DNA of 59,026 bases, filler included. It is 6 parts of 6 records of this genome, joined end to end, with 100 filler letters (N's around TTAATTAATTAA, not from the genome) between each part and the next. Parts side by side here need not be neighbours in the genome. Positions count along the whole stretch, not along the records: positions 53,248 to 59,026 come from SRR31156797_5915; 5 more parts are not named here. The stretch is one strand, 5' to 3'. Positions 1 through 59,026 of the stretch are shown here, in pieces. The translations under genes were made by a program, and so were the position numbers. The notes under the pieces were generated by a model. It made no database searches. It was given only the letters and a program-made list of their open reading frames with translations, and was not told the DNA's origin. Numbering within the stretch: the stretch's first letter is position 1; every line of letters starts with the position of its first letter.

Positions 1-2901
<2,901 letters not shown>

Positions 2902-4161
2902 TTACTCCGTTGATTTCTGTAAAGGTCTGTTTCTTTTTATTATATGTAAACGCTCGCTGTAGACCGTTTTTTGGGTCGCAAGTGCTATTTCCAATTCCTC
3001 ATTGGTTGGAACGATCAAGATGTCTATGGCGCTTCCTCGGGCATGAATTTTTCGAGTGCCGTTCTCTCTTTTGTCGTTTTTCGTGTTGTCCAGTGAGATT
3101 CCCAGATGATCGAGGCCGTCACAGACCGCTGCTCGTGTATAGGCGTCATTTTCTCCGATTCCAGCGGTGAAGACGATGGCATCAACAGAACCAAGGATGG
3201 CAAGATAGGAGCCGATTGTTTTTTTGACCCGATAGGTGAACATTTCAAATGCGAGTTCTGCATCCGTATTACCAGATTCACGTGCCGTGTGGATGTCACG
3301 CATGTCGCTTTGACCGCAAATGCCGACTAAACCACTTTGAGTGTTAAGCATGGTATTTATTTCATTTACGCCAAGCCCTCTGTTTTTGGCGAGAAAGGCG
3401 TAAATGGCTGGGTCTACATCGCCGCACCTAGTTCCCATCATCAAACCGGCAAGCGGTGTCAGCCCCATGGTTGTATCTACGCATTTACCATTCTTAACCG
3501 CCGCCATGGAGCATCCGTTACCAAGGTGGATCGTAATCAGGCTGGTGTTATCAACGGTTTTGTCGAGGTGGTCAGCTGCCGCTTTGGTGACATATTTATG
3601 TGATGTCCCATGAAATCCGTATCTGCGAACCTTGAGAGACGTGTATAGCTCCATGGGGAGTGGATACATAAACGCTTTGGGAGGCATGGTCTGATGAAAT
3701 TCCGTATCAAACACAGCCACCGCAGGTGTGTCTGGGAATAGTTCCATCGCAGTTTCGATGCCGGTCAGGTGGGCCGGATTGTGTAGTGGTGCCAGCGGAA
3801 CCAAATTTCGAATTGATTTGATAACGTCTTTTGTTATCAACACCGGCTGGGAAAATTCGTCAGCGCCTTGAACAATTCGATGACCCAAGGCGTCAATTTC
3901 ATTGAGTGAATCGATGACGCCCCATTCATTTCCGGTGAGCTTTTTGACCATGATGCGCATGGCTGCTTTGTGGCTGAGGATTGGAATATCTTCAGTGTCC
4001 TTTGCATCAGGCCATTTTTGCGGATTGGAGATTTGGGTTACGGTACCCATTCTTTCGCCGATACGTTCGATGACACCGGTAGCGAGGACACATTCTGTAT
4101 TCATGTCCAGCAGTTGATATTTTAGTGAAGAACTGCCGCAGTTGATGACGAGAATTTTCAT
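2902..4161 (-). CDS. ackA: Acetate kinase
   Basis: MKILVINCGSSSLKYQL, APLHNP, RRYGFHGTSH, HLGNG, FTAGIGEN and PTNEE motifs. Confidence 0.97.
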   Translation of the reverse strand: MKILVINCGSSSLKYQLLDMNTECVLATGVIERIGERMGTVTQISNPQKWPDAKDTEDIPILSHKAAMRIMVKKLTGNEWGVIDSLNEIDALGHRIVQGADEFSQPVLITKDVIKSIRNLVPLAPLHNPAHLTGIETAMELFPDTPAVAVFDTEFHQTMPPKAFMYPLPMELYTSLKVRRYGFHGTSHKYVTKAAADHLDKTVDNTSLITIHLGNGCSMAAVKNGKCVDTTMGLTPLAGLMMGTRCGDVDPAIYAFLAKNRGLGVNEINTMLNTQSGLVGICGQSDMRDIHTARESGNTDAELAFEMFTYRVKKTIGSYLAILGSVDAIVFTAGIGENDAYTRAAVCDGLDHLGISLDNTKNDKRENGTRKIHARGSAIDILIVPTNEELEIALATQKTVYSERLHIIKRNRPLQKSTE

Positions 4162-6282
4162 TTATACATCCCTCTCTGCCTGAGCTTGAATAGCGGTGAT
4201 AGCCACTGTATTTACGATGTCACGGATGTGGCATCCTCGACTCAGGTCATTGACCGGTTTGTTGAGTCCTTGCAGAACAGGACCGATTGCCATGGAATCC
4301 GGGACGGATCGTTGTACGGCTTTGTAAGTGTTGTTGCCTGTATTTAGGTCAGGGAAAATGAAGACTGTTGCTCGCCCTGCAACCTTGCTTTCAGGCATTT
4401 TTGTGCGGGCGACATCCATATCGACTGCGGCATCATATTGAAGGGGGCCCTCAATTGGGAGGTCCAGTCCTCTTTTTGCTGCCAGTTCTCGGGCAATTCG
4501 GGTCGCTTCAATAACTTTTTGAACGTCTTCGCCTGAACCTGATTTCCCGGTGGAGTAAGACAACATGGCAACATAGGGATCAACGCCGAATAGACGAGCT
4601 GTTTCTGCGGAACTTAATGCTATTTCAGCTAATTGTTGCGCATTGGGGTTGGGATTAACCGCGCAGTCACCAAAGACTTGTACTCGGTCTCCTACGCACA
4701 TCAGGAATATGCTTGAAACAATGGAAGCATCCGGTTTGGTTTTGATAAATTCGAAAGCGGGGCGAATGGTTTGGGCAGTGGTGGTCACCGAGCCTGACAC
4801 CATGCCGTCAGCGTCGCCGGCCTTGACCATCATGGTCCCGAAATAGGTGGGATCACTCATGCGGTCTCGAGCATCCTCCATACGGATGCCTTTATGCTTT
4901 CTTATTTTGAAATAACGGTTGGCGTAGTCTTCGAAATAGTCGGATTTGGCAGGATCAATGCATTGGGCACCGTTGAGGTTGACTCCGAGCGTGGAGGCCT
5001 GTTGGCGAATGATGTCCGGGTCTCCGAGTAGGGTAATGTCTACTACATTGCGGCGTTGTAATATCTCTGTTGCTTGAAGAACGCGGTCACTTGTTCCTTC
5101 AGGCAGGACAATGTGTTGGCGGGTTGTCTTCGCCTTTTCGATGAGGTTGTACTCGAACATGAAAGGCGTGACCTTGTGTGATTGGGTCGTGCCCAGTCTT
5201 TTTCGCAATTCTTCGGTGTCAACACATGACTCGAACAGGCCGATTGCGGAGGCAATCTTGGCTGGATGCTCCGGGTCGATGGTGCCATGAAGTCCCTGTA
5301 CTATTTGTGTTGTTTTGTATGTATGGTCTTTGACGCTTAGTATAGGCAGGGGAACACCGGTCCAGCCTTCAATCAATCTGTGGATTGTCTCTGACGGTTG
5401 TAGATCGCCCGTCAGTACAATACCGGCAATATCGCCATAGGATGACGATTGGCGTGAAGTGATGCTCGCAAGGATAATGTCAGACCTATCGCCTGGAGTG
5501 ATGATCAGACTGCCGTTCTCAACATATTTGAGGAAATTGCTGATATGCATGGCCGCAGTGACAAAGTTGTCCACCGGGGTTTCCAACCTGCCGTGTCCGT
5601 AGAGGACTTTAGCGTCGAGCCATTTGATGACATCATGTATAGTGGGATTCCCGAGTCGTTTGTCGTCCGGAATGATATACGCCAGCAAAGGATGTGTGGC
5701 ATGCGTTTTGGAGGTGATTTCATCAAGGATGCTCTTGGGAATATCAGGGTCAGCACGGTTGATGACAAGTCCCAAGACTTCCAATCCTTTGGCTTCAAAA
5801 TTCTCAATAGTCCGTTGGGCCGCGCCGGTAATTTCTTGTGCTGTGGTGTTTAATCCATTGACAACCAGTAGAACCGGGCAACCGAGGTTGGACACGATTG
5901 ATCCGTTGACCTCGTATTCAAAAGTTTCATTGCCTCCGATGTAATCAGTGCCTTCACACAAAACAAAGTCATACTCTTTTTCCAATTCCTTGAATTTGTT
6001 CAGCGTATTTTCCAATAATAGAGAGCGTTGACCTTCATTAAGCAGACGACGGGCTTCACTTAGCGTGTAGGCGTAAGTTTGATCATATTCCATATCCAGT
6101 TTGAAGTGTCTGAGAATCAGATCAATGTCGTGGTCCCGGCCATCTTTGACAGGGTCGTTGATAATGGGGCGGAATATGGCCACGCGTTGCACATTGGCAC
6201 GTAGTAGTTGCATTATGCCGAGAAGAATGGCGGATTTTCCGCTTCGTGCTTCGGTTGCTGCAATATAGAGACTCTTTGACAT
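4162..6282 (-). CDS. pta: Phosphate acetyltransferase, long form with BioD-like and DRTGG domains
   Basis: N-terminal P-loop-like SGKS, TPGDRSD (DRTGG domain), C-terminal FPDLNTGNNTYKAVQR and PVNDLSRGC. Confidence 0.96.
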   Translation of the reverse strand: MSKSLYIAATEARSGKSAILLGIMQLLRANVQRVAIFRPIINDPVKDGRDHDIDLILRHFKLDMEYDQTYAYTLSEARRLLNEGQRSLLLENTLNKFKELEKEYDFVLCEGTDYIGGNETFEYEVNGSIVSNLGCPVLLVVNGLNTTAQEITGAAQRTIENFEAKGLEVLGLVINRADPDIPKSILDEITSKTHATHPLLAYIIPDDKRLGNPTIHDVIKWLDAKVLYGHGRLETPVDNFVTAAMHISNFLKYVENGSLIITPGDRSDIILASITSRQSSSYGDIAGIVLTGDLQPSETIHRLIEGWTGVPLPILSVKDHTYKTTQIVQGLHGTIDPEHPAKIASAIGLFESCVDTEELRKRLGTTQSHKVTPFMFEYNLIEKAKTTRQHIVLPEGTSDRVLQATEILQRRNVVDITLLGDPDIIRQQASTLGVNLNGAQCIDPAKSDYFEDYANRYFKIRKHKGIRMEDARDRMSDPTYFGTMMVKAGDADGMVSGSVTTTAQTIRPAFEFIKTKPDASIVSSIFLMCVGDRVQVFGDCAVNPNPNAQQLAEIALSSAETARLFGVDPYVAMLSYSTGKSGSGEDVQKVIEATRIARELAAKRGLDLPIEGPLQYDAAVDMDVARTKMPESKVAGRATVFIFPDLNTGNNTYKAVQRSVPDSMAIGPVLQGLNKPVNDLSRGCHIRDIVNTVAITAIQAQAERDV

Positions 6283-6313
6283 AACTTTTCTCCATGAAAG
6301 GCCGGGTGGGAGG

Positions 6314-6348
6314 AGGAGGGTGTCTGCGTTTATGCAGACACCCTTCCT
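6314..6348. terminator. GC-rich intergenic stem-loop between the rnfB fusion and pta (weak terminator or mRNA stabiliser)
   Basis: AGGAGGGTGTCTGC-gtttat-GCAGACACCCTTCCT inverted repeat, with no U-tail on the minus strand. Confidence 0.45.
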
Positions 6349-6418
6349 GAATCATGCACCGAGTAGGTCTTGGGGTGATAGGGTGTCATGATGTCCTCCA
6401 GAGCCAGGGTATGGTGTT

Positions 6419-8527
6419 CTACCTTTTGAATGCGTCGCCATTGAGGGATCGATCATCAAAGGTATTGTCTTTGTCGTAGCAAATCAGTCCGCACTGCAGG
6501 CATCGGTTGGATTCGGCAAGAGCCTCTTCCTGACTGAGTGCCCCTTCAACTTCATTGAATGAGCAGTTCCGGTCATCGCCATGGCAGAGATGCGGCATTA
6601 TGGCCCGATTTTGGCGTTCAACTTGGTCGATTTCTTTGAATAAGGTGTACGGAATCATTTCAGTCTGCGTGGTTTCCGGTATGGGGATGTCGCCTTGTTG
6701 CATGAAGTAATGCATGGAGCGGGCAGCCTTTCTCCCATCACCAATGGCCGAGATGACAAGATCTGGGCCGGTATAGACATCGCCAGCGGTGAAAACTCCC
6801 GGAATGATAGTTTCAAAGGTTTTTTCATCAGCCACGATGGTCTGCCAACGGGTGGTTTCGAATTGACAGTTTTTTTCATCACCATCTTCATAGAGACAGC
6901 TGAGGTCAGGTTTTTGTCCGATGGCAGGAATGATCAGGTCTGCGGACATAAGTGCTTCCGAACCTTCTTTTTTGATTGGACGACGTCTGCCTGAGTCATC
7001 AGGTTCGCCCAGTTCCATTTCGTAGTATTCAAGGTGTGTTGCCCTGTCGTTTTCGTCGCCGACGACACGGGCTGGAGCGGCCAGAAATTTGAAATCAACG
7101 CCTTCTTCTTCGGCGCCAATGATTTCTTCCATGTTGGCGGGCATTTCCGCTCTGGTGCGTCGATACATGAGTGTAACTTTCGCTCCCAGGCGGATACAGG
7201 TTCTGGCTGCGTCAATGGCGGTGTTTCCACCGCCGACAACGATGACGTGTTTGCCGACTTCCGGTTTTTGGCCCAAAGCATGAGCTGTGAGGAATTCGAT
7301 ACCGCCCATGACACCGTCAAGGTCTTCTCCTTCGGCGTACATGCCGCTGGCCTGCCATGCGCCGATACCAAGGAAGAATGTTTCGTATCCTTCTCCCTTG
7401 AGGGATTCGATGGTAAAATCCACTCCAAACTTGGTGTTGACCTTGGCTGTGACACCGAGATCCAAAATTCCCTGTATTTCCCAATCCAGATCAGCCTTGG
7501 GCAACCGGTATTCCGGGATACCGTATCTGATCTGTCCACCGAGTTTCGGCATGGCTTCAAATATAGTTGGGCTGTGTCCCAGTCTGCGGAGGAAGTAGGC
7601 ACAGGACAAACCGGCAGGTCCGCCACCGATGATAGCGACTTTTTTACCGGTGTCCTGGGCACATGGTATGGTCAGGTGTTTGCCGGAACGGAGTTCCCGA
7701 TCAGCAACAAATCGTTTGAGCATGTTGATGCCGACTGGATCGTCTACAAACTGTCTGCGACATTCGGTTTCACAGGGACGAGGACATACACGACCACAAG
7801 TGACAAGAAGAGGATTTCTTTCCTTGATGGTCATGACGGCGCCATCGAAGTCGCCTTCTTTTATTTGCTGAATATATTTGGGGATATTAATTTGTCCGGG
7901 ACATTTTTGTCGACACGGGGCCAGACAATCCGTTGTCTGGTTCAGGTGTAACAGGCGGGCTGACATACCGGAAACCGTGATGACGCCGCGCGGACAGGCA
8001 TCAACACAATTGCCACAGGCCTTACATTCTTCCGGGTCAATGACAGGGAGTCCGTCAGGGCTCATATGAATGGCATTAAAGGGACAAGCACGAACACAGG
8101 ACCCGAGGCCAAGACAGCCTTCGGGGCATGTTTTTGACCCGCCGTAAAGTTGGTGGGCGGCCCGGCAATCAAGAGCGCCTTCATAGTGAAAGCTGTTTTC
8201 TGCGCGAATGCCACCTGTGCAGTCCCGGATAGCGAGTTCTGGTTCACGTTCGATGACTTCCTGTCCCATGATACCTGCGACGACTTTGCTTGTATCAGCA
8301 TCGGCTACGATACAAACGGACGCCGGAGCTTTGCCTGCAACGATGGCCGCTGCTGCGCCTGAGCATCCCGGGAATCCGCAACCGCCACAATTGGCGCCGG
8401 GCAGATTATCTTCAATGAGGCTTATACGTGGGTCTTCTTTGACATAGAGCAGCTTTGAGGCAATACCCAGAATACCTGCCGCCCCAAGTCCGATGCCGAA
8501 AAGAGTCAATCCTGATGTCACTATCAT
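6419..8527 (-). CDS. rnfB: RnfB fused to a GltD/NfnB(SudA)-like FAD/NAD(P)H oxidoreductase domain (702 aa)
   Basis: N-terminal TM anchor, [14 protein letters not shown] and ferredoxin motifs, then APCRQKCP..CGRVCPRPCE..C, GGGPAG (FAD), GGGNTAID..YRR (NADP-type), TAGD; last gene of the rnf cluster. Confidence 0.9.
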   Translation of the reverse strand: MIVTSGLTLFGIGLGAAGILGIASKLLYVKEDPRISLIEDNLPGANCGGCGFPGCSGAAAAIVAGKAPASVCIVADADTSKVVAGIMGQEVIEREPELAIRDCTGGIRAENSFHYEGALDCRAAHQLYGGSKTCPEGCLGLGSCVRACPFNAIHMSPDGLPVIDPEECKACGNCVDACPRGVITVSGMSARLLHLNQTTDCLAPCRQKCPGQINIPKYIQQIKEGDFDGAVMTIKERNPLLVTCGRVCPRPCETECRRQFVDDPVGINMLKRFVADRELRSGKHLTIPCAQDTGKKVAIIGGGPAGLSCAYFLRRLGHSPTIFEAMPKLGGQIRYGIPEYRLPKADLDWEIQGILDLGVTAKVNTKFGVDFTIESLKGEGYETFFLGIGAWQASGMYAEGEDLDGVMGGIEFLTAHALGQKPEVGKHVIVVGGGNTAIDAARTCIRLGAKVTLMYRRTRAEMPANMEEIIGAEEEGVDFKFLAAPARVVGDENDRATHLEYYEMELGEPDDSGRRRPIKKEGSEALMSADLIIPAIGQKPDLSCLYEDGDEKNCQFETTRWQTIVADEKTFETIIPGVFTAGDVYTGPDLVISAIGDGRKAARSMHYFMQQGDIPIPETTQTEMIPYTLFKEIDQVERQNRAIMPHLCHGDDRNCSFNEVEGALSQEEALAESNRCLQCGLICYDKDNTFDDRSLNGDAFKR

Positions 8528-8562
8528 GTCAGTATTTCCTGTCTTTATTATTTGCGGCTTTT

Positions 8563-9138
8563 TTAGATCATGCCTTTGAATGCGAAGAATGCGAGCGACA
8601 TCAGACCGGCCATCACCAGTCCGATAGGTGTGCCGCGCATGGCGATTGGGAGCCTGCGTACTGCCAGTCGTTCACGAATTCCGGCCAGAAGAACAAGTGC
8701 GACCAGAAAACCCATGCCTGAAGCAAAAGCGAACATGACAGACTTTATCAGGCCGAATTCCTCGCGTTGACATATGAGGGCAATACCCATGACTGCACAG
8801 TTGGTCGTGATGAGGGGAAGAAAAATTCCCAGAGATTTATACAGTGGCGGGACCATTTTCTTGAGGAACATCTCAACAAACTGAACAAGTGATGCAATGA
8901 CCAAAATAAAGGCTAATGTTTGAAGGTAGCCCAGTCCGAAGGGGATGAGAACGTGCCGTTGTACCAGCCATGTAATGGCTGTCGCCATGACAGCGACGAA
9001 GACCACAGCTCCACCCATACCTATGGCAACACCGGATTCTTTGGAAGTTCCAATGAAAGGGCAGTTACCGAGATATTGTGCCAGTACGATGTTGTTGACG
9101 AACATCGCTCCTATGAAAAGAAGGAAGAATTCCTGCAT
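8563..9138 (-). CDS. rnfA: Rnf complex subunit A
   Basis: NNIVLAQYLGNCPFIG, VQFVEM and [12 protein letters not shown]; polytopic membrane protein. Confidence 0.95.
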   Translation of the reverse strand: MQEFFLLFIGAMFVNNIVLAQYLGNCPFIGTSKESGVAIGMGGAVVFVAVMATAITWLVQRHVLIPFGLGYLQTLAFILVIASLVQFVEMFLKKMVPPLYKSLGIFLPLITTNCAVMGIALICQREEFGLIKSVMFAFASGMGFLVALVLLAGIRERLAVRRLPIAMRGTPIGLVMAGLMSLAFFAFKGMI

Positions 9139-9152
9139 GATAGTATCCCTCG

Positions 9153-9845
9153 TTATGAACAGTTAGAAGCGCTGCCGCATCCGCCGCAGGAACCACAGTC
9201 GTGAGTGGGGGCTTCGACCGCTTTCAAGCCTTTGCGCCGCCGTTGAACATTTTCCACAAAGGTCATCAGGGCGAGCAGAACGCCAAGGCTGACAAAAGCT
9301 CCTGGTGCTTCGACCATGAAGCCAAAAGGTTCAAAACCTTGCCATGTGACATCCGTTCCGAAGAGTTGCCCCTTGCCGAGGACTTCACGCAATGCGCCGA
9401 GAAATGTCAGGGATATGCCGAAACCCATTCCCATGCCGAGTCCGTCAGCCGCAGACAGTAGGGGTGGGTTCTTGGAGGCAAAAGCTTCAGCTCGGCCAAG
9501 GATGATACAGTTGACCACGATGAGTGGGACAAAGATGCCAAGCTGTTGATAGAGCGGGTATGCAAAGGCCTGCATGAGCAGTTCAACGGCAACGACCAGT
9601 GAAGCCGAGATAGCGATAAAACAGGCAATTCTGACTTTGGCTGGAATGAGTTTTCTGACCAGTGAGACCAGAAGGTTGGAAAGGGTGAGGACAAAGACTA
9701 CAGCCATGCCCATACCCAGCCCATTATCTGCTGTGTTCGTGACTGCCAGCACTGGACAGAGCCCCAGTACCAGTTTGAACGGGGGGAGGTCCTTCCAGAG
9801 ACCCTTGGAGAATTCTTTCCATAACTTCTTCATTATATGCTCCAT
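9153..9845 (-). CDS. rnfE: Rnf complex subunit E (start may be the ATG at 9833)
   Basis: LGLCPVLAVT, PLIVVNCIILGRAEAFA and PGAF; Cys-rich C-terminal tail CGSCGGCG. Confidence 0.95.
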   Translation of the reverse strand: MEHIMKKLWKEFSKGLWKDLPPFKLVLGLCPVLAVTNTADNGLGMGMAVVFVLTLSNLLVSLVRKLIPAKVRIACFIAISASLVVAVELLMQAFAYPLYQQLGIFVPLIVVNCIILGRAEAFASKNPPLLSAADGLGMGMGFGISLTFLGALREVLGKGQLFGTDVTWQGFEPFGFMVEAPGAFVSLGVLLALMTFVENVQRRRKGLKAVEAPTHDCGSCGGCGSASNCS

Positions 9846-9869
9846 TTAGTGGCGTCTTCACACTGTGTG

Positions 9870-10445
9870 CTAGGACCAATCCTTGGCGAATTCGGATTTC
9901 AGTGAATTGAATATGACAATGGCATTTTGAACAGCGGAAACAGTTCCGGTGGAGGATATGGTTGCTCCGGCAACGGCATCAATGCTGCCGCCATTCTTTT
10001 TGAGGTTCATTGAATCAAGCGGATGCTCCTTGAATTGGGTGGTAAACCCATGAGAAGCGACGCGAGAACCCAACCCCGGTGTTTCTTTCATAGTTGTGAT
10101 GCCAATGCCGGACAACGTGTCGGATTTGATGTCAAATCCAACCATAACGCCGATATTACCGCCGTAACCTCTACCGGATGTCTCGAAGGCGACTGCGGTT
10201 AGTTCTCCGTTGTGGATCGCTGGAAAGACCGTTATTGTTTTACCGTCCACTTCGAATCTTTTTCGGTCCTTGATGGGGTTATTGTCATACTTGTGAAGGA
10301 CCGATTCGATGGCGGGAGCCTGAACAAAGGTCAGCACCTGTTCTTCAATAATAGGGGCGGTGGCTTGTTTAAGCGCTGCCAGTGTCACTCCCGATAATCC
10401 ACAGATCAGCGAGAGTACGATCATCATTTTGAGCATTTCTTTCAT
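9870..10445 (-). CDS. rnfG: Rnf complex subunit G
   Basis: N-terminal TM helix, GYGG, ETPGLG, flavinylation-like motif DAVAGATISS. Confidence 0.93.
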   Translation of the reverse strand: MKEMLKMMIVLSLICGLSGVTLAALKQATAPIIEEQVLTFVQAPAIESVLHKYDNNPIKDRKRFEVDGKTITVFPAIHNGELTAVAFETSGRGYGGNIGVMVGFDIKSDTLSGIGITTMKETPGLGSRVASHGFTTQFKEHPLDSMNLKKNGGSIDAVAGATISSTGTVSAVQNAIVIFNSLKSEFAKDWS

Positions 10446-10448
10446 GGG

Positions 10449-11399
10449 TTACCTCTTTCCGAAAGGTCTGGGGCGAATACGTTCCAAGACCGGCGTGAGC
10501 AGGTTGGCAAGCAGGATGGCAAAAGGCACTCCGTCAGGATAGATGCCATAGACTCGGATGATGACAATTATGACCCCGGTAATTATTCCGAAGAGAAGCA
10601 TGGGGATTTGTCTGTTAGGTGATGACGGGCCGTCGGTCGCCAGGAAAAAGGCGCCGAATAGCGTGGAACCAGTCAACAGATGGAGAGTTGGCGTGGCATA
10701 AATTGTGGGGTCAGCCATGTTGAAGAGACCCGCAGTAATAAGAACTCCTCCGATGACGCCGACCGGAATGATGGTGGATATATGTTTGCGAATGACGAGG
10801 AACAACGCGCCGACTACAACACCGGCGATTTGGGTTGCTCCTAGTCCACCGAGTTGTTTTCCGAGGAATAACGCACGGGAGTCCGTAATCATGACGGCAT
10901 CAAGACCGAAGTTTTTGAGTTGGGCCAAGGGGTACGTAAGATCGACATTGAGCATGGTTGCATCGATGTCCATGAATCCGGGCCAGGATATCCGACACAC
11001 GGCCCACCCTATGAGCGGTGCACAGAATGGACTGCCGCCGAGTCCGCCAAACATCATTTTACCCAGTATAATGGATGCGGCACTTCCTATGGCAACAAGC
11101 CACCAAGGGGCCGATGCCGGTAAAAGAAATGCGAAGCAAAGTCCGACGGTGAAAGCGTGGAAATCGCGCACTTGGGGTTTTTGATCCATGAACATGGCGC
11201 ACACAGCTTCTGTGAGGATAGCTGTTGCCACAGAAAGCGCCATGACGCGGAAAGCGGCCATGCCGTATGAAGTCATGGCCATAGCAGCCGCTGGTGTCAT
11301 AGCCAGAAGAATATTAACCATTCTTCCTTGAACAGTGATGCCACGATGTCGATGGGGTGGGACCGAGACGGTCAATGCAAATGGATTGAGTTGTTTCAC
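10449..11399 (-). CDS. rnfD: Rnf complex subunit D (GTG start)
   Basis: VPPH, GKMMFGGLG, GAFFLATD..SSP and IRVYGIYPDGVPFAILLAN motifs. Confidence 0.9.
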   Translation of the reverse strand: MKQLNPFALTVSVPPHRHRGITVQGRMVNILLAMTPAAAMAMTSYGMAAFRVMALSVATAILTEAVCAMFMDQKPQVRDFHAFTVGLCFAFLLPASAPWWLVAIGSAASIILGKMMFGGLGGSPFCAPLIGWAVCRISWPGFMDIDATMLNVDLTYPLAQLKNFGLDAVMITDSRALFLGKQLGGLGATQIAGVVVGALFLVIRKHISTIIPVGVIGGVLITAGLFNMADPTIYATPTLHLLTGSTLFGAFFLATDGPSSPNRQIPMLLFGIITGVIIVIIRVYGIYPDGVPFAILLANLLTPVLERIRPRPFGKR

Positions 11400-11401
11400 G
11401 G

Positions 11402-12502
11402 TTATTTCTCCTCTCCAGCCACATTTTTGGCTCGTTCAAGTTCGTTTTTTGCGAGCCGGATATACTGAAGCATGGGGCGTTGTGCGATACAGAAGAAGCC
11501 GCACAATCCACATTCAAAGCAGGCATCCACAGATTCATCGGCTGCTTTGTCGTACATGCCGAATTCCGCGTAGCTGGTGATCATGGCTGGATCGAGTCTG
11601 GCTGGGCAGTGACGAATGCATTCACCGCAACCAACACAAGGGGAATCCTGTGCAACCGGTGTGGGATTTTTGACTAAAGTGATGGCGGTGGTGTCGCGAG
11701 CCACCCCCTGCATGGGGCTGGCAGCGGCTGACCCGCGAAGAACACCACCGAGTACTATACGGTCTCTATCTTCGATGTTGTTGTCATTCTTGTTGATGAT
11801 TTCACCGACAGGTGTGCCAAGGAAAAAGATTTGGTTTTTTTTATCCACCGTGACCATGGTTTCCATGACAGGCAGGCCCGTTTCCATGATTCTTCCGATG
11901 TGAAAGACTGTTTCGAGCCCCACTACGAGCGTGTTGTCCGGGTTTTCCTTGCCGGTGACGGTCAAAGCAACCATGGGGTCCAATCCGGCAGGGTACTGTT
12001 CTGAGATTTCAGTGTATCGTGTGCCGTCCAGCAGGTTCGATCCATTGATCGCGGCTAAATAGGTGGCAGGAGGTGCATATATGGAAAGAAGAGCCTGTAT
12101 GCCCCGTTCAAGAGTTGTCTTGGCTGTAGACAGAAGTGTTGAGCGAGCAGAGAGGCCTTGTTCTTCATCTACACCATTTATGATTAATGTCTGAATACCC
12201 GAAGCTGTTTTGATGTCAGCCCCAAGCTCAATGAGTATTTTCAGAAGCTCTTGTCCTGCAATACCACTGAGCGAAGTGGGTTCGACTGTTTCGTCGCCTT
12301 TAGCTGTTATGCGAATTCGGTAAGGATCGACATGATCGATGGTTCCAGCTATCGGAGCGTGGATATCTCCAAGGCCAGAAACCGAGGTCGTGGCAATTCG
12401 TTCACCGCGTTTGACAATCTGACCACACGTAACGAGGGGACAGTGCCTTTTAAGCGTTGTTTCAGCCTGCGAAATGGCTGGAGGTGTATCGTGCTTATTC
12501 AT
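11402..12502 (-). CDS. rnfC: RnfC-like subunit, short (366 aa), with degenerate FMN/NADH-binding motifs
   Basis: RnfC N-terminal barrel (V.GQ.V.RGE.IA..IHAP.AGTI), two C-terminal [4Fe-4S] motifs CVGCGECIRHCP and CFECGLCGFFC, and its position in the operon. Confidence 0.8.
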   Translation of the reverse strand: MNKHDTPPAISQAETTLKRHCPLVTCGQIVKRGERIATTSVSGLGDIHAPIAGTIDHVDPYRIRITAKGDETVEPTSLSGIAGQELLKILIELGADIKTASGIQTLIINGVDEEQGLSARSTLLSTAKTTLERGIQALLSIYAPPATYLAAINGSNLLDGTRYTEISEQYPAGLDPMVALTVTGKENPDNTLVVGLETVFHIGRIMETGLPVMETMVTVDKKNQIFFLGTPVGEIINKNDNNIEDRDRIVLGGVLRGSAAASPMQGVARDTTAITLVKNPTPVAQDSPCVGCGECIRHCPARLDPAMITSYAEFGMYDKAADESVDACFECGLCGFFCIAQRPMLQYIRLAKNELERAKNVAGEEK

Positions 12503-12508
12503 GTTCGC

Positions 12509-13276
12509 CTACCTGCTGATGTGGCATTGGTTACAGTTGTCAGGTCCATACGGGCCAACCTCGTTCTCTTCGTGGCAGGACATGCACTGGTCGTGGAATG
12601 CATTCATGCGTGGAAGAACGAGTTCCCGTGTTTCGGATTCATGGCATTTGTTACAGGAGGTGAAGTCGCCCTCGTATTGAGTCATATCCACTTGAATATG
12701 GCAGGATTTACAGCTTGAGAGGCCTTTATCAAACATGTCTTCATGACAGTTTGCACAGCTTTGATGTCCAGCCAGACGCATGCTCAACAGATCTCCAGAG
12801 TCATCACCTTTGTGGCAGTTGGCACATTTTTGTGGCTCGGGTTCGATTTCTTTGCCGTGATGGCAGTCATAGCAATCGTCTGCGTAGTCTTTGTGTTCTT
12901 CATGATCGAAAATTACTGCTTCATATTCAGTGTGATGACAGCGAACACAGTATGATTCATTAGGAAATGAATCCATGTGGTTGTTTATGTATTCTTCATT
13001 AAATTCGTTGGGATGACATGAGCCGCAATCAAGCGCCTTGTTGTCCTCCATGGTCATTTCATCGGTGCCTTTTTCGTGGTGACACTGAACACAGTTGATT
13101 TGGTAGTCACGATGATGGACGAGGTGGGAAAAGATGACTTTTCCGCCATTGTTCTGGAATAGGATTCGTGCTGGCATCTGTGCTTTTTCACTGGTTTTGA
13201 CGTATCCAATTGCGGACGCTGCCAAGAGTAAAATCGCTGCAAGAATGACCGGAAGTATCTTCGAATTTGAACGCAT
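12509..13276 (-). CDS. dhcA: Periplasmic decaheme cytochrome c (cytochrome c3 family) associated with Rnf
   Basis: N-terminal signal/anchor and ten CxxCH motifs counted; directly upstream of rnfC, as in Desulfovibrio dhcA-rnf operons. Confidence 0.88.
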   Translation of the reverse strand: MRSNSKILPVILAAILLLAASAIGYVKTSEKAQMPARILFQNNGGKVIFSHLVHHRDYQINCVQCHHEKGTDEMTMEDNKALDCGSCHPNEFNEEYINNHMDSFPNESYCVRCHHTEYEAVIFDHEEHKDYADDCYDCHHGKEIEPEPQKCANCHKGDDSGDLLSMRLAGHQSCANCHEDMFDKGLSSCKSCHIQVDMTQYEGDFTSCNKCHESETRELVLPRMNAFHDQCMSCHEENEVGPYGPDNCNQCHISR

Positions 13277-13331
13277 CTTTCCTCTCCGTCGCCTGAGCGC
13301 GACAGCTCAACAGTTAAAAAAAAGTTTTTTA

Positions 13332-13365
13332 TCCTACGGGCGGTCATCAATGACCGCCCGTAGGA
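13332..13365 (-). terminator. Stem-loop (possible leaky terminator) between the transporter and dhcA
   Basis: Perfect 16-bp inverted repeat TCCTACGGGCGGTCAT-ca-ATGACCGCCCGTAGGA, with a T-run about 8 nt downstream on the minus strand. Confidence 0.55.
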
Positions 13366-13374
13366 AGGAGGTGT

Positions 13375-14916
13375 TTATTTAGGCATGACAGCCCAATCCG
13401 GCACGGAGTGGAGATCGATTCCCCAGACAACGGGCAGGAGGTATACGACAAAGATCGTAATTAAGAGGGTTCCTATGATGTTTAACCATAGGCCTGCCTT
13501 GGCCATTTGTTTGATTGATATGCATCCGCTACCGAAGACGACTGCGTTGGGCGGCGTTGCTACGGGGAGCATGAATGCGAAGGAAGCGGCAACACATGCA
13601 CCTACGATAGTTGCATAGGGATGGACTCCCATTGCAATAGCGGCGCTACCCATGATCGGGACAAGGAGTGTTGCTGTGGCTGTATTGGAAGTAATTTCCG
13701 TTAGGAAGATGGTAATCAGTACAACTGCTCCGACGAACACCATGATGCTCGTTCCTTCAAGACCACCAAGCTGGGAGGCGATAAAAGTTGCCAAGCCGGT
13801 TTTGGCAAAGCCGTTGGCAATAGCCAGACCACCACCGAAAAGCAGGATTACATCCCAAGGAATTTTGACGGCGGTTTTCCAATCCAGAAGGAATTCACCT
13901 TTTTTGAAGTTGGTCGGAATGGCGAACAAGATTAAGGCGCCAAGGATACCGATTGTGGCATCGTGGATGTATCCGAAGTTCGGCATGATATCGAGAACGA
14001 AAGGAGCTTTTTTCAGGAAACCGCGGGCCAACCAGAATGTGGCGACAAAACACCCGACCACAACGATTTTCTTTTCTTCGGAAGACATGACGCCAAGCTT
14101 GCGAACTTCTTCATCGATGATTTCTTTACCACCAGCGAGTTTCATATTTCCCATGGGGAAAAGAAGCCTGGTGAGTACGACCCATGAGATGGCAAGCATG
14201 AGGACGGAAAGCGGTACACCAAACATCATCCATTGACCAAAACCGATTTCAACGCCGAACAATTTATCGATCATACCGACCATGATGGTGTTGGGGGGAG
14301 TACCGATAATGGTTGCAACGCCACCCATTGAGGCTGCGTAAGCAATACCAAGCATCAGACATTTACCGAAGTTTGATTCTGGACCGGTGGTTGCACATGC
14401 ACGCAGGGTTTTGGAGTCAAAACCTGTGGCCTGTTGGATGACGGCAAGCCCGATGGGGACCATCATCATAGTCGTCGCCGTATTGGAAACCCACATGGAC
14501 AGGAAGGCTGTGGCGATCATGAATCCAAGAATCATTCTGCCTGGACTGGTACCAACCATTCGAATGGTATGGACGGCAACCCGTTTGTGCAGGTTCCATC
14601 TTTCCATGGTGACTGCGAGGAAGAAACCACCCATGAACAGGTATATCAGATGGTTGGCATAGGGGGCAGTAGCAGCCTTTGATTTCATGATGCCGAGCAA
14701 TGGAAACAAGGCGATGGGCAAAAGGGATGTCGCCGGAATGGGAATCGCTTCCGTAATCCACCAGATTGCCATGAACACTGTTACTGCGGCGACCCGCCAA
14801 GCTTCAACCTTCATTCCCTCAGGGGCAGGAAGGAGAAGCATTAATGCAAAGACGATGGGGCCTAGAAAGAACCCTACCATCCTGCCTTTTCCGCTTTCCT
14901 CTGCTGCTGCACTCAT
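13375..14916 (-). CDS. DASS/SLC13 family Na+:dicarboxylate symporter
   Basis: WWITEAIP, MWVSNTAT and EITSNTAT (SNT motifs), IGTPPN, MLPVATPPNA; lies in a fumarate/malate cluster. Confidence 0.92.
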   Translation of the reverse strand: MSAAAEESGKGRMVGFFLGPIVFALMLLLPAPEGMKVEAWRVAAVTVFMAIWWITEAIPIPATSLLPIALFPLLGIMKSKAATAPYANHLIYLFMGGFFLAVTMERWNLHKRVAVHTIRMVGTSPGRMILGFMIATAFLSMWVSNTATTMMMVPIGLAVIQQATGFDSKTLRACATTGPESNFGKCLMLGIAYAASMGGVATIIGTPPNTIMVGMIDKLFGVEIGFGQWMMFGVPLSVLMLAISWVVLTRLLFPMGNMKLAGGKEIIDEEVRKLGVMSSEEKKIVVVGCFVATFWLARGFLKKAPFVLDIMPNFGYIHDATIGILGALILFAIPTNFKKGEFLLDWKTAVKIPWDVILLFGGGLAIANGFAKTGLATFIASQLGGLEGTSIMVFVGAVVLITIFLTEITSNTATATLLVPIMGSAAIAMGVHPYATIVGACVAASFAFMLPVATPPNAVVFGSGCISIKQMAKAGLWLNIIGTLLITIFVVYLLPVVWGIDLHSVPDWAVMPK

Positions 14917-15032
14917 GTTTACCTCCTAATATATTGGCAAAAAAGCCGTATTGATGATTGTAATCCCAGTCTTGAAACTCCCGGAACCCGAGAGCCGGGC
15001 AGGTCCGCAACAACCCTGCCCGGTAAGAGGGG

Positions 15033-16352
15033 TTAGATACCGAGATCGTATGAATCGACGAAAGCTCCCACGCGAGCGGAGGAGTCTGCAATACGCTGAC
15101 GCAGTTCCTTCTTGTATTCATCAAGATCAATCTTTTTGCGTGCGACACCTGTATCCATGGCAGCCTTGGCAACAGCCACGGAAACATATTCAATCAGCCG
15201 CAGGTCAAGAGCCTTGGGGATGATGTAGTCAATGCCGAATTCAAGCTTGTCGACTCCAAAGGCTTCGCAGACGTATGCCGGGGCAGGCTCTTTGGCGAGA
15301 TCGGCCAGTGCTTGCGCTGCAGCAAGTTTCATCTCTTCATTGATGGCTGTGGCGCCGACATCAAGAGCGCCTCGGAAGATGAACGGGAATCCGAGAACGT
15401 TGTTTACCTGATTGGGGAAGTCTGAACGTCCGGTACCCATGATGGCGTCAGGACGAGCTTCTTTGGCATCGGTGTAGGAGATTTCCGGATCAGGGTTGGC
15501 GCAGGCGAAGATAATCGGGCTGTCTGCCATGGATTTGACCATTTCTTTGGAAACCATGTCCTTGACGGACAGGCCGAGGAAACAATCAGCTCCTTCCATG
15601 GCCTCTGCCAGAGAGCCGTATTCTTTTTCTGTGGCGTAAGCTTGTTTGGTCTCATTGAGGTCTGTACGGCTTTTATTGATATGGCCGCGTGAGTCGAACA
15701 TGGCGATGTTTTCGGGAAGGACACCCATACCTTTGTACAAGTTGGTACAGGCGATAGCTGCTGCGCCTGCGCCGGAGATGACAACGCGCATGCCTTCAGC
15801 TCTTTTGCCGGAGATTTCCAAGGCGTTCATCATACCGGCAGCTGTCACGATAGCGGTGCCGTGCTGATCGTCATGAAAGACGGGGATATTCATCTCTTTT
15901 TTTAATTTTTCTTCAATATAGAAGCATTCTGGGGCCTTGATGTCTTCAAGATTGATGCCGCCAAAAGTCGGTTCCATGGCCTTGACTATTTCAATGATTT
16001 TGTCAGGATCGGAAACGTCGAGGTTGATATCAAAGACATCCACATCAGCGAAAACTTTGAACAGTACACCTTTACCTTCCATAACTGGCTTGCCTGCGGC
16101 TGCACCTATATTGCCGAGACCAAGAACAGCCGTTCCGTTGGACACGACGGCGACCAGATTGCCGCGAGCGGTGTACTCGAAGGATTTTGATTCGTCTTCA
16201 GCTATTTCCAGACAGGAGTGGGCAACACCGGGGCTATATGCCATGGACAGGTGCTTTTGAGTGACGCACGGTTTGACAGGAACAACTTCAATTTTACCTT
16301 TTCTCCCCATGGAGTGAAAATCGAGAGCTTCTTGTTTGGTGAATAAGGCCAT
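15033..16352 (-). CDS. Malic enzyme, MaeB-type without the PTA domain (probably NADP-dependent)
   Basis: [44 protein letters not shown] and NQVNN motifs. Confidence 0.92.
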
Positions 16353-16378
16353 TTTTATCTCCTTGGATAACGGTTTTT

Positions 16379-16936
16379 TTATTTGAGGCCGGCAGCTTTG
16401 CGATCGGGGACGGCGTAGAGTTCTCCACCATGGGCGTCGTTGATGACGAGCAGGGGGAAGTCTGTGACTTTCATTTCACGAACGGCCTCCGGGCCGAGTT
16501 CGTCAAAGGCGATGACTGTTGATTTGGTGATGGAATTGGACAGAAGCGCTCCTGCGCCACCTGTCGCGCCGAAGTAAACGGCTGTGTGGTCCTGCATGGC
16601 CTGACGTGTTTCGTCATTTCGTTTACCTTTGCCGATGGTAGCCTTGAGGCCGAGGCTATAAAGACGCGGGGCATAGGAATCCATACGATAACTGGTTGTC
16701 GGACCGGCTGCGCCGATGGGGCGTCCCGGAGGGGCCGGGCTGGGACCAACATAGTAGATTGCAGCACCTTCAAGGGCGAAAGGGAGTTCCTTGCCTGCGT
16801 CCAGCAGATCCACAAGTTTTTTGTGGGCAGCATCGCGGGCGGAGTAGATGGTGCCAGAGAGGAATACGACATCGCCAGCCACAAGCTGTTTCATGTCTTC
16901 GTCTGTCAGCGGGGTATTCAGTTTATATTCAGCCAT
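16379..16936 (-). CDS. Fe-S hydro-lyase (class I fumarase) beta subunit
   Basis: ARDAAHK, YYVGP, GPTTSYRMD, IGKG and ELGPEA. Start re-assigned to the ATG at 16936, which overlaps the alpha-subunit stop (TAATG). Confidence 0.9.
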   Translation of the reverse strand: MAEYKLNTPLTDEDMKQLVAGDVVFLSGTIYSARDAAHKKLVDLLDAGKELPFALEGAAIYYVGPSPAPPGRPIGAAGPTTSYRMDSYAPRLYSLGLKATIGKGKRNDETRQAMQDHTAVYFGATGGAGALLSNSITKSTVIAFDELGPEAVREMKVTDFPLLVINDAHGGELYAVPDRKAAGLK

Positions 16937-17775
16937 TAGAGTACGACCTCCTCGTGCCGCTGGGAGTGACACTGGATGTTTACGGCCAAGGGGAGACTTG
17001 CCAGATGGCAGGGATCGACAGCCATTTTCACACTGAGAGCAGTGGTTTTTCCGCCGAGGCCCATGGGACCGATGCCGAGTTTGTTGATGGCATCTTCGAG
17101 TTCCTTTTCCTTGGCTGCGATATCCGGATCAGGATGAGTGTCATCCAGTCGGCGCATGAGGGACTTTTTGGCAATGATGGATGCATGTTCAAAGGTGCCG
17201 CCGATGCCGAGGCCTACAACGATCGGAGGGCAGGGGTTTGGACCGGCTTCAGCCACACGGTTGATGACAAATTCCTTGATACCTTCCCAGCCTTGTGCTG
17301 GTGCCAACATGGTGCAACGACTCATGTTCTCACTGCCGCCGCCTTTTGCCATATAGACAATTTTCAGCGTGTCACCGGGGACGAAATCAAAGTGAATGAT
17401 TGCGGGAGTGCCATCGCCTGTATTGGCCCGACTGAACGGGTCGCAAGCGGATTTTCGCAGAAAACCATCGGCATACCCTTTACGAACACCTTCGTTGATG
17501 ACTTCACGGAGATTGCCTCCGTCAATGCGAACGTCGTCGCCGACTTCAACAAAGAGGACGGCAAGGCCGCAATCCTGACAGAGGGGGAGTTTTGTACTTT
17601 TGGCAAGGTCTGCATTTTCCAGAAGTTGGCGCAGGACTTCCTTTGCGGAGTCACTGGTCTCTTTGGCCATCGCCTGTTCGAGTTTGGTGCGGACATCGCT
17701 CGGCAGCTCTGTATTTGCCTTGATGCACATGTTTGCCACGGCATCGACTATTTCGCTGGTTTTGATTGTGCGCAT
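16936..17775 (-). CDS. Fe-S hydro-lyase (class I fumarase) alpha subunit
   Basis: PLCQDCG, KGGGSEN, PNPCPP, GIGPMGLGG, CHLASLP and QCHS motifs. Confidence 0.9.
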   Translation of the reverse strand: MRTIKTSEIVDAVANMCIKANTELPSDVRTKLEQAMAKETSDSAKEVLRQLLENADLAKSTKLPLCQDCGLAVLFVEVGDDVRIDGGNLREVINEGVRKGYADGFLRKSACDPFSRANTGDGTPAIIHFDFVPGDTLKIVYMAKGGGSENMSRCTMLAPAQGWEGIKEFVINRVAEAGPNPCPPIVVGLGIGGTFEHASIIAKKSLMRRLDDTHPDPDIAAKEKELEDAINKLGIGPMGLGGKTTALSVKMAVDPCHLASLPLAVNIQCHSQRHEEVVL

Positions 17776-17777
17776 GA

Positions 17778-18518
17778 TTATTTCTTCCTGAAGATTTCTT
17801 TGATTGCTGTGATGCCCATCTTGCGGCGGAGGAAACCGAGTTGATCTTGCAGCGGCAGCCCTTTAGGGCAAACGTCTTCACAGGCCAGGAGGCCCATGCA
17901 GCCGAATATCCCGTTATCATTGCCGATGATTTCAAAGTATTGATCGTCAGAGCGTTCATCTCTGGGGTCAACGACAAATCGGGCAATACGGTTTAGGGCC
18001 GCTGCCCCCATGAAATCATCCCGCAGGCGGGCGGTTCCACAGGCAGAGACACAACAGCCGCATTCGATGCAGCGTTCGAGTTCATAGATTTGGTTGGCTA
18101 CTTTGTCGTCCATGCGCTCTTCTTCCTTGGTCGGATCGAATGTCTTGGACGTGTGAACCCATGATTCAGTTTTGTCGTACATTTCTCTGAACCAGACACC
18201 CGTATCGACGGAGAGGTCTCCGACGAGTTTGAAGACGGGCAGGGGGTGCAATGTAATCTTGGTGGGTTGATCTTTTGTTTTGGTCTGACATGCCAGCCCC
18301 GGACGACCATTGATGACCATGGCGCACGCACCACAGATGCCCGCACGACAACAGAAGTCGAAGATGAGGCTTGGGTCCTGTTCTTCACGTAATCTATTCA
18401 GAGCAATGAACAGGGTCATGTTCGGGGTTTCATCAAGGGTGTAGGTCTGCATGTGCGGGACCTCTCCCTTTTTTTCTGGATTATACCGGAATATTTCGAA
18501 TTTTATTTCTCTACCCAT
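17778..18518 (-). CDS. frdB: Fumarate reductase iron-sulfur subunit
   Basis: CRAGICGAC [2Fe-2S], CIECGCCVSAC and CMGLLACEDVCP. Confidence 0.95.
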   Translation of the reverse strand: MGREIKFEIFRYNPEKKGEVPHMQTYTLDETPNMTLFIALNRLREEQDPSLIFDFCCRAGICGACAMVINGRPGLACQTKTKDQPTKITLHPLPVFKLVGDLSVDTGVWFREMYDKTESWVHTSKTFDPTKEEERMDDKVANQIYELERCIECGCCVSACGTARLRDDFMGAAALNRIARFVVDPRDERSDDQYFEIIGNDNGIFGCMGLLACEDVCPKGLPLQDQLGFLRRKMGITAIKEIFRKK

Positions 18519-18545
18519 GATACGTTCCTTTTTTGATCCGGGTTA

Positions 18546-20423
18546 TTACTTCTTGCCAATTTTTGTGACAGGGCTTTTGACGGTGCGATCCTTCACGTAT
18601 TTTTCGTCTGCGGGAATAATCGTTCCACCGCCGTATCCGCGGTCACCCGGGGGCAGTTCGAAAACAGGTGTGGTGTCTTCGTAGCTGAGTTCAGGCATGT
18701 CGGCTTTTTCTGGCCAGTATGCCAGCGTACGATTGAGCCAGTCCTGATCATTGCGTTCGGGGTAGTCTTCGCGGTTGTGAGAACCTCGGGATTCAGTACG
18801 CACCATTGCTGCCTGGGCAATGCACAGGGCGAGTTTGACCTGTCCTTGAATCTTGAGTGCGGCGGCCAATTCGTGGTTGGGACCTGCACCGTCAGAAACA
18901 AGGCTGACTTTTTTAGATTTTTCGAGAGTCTTTTGTAGTGTTTCAACGCATTCTTCCAAGCCGTCCTGATTACGGAAGACAAAGCAGCCTTTCATCAGGG
19001 CTTCCTGCATTTCATTACGCACGTCGTAGACATTCAATTTGCCGTTACGACCGTGGATAAGATCGTGAATGCGTTTTTCCTGTTTTTTGACTTCTGCGTT
19101 GATGGTTTTGGTATCGAACTTTGTTTCATATCCCTGAAGGAATTCAACAATTTTAGTTCCGATAATACCACCGGCCACGACAGTTTCCGCCAGAGAGTTT
19201 CCGCCCAAACGGTTGAAGCCGTGCATATCCCAACAAGCTGCCTCACCTGCGGAGTAAAGACCCTTGAGACCATAGACCGCGCCGTCCTTATTGGTACGGA
19301 TTCCAGCCATGGTATAATGCTGTGTTGGACGAACTGGGATGAGTTCCGTGCGCGGGTCAACACCAAGGAAGTGATGACAAATTTCATCTACTTCACGGAG
19401 CTTGGTGGAGATATGTTTGTCTCCGAGGTGTCGGATATCGAGCCAGAGATGCTCGCCATAAGGGCTTTTTACGCCTTTGCCCTCACGCATGTGATGGGTC
19501 ATCCAGCGAGAAACAACATCACGAGAAGCGAGTTCGGCCTTATCCGGCTCATAGATGTGCATGAAGCGTTCTTCGTTGCAGTCGAGCAGGGTTCCACCGT
19601 CACCACGACAGCCTTCGGTCACGAGGATGTCCGTGGGAACAATTCCGGTGGGGTGGAACTGAATGGATTCAGGGTTGCCGATGGGAACGACGCCTGTGTC
19701 GTGGGCTATAATGTGTCCGCCGCCATCACAAATGACCGCGTTGGTCGTAGCTTTATAGATGCGGCCGAAACCGCCGGTACAGATGGCGGTCGCCTTGGCG
19801 AGATAGGTTTCAAGCTGACCGGTCCGCAGGCAACGAACAACAGCGCCCATGCAGGTTTCGCCGTCTTGAATCAGGGCAATGGCTTCTTTTTTATCGAAGA
19901 CATCAATGCCAAGTTCGGCACAACGGTTGTCCATGGTACACATAACTGCGTGGCCAGTACCATCAGACGTGAAGCAGGTGCGCCATTTGGCAGTACCACC
20001 GAATGAACGAGCTGTAATCAACCCTTCATTTTCTTTCTTTTCAAATTTTTCAAATTTTTCTCCACCCTTGAAGAAAAATGATTTGCCGGGAATGACGCGG
20101 TTCCACGGTACACCCCAGTGTGCGAGGCGGCGCATTTCGATAGGGGCATTGTCTGCAAAAAGTCGAGCAACTTCCTGATCGCACCCCCAGTCAGAACCTT
20201 TGACTGTATCAATGAAATGGACGTCAGGCCCATCGCCTTCACCTTTTGCAGAATTGCCGAGTGCAGCTTGCATTCCGCCCTGTGCGGCAGAAGAGTGAGA
20301 ACGTCTTGCCGGAACAATGGACAAGCAGGTAGCTTTAAAACCGCTTTGTGCAGCCTCACAAGCGACACGCTCTCCAGCCAGGCCAGCACCAATAACGAGC
20401 AGATCTGAATAGTACGTTTGCAT
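18546..20423 (-). CDS. frdA: Fumarate reductase flavoprotein subunit
   Basis: GAGLAG, RSHSSAAQGG (covalent FAD His), QFHPT, TEGCRGDGG, ELASRD and HGFNRLGGNSL. Confidence 0.96.
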   Translation of the reverse strand: MQTYYSDLLVIGAGLAGERVACEAAQSGFKATCLSIVPARRSHSSAAQGGMQAALGNSAKGEGDGPDVHFIDTVKGSDWGCDQEVARLFADNAPIEMRRLAHWGVPWNRVIPGKSFFFKGGEKFEKFEKKENEGLITARSFGGTAKWRTCFTSDGTGHAVMCTMDNRCAELGIDVFDKKEAIALIQDGETCMGAVVRCLRTGQLETYLAKATAICTGGFGRIYKATTNAVICDGGGHIIAHDTGVVPIGNPESIQFHPTGIVPTDILVTEGCRGDGGTLLDCNEERFMHIYEPDKAELASRDVVSRWMTHHMREGKGVKSPYGEHLWLDIRHLGDKHISTKLREVDEICHHFLGVDPRTELIPVRPTQHYTMAGIRTNKDGAVYGLKGLYSAGEAACWDMHGFNRLGGNSLAETVVAGGIIGTKIVEFLQGYETKFDTKTINAEVKKQEKRIHDLIHGRNGKLNVYDVRNEMQEALMKGCFVFRNQDGLEECVETLQKTLEKSKKVSLVSDGAGPNHELAAALKIQGQVKLALCIAQAAMVRTESRGSHNREDYPERNDQDWLNRTLAYWPEKADMPELSYEDTTPVFELPPGDRGYGGGTIIPADEKYVKDRTVKSPVTKIGKK

Positions 20424-20433
20424 TGAATGATCC

Positions 20434-21084
20434 TCACTGACCTAATGTTACAAAGCGAATCAGCGTGGCGATGCCGATGACCATGAACATGGCGAACAGT
20501 GTCGACTCGAGCTTTTTGAAGCCCTTGCGCTTATCTGATTTGATGAAGCCCCATTTCACTGCGATACGATAAAATCCGACGCTGACGTGGAGTTCGACAC
20601 AGGGAAGCAGGAGCATATAAAAAATAAACCACCAGAATTGTTGCATGCGTGCTGCAGACTTCATGGCGGTGATAGGGAGATCATTCAGGACGACCCACAT
20701 GTGGATGGCACCGAGGATCAGGATGATCATTGCTGTTCCAGCCTGAACAACCCAGAGCCATGTGTCCCGATGTTTGAGCATTTTGGCGTGTTGCCAGATC
20801 GTTGATTGACCTTCTACACGGAAGGGAATCTTACGAGCTGCAAGAACGAAGTGGACCAGGAATGTCAGAAAGATAATTGGTCCTCCCACCTGGGCCATGT
20901 ATGTGACCTCAAAAAAATTGGCGATGGCATTCATGATGCTCGGCGAGATAACTACGGAAGATACGAGCAGCATATGACACCACATGAAGAGGATGAGTCC
21001 TGCACCCGTAAGCATCTGTAGCCAGTCTAGGCCAGCATCGACACGGGACAGTCCTGGAACTGATGTTGTGTGGTTTTTCATCAT
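20434..21084 (-). CDS. frdC: Fumarate reductase cytochrome b subunit (Wolinella-type, five TM helices)
   Basis: Hydrophobic helices with His ligands (WCHM, VHFV, IHMW, LHVSVGFYR); first gene of frdCAB. Confidence 0.9.
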   Translation of the reverse strand: MMKNHTTSVPGLSRVDAGLDWLQMLTGAGLILFMWCHMLLVSSVVISPSIMNAIANFFEVTYMAQVGGPIIFLTFLVHFVLAARKIPFRVEGQSTIWQHAKMLKHRDTWLWVVQAGTAMIILILGAIHMWVVLNDLPITAMKSAARMQQFWWFIFYMLLLPCVELHVSVGFYRIAVKWGFIKSDKRKGFKKLESTLFAMFMVIGIATLIRFVTLGQ

Positions 21085-21273
21085 TTGTTCACCTGTTGTT
21101 CAAAAATTGTAACGAAACTGGCTTTGGCCATGACCTCTTGTCGGGTGTTTTGCGTGGTAAGCTGATTATTGTGGTGATGGTGTGAACCTGAATAGCGACA
21201 TGTTTTAGACGTATTCATTACCCACCCGTATCCCAACCTCCTCATTGTTGAATGGATTCAATAGGGAGGTAAA

Positions 21274-21289
21274 AGCAACAGCTGTGCCA
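21274..21289 (-). promoter_or_regulatory. Sigma54 (-24/-12) promoter for the frdC-led operon
   Basis: The minus strand reads TGGCACAGCTGTTGCT, matching TGGCAC-N5-TTGC. The adjacent gene encodes a sigma54 activator. Confidence 0.85.
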
Positions 21290-21353
21290 TAGCTTTATTT
21301 GAAATAAAGCTTAGTTATTTCGAAGTATTAGCTTTCTGAAAGGAGAGGGGTGA

Positions 21354-21398
21354 GCGGATTTTCGCTGATGTCGAAAAGGGATATCAGCGAAAATCCGC
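21354..21398. promoter_or_regulatory. Tandem DctD-type enhancer (UAS) sites; may also act as the hairpin after dctD
   Basis: GCGGATTTTCGC (21354-21365) and GCGAAAATCCGC (21387-21398) are 33 bp apart and form a 16-bp inverted repeat. They resemble the rhizobial DctD site GCGGAAATCCGC. Confidence 0.65.
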
Positions 21399-21408
21399 CG
21401 AGAGATGT

Positions 21409-22755
21409 TTACTGGCGTTTTAAGTCGTACTTAGACATTTTTTCATTGAGAGTTCTTCGGGGAATACAGAGATCGTCAATGACTTTTTTGATGTTGCCTC
21501 CGTGCCGTGCGAGAGATTCCTTAATGAGATGCCGTTCAAAAAGATTGACTTGATCTTTAAGGCTGATGGAGGAAGTGCATTCCCCTGAAACCGAATTAGA
21601 CAGTATTTGTGGAATACGTTCTTGGGACGGAAGTGCTGATAAGACATACCTTTCAGTCATACTTTTGAGTTCTCGAACGTTTCCGGGCCAGTCGTAACTG
21701 AGCAAGATCGCGAGACTTTGAGGAGTCGCACTGTCAGCGGAGGTGCCATAAGTGTCTGCGGCCTGTTCCAAAAAGAATGAAAAGAGCAGGGGAATGTCAT
21801 CCTTTCGTTCTCTTAGTGGTGGGACAATTAATTCAACAGTATTCAAGCGAAAGTATAGGTCTTCGCGGAGTCGACCTTCTTTAATGGCTTTTTGTGGGGA
21901 TTCATTCATGGCAGAAAGTAGCCGAAATTCAACAGGTCTTGAAGTGTTGGACCCCAGTCTTGTTATTTCTTTATGTTCTAGTGCTCTCAGGAGTTTTCCT
22001 TGAACATCCATAGGCATGGAGCTGAGTTCATCGAGAAAAAGAGTGCCTCCGTTTGCAGCCTCCAATTTGCCAATGCGTTTGCCTTGAGCGCCTGTGAATG
22101 CACCAGATTCATGACCAAACAGTTCACTTTCAGCCATGTTTACAGGAATGGCTGCGCAGTTAAGGGCAAGATAATTTTTTTTATTGCGATGACTCAATTT
22201 ATGAATTGATCGCGCAACAACTTCCTTGCCGGTTCCGGTTTCCCCGAGGATTAAAACATTGGCAATGGTCGGGGCAATATGTGTCATCTCTTTTTTTAGA
22301 CTACGCATGGGAACACTGGAACCAACGAGTCGGGAGTCTAGCCCTTCACTGTCAACAAGTGCTTGTTTAAGTTGTCGGTTTTCAATAACAAGTTGTCTTT
22401 TCTCAAGGGCGCGTTTGATGGTCTCTATAATACGTTCAGGATCAAATGGTTTTTCTACGAAGTCGTAAGCGCCGCCACGAATGGCTTCTACGGCCATGGC
22501 AATATCCCCGTGGCCGGTAAAAAGGACCACTGGAATACCCCGGTCTACTTCTGCTATTTTTTTTTGGAATTCCAAGCCGTCGAGTCCAGGCATTTTGACG
22601 TCCGAAAGGACGATGCCTTCGTAATTTTTTGTGATGGTTGTGAGAGCTTTGCTTGCATCTTCGAAGCTCAACACTTCAAATCCGGATAGCTCAAGCCATT
22701 GCCGGGCGGAATCGCGCACAGATTTTTCATCATCAACAAGAGTGACCTTATTCAT
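21409..22755 (-). CDS. dctD: Sigma54-dependent response regulator, DctD-like
   Basis: REC domain (DD, SDVKMP, TGHG, KPF), AAA+ GETGTGKE, ESELFGHESGAFTGA, WPGNVREL, C-terminal HTH. Confidence 0.9.
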   Translation of the reverse strand: MNKVTLVDDEKSVRDSARQWLELSGFEVLSFEDASKALTTITKNYEGIVLSDVKMPGLDGLEFQKKIAEVDRGIPVVLFTGHGDIAMAVEAIRGGAYDFVEKPFDPERIIETIKRALEKRQLVIENRQLKQALVDSEGLDSRLVGSSVPMRSLKKEMTHIAPTIANVLILGETGTGKEVVARSIHKLSHRNKKNYLALNCAAIPVNMAESELFGHESGAFTGAQGKRIGKLEAANGGTLFLDELSSMPMDVQGKLLRALEHKEITRLGSNTSRPVEFRLLSAMNESPQKAIKEGRLREDLYFRLNTVELIVPPLRERKDDIPLLFSFFLEQAADTYGTSADSATPQSLAILLSYDWPGNVRELKSMTERYVLSALPSQERIPQILSNSVSGECTSSISLKDQVNLFERHLIKESLARHGGNIKKVIDDLCIPRRTLNEKMSKYDLKRQ

Positions 22756-22757
22756 GG

Positions 22758-23448
22758 TTACGACTCCTTGTTTTGTTTTGATAACGGAAGATATACGGTA
22801 AATTCAGCACCTTGGTCAGGGCAGTTTTTTGCACGGAAGTCACCATTCATGTCCTTGATGATCTTATAGGAAATGGAAAGTCCAAGGCCAACTCCAACGC
22901 CTTCTTTTTTGGTGGTAACAAAGGGCTCAAAAAGTTTTTTGTCGATATCAGAGGATATACCAGGACCATTATCCCAAACTCGAATTTTCGCTTTTTCCTC
23001 ACTAGTACTTAACGTAACACCAATGAAGGATGATTCCGTGTTTTGTAAAGCATCAAGGGCATTTCTGAAAAGGTTGATTAACACTTGCTCAAGTCGGACA
23101 CGGTCTCCCATGATAAGGATAGGGGCATCGGGTAGTGTTAATTTGAGTTCACAGTCTTCCACGCGCATTTGGTGCTTCATAAGCGTCAGGGATTCGTTGA
23201 TTGCTTGTCGTAAATCGAATTCACTATTTTTATTTGATGATTTTCGGGCGAAAGATTTCAACTGTTCCGTGACTTTTGCCATGCGGTCACCTAGTTCGGA
23301 AACTTTTGTCAGGGTGGGATCAAGTTCATCCAGCAGATTCCTCGCCAACATGAGTTTACAACTGGCGATATATGTTTTTGTTGCGGCAATTGGTTGATTC
23401 AATTCATGGGCGATAGCCGTAGCCATTTCGCCAAGCGCTGCCAGTTTA
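22758..23448 (-). CDS. dctB: DctB-like sensor histidine kinase, C-terminal part (5' truncated by the spacer)
   Basis: KLAALGEMATAIAHELNQP H-box, QVLINLFRNA, DNGPG, FEPFVTTK, GLGLSIS. Confidence 0.8.
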
Positions 23449-23548
23449 NNNNNNNNNNNNNNNNNNNNNNNNNNNNNNNNNNNNNNNNNNNNTTAATTAA
23501 TTAANNNNNNNNNNNNNNNNNNNNNNNNNNNNNNNNNNNNNNNNNNNN
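23449..23548. other. Artificial contig spacer
   Basis: 44 N + TTAATTAATTAA (stops in all six frames) + 44 N. Confidence 0.98.
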
Positions 23549-25410
23549 GACTCCTTGATCCACCAGCTGTCATGATACTGCCAGCTATGGTAGTTATCCC
23601 TGATTTTTTCGCTCCAGGGCCTGTAGATGTCGGCGTCATAGTTAATGTACTCCCAGCCTCCGCGGATACCCGTATAGGTCGCGAAACGGCCGATGTCGGT
23701 ATACCAGGTATATCCCGTATTGAGCCCGACGGAGACATAGTGGGATTCATAATCCATAAGATAGTCCGACGAAACCACCTCATTGGCGTTATCATAATCC
23801 TCGTCGTCAAGATAGGGATCGATTACCCCGTTGCCGTCGACGTCCTGATAGATCCTGCGGTTCTCTGAATGGCGGTAGGTCAGATCCAAACCGGCGCCCC
23901 AGCGAGTATTGAAAAGCCTGGGTTCCGAAAAGGAGATGGAGGCGCTCTGGCTGTCGGGAGAAAAGAGCGTGCTTATCCCCAGGGTTCGTCCCGTCCCCAG
24001 GAAGTTGGTATCGTTCCACTGGATATTTCCGGAAACGGGAAAGTCCGTCCCCCCCGAAAAGGAAACGCCGAAGACGATGTTCGCGGTCTTACCTTCCTCC
24101 ACATCGATGACGAGGTCCATAAGCCCTTCTTCACTGCCCGGATAGGTCTGGGGCTCGACAACTGAGAAATACTGGGTATTGGTCAGGTTGCGCACGCCCT
24201 CCATGACCTTGGTTTTGCTGAAAACATCCCCCACTTCGAAATCGAGTTCGCGGGTAATGACATGGTCTTTGGTTTTGTCGTTCCCCCGGATCACTACATT
24301 CTCCAGATGCGCCCTGTCCCGCTCTACGATATTGACCACATAGGAGACGACTCTCTTCTCCTCGTCCTTATCCTCTTCCAGGGAGAAAGTGTTGTAAATA
24401 TAGCCGTTTTCATAATACTGATCGGTCAGGCTCTGATAGTCGAACTGAAACCTCGTCTTGTTAAAGGTCTTTCCGGGCTCCTGGCTGATAAGGATCATCA
24501 GCTCTTCCGTCGAGAAGAGGTAATTTCCCACCAGCTCGATTCCGCCGAAGCTATAGGCCTCGCCCTCGTGGATCACCAGCGTGATGATAAGCTTGTTGGC
24601 GTTGTCCTTTTCATCCCTGTAGACTTCCCTGTTGATCTCCCGGACTTCGGCGTCGATAAAACCGCGGTCGTGGTAGTAGGCCTCGATGGCCTGGACGTCC
24701 ATCTGGAGCTCGTTCTCCATAAGGACGCCCTTCTTGAACAGCCCCTGGGCTTTGGTCTGCATCAATCCCTTGAGGGTTTTGTCGGTGACATGCACATCGT
24801 TTCCCACGAAACGGATCTCTTCGATCTTGGTCTGGGTTCCCTCTACGATATCGAACACAACCGTAGCCGAGTTCTCTTCTTCGTTCTTCTCGATCGTGCT
24901 GTTGACCTCGGCGTCCACATACCCCTTCTCCAGATAGAGAGTTTTTATGGCCTGGGCGTCCATGCGGATAGAGGATTTGTTGAGCAGATCCCCCTTGGTC
25001 AACAGGATGGTATCGTTGAGCTCCCCCTTGCGGATACGATTGTTCCCGGTATAAACGATCTGATTGACGACAGGTTTCTCCTTGACCTGAAAGACGATGA
25101 TGACCGTACTGATTTCGGACTCTCCCGGCCTGAGTTTTTCCCCCGGAAGGACCTGCGGCAAGATCAGATCGAAGTATTCGAGGGCGTAAAGCTTACCCTG
25201 GATTTCCCAGGAAAGGGAATCTGTAAATTTTTTGGAGATATAGGGTCTGACGATACCCTTCAGTTCGTTTTCGGAAACGGCATCCAGACCCGTGAAACGG
25301 ATATCGGCGATAGTCTTATCAAGATACCAGTCATCAGCGCTTTGGGCTGAGAGCCCTGCGGTCAAAGACAACAGAAGCACCAGGCAGGCAGTCCAAAATT
25401 TATTAAGCAT
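23549..25410 (-). CDS. bamA: Outer-membrane protein assembly factor BamA (3' truncated)
   Basis: Signal peptide, repeated POTRA domains (e.g. GNDKTKDHVITRE, YFSVVEP), barrel start NFLGTG and F.EPRL. An alternative TTG start lies at 25413. Confidence 0.92.
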
Positions 25411-25464
25411 CAAATCTCCTCACATCGATTTTCCCGCCGGGCAGGCGGGAACAGTGTTTTTTTA

Positions 25465-28400
25465 TCAGTATGAATACCGCCATTCCAGACCGATCGCGTT
25501 ATTGGGAACGATATCGGTATTATAGAAATCGTAGGCATTTCTCTTATTGTAGTTCCAATAGACCAGAAAGAAGGGGGTCCTCATTTCAATGGTCAGATCC
25601 GGAAGCAAATCAATTCCGTTTCCGTACGATCTTAAACCATACAGTTGGTCATAATCAACAACCACGCCTGCAGAAAGGTAAAGGGAATCACCGGCAAATT
25701 TCCCGAAATATATACTCGTATTGTCCAGATACCTGGCCATGCTGTAGGAACTGCCTGTTCCCGAACTGGAATTATCCCTGTACAGCTGATCCGCGAGGGC
25801 GTTCTCCAGGATCTCGGTTTTAATGGTCACGTTGTCCAGACGGAGGTTCTGCTTCAGCGAGCTCTCAATGGGCCTGAGAAAACCGTAGGAGCCCCCGACC
25901 ATCGTTCCTGTGGCAACCAGCGCCTTGGAGACGTCGGCCTCACCCGTTTCGCTGTCATAAGGCAGCAGGCTCTGCCCCAACAAGGCAACGATCTCTTCCT
26001 CCTGCATGGCGGGGAAGGACCGGAAATAGGGAATGAACTCATCCATCACCGGATTCCTGTACCCCATGTATATGGTCACGTCGTTGCTGTTCTCATCCAC
26101 GGCATCGAACTCCGCCTCAATATTCAGATAGGGATTGAAGGTATCCTGGTCTTCATTAAAACTTATGGAGCCTTCGGTAATGCCGAACTGCCTGTCAAAG
26201 TAGTATATGTTCCCGTCTCTGATCGAGGCTTTCCCCGTCATCGAGAAGGTTCGGGCCTTGGTGTCCACCGAGATATTCAGCTTCTGACCGCTTTCGGCGG
26301 TAGCCCTTACCAGTTCCAGCTCGGGATTGGGGAGCACAAACACGACATTCTTTCCCGTAACCACATCCAGACTCATACTGAAGGGGAACTTTGCTCCATA
26401 GGGCATCCCCTTGCCGACCTCCACCTCGGTTTCCTCTCCCAGGGAGCCGACAAGCTCGTTGACATAAACCGTCCCCCCGAAGTTCATATGCCGGGCGTCC
26501 CCCCAGAGGCGCAGGTCCCCCGTGAGCGCACCTACGCCATGGATATAGTAGGCATTGTAGTTCACAGGGGTGCCGGGATTGCCTACCAGCTTTATATCGA
26601 GGTCGTACTCGCCGATCCCCCAGCCCGTCATGGTCATGCTTCCCTGCGCCTGAACGCCGCCGTCGCCGATGGGAACGAAAAAATCATTGGTCTCAAGGAC
26701 GCTGTTCCGCATGCGGGCTTCGAGAAAGGTCTCTCCGATATCCGCGTCGGTATAGGGAGTCAGGACATACAGATCCCTCGACTTCAGATCGGCGGAGAAG
26801 ACAGGATCTGCCGGGGTGCCCGTTATCGAGGCCTCCCCCGCCATAACGCTGCCGCGCTGGAAAACGGTATAGCGGTTCTTCAGAGCGACATCCTCAGGCA
26901 TCACATAGTTGATCGTATGAAGGTTTATGACAAGATCCTCCAGATCCAGATTCATAAGATCACTGCGTATGACTCCCTCGGTGCGGAAGGCTATGGGAAA
27001 GTCCTCCTTCAGCAAGGCCTTGAACCCTCCGCTCTCCCCGTCGTAAAAGACAAATTGCTCAGGATCTTCGATCAGAATGGCGGAATAGCGCTGTCCTTCT
27101 CGGGAGAAGTCTATGGTCTTGGACGAAAAGGTGGTCTTCCCGTCCCAGCGAACCGGATGCAGCCTGAACCTGCCGCTAAAATCTTTCAGCAAGGGAACCT
27201 CAAAGTTTTGAAAATCAACGGTTATCCCCGTATCGGCCATAACAGTGAATCCTGTCTCCATATCCGATACGACCTTCTCGTCCCCGTCTTCCCCGTAGTT
27301 AGAGAGGGATGAGGAAAAGACGAGTTCGCCGTCTGTTAAATCAAAAACTCCCAAGCCCCGGTTAAGATACATATTATTCATACGAATATTCAGATCATAG
27401 AGTTCCAGCTTTTCCGAGCCGAGCCTGGCTTTCCCTCTGAGGGCGAAAGGGGATCCCTGCAAGAGCAGATCCGGCGCCTGGAATACAAGCTCTGCCGCAG
27501 GCCCCTCACGCGAGCCATCGAAGCTCAAATCACTGTCGAATCGTCCCTGCATCCCCAAGGCGGTAAAACGATCCAGCAGTCCCTGATGGACCTGAGCGCT
27601 TATGGACAACTTATCCCCGCTGTAGGCGGCATAGGCATCGTAGCGCTCCTTCCTGCCGTCCTCTCCCTCCTCGCTGAGAGAGAGGGAACCGTTGAACACC
27701 TGCTGCCCCAGATCGAAGAAAAAGGCGCCGCTCCCGCTCAGGGAGGAAAAGGCATCGCCGTAACTCAGATTGTAAATATTGAACGACCCCGGCGTGAGAT
27801 AGGCCGTCAGCCTTATTTCGGGGTCCCTGAGGAAGGCCGAATTGAGCCAACGGAACGAGGAGTCCCCCAGATAGACCTCCCAGTCTTCTGACCCGTAACG
27901 ACCTCTCAGCTCAGCGCTCAACATATACTCCTGCCCGTCCCAGCGAAGAGGCAGATCCTCCACCTCGAGCATACCGATATAGGAGGAATCGCCGCGCCTG
28001 ACCATCTGCATCATGACGCCGTGGCTACCGCGAACCGCTATCTGGCCGTCTTCGTACCTGGCGTTCAGCTGGTATTTATATTCGTTGAGATCCCAGTGCC
28101 CGTCCAGGGAGACGCCCTTCTCCGAGAAGCCCGCGCCAAGGGCGCCCTGAAGGGAGTTCCCATCCCAGTTCAGTTCAAAGCTGTAGAGATCCAGAGCATT
28201 GTTTCCATAATAGGCGCTGAGCTGCAGATTCCTTCGTTCCTCTGGATGATAGAGCTGAAGCCCGTCGATCTGGACAAGGGGCTCGCCGGCGCTCAGGCTG
28301 ACAACGCCCTCCGAACGGAGCCTGTAATCGTCCAAACCGACGGGCAGCCTCTCCAGAGCCTCGCGGCTGAGGAAAGGCCTGATGCTTGCGACCGTAAGAT

Positions 28401-29574
28401 CGACTATCCGGAATCTGGTCTGTACGAAAAGGTCGTCTCCGCTCTGTATCTCCCCGTCAAAAAGCATCCTCTCGTCCCCTGAGCCGAGGCTTGCCAGCAC
28501 GGAAAAGATATACTGCCCGTCGTCATTGTATAACAGAAGCTTGAGGTCACCCACGTCCTCTCCCCCCTGAAAGCTCAGGCGCTCCGTCTCTACCGAAAAG
28601 TAATCGCTCACCTTCTTCAGGCTCAATCTTCCGTCCAGGCTGTTTACATCGGACAGGGAAATGTCCGCAAGATCCACTGTTCCCTCGGGATACAGTTCCC
28701 CGAATACCCATTCCCCTTGCCAATCCAGCCGGCCCTTGCGGGAACTGACCATCATCTGCCTGGAAACCAGGCGGTCCTGGTCTCCCTCCACGTCCAGATC
28801 CACCAGCAGAGGGAAGGGAAGATCGGGATTGGCGAGAAACAGGGAGCCCTTGTAATCGTAGCGAAGCCCCCCGTCTTCCAGGGAAACCGCCACGGAACCA
28901 TCTCCGCTGAAGGTGGTATCCAACCAGGGATTGAACTTCCCCCCCATTCCGTCCGGTTCAAAATAGACAAGATCGGAGGGCGTGAAATCTTCGGCCTTCA
29001 GGGATACGAGCAGTTCGTCCGGACCGAGGCTCAGCGTCAGATCGTAGGGCTTGTCGTCTTTGATCTTGGTCAGGCGGAAGGTGTCGTCCTCATAGCCGAT
29101 ATTCAATCTCTGATCCTCAAACTGCGCCAGATTACTGAATATATCGCTGAACTCGCTGTCCACGGAGAAGGAACTCAAGTCCTGCTTTATCGTCCCCTTC
29201 ATAACGGTATTCAGCCTTGCCTTGTTCAGGGGAACGGCTTCGTCTCCGCCCGTGTAGGACAAGGCGCCTTTCAGTGCGAAGCGAACGAACTCCTTTTGCA
29301 TGGACAGGCTCAGGGTCTTTCCGCGTCCCGTCAGCAGAATCGCCTCATCCCGATACCGGAAACGCCAGCCTTTGAATCTGATGTAACGGGTGAAAACGGA
29401 GCTGAGATCCGGAAGTCCCCCGCCGCCGCTCCGCCCTCCGCTCCGGCTGAATTGCTCCAGGAATTCAGCATCCCTTTCCGCATCGACATCAACCGTCAGC
29501 CCAGTGACATCGACGCTCCTGAGAGCCGTGGCATCGGAAATCAGCATTCCGATCAGATCGTGGTGAAGCTTCAG
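25465..29574 (-). CDS. tamB: TamB/AsmA-like (DUF490) large beta-rich protein (5' truncated)
   Basis: More than 1360 aa, beta-rich, open up to the spacer. C-terminus resembles DUF490 (F.ITEGSISF..FNPYLNIEAE) and ends WRYSY. Directly upstream of bamA, as in spirochaetes. Confidence 0.75.
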   Translation of the reverse strand: MKLHHDLIGMLISDATALRSVDVTGLTVDVDAERDAEFLEQFSRSGGRSGGGGLPDLSSVFTRYIRFKGWRFRYRDEAILLTGRGKTLSLSMQKEFVRFALKGALSYTGGDEAVPLNKARLNTVMKGTIKQDLSSFSVDSEFSDIFSNLAQFEDQRLNIGYEDDTFRLTKIKDDKPYDLTLSLGPDELLVSLKAEDFTPSDLVYFEPDGMGGKFNPWLDTTFSGDGSVAVSLEDGGLRYDYKGSLFLANPDLPFPLLVDLDVEGDQDRLVSRQMMVSSRKGRLDWQGEWVFGELYPEGTVDLADISLSDVNSLDGRLSLKKVSDYFSVETERLSFQGGEDVGDLKLLLYNDDGQYIFSVLASLGSGDERMLFDGEIQSGDDLFVQTRFRIVDLTVASIRPFLSREALERLPVGLDDYRLRSEGVVSLSAGEPLVQIDGLQLYHPEERRNLQLSAYYGNNALDLYSFELNWDGNSLQGALGAGFSEKGVSLDGHWDLNEYKYQLNARYEDGQIAVRGSHGVMMQMVRRGDSSYIGMLEVEDLPLRWDGQEYMLSAELRGRYGSEDWEVYLGDSSFRWLNSAFLRDPEIRLTAYLTPGSFNIYNLSYGDAFSSLSGSGAFFFDLGQQVFNGSLSLSEEGEDGRKERYDAYAAYSGDKLSISAQVHQGLLDRFTALGMQGRFDSDLSFDGSREGPAAELVFQAPDLLLQGSPFALRGKARLGSEKLELYDLNIRMNNMYLNRGLGVFDLTDGELVFSSSLSNYGEDGDEKVVSDMETGFTVMADTGITVDFQNFEVPLLKDFSGRFRLHPVRWDGKTTFSSKTIDFSREGQRYSAILIEDPEQFVFYDGESGGFKALLKEDFPIAFRTEGVIRSDLMNLDLEDLVINLHTINYVMPEDVALKNRYTVFQRGSVMAGEASITGTPADPVFSADLKSRDLYVLTPYTDADIGETFLEARMRNSVLETNDFFVPIGDGGVQAQGSMTMTGWGIGEYDLDIKLVGNPGTPVNYNAYYIHGVGALTGDLRLWGDARHMNFGGTVYVNELVGSLGEETEVEVGKGMPYGAKFPFSMSLDVVTGKNVVFVLPNPELELVRATAESGQKLNISVDTKARTFSMTGKASIRDGNIYYFDRQFGITEGSISFNEDQDTFNPYLNIEAEFDAVDENSNDVTIYMGYRNPVMDEFIPYFRSFPAMQEEEIVALLGQSLLPYDSETGEADVSKALVATGTMVGGSYGFLRPIESSLKQNLRLDNVTIKTEILENALADQLYRDNSSSGTGSSYSMARYLDNTSIYFGKFAGDSLYLSAGVVVDYDQLYGLRSYGNGIDLLPDLTIEMRTPFFLVYWNYNKRNAYDFYNTDIVPNNAIGLEWRYSY

Positions 29575-29674
29575 NNNNNNNNNNNNNNNNNNNNNNNNNN
29601 NNNNNNNNNNNNNNNNNNTTAATTAATTAANNNNNNNNNNNNNNNNNNNNNNNNNNNNNNNNNNNNNNNNNNNN
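29575..29674. other. Artificial contig spacer
   Basis: 44 N + TTAATTAATTAA + 44 N. Confidence 0.98.
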
Positions 29675-30903
29675 GAATGCTGGACGGCCGGCGCCTTGGC
29701 CTTGGCCCGCGCCTTCACCTTTGCAAGCTCCTGCTCGAACACGGTGCTTTCCTGGCGCAACTGGGCCGCCGCCTGCGACACCGCGCTGCACTGACGCTCC
29801 CAGGAGGCCGACAAGGTCGGACGCAGTGTCTTCATGGTATCCAGCGACGCCGCCAGTTCCTGCCGGGCGCCCTGGCTGGCCGCCAGGATTTCCTGCGAAT
29901 TGGCGTCGAACCAATCCTTCACCTCGTTGAACTCGCTCAGGGTGGTCTGCATGTTGTTGAGGTCGCTGAGGATGCTCATGCCCTGGGCCAGCACGACGAT
30001 GGCCTGAAACGGATTGTTCTTGGCGTTGTCGATGGCGTTTTTCATGTGCACGACTTCAAGCGCCAGGATGCCGATCTGTTTGGTCACTTCGGCGGCGACA
30101 AGCCCGCTTTGCGCATTGAATGCCGCAATGGCTTTATCCATGTCGCCGACGGCGGCTTCATAGGAATGCGACATGTCGTTGAACACCATCGCGGCGCCTT
30201 CCATGGTCGCCGTGATGTCTTCGACATGGGTCAGATAGGCGTTCATCATCTCGTCGAGCGGAATGTTCTGATTGGCGACCAGGTTTTCGAAGCTGCCCTG
30301 GCCGGCGACGGCATTGGCATAGGACGACACCGATTGCCGCAATACCGCGATCTTGCCGTTGTTGTTGGAAATCGTGTGGTTCTGTTCCTTGATGTCGTCG
30401 ACCGCGTTGATCTCGACATAATGAAGGGCGTTTTGGCCGGAAACCCTTTTTGCCTTAGACGCGGCGATGAATTCGCGCACCCAGCCTTCCTCGGCCTGGT
30501 CGTTCAGTTTGTAGATGTCGTTGAGCTGCAGTCCCAGCTTGTACCAGATGCCGCCGTTCAGGGCCTGATAAAGCTTGACCGTATAGATGACCCGGCCGAC
30601 GCTTTCCTGAAGCTGCTGGGCCTTGGCCTGGATTTCCTTGGCGACGTCGATCTGGCGCAGCGCATTGGCCAACGGATCGCCGGCCGGGTTGATGTTGGCG
30701 CCACCGCCGCTTTTGTTGCCGCCGCCGCCCATCAGACCGCCGAAAAGGCCGCCGAACGGGTTGTTCTGCGCCAACTGAATACCGTTATTCGCGACCTTTG
30801 ACGCCGAATTGACGTCGCCGGCCGCGGCCGGGCTCCCGACCATCATGGCACCGGTCAATCCGGCGACCACGGCCAACCCGAGATAGCTTTTCCTTGGTTT
30901 CAT
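29675..30903 (-). CDS. Secreted all-helical/coiled-coil protein of unknown function (3' truncated)
   Basis: ATG at 30903 after GGGGGA. Signal peptide MKPRKSYLGLAVVAGLTGAMMVGSPAAA, a Gly-rich linker, then long Ala/Gln/Asn-rich helices. Confidence 0.75.
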
Positions 30904-31259
30904 TATTCCCCCTGCCCGCCATTTCAGACGGCTGCCGGCCCCCAAAGACCAGGGACGGACATCTTGCTTGGACCAGATATTCGCGGTTGCACCGAAGCCA
31001 ACCGCTTACCCCATTTTTTTCGAGACGGTCCCAAATTCCACCGCGCCATATTCGACCCGCGTATCAAACGAATTCCGGCCGTCGAATTCAATTCCTCCGT
31101 TCGGTTAAGCGTGCCTTTTTGGGCTCGCCGGGTCAACGGCATAATTTGCCCAATTTCCCTTTGAATTCAGCAGAGTGCGACTGCGACGTATGGACCGATT
31201 GCAACCCGGCGTCGGCCGAACCCAGTGATTGCAGTCTATGGCAAACCGAAAGCGATTTT

Positions 31260-32954
31260 TTATTGGCGCGGCCGCAACCGACGGTGCTTTGCCAGAAACA
31301 GCGGCGTCCACGATTGGGGAATTTTGCGGATGAAATTGTAGCGGGCGACGTGATAGCTGGGATCGAATCCGAAAAAGTTCATTCGCATGCGCTCCAACTC
31401 GGCGGCGCGGTATGCCTCGAGCGGTTTTTCCGCCTCGTCCGCCTGTCGACGGCTTCTTTTATCGGCAATCCTGTCCGTCAGGCCCGATGAAACCGCCAAA
31501 TCGGCCGCGTAGCGCCGGATCGCCGAATCGGCGCCGTCAGACATTTCTTCGAAGCGGATGTCCAAGAGGCCGATTTCGACCGCTGTTTTGGCGCCGATGG
31601 GCAGGCGCCGTTCGACGATCGCCTCGATGGTTTCCGGACCGACACGGCGGGGCAGCAGATAGGTCCAGTATTCCGATCCGTACAGGTTTCCCATGTTCTT
31701 GTAATGGGGGTTGAGGACGACGTTCGAAGCGGCCACGACCGTGTCCGCCGCCAGCGCCAGAAACACCCCGCCGGCGCCGGCATTGCCGCGAAGCGCCGCG
31801 ATGGTCAAATGGGATTCTGTGGTGATGATGGCCCGGCACAGATCGTCGATGGCGTTGATGTTACGCCAGGATTCCTCGGCCGGGCTGTCGGCCGCCTCTA
31901 TGGCGCCCAGATGCATCCCGTTCGACCAGAAATCGCTGCCGCCCATCAATACCAGAACCCGCGTGTCGCGTTCGCAGGCCCGTCGATAGGCGTTTTCAAG
32001 CCGCCGGCACTGATCGGCGCTCAAGGCGCCGTTGTAGAAGGGAAAAAAAAGATAGCCGACCCCGCCTTGCTCCTCGTAACGGATTTCGCTCCAGGTTTTC
32101 CCCTGTTCCGGCTCCGGGATCTCGGGGAGCGCGTCGAAATCGGCGCCGAGTGCCGCCAACGCCGGCCGTTTGAACGAACGTTCGCCGACCGACACCGGTT
32201 TCAAGTGGGTGATCCAGACCGCCCCGTCGACCGTCGCCCGGCAGATCGCATGATGGCGCCTGCCGATGACCGCGCCCGGTTTTCCTTCGATGACTTCGTC
32301 GGCATGGGCGTCATACAGATAAAAATCGCGGTCGAACAAGGTGTCGGCAATCCCCGGAAAACCGTCGGCGGAACGGATTTTCCGCAACACCGTAGCGGTC
32401 GTATCGGATTGCCAGTCGATGGCACGGTCGGCCTGTTTCATCAGCGGATGCCACTTGCCTTCCGCCTTCGAACCATCGAGGGGTTGCGGCTTGAAACCGC
32501 CGGCTTGGAAACGATCGATGGCCAGCAGCACGGCTTCGGCGGCGGCATCCGTCGCCTCGCGCCGATAGAGGCTGCTTTTGGTCGCCTCGCGCATGGTGAA
32601 CGGAATGGAAGCCCAGATATCGCCGGCGTCCATTTCGGCGTCCGCCTGAAGCACGGTCACGCCCCATTCCGCCTGCCCTTCCAGGATCGCCCAATCGAGG
32701 GCCGACGGCCCACGATCGCCGACGATACCGGGATGAACGATCAGACAGACATGGGTTCGCCAAACCTTTTCGGGAATGGCCCGGCGCAGATAGGGCGCGA
32801 CGATGAGGTCGGGTTTGAAAAGATCGACGGCTTCGATGGTGACGGCGTCGTTGACGTCGAGTTCGACCGACAGATCGTGACCGTGCGCGTCGAGCTCGAC
32901 ATAAAGCCGTTGCGTCAGGCTGTTGAAACTGTGGCTGAGAAGAAGGACCCGCAT
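31260..32954 (-). CDS. hypX: Hydrogenase maturation protein HypX/HoxX (formyltransferase + crotonase-like domains)
   Basis: True start MRVLLLSHSFNSLTQRL at 32954 (TGATG overlap with hypE). HPGIVGDRGPSALDWA, GNAGAGG and GNLYGSEYWTY motifs. Confidence 0.93.
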   Translation of the reverse strand: MRVLLLSHSFNSLTQRLYVELDAHGHDLSVELDVNDAVTIEAVDLFKPDLIVAPYLRRAIPEKVWRTHVCLIVHPGIVGDRGPSALDWAILEGQAEWGVTVLQADAEMDAGDIWASIPFTMREATKSSLYRREATDAAAEAVLLAIDRFQAGGFKPQPLDGSKAEGKWHPLMKQADRAIDWQSDTTATVLRKIRSADGFPGIADTLFDRDFYLYDAHADEVIEGKPGAVIGRRHHAICRATVDGAVWITHLKPVSVGERSFKRPALAALGADFDALPEIPEPEQGKTWSEIRYEEQGGVGYLFFPFYNGALSADQCRRLENAYRRACERDTRVLVLMGGSDFWSNGMHLGAIEAADSPAEESWRNINAIDDLCRAIITTESHLTIAALRGNAGAGGVFLALAADTVVAASNVVLNPHYKNMGNLYGSEYWTYLLPRRVGPETIEAIVERRLPIGAKTAVEIGLLDIRFEEMSDGADSAIRRYAADLAVSSGLTDRIADKRSRRQADEAEKPLEAYRAAELERMRMNFFGFDPSYHVARYNFIRKIPQSWTPLFLAKHRRLRPRQ

Positions 32955-34003
32955 CAGCAGATGCGCGGCAGTTGTTCCCCGGCCAGCCAGTCGACGATGC
33001 GGTTGCCACCGAATTCCGTTTCCATTTGCACGAAATTCCGCGGATCCTCGATCACCTCGCCGATGACCGACGCATCCCGGCCCAGGGGATGGGCCCGCAT
33101 GGCGGCGAGAACGGCGTCGCAATCCTCTGCCGCGCAGAAGGCGACCAACTTGCCCTCGTTGGCGACATACATCGGATCGAGCCCCAAAAGCTCGCAGGCG
33201 CCGTGAACCTCGGTTCTGACCGGGATATCGGCCTCCTTGACCCTGACGCCGACGTCCGATTGCAGGGCGATTTCATTGAGCACGGCGGCCAGGCCGCCAC
33301 GGGTCGGGTCGCGCAGCACATGAATGCCGGGAGCCGCCGCAACGATTGCATCGACCAAGCCGTTGAGCGAAGCGCAATCCGATTCGATTTCCGTTTCAAA
33401 CGACAGGTTTTCGCGTTTCGACATGATGGCGACGCCGTGATCGCCCAGGGTGCCGCTGACCAGCACACGATCGCCGGGCCGCGCCCGGTTGGCAGATACC
33501 TCGACGCCTTCGTGCACGATGCCGACACCGGTCGTCGTGATGAAGATGCCGTCGCCGCTGCCTTTTTCGACAACCTTGGTGTCGCCGGTAACGATCATGA
33601 CCCCTGCTTCCTTCGCTGCCGCAGCCATCGATTCGACGATCTGTTTCAGATCGGAAAGCGGGAACCCTTCTTCAAGGATGAAGCCGACCGACAGATACAG
33701 CGGTTTGGCGCCGGCCATGGCGACGTCGTTGACGGTCCCGTGGATGGCCAGCGACCCGATATTGCCGCCCGGGAAGAAATGCGGCGAGATGACAAAACCG
33801 TCTGTCGACATGGACAAACGTCCGGCCGGAACGTCGAAAATCGCCTGATCGTCCCTTTTCGCCAGGAATTCGTTGTCGAAGGAGCGCTCGAACAGCTCCT
33901 CGATCAACTGAGCCATGGCGCGGCCACCGCTGCCGTGGGTCAGGTCGACCCGGCGGTTCTTTAAATCGATGGGTTTGACGTAAGGGCGTTTGGTCTTGGT
34001 CAT
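32954..34003 (-). CDS. hypE: Hydrogenase maturation carbamoyl dehydratase HypE
   Basis: HGSGG, GTVND, VTGDTKVV, RDPTRGG, ANEG and C-terminal PRIC. Confidence 0.97.
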   Translation of the reverse strand: MTKTKRPYVKPIDLKNRRVDLTHGSGGRAMAQLIEELFERSFDNEFLAKRDDQAIFDVPAGRLSMSTDGFVISPHFFPGGNIGSLAIHGTVNDVAMAGAKPLYLSVGFILEEGFPLSDLKQIVESMAAAAKEAGVMIVTGDTKVVEKGSGDGIFITTTGVGIVHEGVEVSANRARPGDRVLVSGTLGDHGVAIMSKRENLSFETEIESDCASLNGLVDAIVAAAPGIHVLRDPTRGGLAAVLNEIALQSDVGVRVKEADIPVRTEVHGACELLGLDPMYVANEGKLVAFCAAEDCDAVLAAMRAHPLGRDASVIGEVIEDPRNFVQMETEFGGNRIVDWLAGEQLPRIC

Positions 34004-34080
34004 CTGCCTGGATTTCCATTCTTGATCCTGCGGGGTCGCAACATATCCGCCGCTGGCGAATTTGCACGGAATTTTTTAAA

Positions 34081-34308
34081 TCACGAACCGTCCCGGCCGA
34101 ATACACCACCGACATCGGCGACGGTCAAATATTCATCGATCAACAAAAGCACACCAATTGCCGTCAATGCCAATCCCAGCAGGGTCATGCGCGCGATAAA
34201 GCTGCTATAGGAAAAGCGGGCCAGCCACATCCAATCGCTGCGTTCCTTCGCCACGAACAGGCCGTAAACGGCGGCAAGGACGAAAATTCCGGAGAGCAAA
34301 ACGGTCAT
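34081..34308 (-). CDS. Small two-TM membrane protein of unknown function
   Basis: 75-aa ORF with two hydrophobic segments, co-oriented with and upstream of hypE. Confidence 0.5.
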   Translation of the reverse strand: MTVLLSGIFVLAAVYGLFVAKERSDWMWLARFSYSSFIARMTLLGLALTAIGVLLLIDEYLTVADVGGVFGRDGS

Positions 34309-34510
34309 CGGCCCTGTTTCATCCGTTGGCGTGCGATCCAGCCTTCAATGAACGATCCAACCGCAATTCCGCCAAAACGGCGAACCATCATCAAATAGTT
34401 ATTCATTGCATGATCGAAATTCACCGGTCAGTCTGATTGAACGGATTGAATTCCGGCGCACGAGAGACTATTTCTCGTGTTAGGGCACCGGGGATCAGAG
34501 ATTTACAACC

Positions 34511-35923
34511 TTGAGTTATCGCACATGGCAAACAACTGTTTGCCGTGTCGGTCCCCTGGATCGGTGGGAGCTTGTCGGATTGGCTGATTTTCCGTTCCGG
34601 ATAGCATTGGTTTACGCGGTTTTCTCGGTGATATGGATCATCGGGTCCGATCAGTCCGTCGCCTTCCTGTTTCCCGATCATTTGTCCCTTGCCCAAACCT
34701 TCAAGGGATGGGCCTTCGTTCTCGTCACCACATTGCTCCTGTTCCTGCTTCTGCGCCGCGAAATGCGGAGGCGTTCCCGTGTCGAGGCACAGCTTCGGGA
34801 AAGCGAAAAGAAGTTTCGGGGAATTGCCGAAACCTCGCCGGTCGGCATCGTCATTGTCCGCATATCGGACGGCACCATCCTTTTCGCCAATTCGTCGGCC
34901 AACCGGATTTCCGGTTTCGACGACGACTCCAGGTCGCTGAGCGGTCGTTCCATCGACGAGATTTGGTTCCGGGCAACCAATCAAATGAACATCCGGCGGG
35001 CCCTGCTTAGGCGTGAACGGGTCGACAATGTCGAAGGCACCATCAAGCTGCCGGATGGCGGTGAACGAATCGTGCTTGCTTCCTTGCAGAAAATGAACCT
35101 GGACGGCGAAGATGTGTTGATCGCCGCCGCCCATGACATCACCAAACGCATCAAGACCGCCGTCGATCTGCGCAAGCTTCAAAGCGAACTGGCGCATGCC
35201 TCGCGATTGACCGCCATGGGTGAAATGGCAGCGCAGTTTGCCCATGAACTGAGACAACCCTTGGCCGCCATCTCCAATTATTCGGGCGGCGCCAAGCGCA
35301 TTATGCAATCCGACAATCCAAGGCCGGACGACATGGTCTCGATCCTGGAGCGGATTTCGACCCAGGCCCTCCGGGCCAGCGAGATCATCGGCCGGATCCG
35401 CCGCTTCGTCACCAAAACCGAGGGCGAATACGAGATTTCCGACCTCAACGCCTTGATCCGCGAATCGGAGGCCCTTTTACAGGGCGATATCCTGGCCAAC
35501 GGCGTCGAGCTCAATTTGCGGCTGTCCAATTCCCTGCCCGATGTGATGGGAGACCCTATTCAGCTTCAGCAGGTCATCATCAATCTGGCGCGAAACGCCA
35601 TCGAAGCGTCGGCGGCCAATACGGAAACACCGCCGCGCGTCATCATCCGCACTCGGGCTAGCAACGGTCACGCTATCGTCACCGTCGAAGACAACGGCCC
35701 GGGAATACCGCCCGATGTAATCGACCGCTTATTCGATCCGTTCTTTTCGACCAAGGAGACCGGAATGGGCATGGGACTGTCAATCTGCCGGTCCATCATC
35801 GAGGCGCACGGCGCCCAGTTGCATGTAAGGACGGTCGAGAACAAGGGCTCGGCCTTCGAATTCGAACTTCCCACCGCCGATGAAGTGCTCCTGGAAAAGG
35901 AAGAAGCGCAGATTTCGGCTTAG
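34511..35923 (+). CDS. Membrane PAS-domain sensor histidine kinase (FixL/TtrS-like); start probably the TTG at 34580
   Basis: Two TM helices, PAS domain (..HDIT.R), MGEMAAQFAHELRQP, QQVIINLARNA, DNGPG, FDPFFSTK, GMGMGL. Confidence 0.88.
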   Translation: MSYRTWQTTVCRVGPLDRWELVGLADFPFRIALVYAVFSVIWIIGSDQSVAFLFPDHLSLAQTFKGWAFVLVTTLLLFLLLRREMRRRSRVEAQLRESEKKFRGIAETSPVGIVIVRISDGTILFANSSANRISGFDDDSRSLSGRSIDEIWFRATNQMNIRRALLRRERVDNVEGTIKLPDGGERIVLASLQKMNLDGEDVLIAAAHDITKRIKTAVDLRKLQSELAHASRLTAMGEMAAQFAHELRQPLAAISNYSGGAKRIMQSDNPRPDDMVSILERISTQALRASEIIGRIRRFVTKTEGEYEISDLNALIRESEALLQGDILANGVELNLRLSNSLPDVMGDPIQLQQVIINLARNAIEASAANTETPPRVIIRTRASNGHAIVTVEDNGPGIPPDVIDRLFDPFFSTKETGMGMGLSICRSIIEAHGAQLHVRTVENKGSAFEFELPTADEVLLEKEEAQISA

Positions 35924-35948
35924 AGCACTTTCCGGTTAGATGGAATCA
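35921..35948. repeat. Probable end of an alphaproteobacterial intergenic repeat, MITE or IS at the contig break
   Basis: TAGAGCACTTTCCGGTTAGATGGAATCA begins on the kinase TAG stop and runs into the contig end. TAGAGC-initiated ends are typical of such elements. Confidence 0.4.
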
Positions 35949-36048
35949 NNNNNNNNNNNNNNNNNNNNNNNNNNNNNNNNNNNNNNNNNNNNTTAATTAA
36001 TTAANNNNNNNNNNNNNNNNNNNNNNNNNNNNNNNNNNNNNNNNNNNN
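35949..36048. other. Artificial contig spacer
   Basis: 44 N + TTAATTAATTAA + 44 N. Confidence 0.98.
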
Positions 36049-37389
36049 CGGAGCTGGCTTTGGTTCCGGCTTCGTCTGCTTGTTCATTTTTTCAGCGGCA
36101 GCAGCACTGGTCGTCTTGATTTCGACAGTGATGTCGAATGTGCGCGGCTGACGCATGATGACCTTTTCAGATGCGGCTGAGAAAATCTGCTGGGCATTGG
36201 CAAACGCCTCAAATGCCTCCTTGTATTCCGGTTCGGGCAGGGGGGTGTTACGGATGCTTTCGGCACGGATCCAACTCTGGTTTTTTGAGCTGATCAGGCG
36301 GTAGAAGTCGCCCAGTGCTTTGGCCTTGGCAAATGGTCCGATGTGGCTGACATCAGCGCCTTGTTCCAGCTGCATAGCCAGGAAAGGCTTGGTGCCTTCG
36401 CGGGCTGGTTTGCTGTCGCCCGAGGCTTTTTCAGAAAGGATGCAACCGGTATCCGGGAATCCGGTGACCGTCAGGTTGTACTTGCAGTAGCGGGAGAGCG
36501 GCCAGTCACCTGCCAGAATGTTGCCACGACCAGGGAGATCCCAGGGCAGAGGAATGCCGGTGCACTTGAGCTGCATGGCTTCTTCACCCTTTTTCGTCGC
36601 TTCCACTTTTCCGGTCGTGATGTCTGCTTTACCTTCTGTCCAGTCGACCGTGATCTCAAACTCCATCGGTTCAGCTTTCCAGGCGATCAGGAGCAGGTCA
36701 GTGGCCAGGGCGGCACCAAGCGGACTCGGGTCGATGCCATTGGGGCGGTTGACCGCAAGCTGGGTCTTGGGATTGTTGTCCCGATAGGCTACCGAGGCTG
36801 AGTACCAGTCGATTACGGGAACTTCCATCGCTGTGCCTGTCGAGCGAACGATGTCCGCGTATTTTGCTACGGTGTCTTCAATCCCAGTATCAACGAGCTT
36901 TGTGTTCAGTGACGTGTCCGGTGAAACGGGTGTCACGAGGAAGACCTTCTTTGCTGTTTTCTTGCTGCGTTTCACGAGTACTTCAAGATTCTTTTTGAAG
37001 TTTTCCAGCCTCTTTTCTTCGGTGATAACATTCCCGTCCTTGTCGACTTTCTTGCCGTTGACGTCGCCCATGCCGAAGGAAAGAATCAGGATCGTTGGCT
37101 TGTTGGGAGTCACCTGGGTGTCGAATCGCTTGAGGGCATTTTCGACACTACCGTCGCGTGCATCTCCGTAGATCCAGAACCGAGACTTCACTTCCGGGTA
37201 GCGAACCCGCACGAATGATTCGGTCATGAGTCCGAAGTTCGCTTCACCAATGATGAAGTTCTGAGAACTCAGGCTCTGATCTCCGAAGAACATAACCCGA
37301 TCCGTATCCGTGAGCGCAAAGTCTGCCATGGTAGGCATAACCGCAACAAACAGAATGATCGCCAGTGAACTCTTTGCAATCCGTTTCAT
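36049..37389 (-). CDS. Secreted SGNH/GDSL-fold protein with degenerate catalytic motifs (3' truncated)
   Basis: Signal peptide; RVMFFGDQS (block I), LSFGMGD (block III), PVIDWY..NGIDP (block V). Confidence 0.7.
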
Positions 37390-37393
37390 TTTT

Positions 37394-38128
37394 CTATGAC
37401 TCCTTTGGTTTGTAACGCTCGAGGAGCGATTTCATTTCCGATACTGCCGCACGCATTCCGATCAGGACGGCACGGGATACGATTGAATGCCCGATATTGA
37501 ATTCGGAGAAACCGGCAATGCCGGCGATGATGTCAATATTCCGGTAGGTCAGACCGTGTCCGCCGTGGACTTCAAGTTCGAGTTCGTGACCCGCCTTGAG
37601 TGCCTGGCAGAGAGCCATGACCGCGGTTTCAAACTCGTCGGCATTGGAGGCGTTTGCATAGGCTCCCGTCCAGAGCTCAACCGCTTCGAAGCCTGCTTCT
37701 TTCGATGCTACGAGCTGCTCCGGAATCGGTTCGATAAACGCACTGCATGTGATGCCTTCCCCGGAGAGTCGATTGACGACCTCGGTGATTCTGTCTTTGT
37801 GCCCGAGCACATCGAGCCCGCCTTCGGTGGTCAGTTCTTCGCGACGTTCCGGCACGAGTGTGCACTGGTCAGGTTTGACCTCGACGGCGATATCGACGAT
37901 TTCAGTTGCGATGGCCATTTCAAGGTTGAGCTTGGAGCTGACAGTCTGTCGTAGCAGGTATACATCCCGATCACAGATGTGACGGCGATCTTCCCGCAGA
38001 TGGACGGTGATTCCATCCGCTCCGCCGAGTTCCGCCTCGACTGCTGCCCATACCGGGTCGGGCTCATCAGCGTGACGTGCCTGACGAACAGTTGCGACGT
38101 GATCAATGTTTACCCCGAGTAAAGCCAT
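37394..38128 (-). CDS. pdxJ: Pyridoxine 5'-phosphate synthase
   Basis: LGVNIDHVATVRQAR, HLREDRRHI, TTEGG, GHGLTY, NIGHSI. Confidence 0.97.
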   Translation of the reverse strand: MALLGVNIDHVATVRQARHADEPDPVWAAVEAELGGADGITVHLREDRRHICDRDVYLLRQTVSSKLNLEMAIATEIVDIAVEVKPDQCTLVPERREELTTEGGLDVLGHKDRITEVVNRLSGEGITCSAFIEPIPEQLVASKEAGFEAVELWTGAYANASNADEFETAVMALCQALKAGHELELEVHGGHGLTYRNIDIIAGIAGFSEFNIGHSIVSRAVLIGMRAAVSEMKSLLERYKPKES

Positions 38129-38252
38129 ATCCGTTTCCCTTCAATTGGCTGTCTGAACCAGCCTGAACGGATTATAAGCGGTCAGGCGGATAGCGAAAGG
38201 GCTGCGAAATCAGGGATTTACGACTTTTCTGCCGTGTTCGGAACCCCAGGGA

Positions 38253-40094
38253 TTATTCTTCCTGGCTTTCAAGTTCTTCCTGGTAGCGTCGCATGACCGC
38301 CTGGCGGGTGATGATCGCCTCAATGTGGGTCGGATCGTGGATTGATGTCATGGGCAGGGACTGCAGATCGCAATGAGCGAACTTGTCCATGACGATGTCC
38401 AGTGTTTCATCCGGTCGGACTGTCGGGACGTTTTCCCTGACGAGTTCACCGACGACGAGCAGGGGAACAGCTTCGGGCTGGAGCAAGGCGGTTTTGATAT
38501 CAGCCGCAACGACCAGTCCACAGTAGCAGGAATCATCATCGACGACGACAAAGTCAGGAGCTTCAGCTTCCTCTGCGAGTTTCAGGAGTTTCTGGAACTG
38601 ATCTTCCGGATGTACGAACTGGGCTGGTGTCGGCATGACCTGGTCGGCTGTGATTCGCTTGAGGATCGTAATGTCAGCCAGGGTGCCCAGGCGAACGCCT
38701 CGACGGCGGAGCTTCAGGGTGTAGATGCTGTCGCGGCAGAGATAGCGTGCGAAGGTGGTCGCTACGATCGCTGCGAACATGATCGGGAGAATAATCTTCG
38801 ATTCTCGCGTGAGCTCCCAGAGAACTACAATTGCAGTCATTGGGGCGTGGGTTGTGCCTGCCACGGTTGCGGACATCCCAACGACTGCGAACGCGATCAT
38901 ATGTTCTTTCTGCTGAATCAGGCCTAGCTGGAACAGGATGATTCCGAATGCGCCACCGATCGCGGCTCCCATCATTAACGAAGGAGCGAACACACCACCA
39001 GATCCGCCACTCCCCAGGGTAAAGCACGTTGCCAGAACTTTCAGGAAATATATTCCCAGCAGGAACACCGCTGAGGTCGCCAGGGTGTCCGGATTAATGA
39101 TTTTTTCGATCACGGGATACCCGTTCGCGAAGAAAAAAGGCATGTTGTTGCTCTTCGAGAACCATACCCATGAAGCACCCGCCAATCCCAGAAGAATCGC
39201 TCCGATTGCCGGCTTGAGGGGTTCGGGAATCGGCACTATCTCCGTGAAATCTTCGGCCTTGTACAATGCCCGGATGAACAGAACGCCAGCAACCGCACAG
39301 AGAACACCAAGGACCAGATAGTAGGGGAGTTCGGAAACGACGAAGTAGTTCCCGAAGTTTTCGCCTGTAATCTGAACGATTTCAAAAATCGCCCTGTCTT
39401 CCCCACGCAGGGCGTGCATGACGGAAAGACTCATCACGCTTGCGATCACGACTGGGGAGAAAGTTCGAAGGGAGAAGTCCTTCAGGAAAATCTCAAGGGC
39501 AAAGAGGACACCTGCGATCGGAGCATTAAAAATGGCGGAGATCCCTGCGGCAGCACCGCAGGCGACAAAGACGCCCATATTCCGTCTGCCGACATTCAGG
39601 AACTGGCCGAATGTACTGCCGATTGCGGCACCGATCTGAATAATGGGGCCTTCCGTACCCGCCGATCCACCGGATCCGATGGTCAGGGCGCTGCAGATGG
39701 TTTTGGCTACAGCGACACGTGGTCGGATGACTCCATTCTTGCGGTAAATGGCATCCATGACCTCGGGTACACCGTGCCCCTTGGCTTCCCGGGCAAAGAA
39801 GTAGGTGATGAATCCGACCAGCAGACCACCCACAGCGGGGAGAACGATCAGCATCCAGGCGCGACCTCCGTAGAGCCCCTGGTCACTGCCTTCCCCGTCT
39901 CCATAGGTGAAGTGTACTGAGTATTCGAGTAGCTGGTAAAAAACGTTGCCCAGGAAACCTGTCAGTGTACCGATCAGGATAGCGACCAGGATCAGGAAAT
40001 ATTCCTCCTTGAACCCGATACGTCCCATCTGGCGGGTGACATATCTACGTATTCGCTCGCCTCTTAGCGCTAGCCTGGATGAAGTTTTGGACAA
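38253..40094 (-). CDS. ClC family chloride channel/transporter with C-terminal CBS pair
   Basis: GHGVPE, GSAGTEGP, FNAPIAG, GGVFAP, IYT; hydrophilic CBS-like tail. Confidence 0.92.
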   Translation of the reverse strand: MSKTSSRLALRGERIRRYVTRQMGRIGFKEEYFLILVAILIGTLTGFLGNVFYQLLEYSVHFTYGDGEGSDQGLYGGRAWMLIVLPAVGGLLVGFITYFFAREAKGHGVPEVMDAIYRKNGVIRPRVAVAKTICSALTIGSGGSAGTEGPIIQIGAAIGSTFGQFLNVGRRNMGVFVACGAAAGISAIFNAPIAGVLFALEIFLKDFSLRTFSPVVIASVMSLSVMHALRGEDRAIFEIVQITGENFGNYFVVSELPYYLVLGVLCAVAGVLFIRALYKAEDFTEIVPIPEPLKPAIGAILLGLAGASWVWFSKSNNMPFFFANGYPVIEKIINPDTLATSAVFLLGIYFLKVLATCFTLGSGGSGGVFAPSLMMGAAIGGAFGIILFQLGLIQQKEHMIAFAVVGMSATVAGTTHAPMTAIVVLWELTRESKIILPIMFAAIVATTFARYLCRDSIYTLKLRRRGVRLGTLADITILKRITADQVMPTPAQFVHPEDQFQKLLKLAEEAEAPDFVVVDDDSCYCGLVVAADIKTALLQPEAVPLLVVGELVRENVPTVRPDETLDIVMDKFAHCDLQSLPMTSIHDPTHIEAIITRQAVMRRYQEELESQEE

Positions 40095-40277
40095 CGATTC
40101 AGTCTCCGTCGAAAAAACAGAGTCGCAACCATACTGGTAGTCTGCTGTTTCAGCAAGAATAATCTGCTCAGAGCCGGGTAAAGGATTGTTGAAAGCGTGA
40201 TTACAGCATCAGAAGTCACGGTTCCTCTTGACCTGAGACCCTGCTTCGCGTTGAATGATGCCAGCGTGAGGTGACCG

Positions 40278-40574
40278 ATGGCCGCGACGCATAATGAGCC
40301 CGAGAACCCACCCATTGAGGGTTCAGAGGATCTTTCCGAAGAAGAACGGATGCTCGTCCAGGTCCGGGATACACTATACGAAGGCAATTGGGATGATTTT
40401 GTTGCCGACCTGAAAGGACGGCTTGAATCCAAACCCTATGTTTTCGATATTGTTCCTGCAACAGACCAGGTCAAGGAGCGGATCCGCGCTCATTTGTCAC
40501 TGATCGACCGTCTCCGTGAGTGGGAGAATACGCATTCGATCCGCCTGCAAGTGGATGAGTCCACTGGCGGATAG
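40278..40574 (+). CDS. Small hypothetical protein
   Basis: 98-aa acidic helical ORF with a good RBS (GAGGTG) in otherwise intergenic space. Confidence 0.7.
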   Translation: MAATHNEPENPPIEGSEDLSEEERMLVQVRDTLYEGNWDDFVADLKGRLESKPYVFDIVPATDQVKERIRAHLSLIDRLREWENTHSIRLQVDESTGG

Positions 40575-40632
40575 CGAGCCTCAATATGTTTGGATGGTCT
40601 CCGTAGAATAGTCCATTTGGAGTGATTCGATT

Positions 40633-41444
40633 ATGCAACGTAATGCGATGATTTGTCTTACCTCAATAATTGCACTTTCCTGTTCGCTATCAGTGCAGGC
40701 TGAACCTGTTTCTCTTCCCACGAGTGAGGATCTTGTTCCCGCTGGATGGTTTCAATACTGGTCATTGGACCTGAACGTCAGTGAAGGTGATGAAATTGGC
40801 GCGATTCATGTGGTCGATGATTCCGTTTACGTCACCAGTGTTGGCGGAGAGGTTTATAGCGTTCAGACTCACTCCGGTCTGCTGCGTTGGATTCACCGTA
40901 TATGTGATCGACGAGCCAAGCTCTATACCCCTTCCCATTTTGATTCACCAGACTATGAATATACGTTTTCATCCGAGGTTGCACCTGAAGGTTCACGGGG
41001 TCCTCGTAATACGCAATTCGACCTGAAAGCGGGCACTCCGCTGACGCTTCTTCCTTCGTTCTCTGGCGTTTACATGGTTGAACGGTATTCAGGTCAGGTT
41101 GTTCTGTTTCTTCCGAAGATGCATCCCCTGGGAGGCTCTCCTGTTGTCGATGGGAAGTATATGTATATCGGAAGCTCAAACGGACATTTTTATTCTGAAG
41201 ACTGGACCATTATTTCGCGTGGTAAGCCATATACGCGGTGGCAGGTGAAAACAGATGGTCCCGTGATGACGATGCCCTGGCTGGTGGATTCGGATAAGTT
41301 GATTTTCTCGTCCGAACAGGGGCGTGTCTATTGCTGTACCCGGAAAAACCGAAAGCTGATCTGGGAATTCAGGGTCCCCGATGTGATCGAAGGGCGTCCT
41401 GCGGTCAGTCCGGATCGAGTGTTCGTCGCTTCCATGGATCGGTC
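40633..41444 (+). CDS. Secreted PQQ-like beta-propeller repeat protein (3' truncated)
   Basis: Signal peptide and repeated Trp-docking motifs (VY..GEVYSV..SGLLRW; GSPVVDG..YIGSSNG; LIWEF). Confidence 0.75.
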
Positions 41445-41544
41445 NNNNNNNNNNNNNNNNNNNNNNNNNNNNNNNNNNNNNNNNNNNNTTAATTAATTAA
41501 NNNNNNNNNNNNNNNNNNNNNNNNNNNNNNNNNNNNNNNNNNNN
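41445..41544. other. Artificial contig spacer
   Basis: 44 N + TTAATTAATTAA + 44 N. Confidence 0.98.
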
Positions 41545-42040
41545 TGGCTACCCCCGCTTTAGCGGCGCCATAGGGAGCTCCCCCAAGGAGATTCGGACGC
41601 ACGGCCGCGAGAGAAGACACGGTAACGATCGTTCCGCCCCCGCGGCTCAGCATGCCGGGAAGGACTGCCTGGGTCAGCAGATAAACAGCCGTCAGGTTGA
41701 TGGCCACGACCGCGTTCCATTCTTCGGAATCGATCCAACGGATATTGCGGATCTTGCCGGCGCTTCCGGCATTGTTCACAAGCATGTCGACCGGACCGAC
41801 ATGGGCCTCGGTCCAATCGACCAACGCGGCGACATCCTCCCGACGGCTGACGTCGGCGGAGCGCCCGAAAGCCTTACCACCGGCGGCGGTAATTTCCGCA
41901 GCAACCGTATCAAGGACGGTCTGTCTTCGTCCTACAATGACGACTTTTGCGCCTTCGGCAGCGAGCATTACCGATGTTGCCCGACCGATTCCCGTGCCAC
42001 CCCCGGTGACAATGGCGACCTTTCCGCTAATTTCGCTCAT
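41545..42040 (-). CDS. Short-chain dehydrogenase/reductase (3' truncated)
   Basis: TGGGTGIG, NNAG and YGAAK motifs. Confidence 0.92.
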
Positions 42041-42063
42041 GGTGCGTCCTTTTTGGTTTCGGT

Positions 42064-43725
42064 TTATTCATGATTCCGGTAGCCATAGTCCCTCTCCGCG
42101 GCGGCTAAACTTATCAACCCTTGCCGAAGATCGCTTTCCACGAGGGCTCGCGATCGCCGGGCGGGATCTCCCCATCCTCCACCGCCCGGAACTTCCAACT
42201 TAAGCCGCTCTTCCGGCAAAAGGACGACCCGTCCCTTGGGGAAGACCGGCACGCCGTTCTTGTAAACCGTTCCGGGCTGCCCGGACTTGCCGCCAGCCAC
42301 ACCAAAACACGCGTGTTTCACGCGCTCGCTGGCCACATAGAGATTCACGGCACGGTCCGAGATGTTTCGGACCACGGCCCGTTGACCAAGCCCGCCACGG
42401 TACTGACCGGCCCCTCCGGAATCCGGGATCAATTCCTTGCTTTCGAAGAGCAACGGCACCGCCATCTCGTACAGCTCAATCGGCGTCACCCGACAGTTGG
42501 ACGGGAAGCTCAACGTGTCGTTGCCGTCAAGCGAACAACGACCACCTTGGCCCCCATGGAAATTCTGTATGCTCCCGAACGCCCGGCCGTCGCTGTGATG
42601 CCCTTGGCAATTGATTGCCCAGATCGGAGCGCCTCCACTGTCGCCTTGAACACCCTCGGGAACGACCCTTTCAAGAGCCTTGAAGATCAGGCTCGGAATG
42701 ACATGCCCGATGAGATTGCGGGAGTTTCCAGCCGCATTCTGATGAGGGTTGAGGATCGAACCCAGCGGCGCTTCGTCAGTGATCGGCGCGTAACAACCAT
42801 CGTTGTTCGGCGTGTCCGGATCAAGAAGGCACTTCAAAGCATATACGCTGTGGGCATAGCGGTAGTGGGTGCGGACATTGATGCCATGGGTTACTTCTTC
42901 CGACGACCCTGAATAGTCCACATGGATCGAATCGTCCCGAACAATCACATTCGCCTTCAGAAGAACTTCGGTGTCGAAGCCGTCGAGCATCACCTCGGCC
43001 CCATAGGTACCATTCGGCCATTCCTTGATGGCGGAACGGATATGGTCCTCGGAACGGGTATGGATGGCTCCGGCGAGCCCGCCCATATCATCGAATCCGT
43101 ATTCGTCCATGAAGCGGTTAAGTTCACGACCCATCACTTCGTTGGCCGCAACCATGCCTTCGATATCGCCAAGTACTTCATTCGGAAGTCGGACGCTGGC
43201 CGCAATGATATCCATGACATCCCGGTTGGGATTGCCGCCCTTATGGAGCTTCAGAATCGGCAGACGAATCCCTTCCTCGAAGATGTCCGTCGCGTCGGGA
43301 GATAAAGGACGTCCGCCGATATCCGACAGATGGGCGATCGTTCCGGCAAAAGCGACAACTCGCCCATCCCGGAAGATCGGCGTCACCATCACGAGGTCGG
43401 GAAGGTGCCCGGTGCCGATCTCGGGATCATTGGTGGCGAGAACATCCCCCGGCGCCAACGTCTCCAACGGAAACGCCTTCAGGAAATAGTTTTGCACGGC
43501 CAACGGCAGGGCGGTGATGAAGACCGGGATCGCCAACGTGCACTGGGCCAACGCGCGTCCCGAGGCGTCAAGCAGAACCGTCACATAGTCGTGGTTTTCG
43601 CGCACGATCGACGAAAACGCCGTCTTTCCAAGCGCAATATCGGCCTGATCGGCGATGAAAATCAGGCGGTTCCAAAGCACCTGCAACGTAATCGGGTCGT
43701 CAAGATCGATATTCCGGCGTGTCAT
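42064..43725 (-). CDS. Hydantoinase B/oxoprolinase family subunit
   Basis: TAFSSIVRENHD, TNDP..GTGHLPD, HLSDIGG, EEG, DSGGAG.YRGGLG, PGGGGWGDP. Confidence 0.92.
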   Translation of the reverse strand: MTRRNIDLDDPITLQVLWNRLIFIADQADIALGKTAFSSIVRENHDYVTVLLDASGRALAQCTLAIPVFITALPLAVQNYFLKAFPLETLAPGDVLATNDPEIGTGHLPDLVMVTPIFRDGRVVAFAGTIAHLSDIGGRPLSPDATDIFEEGIRLPILKLHKGGNPNRDVMDIIAASVRLPNEVLGDIEGMVAANEVMGRELNRFMDEYGFDDMGGLAGAIHTRSEDHIRSAIKEWPNGTYGAEVMLDGFDTEVLLKANVIVRDDSIHVDYSGSSEEVTHGINVRTHYRYAHSVYALKCLLDPDTPNNDGCYAPITDEAPLGSILNPHQNAAGNSRNLIGHVIPSLIFKALERVVPEGVQGDSGGAPIWAINCQGHHSDGRAFGSIQNFHGGQGGRCSLDGNDTLSFPSNCRVTPIELYEMAVPLLFESKELIPDSGGAGQYRGGLGQRAVVRNISDRAVNLYVASERVKHACFGVAGGKSGQPGTVYKNGVPVFPKGRVVLLPEERLKLEVPGGGGWGDPARRSRALVESDLRQGLISLAAAERDYGYRNHE

Positions 43726-43733
43726 GCTTCCGT

Positions 43734-45818
43734 CTACCTTTCGCTAATCCGCATCACTAGATTGCTCTGCTCGTCGACATGCATCGTCGCCTGCGGCCCA
43801 ACAACAACGGTCGAATTTCGCTGTTCAACAATGGCCGGACCTTGAATCTCGATACCCGGTTCAAGCCCGTAATGATCGTAAACCGGTGTTTCCACGAACG
43901 ATCCGATCTCGTCGAAGTAAACCGACCGCTTTCCTCTCAAGGGATCCGAAACCTGCGGTCTGTCTTGACGAACGGTCGCCGTATCGACATGTCCCTTGGG
44001 ACCGGCGACCCGCAAGCGCCACGTAATGGCCTCAACCTCCGATCCCTCCACCGTTCGGCCGAAAAGCTCGCGGTACATTTTGAAAAAATTGTCGAGTAAC
44101 TGGGTCAGGAAAGCGTCGTCCGGCAAATCCAGCGGCGGCAACACAACCGTGATCTCATGCCCCTGACCGACATGGCGCATATCCACTGAGTACGAGTTGG
44201 TGATGGCGTTTTCGGCAACCCCCGTACCCAAAACCACGGATCGACCGTCGGCAGCCAGATGGTCGAGAATTTTCTTCACAGCCCGGAAATCCCATCGGTC
44301 CACTCGCATCGGAAAGCTTGTCGATACGTCAACAGCTACCGGCGCGACAAGAAGGCCGACGGCGGACGTAACCCCGGCCCCCGCAGGACATAGAATTTTC
44401 TCGATTCCAAGATTGCATGCCACGCCATAGGCGTGCACCGGACCCGCGCCTCCAAACGCGACAAGCGGCAAGTCCCGCGGGTCGGTCCCGCTATCCGCTG
44501 CGTGCATTGCGGCTGCCTTGCTCATGTTCTCATTGACGAGTTCGTGGATTCCCCAAGCGCAGCGTTCGACGCTAACCCCCAAATCGTCTGCGAGTTGAGC
44601 CATCGCTTTGCGGGCGGATTCCAGGTTCAGTTCGAAACTGCCACCCAAGAACGAATTCGCCCCAACATAACCAAGCAATACGTCGGCATCGGTAACCGTC
44701 GGTTCCGTTCCGCCGAGTCCGTAACAAGCAGGACCGGGCGATGCGCCCGAACTCCGCGGCCCCACTTCCAACAATCCCAGTTGATTGCGAAACGCGATAC
44801 TGCCACCACCGGCGCCGATTTCGATCATTTGGATCGACTGAATCATAAGGGGAAACCCGCTTCCACGACGGAAGCGCTTGTGACGAGCGACCTCCAAATC
44901 GGTGCCGATCATCGGTTCTCCATGGGGAACGAGACAGAGCTTCGCCGTTGTCCCCCCCATATCGAAGGACAGCACGTCTTCTTCATTTGCCAGCGTTGCA
45001 TATTCGGCAGCAGCCACGGCGCCGGCCGCCGGCCCCGATTCGATGAGACGCACGGGAAAATTCGCCGCCGTCGAACTCGGCACGACGCCCCCGCTGGACG
45101 TCATCCATAGCATTTGCTCAACGACCCCACGCTCGTGGAGCTGTCCAGTTAGCTGCTCAATGTGCCGTGCCATCAATGGTTGCGTATATGCGTTAACAAC
45201 CGTCGTCGACGCACGATCATATTCCCGCACTTCCGGGCACACTTCCGATGACAGGGAAACGAACATCGCCGGATCGTTGTTAATAAGAATTTCTTTAATT
45301 TTCTGCTCGTTTTTCGGGTATTTATAGGCGTGCAATAAGCATACTGCCACCGACCCGACACCGGCGCCCCGCAGCTTCTCCACGATCTCGGCAATGCCGT
45401 CCTCGTCGAGCGGTGTCTCTTGTCGGCCATCGGCCGTCATCCGCTCTTTGACTCCGAAACATCGATTTCGGGGAACGATTGGTTCCGGGTATTGCAGCTT
45501 CAGATCGTACAATTCGTAGCGCCCCTCCGTCCGGATGCGGAGCATGTCCTGAAATCCATCGGTTGTGATCAAGGCCGCATCGTCTCCACGCCGCTCGAGC
45601 ACGGAGTTCGTGACGACGGTGGTTGCGCCCAACACCTGAAGTGCCCCCCCAAGCGCCATCCCATTCATTTCACCCAAAAGCTCGTCGATACCTTGAATTA
45701 CGGCCTTCGCCGGGTCCGCAGGTGTACTGAGCACCTTGTGGAGATGAACCCTGCCGTCATCGCCAACAAATGCAAAGTCGGTAAACGTTCCACCGGTGTC
45801 GAATGCTAGCTTTGCCAT
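43734..45818 (-). CDS. Hydantoinase A/oxoprolinase family ATP-binding subunit
   Basis: Start re-assigned to MAKLAFDTGGTFTD (45818). ESGPAAG, DMGGTT, IGAGGGS, PGPACYG and FGGAGP motifs. Confidence 0.92.
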   Translation of the reverse strand: MAKLAFDTGGTFTDFAFVGDDGRVHLHKVLSTPADPAKAVIQGIDELLGEMNGMALGGALQVLGATTVVTNSVLERRGDDAALITTDGFQDMLRIRTEGRYELYDLKLQYPEPIVPRNRCFGVKERMTADGRQETPLDEDGIAEIVEKLRGAGVGSVAVCLLHAYKYPKNEQKIKEILINNDPAMFVSLSSEVCPEVREYDRASTTVVNAYTQPLMARHIEQLTGQLHERGVVEQMLWMTSSGGVVPSSTAANFPVRLIESGPAAGAVAAAEYATLANEEDVLSFDMGGTTAKLCLVPHGEPMIGTDLEVARHKRFRRGSGFPLMIQSIQMIEIGAGGGSIAFRNQLGLLEVGPRSSGASPGPACYGLGGTEPTVTDADVLLGYVGANSFLGGSFELNLESARKAMAQLADDLGVSVERCAWGIHELVNENMSKAAAMHAADSGTDPRDLPLVAFGGAGPVHAYGVACNLGIEKILCPAGAGVTSAVGLLVAPVAVDVSTSFPMRVDRWDFRAVKKILDHLAADGRSVVLGTGVAENAITNSYSVDMRHVGQGHEITVVLPPLDLPDDAFLTQLLDNFFKMYRELFGRTVEGSEVEAITWRLRVAGPKGHVDTATVRQDRPQVSDPLRGKRSVYFDEIGSFVETPVYDHYGLEPGIEIQGPAIVEQRNSTVVVGPQATMHVDEQSNLVMRISER

Positions 45819-45940
45819 GTCATAGTCCGTTCGTTTTGCACCGCCCCAGGCAACGCCGTTGATCCACTTGCGGGTGCGGCTTGGTGTTGTACGCTCGAGA
45901 GGAGGGCGCACCGATTCGTGAGCGATCTCGCAATCACGGA

Positions 45941-46687
45941 TTACAGCCCCTTCGCGCCGGAATCAGTTCGATCCAACTTCCCGGTCATGAATAGGTCGCC
46001 AAGATCTTTTTGTGTGATTTCGGGCGTGGCGCCATCCCAGATTATCTTCCCGAGACGCATAACAATCGCGCGCTCGCAGATCTCCATCGCCTTGCGTGTA
46101 TTCTGCTCAACCAACAGGATCGTTCGGCCACCTTTGTGAAGTCGTTTCAACTCCTCGAAGACCACCGAAACCGCCTGCGGAGACAGTCCGGCCGACGGCT
46201 CGTCGACCAGTAAGATTTCCGGACGCCTGAGCATGGCCATCGCCATCTCGAGCAACTGCTGCTCGCCACCAGAAAGATTCCCCGCCAACTGGCGGTGTCG
46301 TTCTTTCAGAATTGGAAAGATGTCGTAGATGTATTCCCTTTCCGCTTTTGTCTGCCGGACCTTCATGGCGTAGGAGGCCATTTCAAGGTTCTCGTCCACC
46401 GACATTAACGGGAAATTGCACCGGCCTTGAGCGACGTAGGCAATTCCTTTCGCCAGAACGGCTCGCGGTTGCGCCTTCGCGATGCTCGATCCCTTCAAAC
46501 GGATCGAGCCGCGCATGAACGTCGCCAACCCAAAGACAGTCTTCAAAAGAGTGGATTTACCTGCGCCGTTCGGCCCCATCAATGCGATGAGCTGTCCGCC
46601 CGGCGCGTTCATATCGACACCGTGGAGAATTTCCAGAGCGCCGTATCCGGCATACAAGTCGGAAATTGCGAGCGTTGAATCAACCAC
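45941..46687 (-). CDS. ABC transporter ATP-binding protein, LivF-like (start uncertain; GTG at 46687)
   Basis: GPNGAGKS, LSGGEQQ, LLVDEPS, VEQN. Confidence 0.9.
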   Translation of the reverse strand: MVDSTLAISDLYAGYGALEILHGVDMNAPGGQLIALMGPNGAGKSTLLKTVFGLATFMRGSIRLKGSSIAKAQPRAVLAKGIAYVAQGRCNFPLMSVDENLEMASYAMKVRQTKAEREYIYDIFPILKERHRQLAGNLSGGEQQLLEMAMAMLRRPEILLVDEPSAGLSPQAVSVVFEELKRLHKGGRTILLVEQNTRKAMEICERAIVMRLGKIIWDGATPEITQKDLGDLFMTGKLDRTDSGAKGL

Positions 46688-47468
46688 CGAGATAGGCCTC
46701 CACAACCTGTTGGTCGCTGACGATCGACTGTGGATCCGCGTCAGCAAGCTTGCTTCCTTGATCGAGGACGACGATGCGTGGACAGAGTTCAAGCACAACG
46801 TCGACATTGTGTTCGATGACTACGAAGGTGACTCCAAATTCGCGATTGGCGTATCGGATACCTTCGATGAGACGCTCGATCAGCACCGGGTTGACGCCGG
46901 CCAGCGGTTCGTCGAGCAGAAGCACGCGCGGCTTCGACATCAACATCATCGCAAACTGAAGAAGCTTTTGCTGACCGATCGAAAGCGTTCCCGCTGCGAA
47001 ATCGCGTTGCGGCACCAAGCCAACGAGATCAAGCACGTCATTGGCCTGGCTTCTCAATGCCGCGATGCGCCTTCGAGCCTCTCGTCCAATGGAGAACGTC
47101 GAACCTATGCTGCCGAACGAGAACATCTGACCAGCCGTAATGAGGTTTTCCTCGGCGGAAATGGTTCCGAAGACGACCGTTCTTTGGAAGCTCCGAAGCA
47201 TCCGGGCTTCTCGGGCAATCCGGTTTGTCGGCCAATCGGTGACATTAATTCCGTCGACGAGAACCTTGCCGCCATCCGGGATCTGTAGACCGGTGCAACA
47301 ATCGAACAGCGTGCTCTTGCCTGAACCGTTCGGACCGATCAACCCGCAGATTTCACCTTCGGAGACGTCGAAACTGACTCCACGCAATGCCTGAAGGGCA
47401 CCGTAACTCTTCAACATTCCTTCGATTTGAAGAAACGGCGTCCCGTTGACTGTCATAAGATCACTCAT
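46680..47468 (-). CDS. ABC transporter ATP-binding protein, LivG-like
   Basis: Start MSDLMTVNG overlaps the LivM-like gene stop. GPNGSGKS, LLDEP.AG, IEH, and a C-terminal VVEAYLG. Confidence 0.9.
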   Translation of the reverse strand: MSDLMTVNGTPFLQIEGMLKSYGALQALRGVSFDVSEGEICGLIGPNGSGKSTLFDCCTGLQIPDGGKVLVDGINVTDWPTNRIAREARMLRSFQRTVVFGTISAEENLITAGQMFSFGSIGSTFSIGREARRRIAALRSQANDVLDLVGLVPQRDFAAGTLSIGQQKLLQFAMMLMSKPRVLLLDEPLAGVNPVLIERLIEGIRYANREFGVTFVVIEHNVDVVLELCPRIVVLDQGSKLADADPQSIVSDQQVVEAYLGG

Positions 47469-48490
47469 CGCCGCCTCCCCGATGTCAGCCGTTCGACCAC
47501 CCATTCCAACACCGGCGCCAAACCTTTTGGAAATTTCAATGCAAGAAGGATGAGCACGAACCCGTACGCAACCATTCGGAATTCGGGTGTTATTCGCAGC
47601 GCTTCGGAAAAGCCGACAAAAACGACGCTCCCAGTAACCACGCCCGCAATCGTTCCTGCGCCACCGCCGAGGACGATGATTAGGATCGTTATCAAGTAAT
47701 AGACCGCGAACATTAGAGGACTGACGACTGTGAGGTAGTGGGCGTAGAGGCTGCCCCCCATTCCGGCGAACGCCGCAGTGATCACAAAGACCACTAATTT
47801 GTATCTCCAGGTCGGTATCCCGACCGATTCCGCGAGGGTCTCGTTTTCTCGGATTGCCACCAAATTCCGGCCCGCCGCAGACGATACCAACGCATAACAA
47901 ACGACAATCAAAATCATACTTATAAACAGAGCGAGATAGTAAAACTCGGCGGTGGTATTCACGGTAAACGAATAGGACCCGATGGCGAATTCCGGCCGTG
48001 GAATACCCGCCAATCCCATGTCCCCGCGTGTTACGCTGATCCAATTCTTGGAGAGCACCTCGGCAATAACAAAGATGCCCAGTGTGCACATCACAAAGGA
48101 ATGGCTCCGAAGACGCAACGCCGGCACACCCAAAGGCAACGCCACCATTGCCGCCACAAGACCCGCAGCGAGAAAGTTCACGTAAAACGGCGTACCGAAG
48201 TGGATCGCCAGAAGAGCAGAAGTATAGGCGCCAACTCCAAAAAACGCGCCCTGGCCGAGCGAAAGAAGGCCCGTATAACCGACGATTAAATTCAGCCCCA
48301 GTGCGGGAAGAAGAAAAATCATCGAAATGATGAGTGAATGCAAATGGTAACCACCAACCATCATCGGCGCCAATACGAACGTCGCGGCGGCGGCAACCAA
48401 CAACAAAGCCTTGCGCCTCCTCGGCCCATTCTCAATCAGAGAGGCCACTATCGAAGGCAATATTTGCTCTGAGGATATTTCCCTTGGCAT
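47465..48490 (-). CDS. ABC transporter permease, LivM-like
   Basis: GYTGLLSLGQGAFFGVGAY, AIRENE..AES.G, LGG.GT. Confidence 0.9.
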   Translation of the reverse strand: MPREISSEQILPSIVASLIENGPRRRKALLLVAAAATFVLAPMMVGGYHLHSLIISMIFLLPALGLNLIVGYTGLLSLGQGAFFGVGAYTSALLAIHFGTPFYVNFLAAGLVAAMVALPLGVPALRLRSHSFVMCTLGIFVIAEVLSKNWISVTRGDMGLAGIPRPEFAIGSYSFTVNTTAEFYYLALFISMILIVVCYALVSSAAGRNLVAIRENETLAESVGIPTWRYKLVVFVITAAFAGMGGSLYAHYLTVVSPLMFAVYYLITILIIVLGGGAGTIAGVVTGSVVFVGFSEALRITPEFRMVAYGFVLILLALKFPKGLAPVLEWVVERLTSGRRR

Positions 48491-48506
48491 TGTTTGCGTC
48501 TCCCCT

Positions 48507-49379
48507 TTAGAACCGCGCGCGGATGCTAAACAAGCCGTGGGGCCTCCACATAAGCACGAGAATCAGTGCCACGTAGGCGACACCGTCGCGGTAATGGAGC
48601 CCCATAAAGCCGGCGACCAGACCTTCGATAACGCCAAGAATTAGGCCGGCCATCAGCACGCCTCGGACGTATCCCAATCCCCCCATGACACAGATGGCAA
48701 AGGCCTTCAGCATGACGACTTCGCCCATGCCCCCATAGACGCTGACGTTGATTGGGCCTGTAAGAACCCCCGACAACGCGGCCAGGCACGTGCCAAGAAC
48801 GAAGGTCCGAAGAACCACCTGTTCAACGTCAATTCCGACTACCCGGCAGCACTCCATGTTCTGCGAGACGGCCCGCATCGCCTTTCCCATCCGCGTGTAG
48901 CGCATCATCAAATCCAACCCAAGGAACAAGGCCAAACTGATGCCAGCGGTCATGATTCTCTGGCCCGCCATGTAAGTGCCCAGGATGTTGAAGGGTTCAA
49001 GCCAACCGCCGGGGAAAACCTTATAGGTTCCACCAAACACGACGATAACGGCGTTCGACAGAACCAGGGAAACGCCAAGCGTCGCAATCACGCCCGTCTC
49101 GAACACCGCGCCCACCAGTCGCCTCATAACGAGCCATCCGACCAAAGTCGCGATCGTCGCCGTAATCACAACCGCCACAACAACAGACGCAAAATACGGA
49201 ATTTCCAGTCGGTCGATAACGAACCAAGCAAAGAAAGCTCCAAGCATATAGTATTCGCCATGAGCGAAGTTGACGGCGTGAAGAACGCCATAGATCATCG
49301 TCAAACCAACTGCGATGACAGCGTAAACCGACCCCGCAACCAACCCATTGATGATCTGTTCGAAGACCAAATCAAACAT
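48507..49379 (-). CDS. ABC transporter permease, LivH-like
   Basis: QIINGL..GSVYA.IAVGLTMIYG, NFAHGE, RPHGL. Confidence 0.92.
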   Translation of the reverse strand: MFDLVFEQIINGLVAGSVYAVIAVGLTMIYGVLHAVNFAHGEYYMLGAFFAWFVIDRLEIPYFASVVVAVVITATIATLVGWLVMRRLVGAVFETGVIATLGVSLVLSNAVIVVFGGTYKVFPGGWLEPFNILGTYMAGQRIMTAGISLALFLGLDLMMRYTRMGKAMRAVSQNMECCRVVGIDVEQVVLRTFVLGTCLAALSGVLTGPINVSVYGGMGEVVMLKAFAICVMGGLGYVRGVLMAGLILGVIEGLVAGFMGLHYRDGVAYVALILVLMWRPHGLFSIRARF

Positions 49380-49415
49380 GGAACTCCCCCTGCTTGGCCT
49401 AAACGGAATTCGACC

Positions 49416-50612
49416 TTATTTCGGATAGTCGATCTTCGAAGAAAACACGCCCATGATGACCGGTTTTCCATCGACGATCTCAATCAGAATCATCGGAAGG
49501 TTTCCTTGGTTATGGTCGTCAAACGTGACCTCGCCCATAATGCTGTCGTAGGAAATCGTCGAGAGCGCTTTGCGGACGTCATCCGCGTCGGTACTCTTTG
49601 CCGCATTCATGGCCGCAGCTAAAAGACGGACGGTTTCCCAGTGCGTATAGGCATGGTTGTTCGGCGTTTCCCCATTGTACTTTTTCTGGAAGGCGGCCAC
49701 GAACGCCTTGCTGCGGGGTTCCTCCCAATCGGGAAGCCAGGCAGCAGCCTCGACCGCCCCAATGAAGGCGGAAGGTGCCGCTTTGATCGTATCCGGGTTC
49801 GTAAATTCACCGCTCCCGACCAATGCAATCTTTCCGGCCAATCCCGTCTCGACCATCTGCCGAGCGACAATGGGGGTCACGTCAGCAAGACCGTACATGA
49901 TGATCGCATCGGCACCCGACTGCCGGATTTTTGCTAGAACCGGGCGGAAATCGACCTCTTTGTCCTTGTAGAAGTCCTCGCTGAGAATTTCGGCCTTGAA
50001 CCGCGGAAGATATTTCTTCGTAAAGTCAATCGCACCACGCCCGTAATCGCTGTCGACCGAAAGAACGGCGAACTTCTTGTAGCCCTTCTCCTCGACGGCA
50101 TACTTTAGAACGACAAGGGTCTTGGTCTCGTCGGTCACATAATTGCGGAACGTCCATTTATTTCCGCCAACGCCCGCCCTGTAGGTGATCGCCGGATTTG
50201 ACGACGCCGCGTTGAGGAGAAGAACTTTGTGGTCTTCGGCAATCGGCTGGATTGCCAACGTTACCGAACTGCATATTGCGCCGATAATAATCGATACTTC
50301 GTCTTGTCCGATCGCCCGTTGAGCGGCGGACGCCCCCTCGGCCGGGGCACAGGCGCTATCACCTTGGAAAAGTTCGATCTTCTTTCCCAGAACACCGCCC
50401 GCGGCGTTGATTTCGTCGGCCGCCATCGATGCCCCGCGCCACGCCCAGATACCGTATCGGCCTGCCGCACCACTGTGCGGGCTAAGAACGCCGATACGAA
50501 CCGTATTGTCCGCAGCTTGTGCTGGGGTTGTGTTGGCACTAACGACCAGCACCCCCGCAGCAATGAACGATGTCACCCAAAAAAGCACTCGACATATCCG
50601 TTTATTCGTCAT
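49416..50612 (-). CDS. Periplasmic substrate-binding protein, LivJ/LivK family
   Basis: Start MTNKRIC (50612) with signal peptide. IGVLSPHSG, EINAAGGVLG, GAICSS, DYGRG. Confidence 0.9.
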   Translation of the reverse strand: MTNKRICRVLFWVTSFIAAGVLVVSANTTPAQAADNTVRIGVLSPHSGAAGRYGIWAWRGASMAADEINAAGGVLGKKIELFQGDSACAPAEGASAAQRAIGQDEVSIIIGAICSSVTLAIQPIAEDHKVLLLNAASSNPAITYRAGVGGNKWTFRNYVTDETKTLVVLKYAVEEKGYKKFAVLSVDSDYGRGAIDFTKKYLPRFKAEILSEDFYKDKEVDFRPVLAKIRQSGADAIIMYGLADVTPIVARQMVETGLAGKIALVGSGEFTNPDTIKAAPSAFIGAVEAAAWLPDWEEPRSKAFVAAFQKKYNGETPNNHAYTHWETVRLLAAAMNAAKSTDADDVRKALSTISYDSIMGEVTFDDHNQGNLPMILIEIVDGKPVIMGVFSSKIDYPK

Positions 50613-50837
50613 GGCTTCGTCTCCTAACTCTGAACCAAAATGAACAGCGTAAGCGCCTCGCAAACTCTGCGGTTCTTCATGAAGCAGACTCGTGATTTCG
50701 TTGATTTCCGACGGATTGCAGCAACCCCCCTAGCAACTGGATCGGCAAGACAAGGGCCACAAACCACACGATCGAACGCATCACATGATCAAGTGTAGTT
50801 TGGCGATTCCAAGAAAGGCCAAAGCAATTGGGTTCTG

Positions 50838-50862
50838 CCGCGATAAGGTTTTCATATCGCGG
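50838..50862. promoter_or_regulatory. LysR-type (Nac-like) operator upstream of the ABC/hydantoinase operon
   Basis: Palindrome CCGCGATA-N9-TATCGCGG containing ATA-N9-TAT. Confidence 0.6.
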
Positions 50863-50965
50863 GGCACCAACAAACACGCAAGCACGTAGAATCGCTAGCC
50901 GCACAACGACGTGGGGAGGGGCCGCCGTCGGCCATCGGAATGATCGTGTTAGGCCGGGAAACGCT

Positions 50966-51907
50966 CTAGTTGCCGGAGTTGGCAGATCTTGCACCGGGAC
51001 TGCTATCGGGAATAATAAGACCGTTAACCAGATCCCGAAGAATATCGGATACGGCAGATGCGGGTTCAGACAATGGCAAATGATCGGACACGCACAAAGA
51101 AATCGACGCCTGAATGGTCGGCTTGACAAGTCGACGGGTCGGCAGATCCGTGCCGACAACCACTCCCGCCGGAAGAATCGTCGCCCCAAGGTTGGCTTCA
51201 ATCGCGGCACGCAACGTCGAAACGGACTCGATTTCGGCGGCCACATGCGGGACAACGCGGGCCCGCGAAAATGACGCATCGATTAGGCCACGCAAAAAAT
51301 GATTCCGATTTGGCAACAGCAATTTGATCCCATCGAGTGAATCCAGGGGGATGGCATCCTGACTGCTGCCGGGCAACTCCATCTCATGTGGCGCGATAAG
51401 AATCAGTTCTTCGCGAAAAAGCGATTGCAGTTCCACGCCCTTGATCGGATCGGATCCGTATATGATGGCCATATCCATCCGACCCGTCATGACCAACTCA
51501 CTCAAGATATGTCCGAAATTGTCGTTGATATAAAGTGTAATGTCTGGATACCGCTGGCTGACTGCGCGAAGAAGCGGGATCGAGAGGGTGGTTGTTGTAC
51601 TGTACGTTGCGAGTCCAATGGACACATGACCCGCAAGTGAGGCAGCGGCCTGAGTCACGTCGGCTTCAGCTTGTTCAAGATGCTTCAGGATAGCCTGCGC
51701 GTGACGGTATAGAACGATTCCAGCTTCGGTCGGTTGGATGCCAAGGTTGCTTCTTATCAAGAGGTCTTTCTGGAAATGGTCTTCAAGCGAGGCGATCTGC
51801 TGGCTGAGTGCGGGTTGGGCGACCCGGAGTATGCTGGAGGCTCGCGAGATACTTCCAGTGTCGACGATCTTCACAAAGTTTTTCAGCTTTCTAAAATCGA
51901 CTCTCAT
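50966..51907 (-). CDS. LysR family regulator, Nac-like
   Basis: LKNFVKIVDTGSISRAS..VAQPALSQQIASLE HTH plus a substrate-binding domain. Confidence 0.9.
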   Translation of the reverse strand: MRVDFRKLKNFVKIVDTGSISRASSILRVAQPALSQQIASLEDHFQKDLLIRSNLGIQPTEAGIVLYRHAQAILKHLEQAEADVTQAAASLAGHVSIGLATYSTTTTLSIPLLRAVSQRYPDITLYINDNFGHILSELVMTGRMDMAIIYGSDPIKGVELQSLFREELILIAPHEMELPGSSQDAIPLDSLDGIKLLLPNRNHFLRGLIDASFSRARVVPHVAAEIESVSTLRAAIEANLGATILPAGVVVGTDLPTRRLVKPTIQASISLCVSDHLPLSEPASAVSDILRDLVNGLIIPDSSPGARSANSGN

Positions 51908-52027
51908 TTGATTTCAATGCCGTTGGTTCGGTCCGACAAAGCGAACCCGTTTTTGGAAAGCCGAGCATATCCTTGGTGACACAGCGTCGACACGTCGCTG
52001 ACGTTTCACGTCAACAATAGTTTAAAT

Positions 52028-52208
52028 GGTGTTGTCAGAAGAAAACAGGCTGATCTTGGAAGGGGTTGACGCGCTGAGAATCAGATGGCGTTGTCAGAGC
52101 AAGTCGCATCGGACAAAGAAATCCGGAAGCGTTCGCTTCTCAGGCAGCAAGTTCACGCCACTCTGCAAGGGTGGCGGTGCGATTGAATTTGAAGGTTTGG
52201 CGATTGTG
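52028..52208. mobile_element. Two relic IS6-family ends
   Basis: GGTGTTGTCAGAAGAAAAC at 52028 resembles the transposase-upstream end. GGCGTTGTCAGAGCAA at 52087 is followed by about 120 bp of a diverged copy of the element's right end, including the last transposase codons. Confidence 0.75.
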
Positions 52209-52209
52209 G

Positions 52210-53018
52210 GGCGTTGTCAGAGCAAATTGCGTAGGACGAAGGAAACCGGACGCGCTTGCTTCTCACGCGGCAAGTTCACGCCAATCCGCAAGGGCCGCGG
52301 CGCGGTTGAGTTTGAAAGTTAGGCGATTGTAGAGATGACGTTCCTGATTGAAATGGTTATGGACTGAAGAGTGGATCGAGGCAAATTTCTGTAACGATTT
52401 TGTGTTCCTGAATCTCGCCATCGCTCGCTCCCTTCGGCGGAACGGCTGATGAGAGTTCTCAGCTCGATTATTGAGCCAGCGGTCGGTCTCGTGGCGCTGT
52501 ATGTTACCGATCTTTCTCATCGCCGCCCGGTAGGAGCGAAGTCGATCTGTAACGATCGCCTTTGGGCAACCAAATCGCTTCATCGACTTTTTCAGGAACC
52601 TGACCGCAGCCCTCCGGTCTCGCTTCTTCGTGACATACGATTCCAGGATTTCGCCCTCGTGATCGACCGCCCGCCATAGATAGTGTGTCTCACCGTTGAT
52701 TTGTACGAACACCTCGTCCAGATGCCATCTCCATTGTGGAAACTCCCGCATCGACGTTGGCCACTTCTTTCGTATTTCGGCGGCAAACATCGGTCCGAAC
52801 CGGTTCCACCAGGCCCGAACCGTTTCGTAGCTGATATCAATTCCACGCTCGTGAAGAATGTCCTCGACCTGTCGCAACGACAGCGGAAACCGGACATACA
52901 TCATCACGGCCAAGCGAATGATCTCGGGCGAAGTCTTGAAATAACGGAAGGGATTTCTCATCCGGAGAGGCTACGAAACCCACATCACCTACTCAAGCCG
53001 GTTTTCTCTGACATCGCC
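52210..53018 (-). mobile_element. IS6 family insertion sequence, about 809 bp
   Basis: Terminal inverted repeats GGCGTTGTCAGAG (52210) and CTCTGACATCGCC (53006-53018) flank the transposase. Confidence 0.88.
52263..52961 (-). CDS. IS6 family DDE transposase
   Basis: RFPLSLRQVED, WHLDEV, YLWRAVD, IVTD, NNRAENSH. Confidence 0.95.
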   Translation of the reverse strand: MRNPFRYFKTSPEIIRLAVMMYVRFPLSLRQVEDILHERGIDISYETVRAWWNRFGPMFAAEIRKKWPTSMREFPQWRWHLDEVFVQINGETHYLWRAVDHEGEILESYVTKKRDRRAAVRFLKKSMKRFGCPKAIVTDRLRSYRAAMRKIGNIQRHETDRWLNNRAENSHQPFRRRERAMARFRNTKSLQKFASIHSSVHNHFNQERHLYNRLTFKLNRAAALADWRELAA

Positions 53019-53117
53019 CGAGATAGGGTTAGGTATGCTGGATTTTTCAAAGCCAATGTCCCCCCGACGTGTCCCACCAAGGGAAATCAAGGGCTAAGGC
53101 ATTGACTTTAAAGGAAA

Positions 53118-53147
53118 TGGTGGGCCCGGCAGGACTCGAACCTGCAA
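53118..53147 (-). tRNA. 3' end of a tRNA (T-arm, acceptor strand, CCA), probably tRNA-Ile(CAT)-like; either a truncated gene or an att-site duplication
   Basis: The minus strand reads TTGCAGGTTCGAGTCCTGCCGGGCCCACCA. The anticodon lies beyond the contig end, so identity is inferred. Confidence 0.75.
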
Positions 53148-53247
53148 NNNNNNNNNNNNNNNNNNNNNNNNNNNNNNNNNNNNNNNNNNNNTTAATTAAT
53201 TAANNNNNNNNNNNNNNNNNNNNNNNNNNNNNNNNNNNNNNNNNNNN
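53148..53247. other. Artificial contig spacer
   Basis: 44 N + TTAATTAATTAA + 44 N. Confidence 0.98.
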
Positions 53248-53632
53248 CACCGACGACCAGGCCATTGCCGTGGCGGCAAGGGAGAACGCCACCAGCCGGA
53301 AAAACATCAGCGACCTTGAATCCATTCTCAACGACCTGATGAAAAACGCCAAGATCAACGAATCCAGCCGCCTTGCAACCAAGGTCCAGAGTTCCATGTG
53401 CAAGGGGCTTGCCAAAAAATACTCCAGAATCAAGAACCTCGGTGTAAAACAGGCCCCCTTCTATGTGCTTCTGGGGGCAAGGATGCCTTCCATCCTCATC
53501 GAGACATCGTTCATCAGCAACAAGACAGAGTGCAAACGCCTTGTCAGCTCAACCTATCAGGAACGCCTGTGCGACGCCATCATCGATGGGGTCGAACGCT
53601 ACATAAAGGAGACCAACCCAAAGACCTTCTAA
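53248..53632 (+). CDS. N-acetylmuramoyl-L-alanine amidase (Amidase_3), C-terminal part (5' truncated)
   Basis: AARENA, GVKQAPFYVL.GA.MPSILIETSFISN..E. Confidence 0.88.
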
Positions 53633-53652
53633 CCTGTATAAAGGAGCAGATC

Positions 53653-54444
53653 ATGACATTCAAACACCTGAAGTATGACGTTGCAGAGACCATCGGAACA
53701 CTCACCTTTAACAGACCCAAGGCGCTGAACGCCCTGAACCGGGAACTGATCGAGGAGCTTGGCATCGTCATCGACAGGGTTGAAGCCGATCCCGATATCA
53801 AGGTTCTTGTGTTGACTGGCGCCGGAGACAAGGCCTTTGTGGCCGGCGCCGACATCTCGGAACTCACCGAAATGAACGCCCTCCAGGCCAAGTATTTTTC
53901 CGCAAAGGGCCAGGAGACCTTTTCCAGGCTCGAAGCCCTGAGCATCCCCGTGATCGCGGCCGTCAACGGATTCGCCCTTGGCGGCGGCACCGAGGTGGCC
54001 CTTGCCTGCGACTTTATCTACGCTTCTGAAAAGGCGGTGTTCGGCCTGCCTGAGATCACCCTGGGCCTCATTCCCGGCTTTGGCGGCACCCAGCGCCTGG
54101 CACGGCTTGTGGGCCCCAACCGGGCAAAGGAGCTCATCTATACCGGCGCAACCGTACCCGCTCCCCAGGCAGAGGCCTACGGCATTGTCAACAGGATCTT
54201 TGCACCGGAAGAACTCATGGACGGGGTGATGAAAACCGCAAAGAAGATGGCCCGCATGGGACGGGTCTCCATCAGGGCGGCCAAGGAAGCCGTCAACACT
54301 GGATTACGCACGGATCTTGAAACCGGCTGCAAAATCGAGAACAACGCCTTTGCCCTGTGCATGGCAAGCACGGACGCCAGGGAAGGCACCCAGGCATTCC
54401 TTGAAAAACGGAAAGCCGCGTTCACAGGGACCCTCGAGAAATAA
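53653..54444 (+). CDS. Enoyl-CoA hydratase/crotonase
   Basis: Start MTFKHL at 53653 after AAGGAG. NRPKALNAL, FVAGADI, GFALGGGTE, PEITLGLIPGFGGTQRL. Confidence 0.93.
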   Translation: MTFKHLKYDVAETIGTLTFNRPKALNALNRELIEELGIVIDRVEADPDIKVLVLTGAGDKAFVAGADISELTEMNALQAKYFSAKGQETFSRLEALSIPVIAAVNGFALGGGTEVALACDFIYASEKAVFGLPEITLGLIPGFGGTQRLARLVGPNRAKELIYTGATVPAPQAEAYGIVNRIFAPEELMDGVMKTAKKMARMGRVSIRAAKEAVNTGLRTDLETGCKIENNAFALCMASTDAREGTQAFLEKRKAAFTGTLEK

Positions 54445-54452
54445 TTTTTTTC

Positions 54453-54482
54453 TTGACAAGGCATTTGATTCCCGATAGACAT
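54453..54482 (+). promoter_or_regulatory. Possible sigma70 promoter for the paaK leader
   Basis: Perfect TTGACA at 54453-54458 with an imperfect -10 (TAGACA) at 17-bp spacing. Confidence 0.45.
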
Positions 54483-54515
54483 AAAAATCAAATTAACTCA
54501 AAAGGAAGAAAAACA

Positions 54516-54596
54516 ATGGCATACAGGTTCTATTTTATATATTTTTTTAAGGCAGGCTTTCGATTTACAAAGTCTGCCCATGGAAAGATTATATAA
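54516..54596 (+). CDS. Putative Phe/Tyr-rich attenuator leader peptide, MAYRFYFIYFFKAGFRFTKSAHGKII (26 aa)
   Basis: RBS AAAGGAAG at 54501-54508. Six Phe and three Tyr codons, seven of them in codons 3-11. Overlaps alternative hairpins. Confidence 0.7.
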   Translation: MAYRFYFIYFFKAGFRFTKSAHGKII

Positions 54597-54669
54597 GAAC
54601 CAAGCCATAATCTGACAATAGAAACCATGGGTGGACTCGAAGAGAACGAAACCCATGGTTTTTTATTTT
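54551..54669 (+). promoter_or_regulatory. Transcription attenuator (1:2 hairpin, 2:3 antiterminator, 3:4 terminator)
   Basis: 1:2 GGCAGGCTTT/AAAGTCTGCC; 2:3 AGTCTGCCCATGG/CCATGGGTGGACT; 3:4 AAACCATGGGT/ACCCATGGTTT followed by a T-tract. Confidence 0.7.
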
Positions 54670-54670
54670 C

Positions 54671-54710
54671 AAGGGCCAGGGGTTTTAAAATCCTTGAGTC
54701 CTTTTTTTTT
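54671..54710 (+). terminator. Second terminator-like hairpin in the paaK leader
   Basis: AAGGGCCAGGGG-ttttaaaa-TCCTTGAGTCC followed by T9; imperfect stem. Confidence 0.5.
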
Positions 54711-54753
54711 GGTTTTCTAACAACCGGCCCCAACGCCAAAAGGAGAATCACTT

Positions 54754-56058
54754 ATGCCGATCTTTAACATGGATTTTGAAACAATGCCCCGGGAAGCCCT
54801 GGCGGCCATCCAGCTCTCACGACTGAAAACCACCCTGGAAAAGGTATATGCCACCGTTCCCTTTTATCGTGAAAGCTTTAAAAAGGCCGGCATCACCCCC
54901 CAGGACATCAACTCCCTGGATGATCTGCGCCGCGTGCCCTTCACCACTAAGCAGGACCTGAGGGACAACTACCCCTACGGCATGTTCGCCGTTCCCATGG
55001 AGAACGTGGTCCGGATCCATGCAAGCTCAGGCACCACCGGAAGCCCCACCGTTGTCGGCTACACCAAGCGGGACATCAAAACCTGGTCCGAACTCATGGC
55101 AAGGGCCCTTGCGGCCGGCGGAGCCACCAGCCGGGACATCCTCCACAACGCATACGGCTACGGCCTTTTCACCGGCGGCCTCGGGGTCCACTACGGCGCC
55201 GAACGCCTGGGCGCATCGGTCATCCCGGTCTCCGGCGGAAACACCAAACGCCAGATCATCATCATGAAGGATTTCAAGCCCACCATCCTCACCGGCACCC
55301 CCTCCTACATCCTCCACCTGGCTGAAGTCGCCGAGGAGATGGGGGTATCGTTCAAGGATCTGAGCTTCAAGGCCGGCATCTTCGGGGCCGAGCCCTGGTC
55401 CGAGGCCATGCGGGAAGAGATCGAATCCAAGCTCGGCCTCAAGGCCATCGACATCTACGGCCTGAGCGAGATCATGGGACCCGGCGTCAGCATCGAGTGC
55501 ATCCAGGCCCAGAACGGCCTCCACATCTTCGAGGATCACTTCATCCCGGAGATCATCGACCCTGTCACCGAAGAGGTGCTGCCCTACGGAGAGACAGGCG
55601 AACTCGTCTTCACCTCCATCACCAAGGAAGCCTTTCCCATCATCCGGTACCGAACCCGGGACATCACCTCCCTGAATCCCGAACCCTGTATCTGCGGCCG
55701 GACCCACGTGCGCATGAAGAAGGTTTCCGGCAGAACCGACGACATGCTGATCATCCGGGGCGTCAACGTCTTCCCTTCCCAGATAGAGGATGTTCTCATG
55801 AAAAGCGACAATATTCTGCCCCATTACCAGCTTGTGGTTGACAGATCCGGTAATCTTGATACTCTAACGGTCAAGGTCGAGGTCAGCGACCAGATATTCT
55901 CGGATCAAATCAAGAACCTCCAAAACATGGAGGCCAAAATTTCCAAGGACATCAAGGAATATCTGGGCGTGTCCGCCAAGGTGAAGCTGGTTGAACCGAA
56001 AGCCATTGAGCGGAGCCAGGGCAAGGCCATACGGGTTATTGACAACCGGAACATTTAA
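54754..56058 (+). CDS. paaK: Phenylacetate-CoA ligase
   Basis: [63 protein letters not shown]. Confidence 0.93.
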
Positions 56059-56081
56059 CACAAGCAAGGAGGTAAACTGAC

Positions 56082-56513
56082 ATGCGAGCAGAGCAGATAT
56101 CGATATTTCTGGAAAACAAGGCCGGGCGCCTTGCAGAGGTCACTGCCATACTCAGGGATGCAGGCGTCAACATAAGGGCGCTCTCCCTCGCAGACACAAC
56201 GGATTTCGGCATCCTGAGGCTGATCGTCAACGATAACCAGAAAGCGGAGGATACCCTTAAAAGAGAGGGTTTCACCGTGGGTAAGACCGACGTGATCGCC
56301 GTGGAGGTCGATGACAATCCCGGCGGACTCAACAACGTTCTGGACCCCCTCACAAGCGAAGGAATCAATGTGGAGTACATGTACGCCTTTGCCAACCCCA
56401 ACAGAAAGAACGCCATCATGATCTTCCGGTTTGACAACATTGACAAGGCCGTCCAGATCCTGAGCGCAAACAACATCACCGTGATCAAGGGCGAGGATGT
56501 CTACAACCTCTAG
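56082..56513 (+). CDS. Tandem ACT-domain protein (family commonly adjacent to paaK)
   Basis: [45 protein letters not shown]. Confidence 0.92.
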
Positions 56514-56611
56514 CTTCTAAGCTTTCACCCCCCGCACCTGGCTTGCCCCCGTTATTATCGACAGACAAGGGGAGTAAACCAGGTGCGAAGTTTCTGTTGA
56601 GATTCAAAACA

Positions 56612-56650
56612 AAAACGGCCTGCCCGGGAAATTCCCGGGCAGGCCGTTTT
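56612..56650. terminator. Bidirectional intrinsic terminator between the ACT gene and rnfB
   Basis: AAAACGGCCTGCCCGGGAA-a-TTCCCGGGCAGGCCGTTTT between convergent genes. Confidence 0.85.
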
Positions 56651-56675
56651 GTTTGTTATTCTATGTGCCTGGAAA

Positions 56676-57500
56676 TCAGTCCGCGTTTTTTCCTACAAAA
56701 GCGATACAATCCTTAGGACACTTCTCAAGGCCTTTAATGGCCGGTTCTTCAAGTTCCGCCCGGTAGGCGTCGGTGTCCGCCACGGCAATATCCTTCTTCA
56801 TGACAAAGAATTTGTCGGAGGCCTTGACACAGGCCTTGCAGCCGATGCAGCCCTTCTCACACACGCTTGTGACGGGCTTGCCCTTGTCCAGGTTGGAGCA
56901 GAGCACGGAAGGAATTTTATCCTCATGGAAATCGGTCATGGAGATGATGGCCCTGGGACACGCCTTGACGCAGGCACCGCAACCGATACACTTGTCGTAA
57001 TCCACGACGGCAAGCCCGTCCTCGATGTGGATGGCGTCGTACTGGCAGGCGGTCACGCAGTCGCCGAATCCCAGGCAGCCGAATGTGCAGCCCTGGACAC
57101 CGGCAACAAGGTTTGCAGCGGCACACCGCATTTCACCCTTGTATTCGGTTCTGCCCAGGCGATCCTCAAAGCGGGCCCCGCAATGGACCACGGGACGGCT
57201 GGGCACCGAGTCCCCCACATCCACGCCCATGATATCGGCCACCTCGATGGCGCAGTTTTCACCGCCCACCGGGCACTTGTTTACCGGCGCATTGTCCGTT
57301 ACCACGGCAACGGCATATTCACTGCAGCCGAGATAACCGCAGCCGCCGCAATTGGCGCCGGGAAGGGCTTCCAGCACAGCCTCGACCCTTTCATCCACCT
57401 CAACATGGAACTTCTTGTTGGCCCATCCAAGTATGTATGACATGATCACTGCCATGCCAAGCATGGTAACGGCAGCGATGCCTATGGTTATTTCAATCAT
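56676..57500 (-). CDS. rnfB: Rnf complex subunit B (conventional length)
   Basis: TM anchor, [47 protein letters not shown]. Confidence 0.93.
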
Positions 57501-58284
57501 TGATACCTCGAATCTGCTGCTGTAAGTTGGGTTCGATCATTGCCGTCTGAACCTGATCCATGGAGGCTTCCATGGCCACTTCCCCAGTCGGTGTGATGGC
57601 CTTTCTGAGACCGGAGTCCACGCCGGTGAAGCCCATGAAGGCCAAGGCGAGGATACCGCCCACAACCAGTGTGATGGCAGCGCCCTTGAACGGCTCGGGC
57701 ACGTCGCACAGGTCAAGGTCCTCACGGATGCCCGACATGATCACGATGGCGATGGTGAAACCGAGGCCGCCGAAGAGGGCCAGGGTCAGGGACCGTCCGA
57801 GATCCCACGCGTCCGCCGGATTCTCGACCCCTGCCACATTACTCATGATGGTAAGGCAGGCAAAGAGAATGGCGCAGTTGGTGGTGATCAGGGGAAGGAA
57901 CACACCAAAGGATTTATACAGTGCCGGGAAGAATTTTCTCACATACATCTCAACAAACTGAACCGAGGAGGAGATGGAGAAAATATAGACAATGTAGCTC
58001 AGCACGGTAAGGTCAATGGTTGCCGCGGCCTCCTTGGACACGAAAAATCCCGCGATAAAGGAGGAAAGAGGCGCGCCGGGGATCAGCACCATGGTGGTGA
58101 TGGTCCAGCTCAGAAACGCCGCGATGCTGATGACAAAGGTAACGGCGCAACCCATGCCGAAGGCCATGTCAACCCGCCGGGACACACCGATGAAGGGGCA
58201 GATACCGACAAAGTAGTAGAGTACGAAGTTGTTGATAACCGCCGCACTCAGGGCAATCAGAAATATATCGATAATGTAGTTCAT
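57493..58284 (-). CDS. rnfA: Rnf complex subunit A with insertions and a C-terminal extension
   Basis: [27 protein letters not shown]. Confidence 0.9.
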
Positions 58285-58898
58285 ATGCTTCCTCCTGATT
58301 TACGCGCAGAGTACCAGTTGACCAATCCCAGGAGAAGCCCGAGGGTGATGAAGGCCCCCGGAGGCAGTACCATGATGACCCAGTCAGGCCATGCAGCAGG
58401 CAGCAGGTGGTAACCGAAGAGACCGCCGGTGCCGAGGAGCTCCCTTACCGCGGCAATGCTTGCCAGGGCAAGGCCGAATCCCAGGGACTGTCCCAGGGCG
58501 TCGGAGGCCGCAACGAACGGGCCCTGCTTGGACGCACACACCTCACATCGACAGATGATAAGGCAGTTAACGATGATCAAGGGGATATAGGGTCCCAGGG
58601 TCTTGCTCATCTGGTAGAGGTAGGCCGCAAGCACCCTGTCCGCAATGGTCACAAAGGTTGCGATGGTCAGGGTAAAAATGACGATCCGCAGATGGGGCTT
58701 GAGCAAATTCCGGAGCAGGCTGATCACCACGTTGGCGCAGACGAGTACAAATGCCACGGAACACGCCATGGTGATGGCCGGTTTCATTCCATTGGTAACG
58801 GCCAGGGTCGGACAGAGTCCGAGGAGCTGGCGGTACACCGGGTTTTCCGGCAGGATACCCTGCAGGAATCTCTCGGTGGCTGTTGGTTGATCTGCCAT
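58281..58898 (-). CDS. rnfE: Rnf complex subunit E
   Basis: [25 protein letters not shown]. Confidence 0.93.
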
Positions 58899-59026
58899 TA
58901 CTGAACCCCCTTCCCGTCTGAATCTATCAATTGAGCCACCCGGGGTTTCAGATCGGAAACCGCCTGGTTTACAAATTTGGTCACGGCCTTCGAAGAGATG
59001 GTGGCACCGGAGATGGCATCGATCTC
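58898..59026 (-). CDS. rnfG: Rnf complex subunit G, C-terminal fragment (5' part outside the window)
   Basis: Manual translation EIDAISGATISSKAV.. contains the SGAT flavinylation motif. Its stop overlaps the rnfE start (TAATG). Confidence 0.85.
   Translation of the reverse strand, partial: EIDAISGATISSKAVTKFVNQAVSDLKPRVAQLIDSDGKGVQ

What the first reader, a model, noticed from the sequence alone, without database searches (positions are those of the whole stretch)
6419..8527. RnfB fused to an NfnB/GltD-like NADP(H) flavoprotein: a candidate NADPH-linked or electron-bifurcating Rnf
Seen: about the first 190 aa are RnfB (anchor and Fe-S motifs). The remaining ~500 aa form a full GltD/NfnB-type module with two Fe-S motif regions, GGGPAG, and GGGNTAID followed by YRR. 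The ordinary RnfB at 56676-57500 in this window is only 274 aa. Established: GxGxxA plus basic residues indicates NADP(H) preference in this family, and NfnB carries the bifurcating FAD of Nfn. RnfB is normally the ferredoxin input. Inference: pyridine-nucleotide chemistry has moved to the RnfB side, matching the co-encoded MaeB-type malic enzyme as an NADPH source.
Basis: partly seen in the sequence, partly recalled or inferred. Interest (0 to 1): 0.8.

Follow-up and report, generated by a model that had tools for sequence, protein, structure and literature searches.

The report
Known large RnfB with NADPH module
The gene is real: a membrane electron-pump subunit (RnfB) fused to an NADPH-binding flavoprotein, a design already described as "Rnf2" in marine sulfate-reducing bacteria, here sitting inside a fumarate/malate-utilisation gene cluster; it shows no sign of being electron-bifurcating and its reaction has never been measured.

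Summary
Window 6419-8527 (minus strand) is one uninterrupted 702-aa gene. Residues 1-190 are the RnfB core and residues 198-689 are a complete GltD-type FAD/NAD(P)H module with two [4Fe-4S] sites. Contigs of independent runs and over 100 full-length homologues keep the frame.

The architecture is not new. Papers on Desulfobacteraceae describe a "Tol2-type/Rnf2" complex with a ~700-aa RnfB carrying a nucleotide site and an RnfC that has lost its NADH domain. This scan reached the same verdict on eight other genomes. The same applies here: RnfC (366 aa) lacks the 14-residue glycine loop of canonical RnfC.

The module is closest to the NADPH-entry domains of StnC and NfnA of Bfu-type NfnABC, whose FAD does not bifurcate. 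It has Lys271 where NfnB has Glu126 and Asn465 where NfnB has Arg333, and no nfnA gene sits upstream. NADPH linkage is therefore likely, and NfnB-type bifurcation is not supported.

Specific to this lineage:
- The operon starts with a decahaem cytochrome c.
- It lies in a cluster conserved in 7 of 7 genomes examined: frdCAB-fumAB-malic enzyme-DASS-dhcA-rnfCDGEA-rnfB/gltD, followed by some or all of pta-ackA-PFOR in 6 of the 7.

This fits NADPH from malic enzyme feeding the pump. The electron acceptor remains open.

The parts
6419..8527 (-). rnfB-gltD fusion gene (702 aa, P0001), the 'large RnfB' of an Rnf2-type complex
7958..8527 (-). RnfB core, residues 1-190: hydrophobic N-terminal anchor, PF04060 [4Fe-4S] domain (Cys47, 50, 55, 72) and a 2x[4Fe-4S] ferredoxin dicluster (Cys134-178)
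   Evidence: Pfam; solved RnfB chains 9eri_B and 7zc6_B align to 8-186 and 7-192; cysteine positions; the anchor was read by eye and no TM predictor was run
6461..7936 (-). GltD-type NADPH/FAD/2x[4Fe-4S] module, residues 198-689 (FAD GGGPAG 301-306; NAD(P)H GGGNTAID 432-439 plus YRR 455-457; Lys271; Asn465)
   Evidence: NCBIfam PRK12771 match to 198-689; PDB alignments; positions
6476..6580 (-). C-terminal segment, residues 650-684, with RCLQCG (Cys676, Cys679): the circularly displaced counterpart of the N-terminal CxxC (Cys42/Cys45) of NfnB, as in StnC and NfnA of Bfu-type Nfn
   Evidence: this segment aligns to residues 14-46 of NfnB chains (4ylf_B, 5jca_L) and to the post-flavodoxin-fold part of 9bov_A, 9n5u_A and 8oh5_C; Fer4_20 lacks its first 26 model positions at the N-terminal site
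8563..9138 (-). rnfA
   Evidence: TIGR01943, 252.8 bits, above cut-off
9153..9845 (-). rnfE
   Evidence: NF009070, 280.8 bits, above cut-off
9870..10445 (-). rnfG of the DVU2794 type
   Evidence: NF045876, 300.2 bits, cut-off 205
10449..11399 (-). rnfD
   Evidence: TIGR01946, 211.6 bits, above cut-off
11402..12502 (-). degenerate rnfC (366 aa, P0122): keeps the two [4Fe-4S] motifs but has lost the glycine-rich FMN/NAD(H) loop
   Evidence: solved RnfC chains align only to 165-356; no Complex1_51K or SLBB match at E<=1; 14-residue deletion in the alignment with canonical RnfC
12509..13276 (-). dhcA-like decahaem cytochrome c (255 aa, 10 CxxCH by my count, N-terminal signal or anchor)
13375..14916 (-). 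DASS-family anion:sodium symporter (probable C4-dicarboxylate uptake)
   Evidence: TIGR00785, 291.8 bits
15033..16352 (-). malic enzyme, 439 aa, catalytic part only (no PTA-like domain)
16379..17775 (-). class I fumarate hydratase, beta (16379-16972) and alpha (16936-17775) subunits
   Evidence: NF005310 and NF004885, both above cut-off
17778..21084 (-). fumarate reductase frdB (17778-18518), frdA (18546-20423) and frdC (20434-21084)
   Evidence: NF010071 and NF006383 above cut-off; Sdh_cyt
21409..23426 (-). sigma-54 response regulator (21409-22755) and histidine kinase core (22758-23426) at the head of the cluster
   Evidence: conserved in L051, L053, L055 and L057
1..6282 (-). pta (4162-6282), ackA (2902-4161) and pyruvate:ferredoxin oxidoreductase (1-2898, runs off the window) downstream of the fusion gene

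Best explanation
Identity. This is the large RnfB subunit of an Rnf2-type (Desulfobacula toluolica Tol2-type) complex in a Pseudodesulfovibrio-like sulfate reducer.

Proposed mechanism.
- The membrane-anchored RnfB iron-sulfur core carries, in one polypeptide, a non-bifurcating NADPH:FAD module with two [4Fe-4S] clusters, of the kind that serves as NADPH entry port in StnC and in NfnA of Bfu-type NfnABC.
- NADPH, here most plausibly made by the co-encoded malic enzyme during fumarate/malate use, gives a hydride to the FAD.
- Electrons then pass singly through the two module clusters and the three RnfB clusters into RnfA/E and on to the periplasmic FMN of RnfG. In canonical Rnf this direction drives Na+/H+ export.
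- Electrons cannot end on NAD+ at RnfC, because RnfC has lost its FMN/NAD(H) loop.
- I commit to the decahaem cytochrome c DhcA and the periplasmic cytochrome pool as the main outlet, feeding menaquinone and then the co-encoded fumarate reductase or sulfate reduction. A second, unidentified partner would act at the still cluster-bearing RnfC.
- The wiring parallels Na+-NQR, where NADH is oxidised at the RnfB position (NqrF) and the RnfC homologue (NqrA) is cofactor-free.

What is shown and what is inferred.
- Shown: gene, domains, residues, synteny, distribution.
- Inferred: NADPH specificity, direction, ion coupling, acceptor.

My odds.
- Rnf2 identity: about 0.9.
- NADPH input without bifurcation: about 0.65.
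- Cytochrome c as main outlet: about 0.35.
For: Identity and input module:
- Domain order and motifs.
- The best solved matches are 9bov_A (433.7 bits, residues 186-684), 9n5u_A (414.4) and 8oh5_C StnC (378.2). NfnB chains score 304.6 and 289.5, and GltD 224. 9bov and 9n5u are NfnA of Bfu-type NfnABC by the search listing.
- PMC10482914 (passages) shows that StnC FAD takes electrons from NADPH, does not bifurcate, and that its proximal cluster is ligated by K170. K170 aligns with Lys271 here.
- YRR and SGRRRP are conserved.

RnfC:
- No Complex1_51K match, against 173-179 bits in two canonical RnfC controls.
- 14-residue loop deletion.
- All eight Fe-S cysteines are invariant in alignment A1.

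Context:
- frdCAB-fumAB-ME-DASS-dhcA-rnfCDGEA-rnfB/gltD is present in 7 of 7 genomes from 3 genera. Downstream, 4 of the 7 showed pta, ackA and PFOR, 2 showed two of the three, and 1 showed none.
- In D. alaskensis G20 the malate/fumarate genes instead neighbour NfnAB-2. There the malic enzyme is said to yield NADPH, and Rnf and Qrc are needed on malate and fumarate (PMC4215793 passages).
- A multihaem cytochrome c gene sits directly upstream of rnfC in 7 of 9 further fused operons. A DhcA match lies beside rnfC in 9 of the 10 unfused family operons examined; L032 gave none.

Geometry:
- The RnfB/NqrF versus RnfC/NqrA positions are taken from PMC9588780 (passages).

Prior description:
- PMC5109826.
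Against: - No activity has been measured for any Rnf2. PMC5109826 says the mode of action 'awaits experimental verification'.
- NADPH versus NADH rests on homology only. PfNfnI-B Arg253 is Ser394 here, and PMC5109826 speaks of 'NAD+-binding sites'.
- In G20 (small RnfB) dhcA mutants had no fitness defect where rnf mutants did (PMC4215793; PMC4841214). This argues against the cytochrome being the obligatory outlet.
- The conserved Fe-S cysteines of RnfC suggest electrons still travel to RnfC, so a cytoplasmic or quinone acceptor may be the main one.
- Two of nine other fused operons showed no cytochrome gene (L040, L041).
- Whether ferredoxin still docks on the shortened RnfB core is unknown.
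- The malic enzyme's cofactor preference was not tested.
Confidence: 0.5

Rival explanations
1. NQR-like NADPH:menaquinone oxidoreductase. Electrons from NADPH run RnfB -> RnfA/E -> RnfG -> RnfD and leave to menaquinone at RnfD/RnfC, as ubiquinone does at NqrB/NqrA. They then go directly to the co-encoded menaquinol:fumarate reductase. DhcA would be accessory.
For: - The wiring matches NQR: the nucleotide site sits at the RnfB/NqrF position and the RnfC/NqrA homologue is degenerate (PMC9588780 passages).
- Weak NQRA_2nd Pfam matches occur in two such RnfC proteins (L029 and L037, E about 1e-3).
- frdCAB lies in the same conserved cluster.
- dhcA is dispensable in G20.
Against: - No quinone site can be tested with these tools.
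- RnfC keeps two [4Fe-4S] sites, which NqrA lacks.
- The cytochrome gene is retained in nearly every operon seen.
- Qrc, a cytochrome c3:menaquinone reductase, is needed on malate and fumarate in G20, which fits the cytochrome route.
Confidence: 0.15
2. The complex runs mainly in reverse. Electrons from periplasmic H2 or formate oxidation enter from the cytochrome c pool via DhcA and RnfG. The Na+/H+ gradient then drives them back through RnfA/E and RnfB to reduce NADP+ for biosynthesis.
For: - Rnf is reversible in other organisms (abstracts of PMC11889175 and PMC12174285, listing).
- rnf mutants of G20 fail on H2 and formate.
- Two further paralogous fused operons in the same genus lack any catabolic neighbours (L008, L010, L026, L046-L048).
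Against: - This particular operon is embedded between an NADPH-producing malic enzyme and pta-ackA-PFOR in all genomes examined. That points to NADPH oxidation.
- The G20 data concern the small-RnfB type.
Confidence: 0.15
3. Membrane-tethered, non-pumping ferredoxin:NADP+ oxidoreductase. Ferredoxin reduced by the co-encoded PFOR docks on the RnfB clusters and electrons go straight to the fused FAD and NADP+ (or the reverse), bypassing the membrane part.
For: - Stand-alone Fer4_20 + Pyr_redox_2 proteins are active NADPH-linked Fnor enzymes, and even StnC alone shows weak Fd:NADP+ activity (PMC12221290 passages).
- Soluble 600-aa versions without the anchor and without rnf neighbours exist (L049, L050).
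- PFOR lies in the cluster.
Against: - The gene follows rnfCDGEA in every Desulfovibrionaceae locus fetched and in 7 of the 9 other-family loci fetched (L037-L041, L043, L045; L039 is cut inside rnfE by the contig end). L042 and L044 had no rnf genes in the flanks held.
- The N-terminal anchor and PF04060 domain that contact RnfA/E are conserved.
- Both malic enzyme and PFOR would make reduced carriers here, so a mere Fd/NADP exchange gives no electron sink.
Confidence: 0.1
4. One reading: the fused FAD is an NfnB-like bifurcating or confurcating flavin that splits NADPH electrons between the Rnf chain and ferredoxin.
For: - The fold family contains the bifurcating NfnB.
- Arg341 (NfnB Arg201) is conserved.
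Against: - Lys271 instead of the Glu ligand, Asn465 instead of Arg333, no nfnA partner, and only one evident cluster path out of the FAD.
- The closest solved relatives use this domain as a plain NADPH port, and the arginine alone is not sufficient: StnC R239 does not bond N5.
Confidence: 0.04

Closest known systems
Rnf2 / 'Desulfobacula toluolica Tol2-type' Rnf complex of Desulfobacteraceae (PMC5109826 passages; PMC11887813 passages; the original report, Woehlbrand et al. 2016 Proteomics, pmid 26792001, was seen only as a citation)
   Same: - RnfB of about 700 aa carrying a nucleotide-binding module in addition to the RnfB Fe-S domains.
- RnfC without the NADH-oxidoreductase and SLBB domains.
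- Gene order rnfCDGEA-rnfB.
- Full-length matches of 39-58% identity lie in many families of the phylum. One of them (L037, 55% identity) has named relatives in Desulfonema, Desulfococcaceae and Desulfobacteraceae.
   Different: - This one is from Desulfovibrionaceae. PMC11887813 assigns that family the ordinary Rnf1, and PMC11434368 read the same gene there as 'loss of rnfB'.
- It has a decahaem DhcA rather than the 4-6-haem cytochromes seen upstream of the other-family operons.
- It is embedded in a fumarate/malate catabolic cluster.
StnC of Sporomusa ovata StnABC (8oh5_C) and NfnA of Bfu-type NfnABC (9bov_A, 9n5u_A)
   Same: - GltD-like NADPH/FAD domain with two [4Fe-4S] clusters.
- Lys at the proximal-cluster ligand position.
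- First CxxC displaced behind the flavoprotein fold.
- 'dC..pC' motif.
- Scores of 378-434 bits over residues 186-684.
   Different: - Those proteins continue into a NuoG/FdhF-like domain and hand electrons to a soluble HydBC-like bifurcating module.
- Here the module is fused behind a membrane-anchored RnfB and there are no StnAB/BfuBC genes nearby.
- StnC Cys114 is Ile215 here.
NfnB (large subunit of NfnAB; 5jca_L, 4ylf_B)
   Same: - Fer4_20 + Pyr_redox_2 fold.
- FAD and NADP(H) motifs.
- Arg201 equivalent (Arg341).
- Scores of 290-305 bits.
   Different: - Glu126 is Lys271 here and Arg333 is Asn465.
- The N-terminal CxxC is moved to the C-terminus.
- There is no nfnA.
- TIGR01316 scores 369.7 bits, below its cut-off of 471.75.
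Desulfovibrio dhcA-rnfCDGEAB(F) operon (D. alaskensis G20, D. vulgaris type; PMC4841214, PMC4215793)
   Same: - Decahaem cytochrome gene first.
- Same gene order.
- DVU2794-type RnfG.
- Same degenerate RnfC: 10 of 10 small-RnfB operons examined lack the glycine loop.
   Different: - There RnfB is 273-339 aa in 9 of the 10 operons (for the tenth, L036, the ORF rule returned 464 aa and it was left out). In those 9 it ends in an ordinary ferredoxin-type dicluster instead of the NADPH module.
- In G20 the NADPH from malic enzyme is thought to be handled by a separate NfnAB-2.
Na+-NQR
   Same: - Nucleotide oxidation by a flavoprotein at the RnfB position (NqrF).
- A degenerate RnfC homologue (NqrA).
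- A shared RnfADEG/NqrEBDC core (PMC9588780 passages).
   Different: - NqrF is unrelated to RnfB and to GltD.
- NqrA has no Fe-S clusters, whereas this RnfC keeps two.
- The acceptor of NQR is a quinone. The acceptor here is unknown.

Membership tests
RnfB (Rnf complex subunit B) | N-terminal membrane anchor followed by the PF04060 Cx2Cx4C...C [4Fe-4S] domain | tested here: met
   PF04060 matches residues 42-73 at 44.3 bits (cut-off 23). Solved RnfB chains align from residue 7/8. Residues 1-25 are hydrophobic by eye; no TM predictor was run.
RnfB (Rnf complex subunit B) | ferredoxin-type 2x[4Fe-4S] domain after the PF04060 domain | tested here: met
   Fer4 scores 37.2 bits (cut-off 21.1) and Fer4_7 matches 138-182. 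Eight cysteines lie between 134 and 178.
RnfB (Rnf complex subunit B) | score above the curated NCBIfam cut-off of an RnfB model | tested here: not met
   NF005503 scores 174.1 against 252, and TIGR01944 scores 60.2 against 68.7. The core is shorter than the models' RnfB and lacks their last ferredoxin domain.
RnfB (Rnf complex subunit B) | encoded in an rnf operon next to rnfA | tested here: met
   rnfCDGEA lies directly upstream, with a 35-base spacer. The same holds in all 13 fused loci that have enough flank.
Rnf2 / Tol2-type Rnf | RnfB of about 700 aa with an added NAD(P)-binding module | tested here: met
   702 aa. Pyr_redox_2 matches 295-598 and there are two Rossmann motifs. The feature is defined in PMC5109826.
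Rnf2 / Tol2-type Rnf | RnfC lacking the NADH-oxidoreductase (Complex1_51K) and SLBB domains | tested here: met
   No match at E<=1. The controls L022 and L023 give 179 and 173 bits for Complex1_51K and 43 and 48 bits for SLBB. The loop deletion is seen.
Rnf2 / Tol2-type Rnf | orthology to the Desulfobacula toluolica / Desulfococcus multivorans Rnf2 proteins themselves | tested here: inconclusive
   No named Tol2 sequence could be fetched. The evidence is indirect: 55% identity over the full length to L037, whose closest named relatives are Desulfonema, Desulfococcaceae and Desulfobacteraceae proteins. In the RnfD+E+A tree the fused operons are not one clade.
NfnB (bifurcating subunit of NfnAB) | glutamate ligand of the proximal [4Fe-4S] cluster (PfNfnI-B Glu126) | tested here: not met
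   Lys271 aligns there, as does K170 of StnC.
NfnB (bifurcating subunit of NfnAB) | conserved Arg333 next to the FAD | tested here: not met
   Asn465 is at that position. The criterion comes from PMC12221290 section 14.
NfnB (bifurcating subunit of NfnAB) | nfnA gene directly upstream | tested here: not met
   The upstream gene is rnfA. No NfnA-like gene lies among the cluster genes 1-23426 that were scanned. The rest of the window was not scanned for it.
NfnB (bifurcating subunit of NfnAB) | extended N-terminus carrying the first CxxC (Cys42/Cys45) | tested here: not met
   The CxxC lies at 676-679, behind the flavoprotein fold.
StnC / NfnA(Bfu) NADPH-entry subunits | GltD-like domain with a Lys cluster ligand and a displaced CxxC | tested here: met
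StnC / NfnA(Bfu) NADPH-entry subunits | NuoG/FdhF-like domains and partner HydBC-like subunits | tested here: not met
   The protein ends at residue 702 and alignments stop at 684 of chains 963-1178 residues long. No such genes lie among the cluster genes scanned.
NADPH (rather than NADH) specificity | basic residues that bind the 2'-phosphate (PfNfnI-B Arg325 and Arg382, with Arg253 at the adenine) | tested here: inconclusive
   The Arg325 equivalent (Arg457 in YRR) and the Arg382 equivalent (first R of SGRRRP) are present. Arg253 is Ser394. The residue list is from PMC12221290 section 5. Specificity itself needs an assay.

The most novel reading that the evidence does not exclude
In marine Desulfovibrionaceae this Rnf2-type complex is the dedicated NADPH dehydrogenase of a fumarate/malate dismutation supra-operon. 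It would be an ion-pumping NADPH:cytochrome c (or NADPH:menaquinone) oxidoreductase, convergent with Na+-NQR, doing in one machine what G20 does with NfnAB-2 plus Rnf. As a corollary, every dhcA-type Rnf examined in the family lacks the RnfC nucleotide loop, including small-RnfB forms such as those named from Bilophila wadsworthia and Desulfovibrio porci. So the 'ferredoxin:NAD+ oxidoreductase' assignment of Desulfovibrio Rnf would be wrong.
Probability: 0.3. Interest if true: 0.6.

Novelty: new member of a known kind. Interest (0 to 1): 0.3.

Why it matters
Rnf2 is reported as part of the core genome of Desulfobacteraceae and as abundantly and constitutively made (PMC11887813). I find full-length copies in about 89 of 401 Desulfovibrionaceae genomes and about 49 of 401 genomes sampled across the phylum (hand counts). 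No one has measured what it does.

If it is an NADPH-driven ion pump with a non-NAD acceptor, energy budgets of marine sulfate reducers need a new entry point for NADPH. It would also offer a living parallel to the step by which Rnf gave rise to Na+-NQR.

This window adds a concrete physiological handle. The operon is locked into a fumarate/malate cluster next to an NADPH-forming malic enzyme and a fumarate reductase. Growth on fumarate or malate is therefore the obvious condition for assays and knock-outs.

Tried and rejected
- Own assembly. It is not held (error), so I worked from G001, which has a 99% identical protein.
- A wrong fetch. My first fetch for the third rnf cluster (L025) was the wrong place. 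That cluster's RnfB was then not found in G001 (best match was the fused gene at 42% identity), nor in any of 42 genomes of the genus at E<=1e-60. Its RnfC could therefore not be examined.
- Genomes without Rnf. Five Desulfovibrionaceae genomes chosen as 'unfused' controls had no RnfC match at all (0 of 5). I replaced them with ten operons located through RnfG.
- Expression. No RNA holder is listed for the gene.
- Literature with nothing relevant:
  - 'RnfB + glutamate synthase + Desulfovibrio' gave 1 unrelated paper.
  - 'RnfB + NfnB' gave 5 papers, none on a fusion.
  - The 2025 RNF/NQR review has 0 occurrences of sulfate, Desulfo, NADPH, cytochrome c or fused.
  - 'Rnf + fumarate reductase + malic enzyme + Desulfovibrio' gave 5 papers, none by title on this cluster. 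I read passages of only one of them, PMC2702500, which does not mention a large RnfB.
- Small RnfB as a truncated large RnfB. The alignment shows an ordinary CxxCxxCxxxCP ferredoxin domain there, so this idea is not supported.
- Order of events. An RnfD+E+A FastTree (32 operons, 1057 columns, 2 outgroups) puts other-family fused operons basal and small-RnfB operons nested. However, L063, L040 and L041 fall oddly and no clade test was run. I make no claim on gain versus loss.
- Not run. Structure prediction, fold search and complex prediction return no cofactor geometry, and the closest folds are already clear from sequence. The search of protein representatives and the atlas were not needed.
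- Closed supplements. The Supplementary Text and fig. S18 of PMC11887813, which compare Rnf1 and Rnf2, were not seen. They may already cover points I list as noticed.

Full report
**1. The observation**

The stretch 6419-8527 holds a single ORF on the minus strand: 702 aa with an ATG start. The plus strand is closed by stops and the minus-strand translation is open (P0001).

Pfam finds the following:
- the RnfB-specific PF04060 Fe-S domain at residues 42-73;
- a ferredoxin dicluster at 135-184;
- Fer4_20 at 201-280;
- Pyr_redox_2 at 295-598.

NCBIfam matches RnfB models over residues 1-261 and GltD-type models over 198-689. PRK12771 scores 486.7 bits, just under its cut-off of 516.

The comparator RnfB at 56676-57500 is a 274-aa ORF.

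The fusion is not an assembly artefact.
- 118 of the 120 best database homologues are 690-716 aa long. The other two are fragments.
- Contigs from other runs cover the gene without gaps. X5 and X6 span 6300-8700, and X2 spans 6300-8284.
- The only indels fall in the rnfA-rnfB spacer.
- The listed substitutions create no stop and are mostly synonymous, for example 29 substitutions and 5 amino-acid changes in X6.

**2. The surroundings**

All genes from 23426 down to 1 lie on the minus strand, in this order:
- a histidine-kinase core and a sigma-54 response regulator;
- frdCAB;
- a two-subunit class I fumarase;
- a 439-aa malic enzyme;
- a DASS transporter;
- a decahaem cytochrome c (10 CxxCH by my count);
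- rnfC, D, G, E, A;
- the fused rnfB;
- pta, ackA and pyruvate:ferredoxin oxidoreductase.

RnfG is of the DVU2794 type, scoring 300 bits against a cut-off of 205.

The order frdCAB-fumAB-ME-DASS-dhcA-rnfCDGEA-rnfB/gltD recurs in 7 of 7 genomes that I fetched with long flanks, from three genera. Downstream, four (G400, G350, G278, G238) showed pta, ackA and PFOR. G193 showed ackA and PFOR, G194 showed pta and PFOR, and G050 showed none.

Named contigs from Pseudodesulfovibrio and 'Desulfovibrio caledoniensis' show the ME...PFOR part of this order. Salidesulfovibrio brasiliensis shows rnf...ackA on a shorter contig.

**3. RnfC has lost its nucleotide site**

The operon's RnfC has only 366 aa.
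- Solved RnfC chains align only to its C-terminal half.
- Pfam finds neither Complex1_51K nor SLBB even at E<=1.
- Two canonical RnfC proteins used as controls give 173-179 bits for Complex1_51K.

Alignment shows a clean 14-residue deletion of the loop V-G-[LM]-G-G-A-[GT]-F-P-[TA]-H-V-K-L, and the following N-G-A-E-C-E-P-Y-L motif is replaced. The eight Fe-S cysteines are kept.

The same loss is seen in:
- every fused operon examined, namely the six (window, L001, L005, L008, L010, L026) and nine more from other paralogue classes and other families;
- 10 of 10 Desulfovibrionaceae operons that have an ordinary small RnfB;
- RnfC proteins named from Bilophila wadsworthia and Desulfovibrio porci.

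The RnfC loss is therefore not specific to the fusion.

**4. What kind of GltD module it is**

By sequence the module is closest to 9bov_A (433.7 bits), 9n5u_A (414.4) and 8oh5_C (378.2). It is less close to NfnB (304.6 and 289.5) and GltD (224).

8oh5_C is StnC. 9bov and 9n5u belong to papers on Bfu-type NfnABC (listing). In those enzymes this domain is the NADPH entry port, and bifurcation happens elsewhere.

[quoted passage not shown] It also states that its proximal cluster is ligated by K170, where NfnB has a glutamate.

From the printed alignments and positions:
- Lys271 aligns with K170 of StnC and Glu126 of NfnB.
- Asn465 aligns with Arg333 of NfnB.
- Arg341 aligns with Arg201 of NfnB. 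This arginine is conserved in both kinds and so does not discriminate.

PMC12221290 (sections 5 and 14) gives three discriminators of true NfnB: a long N-terminus with the first CxxC, Arg333, and an upstream nfnA. None is met here.

The C-terminal stretch 650-684 (RCLQCG) aligns with the N-terminal residues 14-46 of NfnB. The 'extra' C-terminal cysteines are therefore the displaced first CxxC of the ordinary two-cluster domain and not a third cluster. This also explains why Fer4_20 matches only from model position 27.

The NADP(H)-contacting arginines Arg325 and Arg382 are conserved, and Arg253 is Ser394.

Conclusion: the module is NADPH-linked by homology, and nothing supports NfnB-like bifurcation.

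**5. Prior knowledge**

[quoted passage not shown] The paper finds both types in Desulfococcus multivorans, with the Rnf2 subunits detected in membranes.
- PMC11887813 (passages) places Rnf2 in the Desulfobacteraceae core genome and calls it abundantly and constitutively formed. It attributes Rnf1 to Desulfovibrionaceae.
[quoted passage not shown] My domain analysis shows this is the same fused gene, misread as a loss.
- Earlier notes of this scan on eight other genomes reached the same 'known Rnf2' verdict. I had found the papers independently.

**6. Distribution**

In 401 genomes sampled from the family:
- 397 have some match, which is expected because GltD-like proteins are common.
- Rows with a best E-value of 1e-180 or lower, which in the listed places correspond to query coverage of about 1-690 in open frames of about 700 aa, number about 89 in 21 of 72 genera by my hand count. 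This includes 28 of 28 in the window's genus and 26 of 26 in a second genus.
- Only two candidates per genome were scored, so paralogue counts are lower bounds.

Three paralogue classes are visible, at 76-99%, 57-64% and 43-48% identity, and each follows its own dhcA-like gene and rnfCDGEA.

The DVU2794-type RnfG occurs in 235 of 401 genomes. Roughly 145 genomes therefore carry the small-RnfB form.

Across the phylum, about 49 of 401 sampled genomes have a full-length match, at 39-58% identity outside the window's own family (hand count, and three of these carry one in-frame stop).

Of nine such loci from other families:
- Seven have rnf genes directly upstream of the fused gene (L037, L038, L039, L040, L041, L043, L045). 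L039 is cut by its contig end inside rnfE.
- L042 and L044 show no rnf genes in the flanks held.
- Four of the six whose RnfC I examined have a 4-6-haem cytochrome gene upstream of rnfC (L037, L038, L043, L045; not L040 or L041).

**7. Mechanism**

Canonical Rnf passes electrons from RnfB through RnfA/E to RnfG-FMN outside the membrane, then to RnfD and RnfC-FMN, and finally to NAD+. In NQR the NADH site sits instead at the RnfB position, and NqrA is cofactor-free (PMC9588780 passages).

With NADPH entering at RnfB, flow towards RnfG is the ion-exporting direction. The acceptor must therefore be more positive than NADPH. This rules out ferredoxin at RnfC as acceptor by thermodynamic reasoning (inference).

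Candidate acceptors are the co-encoded multihaem cytochrome, menaquinone as in NQR, or an unknown cytoplasmic partner of the RnfC clusters.
- I favour the cytochrome because its gene almost always accompanies the operon.
- Against this, dhcA mutants of G20 show no defect where rnf mutants do, and RnfC keeps its clusters.

The cluster context gives a coherent pathway:
- fumarate or malate is taken up by the DASS transporter;
- fumarase interconverts fumarate and malate;
- malic enzyme yields pyruvate plus NADPH (as stated for the G20 enzyme in PMC4215793);
- PFOR, Pta and AckA yield acetate and ATP;
- fumarate reductase acts as the menaquinol sink.

In G20 the corresponding genes neighbour NfnAB-2, which is proposed to pass NADPH electrons on to ferredoxin and so to Rnf. 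Here the NADPH port is built into Rnf itself.

**8. Verdict**

This is a new lineage and context for a known but biochemically untested kind of complex. Interest is modest. The more surprising by-product is that all dhcA-type RnfC proteins of Desulfovibrionaceae that I examined lack the nucleotide loop.

Noticed in passing
L027-L036 (rnfC of ten small-RnfB dhcA-rnf operons); P0251, P0332, P0303, P0346: RnfC lacks the glycine-rich FMN/NAD(H) loop in 10 of 10 Desulfovibrionaceae operons that have an ordinary small RnfB. In the six of these scanned, Complex1_51K scores 17-22 bits in five and gives no match in L033, against 173-179 bits in the controls. The same loss is seen in RnfC named from Bilophila wadsworthia and Desulfovibrio porci. 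This sits badly with the usual 'ferredoxin:NAD+ oxidoreductase' label for Desulfovibrio Rnf. PMC4841214 reports that vesicle Fd:NAD+ assays were unsuccessful.
   Followed up: partly
window 56676-59026 (minus strand): Third, clostridial-type rnf cluster end: rnfE (58281-), rnfA (57493-58284; 263 aa, with an insertion relative to the 190-position model) and rnfB (274 aa). Its RnfB was not found in the 99%-identical relative G001 nor in any of 42 genomes of the genus, so it looks like strain-specific accessory DNA. Its rnfC lies outside the window.
   Followed up: partly
L049 8931-10688; L050 4867-6627: Versions of the protein about 600 aa long that start at about residue 95. They have no membrane anchor and no PF04060 domain, only the dicluster plus the GltD module, and they have no rnf genes beside them. 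Five genomes of two families show this form. It is possibly a soluble NADPH:ferredoxin-type enzyme related to the ancestor of the fusion.
   Followed up: no
L042 9551-11530; L044 5017-6993: Full-length large-RnfB homologues (54-58% identity) with no rnfA/E/G/D/C match in the 16 kb fetched around them.
   Followed up: no
L013 2557-5239; G389:C1:743254-745143: Broken copies. In the Salidesulfovibrio brasiliensis draft both rnfA and the fused rnfB match as two pieces in different frames. In G389 the match carries 2 TGA and 1 TAA. These could be sequencing errors or decay; this was not examined.
   Followed up: no
window 8525: In run X2 the contig has T for C at this position, which turns the ATG start of the fused gene into ATA (M1I). 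The true start in that strain may lie elsewhere.
   Followed up: no
L026 (G001:C1:1580000-1594000); L046-L048: The genus carries up to three paralogous dhcA-like/rnfCDGEA/large-rnfB operons. RnfG matches reach 3-4 per genome. Class 2 and class 3 operons have no catabolic neighbours, and class 3 has a 5-haem cytochrome of about 160 aa instead of the decahaem one.
   Followed up: partly
window 22758-23426: The histidine kinase at the head of the cluster is only 222 aa (HisKA + HATPase_c) and no sensor domain was detected. A TamA/TamB-like pair lies upstream at 23497-29547.
   Followed up: no

Follow-up and report, generated by a model that had tools for sequence, protein, structure and literature searches.

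A candidate Phe-sensing leader-peptide attenuator with two tandem terminators upstream of a paaK-ACT gene pair in Desulfobacterota

The paaK locus and its leader

The gene at 54754..56058 (+ strand) of the window, by which we mean the whole 59,026-nucleotide stretch of DNA that was analysed, encodes a 434-residue PaaK-type phenylacetate-CoA ligase and is preceded by its own AAGGAG at 54740-54745. The product carries Pfam AMP-binding and AMP-binding_C_2 domains, scores 637.6 bits against NCBIfam TIGR02155 (just under the equivalog cut-off of 646.3; residues 9-432 of 434 covered) and resembles the solved PaaK chains 2y27 (PaaK1; 506.5 bits) and 2y4o (494.8 bits). Beginning 23 nt after paaK is a gene, likely to be cotranscribed with it, for a 143-residue protein with a pair of ACT domains (56082..56513, +; Pfam ACT_8, 106.8 bits), which matches PDB 2f06, deposited as a 'conserved hypothetical protein', at 118 bits. 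In related loci the ACT gene directly follows paaK in 30/30 and 62/76 cases.

Upstream of paaK is an enoyl-CoA hydratase gene whose stop codon lies at 54444. Nine nucleotides past this stop starts a sigma-70-like promoter (54453..54481, +) with a T-run on its 5′ side, made up of TTGACA at 54453-54458, a 17-nt spacer and TAGACA at 54476-54481, and placed 34 nt before the ATG of a short leader ORF; a generic scan missed this promoter because its second hexamer ends in A. The leader ORF (54516..54596, +) runs for 26 codons from an ATG at 54516 to a TAA at 54594-54596, encodes MAYRFYFIYFFKAGFRFTKSAHGKII, with 6 Phe and 3 Tyr among its 26 residues, and has a Shine-Dalgarno-like AAGGAAG (54502..54508, +) 7 nt 5′ of its ATG. 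The ORF tool knew it solely as the tail of a 47-residue frame that opens with TTG (54453..54596). An earlier reading, made from the sequence alone (the sequence-only reading), had proposed a 26-residue ORF here, with a ribosome-binding site and seven Phe/Tyr in codons 3-11, and this ORF is present as described; the promoter, and the second hairpin described below, went unmentioned in it.

The ORF spans the first two of six RNA segments that can pair in alternative ways. Segment 1 (54551..54560, +), the 5′ arm of the anti-antiterminator 1:2, makes 10 pairs with 54569-54578, which belong to segment 2 (54569..54583, +); segment 2 can instead pair through 54571-54583 with 54625-54637 in segment 3 (54622..54637, +), giving an antiterminator 2:3 of 13 contiguous pairs, two of them G-U, that encloses an inner stem AGATTAT/ATAATCT (54586-54592 with 54607-54613). 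Segment 3 also provides the 5′ arm of terminator 1, in which 54622-54632 makes 11 pairs with 54651-54661 of segment 4 (54651..54669, +), followed by a U-tract (54659-54669). These helices are mutually exclusive, as 2:3 shares 54571-54578 with 1:2 and 54625-54632 with 3:4. A second terminator-like hairpin, of segments 5 and 6 (54671..54710, +; 54671-54684 with 54689-54703, one bulge), ends in nine T (54702-54710), and segment 5 (54676-54683) has an alternative partner in segment 4 (54651-54658), with 7 of 8 positions paired in the window.

Folded alone, 1:2 reached -14.4 kcal/mol (z -4.74), 2:3 with its inner stem -23.2 kcal/mol (z -4.87) and 3:4 -19.2 kcal/mol (z -4.72), and for each of them 0/200 shuffles were as good, as was also the case for the entire stretch 54490-54680 (-54.9 kcal/mol, z -6.18, 0/200). 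The second hairpin gave -16.4 kcal/mol (z -2.55; 2/200 shuffles as good). The helices 1:2, 2:3 and 3:4 of the sequence-only reading, together with its inner stem and U-tract, were confirmed base by base. The window holds these sequence features of the attenuator class: a leader ORF, a cluster of Phe codons, an intrinsic terminator and mutually exclusive helices.

Three marine-sediment metatranscriptome runs, whose libraries may contain DNA, hold contigs related to this region. One contig, about 96% identical, covers 54557-55184 and so reaches from within the leader past the two terminators and into paaK, but it shows no ends, levels or strand; one bridges 54375-54626, from the hydratase 3′ end to the leader, again from a library that may contain DNA.

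Conservation of the leader and of its alternative helices

An nhmmer profile of the core found the element at 37 of 80 Desulfobacterales-type paaK loci (PaaK 75-99% identical), all matches lying just upstream of paaK and on the paaK strand; for 5 of the 43 loci without a match, the sequence before paaK was shorter than 180 nt. One cultured carrier is Desulfacinum infernum DSM 9756 (locus L092). Roughly half of the paaK orthologue loci lack the element, and in many of these paaK stands directly behind an enoyl-CoA hydratase gene, so that the regulation differs between loci, as perhaps does the enzyme's role. Genome-level comparisons drew on relatives around genome G001 and on the genomes behind loci L031, L032, L047 and L061. 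Around genome G001 (41 genomes; PaaK 63-67% identical) a variant of the module precedes paaK in about 20 of 30 loci: a Phe-rich short ORF occurs in 19 of the 30 and a CCACGG...CCGTGG-T-run terminator in 20, and 15 of these 20 also have CTCGTGG, 35-42 nt further upstream. The window's group has CCATGG instead, and the central pair differs between the two types in all three segments at once.

Conservation extends to the features needed for starting and reading a leader. Of 31 family members, 26 have a motif TTGAC[AT]-N16-18-TAnnn[ATC] at a distance of 33-67 nt on the 5′ side of the leader ATG, and in 24 its spacer measures 17 nt; most relatives have purine-rich GGA/GGG motifs at the position equivalent to the leader Shine-Dalgarno sequence. 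At the position of the window's leader ORF the relatives have Phe-rich ORFs that begin with ATG or GTG, and each indel within the ORF measures either 6 or 15 nt. The leader frame contains 228 TTY codons and the two remaining frames 108 and 97; its count is inflated, because the 30 loci of alignment A1 were chosen for an aromatic-rich ATG ORF; among the seven loci found by RNA profile alone, four have a clear Phe-rich ORF and three look decayed. The sequence-only reading had named conservation of the ORF upstream of Desulfobacterales paaK as a check on its proposal, and start, frame and in-frame Phe excess are indeed conserved.

The helices tell a similar story at the RNA level. On 31 sequences, 2:3 and 4:5 together are 90.3% paired, against 29.5-47.2% with the partner slid, and six of their pairs show double changes; over 81 model matches (79 distinct) the antiterminator 2:3 is 92.1% paired, with 7 of 13 pairs double-changed. 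In the first case 0/500 shuffles matched the paired share or the covariation score and in the second 0/500 matched, controls that overstate significance because the sequences are related. Helices 1:2 and 3:4, taken together, reach 84.3% pairing on these same matches, with double changes in 18 of their 21 pairs, but the alignment had been fitted to this structure; separately, 1:2 is 74.9-77.6% paired across the family (double changes in 10/10 pairs on the structure-fitted alignment A5) and 3:4 is 92.6-92.7% paired. Left unguided, RNAalifold returned the 2:3 helix as its consensus, with 11 pairs, 4 of them showing compensatory changes. Both mutually exclusive folds are kept by compensatory changes, which the sequence-only reading had proposed to look for. 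The core of segment 2, AAGTCTnCCCATGG, is nearly invariant, and it is kept even where the leader stop precedes it (loci L060, L064, L065, L067 and L068); therefore the constraint acts on the RNA. Judged by these comparisons, the module is not a chance occurrence.

The proposed switch, its targets and the alternatives

We propose, with a probability of roughly 0.8, that the element is a ribosome-mediated leader-peptide transcription attenuator of paaK-ACT that senses charged tRNA-Phe. Attenuation of the pheL/trpL type is what the sequence-only reading had suggested for these genes, and the conserved ORF, its frame, both alternative helices and the private promoter support it. In such a switch, transcription would start at this private promoter (54453-54481), the 26-codon Phe-rich leader being the first cistron. 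With ample Phe-tRNA the ribosome would translate across both of these segments, 1 and 2, and reach its stop codon at 54594, so that 3:4 (terminator 1) and 5:6 (terminator 2) would form and transcription would end before paaK; without translation 1:2 would form, and termination would result likewise. When Phe-tRNA is scarce, the ribosome would stall where the aromatic run ends (its last codons, 9-11 in the window) and cover segment 1, whereupon segment 2 would pair with segment 3; the freed segment 4 would probably hold segment 5 long enough to weaken terminator 2, allowing read-through into paaK-ACT. Translation of the leader, its response to Phe and the operation of the 4:5 relay are steps that we infer from sequence.

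Folding of the window's leader with a ribosome mask agrees with this stalled-ribosome logic, which was also that of the sequence-only reading, at two codons: the only A-site positions that allow 2:3 to form are Tyr-9 (P 0.94) and Phe-10 (P 1.0), while terminator 1 forms at codons 1-8, at codons 15-27 and without a ribosome. This clear antitermination at two codons only depends on an assumed footprint of about 30 nt. Across the 31 family sequences, the same kind of mask in a crude equilibrium model gave no Phe enrichment: 217 positions were antiterminating and 60 of them were Phe, compared with 228 Phe among all 823 codons. In 6 of the 31 no position removed terminator 1.

A covariance model built from paaK leaders (model R1), run over 151 genomes of the order, gave 41 matches in 33 of them. 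PaaK-type ligases account for 26 of these, Liv-type binding protein and permease genes for 6 and aromatic-biosynthesis genes for 8 (DeoC aldolase with DHQ synthase II, 5; shikimate kinase with chorismate synthase, 2; DAHP synthase with chorismate mutase/prephenate dehydratase, 1), and one match stands before no ORF of at least 90 aa. Each of the four closest relatives has a second copy of the element, before a Liv-type operon, and the pheA operon of genome G043 has a similar leader and terminator. Our finding of R1 matches before aromatic-biosynthesis and importer operons would make paaK-ACT part of a regulon for Phe starvation, and it lends indirect support to the anabolic role that the sequence-only reading inferred.

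The composition of the leader tracks its target, with Phe:Tyr:Trp ratios of 228:34:4 before paaK (31 leaders, 792 residues), 67:24:0 before liv genes and 24:24:5 before aro genes. The sequence-only reading had the paaK leader sense both Phe and Tyr. Dual sensing is not a trait of the family, in which Phe outnumbers Tyr by 228 to 34, and the Tyr at positions 6 and 9 of the window's leader are Phe in its nearest relatives; Tyr-9 does, even so, occupy the modelled control position in the window.

The second hairpin may be relayed through 4:5 pairing, or else 3:4 may be the single regulated terminator, with the second hairpin a leaky fail-safe or a diverged duplicate and no relay at all, an alternative that we rate as a serious contender at somewhat below even odds. 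The 5′ arm of hairpin 2 does resemble that of hairpin 1, as duplication would give. By a strict test, applied sequence by sequence, a hairpin and U-run follow terminator 1 in 53 of 81 family members and are missing in 28, with L155, L161 and L162 clearly lacking one; on the MAFFT alignment, which was not used for this judgement, loops of unequal length put the arms out of register, and helix 5:6 reaches no more than 57.4% pairing. In equilibrium folding of the full transcript, moreover, terminator 2 stays despite 2:3 (P56 0.76-0.87, P45 0.10-0.24), and read-through would therefore need a kinetic effect. With the ribosome at codon 10, 4:5 starts at a probability of 0.94 and still has 0.75 up to the point where segment 6 has emerged completely. 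Helix 4:5 is itself 90.3% paired in the family, with 2 of 8 pairs double-changed, and segment 4 fits its own downstream arm better than those of other members (mean duplex energy -12.18 kcal/mol for cognate against -10.84 kcal/mol for non-cognate arms, as aligned by the model; 0/2000 permutations reach the cognate value). The switch would also be of no use if a strong terminator that is always on lay between it and the gene.

Other explanations would do without the attenuator itself, or would reverse its meaning. It could be argued that the hairpins are plain terminators which serve the upstream hydratase gene, and that the Phe/Tyr ORF arose by chance in a T-rich spacer: the spacer is AT-rich (GC 0.27-0.42 over 54450-54700), the hydratase stop at 54444 has no terminator after it apart from these hairpins, locus L071 keeps only a promoter-like motif and the second hairpin behind its hydratase gene, and RNA-library contigs, from a library that may contain DNA, span the hydratase 3′ end to the leader. 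However, an antiterminator with compensatory changes would be useless in a plain terminator, the promoter motif intervenes between hydratase stop and leader in those 26 of 31 family members, and ORF start, frame (with its 6- or 15-nt indels) and in-frame Phe excess are conserved; the G001-type variant has a divergently transcribed gene upstream and no hydratase, and the same module precedes aromatic-biosynthesis and importer operons, all of which makes this explanation extremely improbable. A trans-acting factor, either an RNA-binding protein (possibly the Phe-loaded ACT protein) or uncharged tRNA, might alternatively set the hairpins and render the ORF irrelevant, and the almost constant linkage of the ACT gene to paaK (30/30 and 62/76 loci) could be taken in that sense; protein-mediated attenuation of aromatic amino-acid operons exists, as in the case of TRAP of Bacillus. 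We consider this very unlikely, given that the leader ORF is conserved as an ORF, that the element also stands before operons without an ACT gene, that no T-box or other Rfam family was matched at E up to 10 and that the alignments reveal no recurrent motif for protein binding. Equally small is the chance that the attenuator is induced by an excess of free Phe or phenylacetate through TnaC-like nascent-peptide arrest and that paaK is catabolic. PaaK is best known from phenylacetate catabolism, its nearest solved chains here come from an aerobic degrader, some Desulfobacterales degrade phenylacetate (according to passages of PMC5109826), and the C-terminal half is alike in many leaders (F-R-K-S-x-H-G). 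Yet the nucleotides of that motif are conserved also where the leader stops earlier (the five loci named above), which points to a constraint on the RNA helix, and the family precedes DAHP synthase/pheA, aroA′-aroB′-type and aroK-aroC operons, which an excess of product should not induce; in Desulfococcus multivorans, the same passages of PMC5109826 give the phenylacetate-induced ligase as FadD-type and as neither of the two PadJ/PaaK-type genes.

Relation to known systems and the role of PaaK

Scanned against Rfam 15 with cmscan, 53900-55300 matched none of the families of leaders, T-boxes and riboswitches even at E values as high as 10; the best hit was a sub-threshold chance match of 19 bits (gathering score 39). 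Rfam includes the pheL-type family under the name Phe_leader. The sequence-only reading knew of no described leader-peptide attenuator for paaK, in agreement with our literature searches, in which no leader or attenuator of this gene came up in full texts outside subscription journals and supplements; term look-ups in PMC2965389 and PMC545781 likewise found none. The nearest functional parallels are pheL-pheA and pheM-pheST, leader-peptide attenuators of Gammaproteobacteria (abstract of PMC3082878). With these the paaK element shares a short leader with a Phe run, an intrinsic terminator, an overlapping antiterminator and the position of the ribosome as the predicted sensor. It differs from them in having no sequence or structure match (E up to 10), in its target, which is a CoA ligase with an ACT protein and not pheA or pheST, in a longer leader whose frame runs through segments 1 and 2, in its two tandem terminators and in its occurrence in Desulfobacterota. 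The his leader of Salmonella and E. coli has six segments, pairing as A:B, C:D and E:F versus B:C and D:E. Our element is like it in its six-segment chain, in which a shift at the first pair would propagate to the last; unlike the his leader, whose only terminator is E:F, it has U-tracts at both 3:4 and 5:6, and its relay step 4:5 is drawn from comparative counts.

Attenuation of aromatic amino-acid genes in sulfate reducers has a precedent in Desulfovibrio vulgaris, where a putative attenuator before the aroA′-aroB′-pheA-aroF-tyrA-trp supraoperon is cited from a listing in the Merino database (Table 7 and passages of PMC1173090). Those passages mention no paaK, importer or leader peptide sequence, and the paaK copy of our family is Phe-dominated; model R1 also finds Tyr/Phe/Trp-rich leaders before DeoC-aldolase and DHQ-synthase-II operons in Desulfobacterales.

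It is rather probable, in our view, that PaaK activates phenylacetate for reductive carboxylation to phenylpyruvate, and hence to Phe, a form of salvage that would complement de novo synthesis; on this salvage reading the ACT protein would possibly be an amino-acid-binding partner. An aryl-acid route to aromatic amino acids via indolepyruvate oxidoreductase is known from Methanococcus maripaludis (Porat et al., in passages of PMC4162585), and the route proposed here would likewise lead from aryl-acetate through aryl-acetyl-CoA and reductive carboxylation to the 2-oxo acid. M. maripaludis is, in contrast, an archaeon for which those passages report no regulatory RNA, whereas the paaK route suggested here is deduced from regulation and from the iorA paralogues of relatives. 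About four such paralogues occur in each of four close relatives; none adjoins the paaK that carries this attenuator, and no aromatic leader was found before iorA in seven loci of these relatives (four of one paralogue and three of another). The link of Ior to this PaaK, a weaker part of the sequence-only reading, is an inference.

A broader reading, which we hold to be an even bet taken as a whole, is that of an aromatic-starvation regulon in Desulfobacterota under one homologous attenuator family, co-controlling de novo aromatic operons, the Liv-type importer and PaaK-ACT. Many copies would then have six segments and two terminators, with a codon mix tuned to the target; PaaK would be mainly biosynthetic, acting via ferredoxin-dependent carboxylation, and the ACT protein would be its Phe-sensing partner.

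The mechanism proposed here is a textbook one; its target is not, in that a starvation switch would stand before a gene usually annotated as phenylacetate catabolism, and such a switch argues for an enzyme that feeds Phe synthesis in these anaerobes. The old observation that some anaerobes make aromatic amino acids from aryl-acetates would so gain a testable handle, in the form of one promoter, one leader and two U-tracts. As a conserved RNA family without a match in Rfam 15, the element could improve the annotation of Desulfobacterota and metabolic models of sulfate-reducer communities, and a regulon of paaK-ACT, the Liv-type importer and aro/phe operons would offer candidate uptake genes for Phe or aryl acids. 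If the broader regulon reading is true, the annotation 'phenylacetate degradation' would be mistaken in many anaerobe genomes, and environmental phenylacetate would be a cross-fed nutrient in anoxic sediments.

Leader element and gene neighbourhood of paaK

The window is joined from six contigs with N-linkers between them, and the leader element lies on the last contig (53248-59026). At each join (23449-23548, 29575-29674, 35949-36048, 41445-41544 and 53148-53247) a TTAATTAATTAA linker is flanked by N's, and thus the genes to the left of 53148 (an IS240-type transposase, a LysR regulator and a Liv transporter) are not physical neighbours of the element. G001 was called the nearest genome (23% of words) but its PaaK is only 65% identical to ours, suggesting that the window contigs may stem from more than one organism. 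Two MAG contigs with the same gene order match the last contig at the DNA level, L031 (Desulfobacteraceae) at 93% identity and L032 (Desulfobacterium) at 91%. The last contig opens with the 3′ end of an amidase (read by eye), followed by an enoyl-CoA hydratase gene (53398-54444), a 309-nt spacer holding the leader element, the paaK-type ligase (54754-56058), an ACT-domain-pair gene (56082-56513) and, convergently, rnfB, rnfA and rnfE. Against TIGR02155 the ligase reaches 637.6 bits, slightly below the cut-off of 646.3, and solved PaaK chains match it at about 500 bits. The ACT gene directly follows paaK in 30/30 and 62/76 related loci, attenuator present or not, and we conjecture that its product is an amino-acid-binding partner. 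The hydratase-paaK-ACT order is kept in many Desulfobacterales, with or without an attenuator between the first two genes; where there is none, the hydratase-paaK spacer is often shorter than 60 nt.

We propose, with a probability of about 0.8, that a genuine leader-peptide attenuator lies at 54453-54710, conserved and responsive to Phe. The sequence-only reading had placed a pheL/trpL-type attenuator here, and its parts are all present: a 26-codon leader ORF (54516-54596), a ribosome-binding site (AAGGAAG, 7 nt 5′ of the leader ATG), and helices 1:2 (anti-antiterminator, 10 pairs), 2:3 (antiterminator, 13 pairs including two G-U) and 3:4 (terminator 1, 11 pairs and a U-tract). To these we add a promoter motif (TTGACA-17 nt-TAGACA, 54453-54481) and a second hairpin (54671-54703) with nine T after it, both absent from that reading. 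Against dinucleotide shuffles each helix has a z of -4.7 to -4.9, equalled by none of 200 shuffles, and the entire leader folds with z = -6.18. The element shares the structural features of the pheL, trpL and hisL attenuators and is proposed to work as they do. It lies outside every Rfam family (the leader region matched none of the Rfam 15 families, even at E up to 10). The attenuator class is known; its target, a paaK-type ligase, is unusual. Literature searches found no published description of a leader or attenuator for paaK, in agreement with what had been claimed.

A 46-codon ORF (54627-54767), whose ATG lies inside segment 3 (CCATGGG), takes in both U-tracts as Phe codons and stops 14 nt into paaK; it has no evident ribosome-binding site and is thus probably spurious.

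Conservation of the leader and of its alternative folds

Regions upstream of paaK were drawn from two sources, GTDB species genomes and 41 genomes around G001. A core profile placed the element just 5′ of paaK in 37 of 80 GTDB loci (PaaK 75-99% identical), mostly in Desulfobacterales MAGs but also in Desulfacinum infernum and Syntrophobacteraceae MAGs; among the 43 non-matching loci, 5 had too little upstream sequence, and in many others paaK lies close behind the hydratase gene. Around G001 (PaaK 63-67% identical), 19 of 30 loci have a Phe-rich sORF and 20 a terminator based on CCACGG/CCGTGG, with CTCGTGG upstream in 15 of these 20. In these terminators and their upstream motif, segments 2, 3 and 4 all carry a substitution at the central A-U pair of the window's CCATGG motif, a joint change that fits both 2:3 and 3:4 pairing. 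The G001-type loci have a conserved CTTGAC-N17 promoter, and in this Desulfovibrio-type variant (L004, L005, L015, L016 and others) only about 8-10 nt, read by eye, separate the predicted -10 region from the leader ATG downstream of it, so that the leader may be translated from a nearly leaderless mRNA.

Both folds bear compensatory changes, which had been proposed as a check on the element beside conserved aromatic-rich upstream ORFs. In a MAFFT alignment of 31 sequences the antiterminated form (2:3 + 4:5) is 90.3% paired, against 29.5-47.2% with slid partners, and six pairs show double changes. A covariance model, R1, was built from 33 sequences and aligned 81 matches, 79 of them distinct; there the 2:3 helix, which is outside the R1 structure, is 92.1% paired with 7/13 pairs doubly changed, while the modelled 1:2 + 3:4, towards which the alignment leans, is 84.3% paired with 18/21. 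None of 500 shuffles reached the paired share or covariation score of 2:3 + 4:5 in the former alignment, nor did any of 500 reach 2:3 in the latter, although such controls overstate significance because the sequences are related; the slid controls and group-wise changes agree with them. The unguided RNAalifold consensus is 2:3.

Judged by its frame, the leader ORF is a coding feature. All indels within it are of 6 or 15 nt (31 sequences), and TTY codons number 228 in frame versus 108 and 97 in the other frames, a count to be read knowing that 30 of the 31 sequences were picked for an aromatic-rich ATG ORF. Of seven loci detected solely by the RNA profile, four have a clear Phe-rich ORF (one with a GTG start, one with its stop lost) and the other three look decayed (start codon lost; a single Phe; leader deleted). 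The conserved F-R-K-S-x-H-G tail reflects RNA constraint, as its nucleotides are kept where the ORF stops earlier. Individual decayed copies include L087, where the promoter abuts terminator 1 and the leader and segments 1-2 are missing; L066, whose leader ATG reads AAG; L103, with a single Phe; and L071, which has only a promoter-like motif and the second hairpin.

Proposed Phe sensing and the second terminator

Stalling on the aromatic codons had been suggested to favour 2:3, and folding of the window transcript with a 30-nt ribosome footprint masked matches this logic. The 2:3 helix is predicted only with the A site at Tyr-9 or Phe-10 (P 0.94 and 1.0) and partly at codons 11-14, while terminator 1 is predicted for ribosome-free RNA and for a ribosome at codons 1-8 or anywhere from codon 15 to the stop. 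The model would single out the last aromatic codons as control codons in the window leader. The same crude mask test over the family gave no Phe enrichment and is not counted as support.

Leader composition follows the downstream target: F:Y:W is 228:34:4 in paaK leaders, 67:24:0 in importer leaders and 24:24:5 in aro leaders. This suggests that the switch before paaK responds mainly to Phe. Of the dual Phe/Tyr sensing proposed earlier, the Phe part is favoured; the Tyr part does not hold as a family trait, positions 6 and 9 being Tyr here and Phe in the nearest relatives, and on this comparison the three Tyr codons of the window leader are a local feature.

A hairpin and U-run follow terminator 1 in 53/81 members (strict test). 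This could be an independent, leaky terminator or part of a relay in which 1:2, 3:4 and 5:6 would alternate with 2:3 and 4:5, and we give the two about even odds. In favour of the relay, pairing is possible between segment 4 and the 5′ arm of the second hairpin (4:5 helix 90.3% paired, 2/8 pairs compensated), and a member's segment 4 suits the downstream arm of that member more than the arms of others (-12.18 versus -10.84 kcal/mol; 0/2000 permutations reach this). For a ribosome at codon 10 the model predicts 4:5 (P 0.94 to 0.75) as long as transcription of segment 6 is incomplete, but then 5:6 wins at equilibrium (P 0.82-0.87), as an independent terminator would have it; the 4:5 relay is thus plausible but would have to be kinetic.

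Putative regulon and proposed role of paaK

The genomes sampled with R1 were 151 from the order of G043, a comparison genome; 33 of them yielded 41 matches. The first gene 3′ of the match encodes a PaaK-type ligase in 26, a Liv-type binding protein in 6 (followed by a permease where checked) and an aromatic-biosynthesis protein in 8 (DeoC aldolase with DHQ synthase II in 5, DAHP synthase with chorismate mutase/prephenate dehydratase in 1, shikimate kinase with chorismate synthase in 2); one match has no ORF of at least 90 aa. Even the weaker matches (40-48 bits) all lie correctly oriented directly 5′ of such operons, with aromatic-rich leaders. The four closest relatives (PaaK 92-99% identical) carry a second copy of the element before a Liv-type ABC operon. 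Such operons (binding protein, two permeases, ATPase) stand behind the same attenuator family at L123-L126, L140, L156-L159 and L169, with Phe/Tyr-rich leaders such as MNYNAFYFYSFSFFGYFFTKSGHGGSV, and may import Phe, Tyr or aryl acids. The G043 pheA operon (chorismate mutase/prephenate dehydratase; L167, about 1040-1190), missed by R1, has a like architecture to the window paaK: a leader rich in aromatic residues, MVYFYFRGFFDRGLPVVH (a longer form if a GTG start is used), then hairpins GGTCTGCC.../...GCAGCAGACC/TCTGCGGC-T-run.

PMC1173090 lists attenuation of the Desulfovibrio vulgaris aromatic supraoperon as putative. In Desulfococcus multivorans grown on phenylacetate, according to PMC5109826, the induced ligase is FadD-type, and neither of two PadJ/PaaK-type genes. 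A Trp_repressor-family gene (PF01371, 58 bits) directly precedes iorA, iorB and a paaK paralogue in G043 (L118 1182-4791; G043:C1, about 4823400-4827466; also in L115 and L117), the paralogue being 44% identical to the window PaaK. The cluster may serve aryl-acid assimilation under repressor control, and it gives a second hint of a link between amino-acid status and the activation of aryl acids.

An AMP-forming ligase that lies behind a predicted Phe-starvation switch and shares its regulon with de novo aromatic synthesis and an importer most plausibly serves anabolism, and we think it fairly likely that this paaK does so. The D. multivorans induction result and the G043 cluster support this reading. 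Phenylacetate would be activated to phenylacetyl-CoA, reductively carboxylated to phenylpyruvate and converted to Phe, an aryl-acid route established in Methanococcus maripaludis (Porat et al., as cited in PMC4162585). Four close relatives have about four iorA paralogues each and pheA too, so that the phenylacetate-to-Phe route would act as salvage alongside de novo synthesis.
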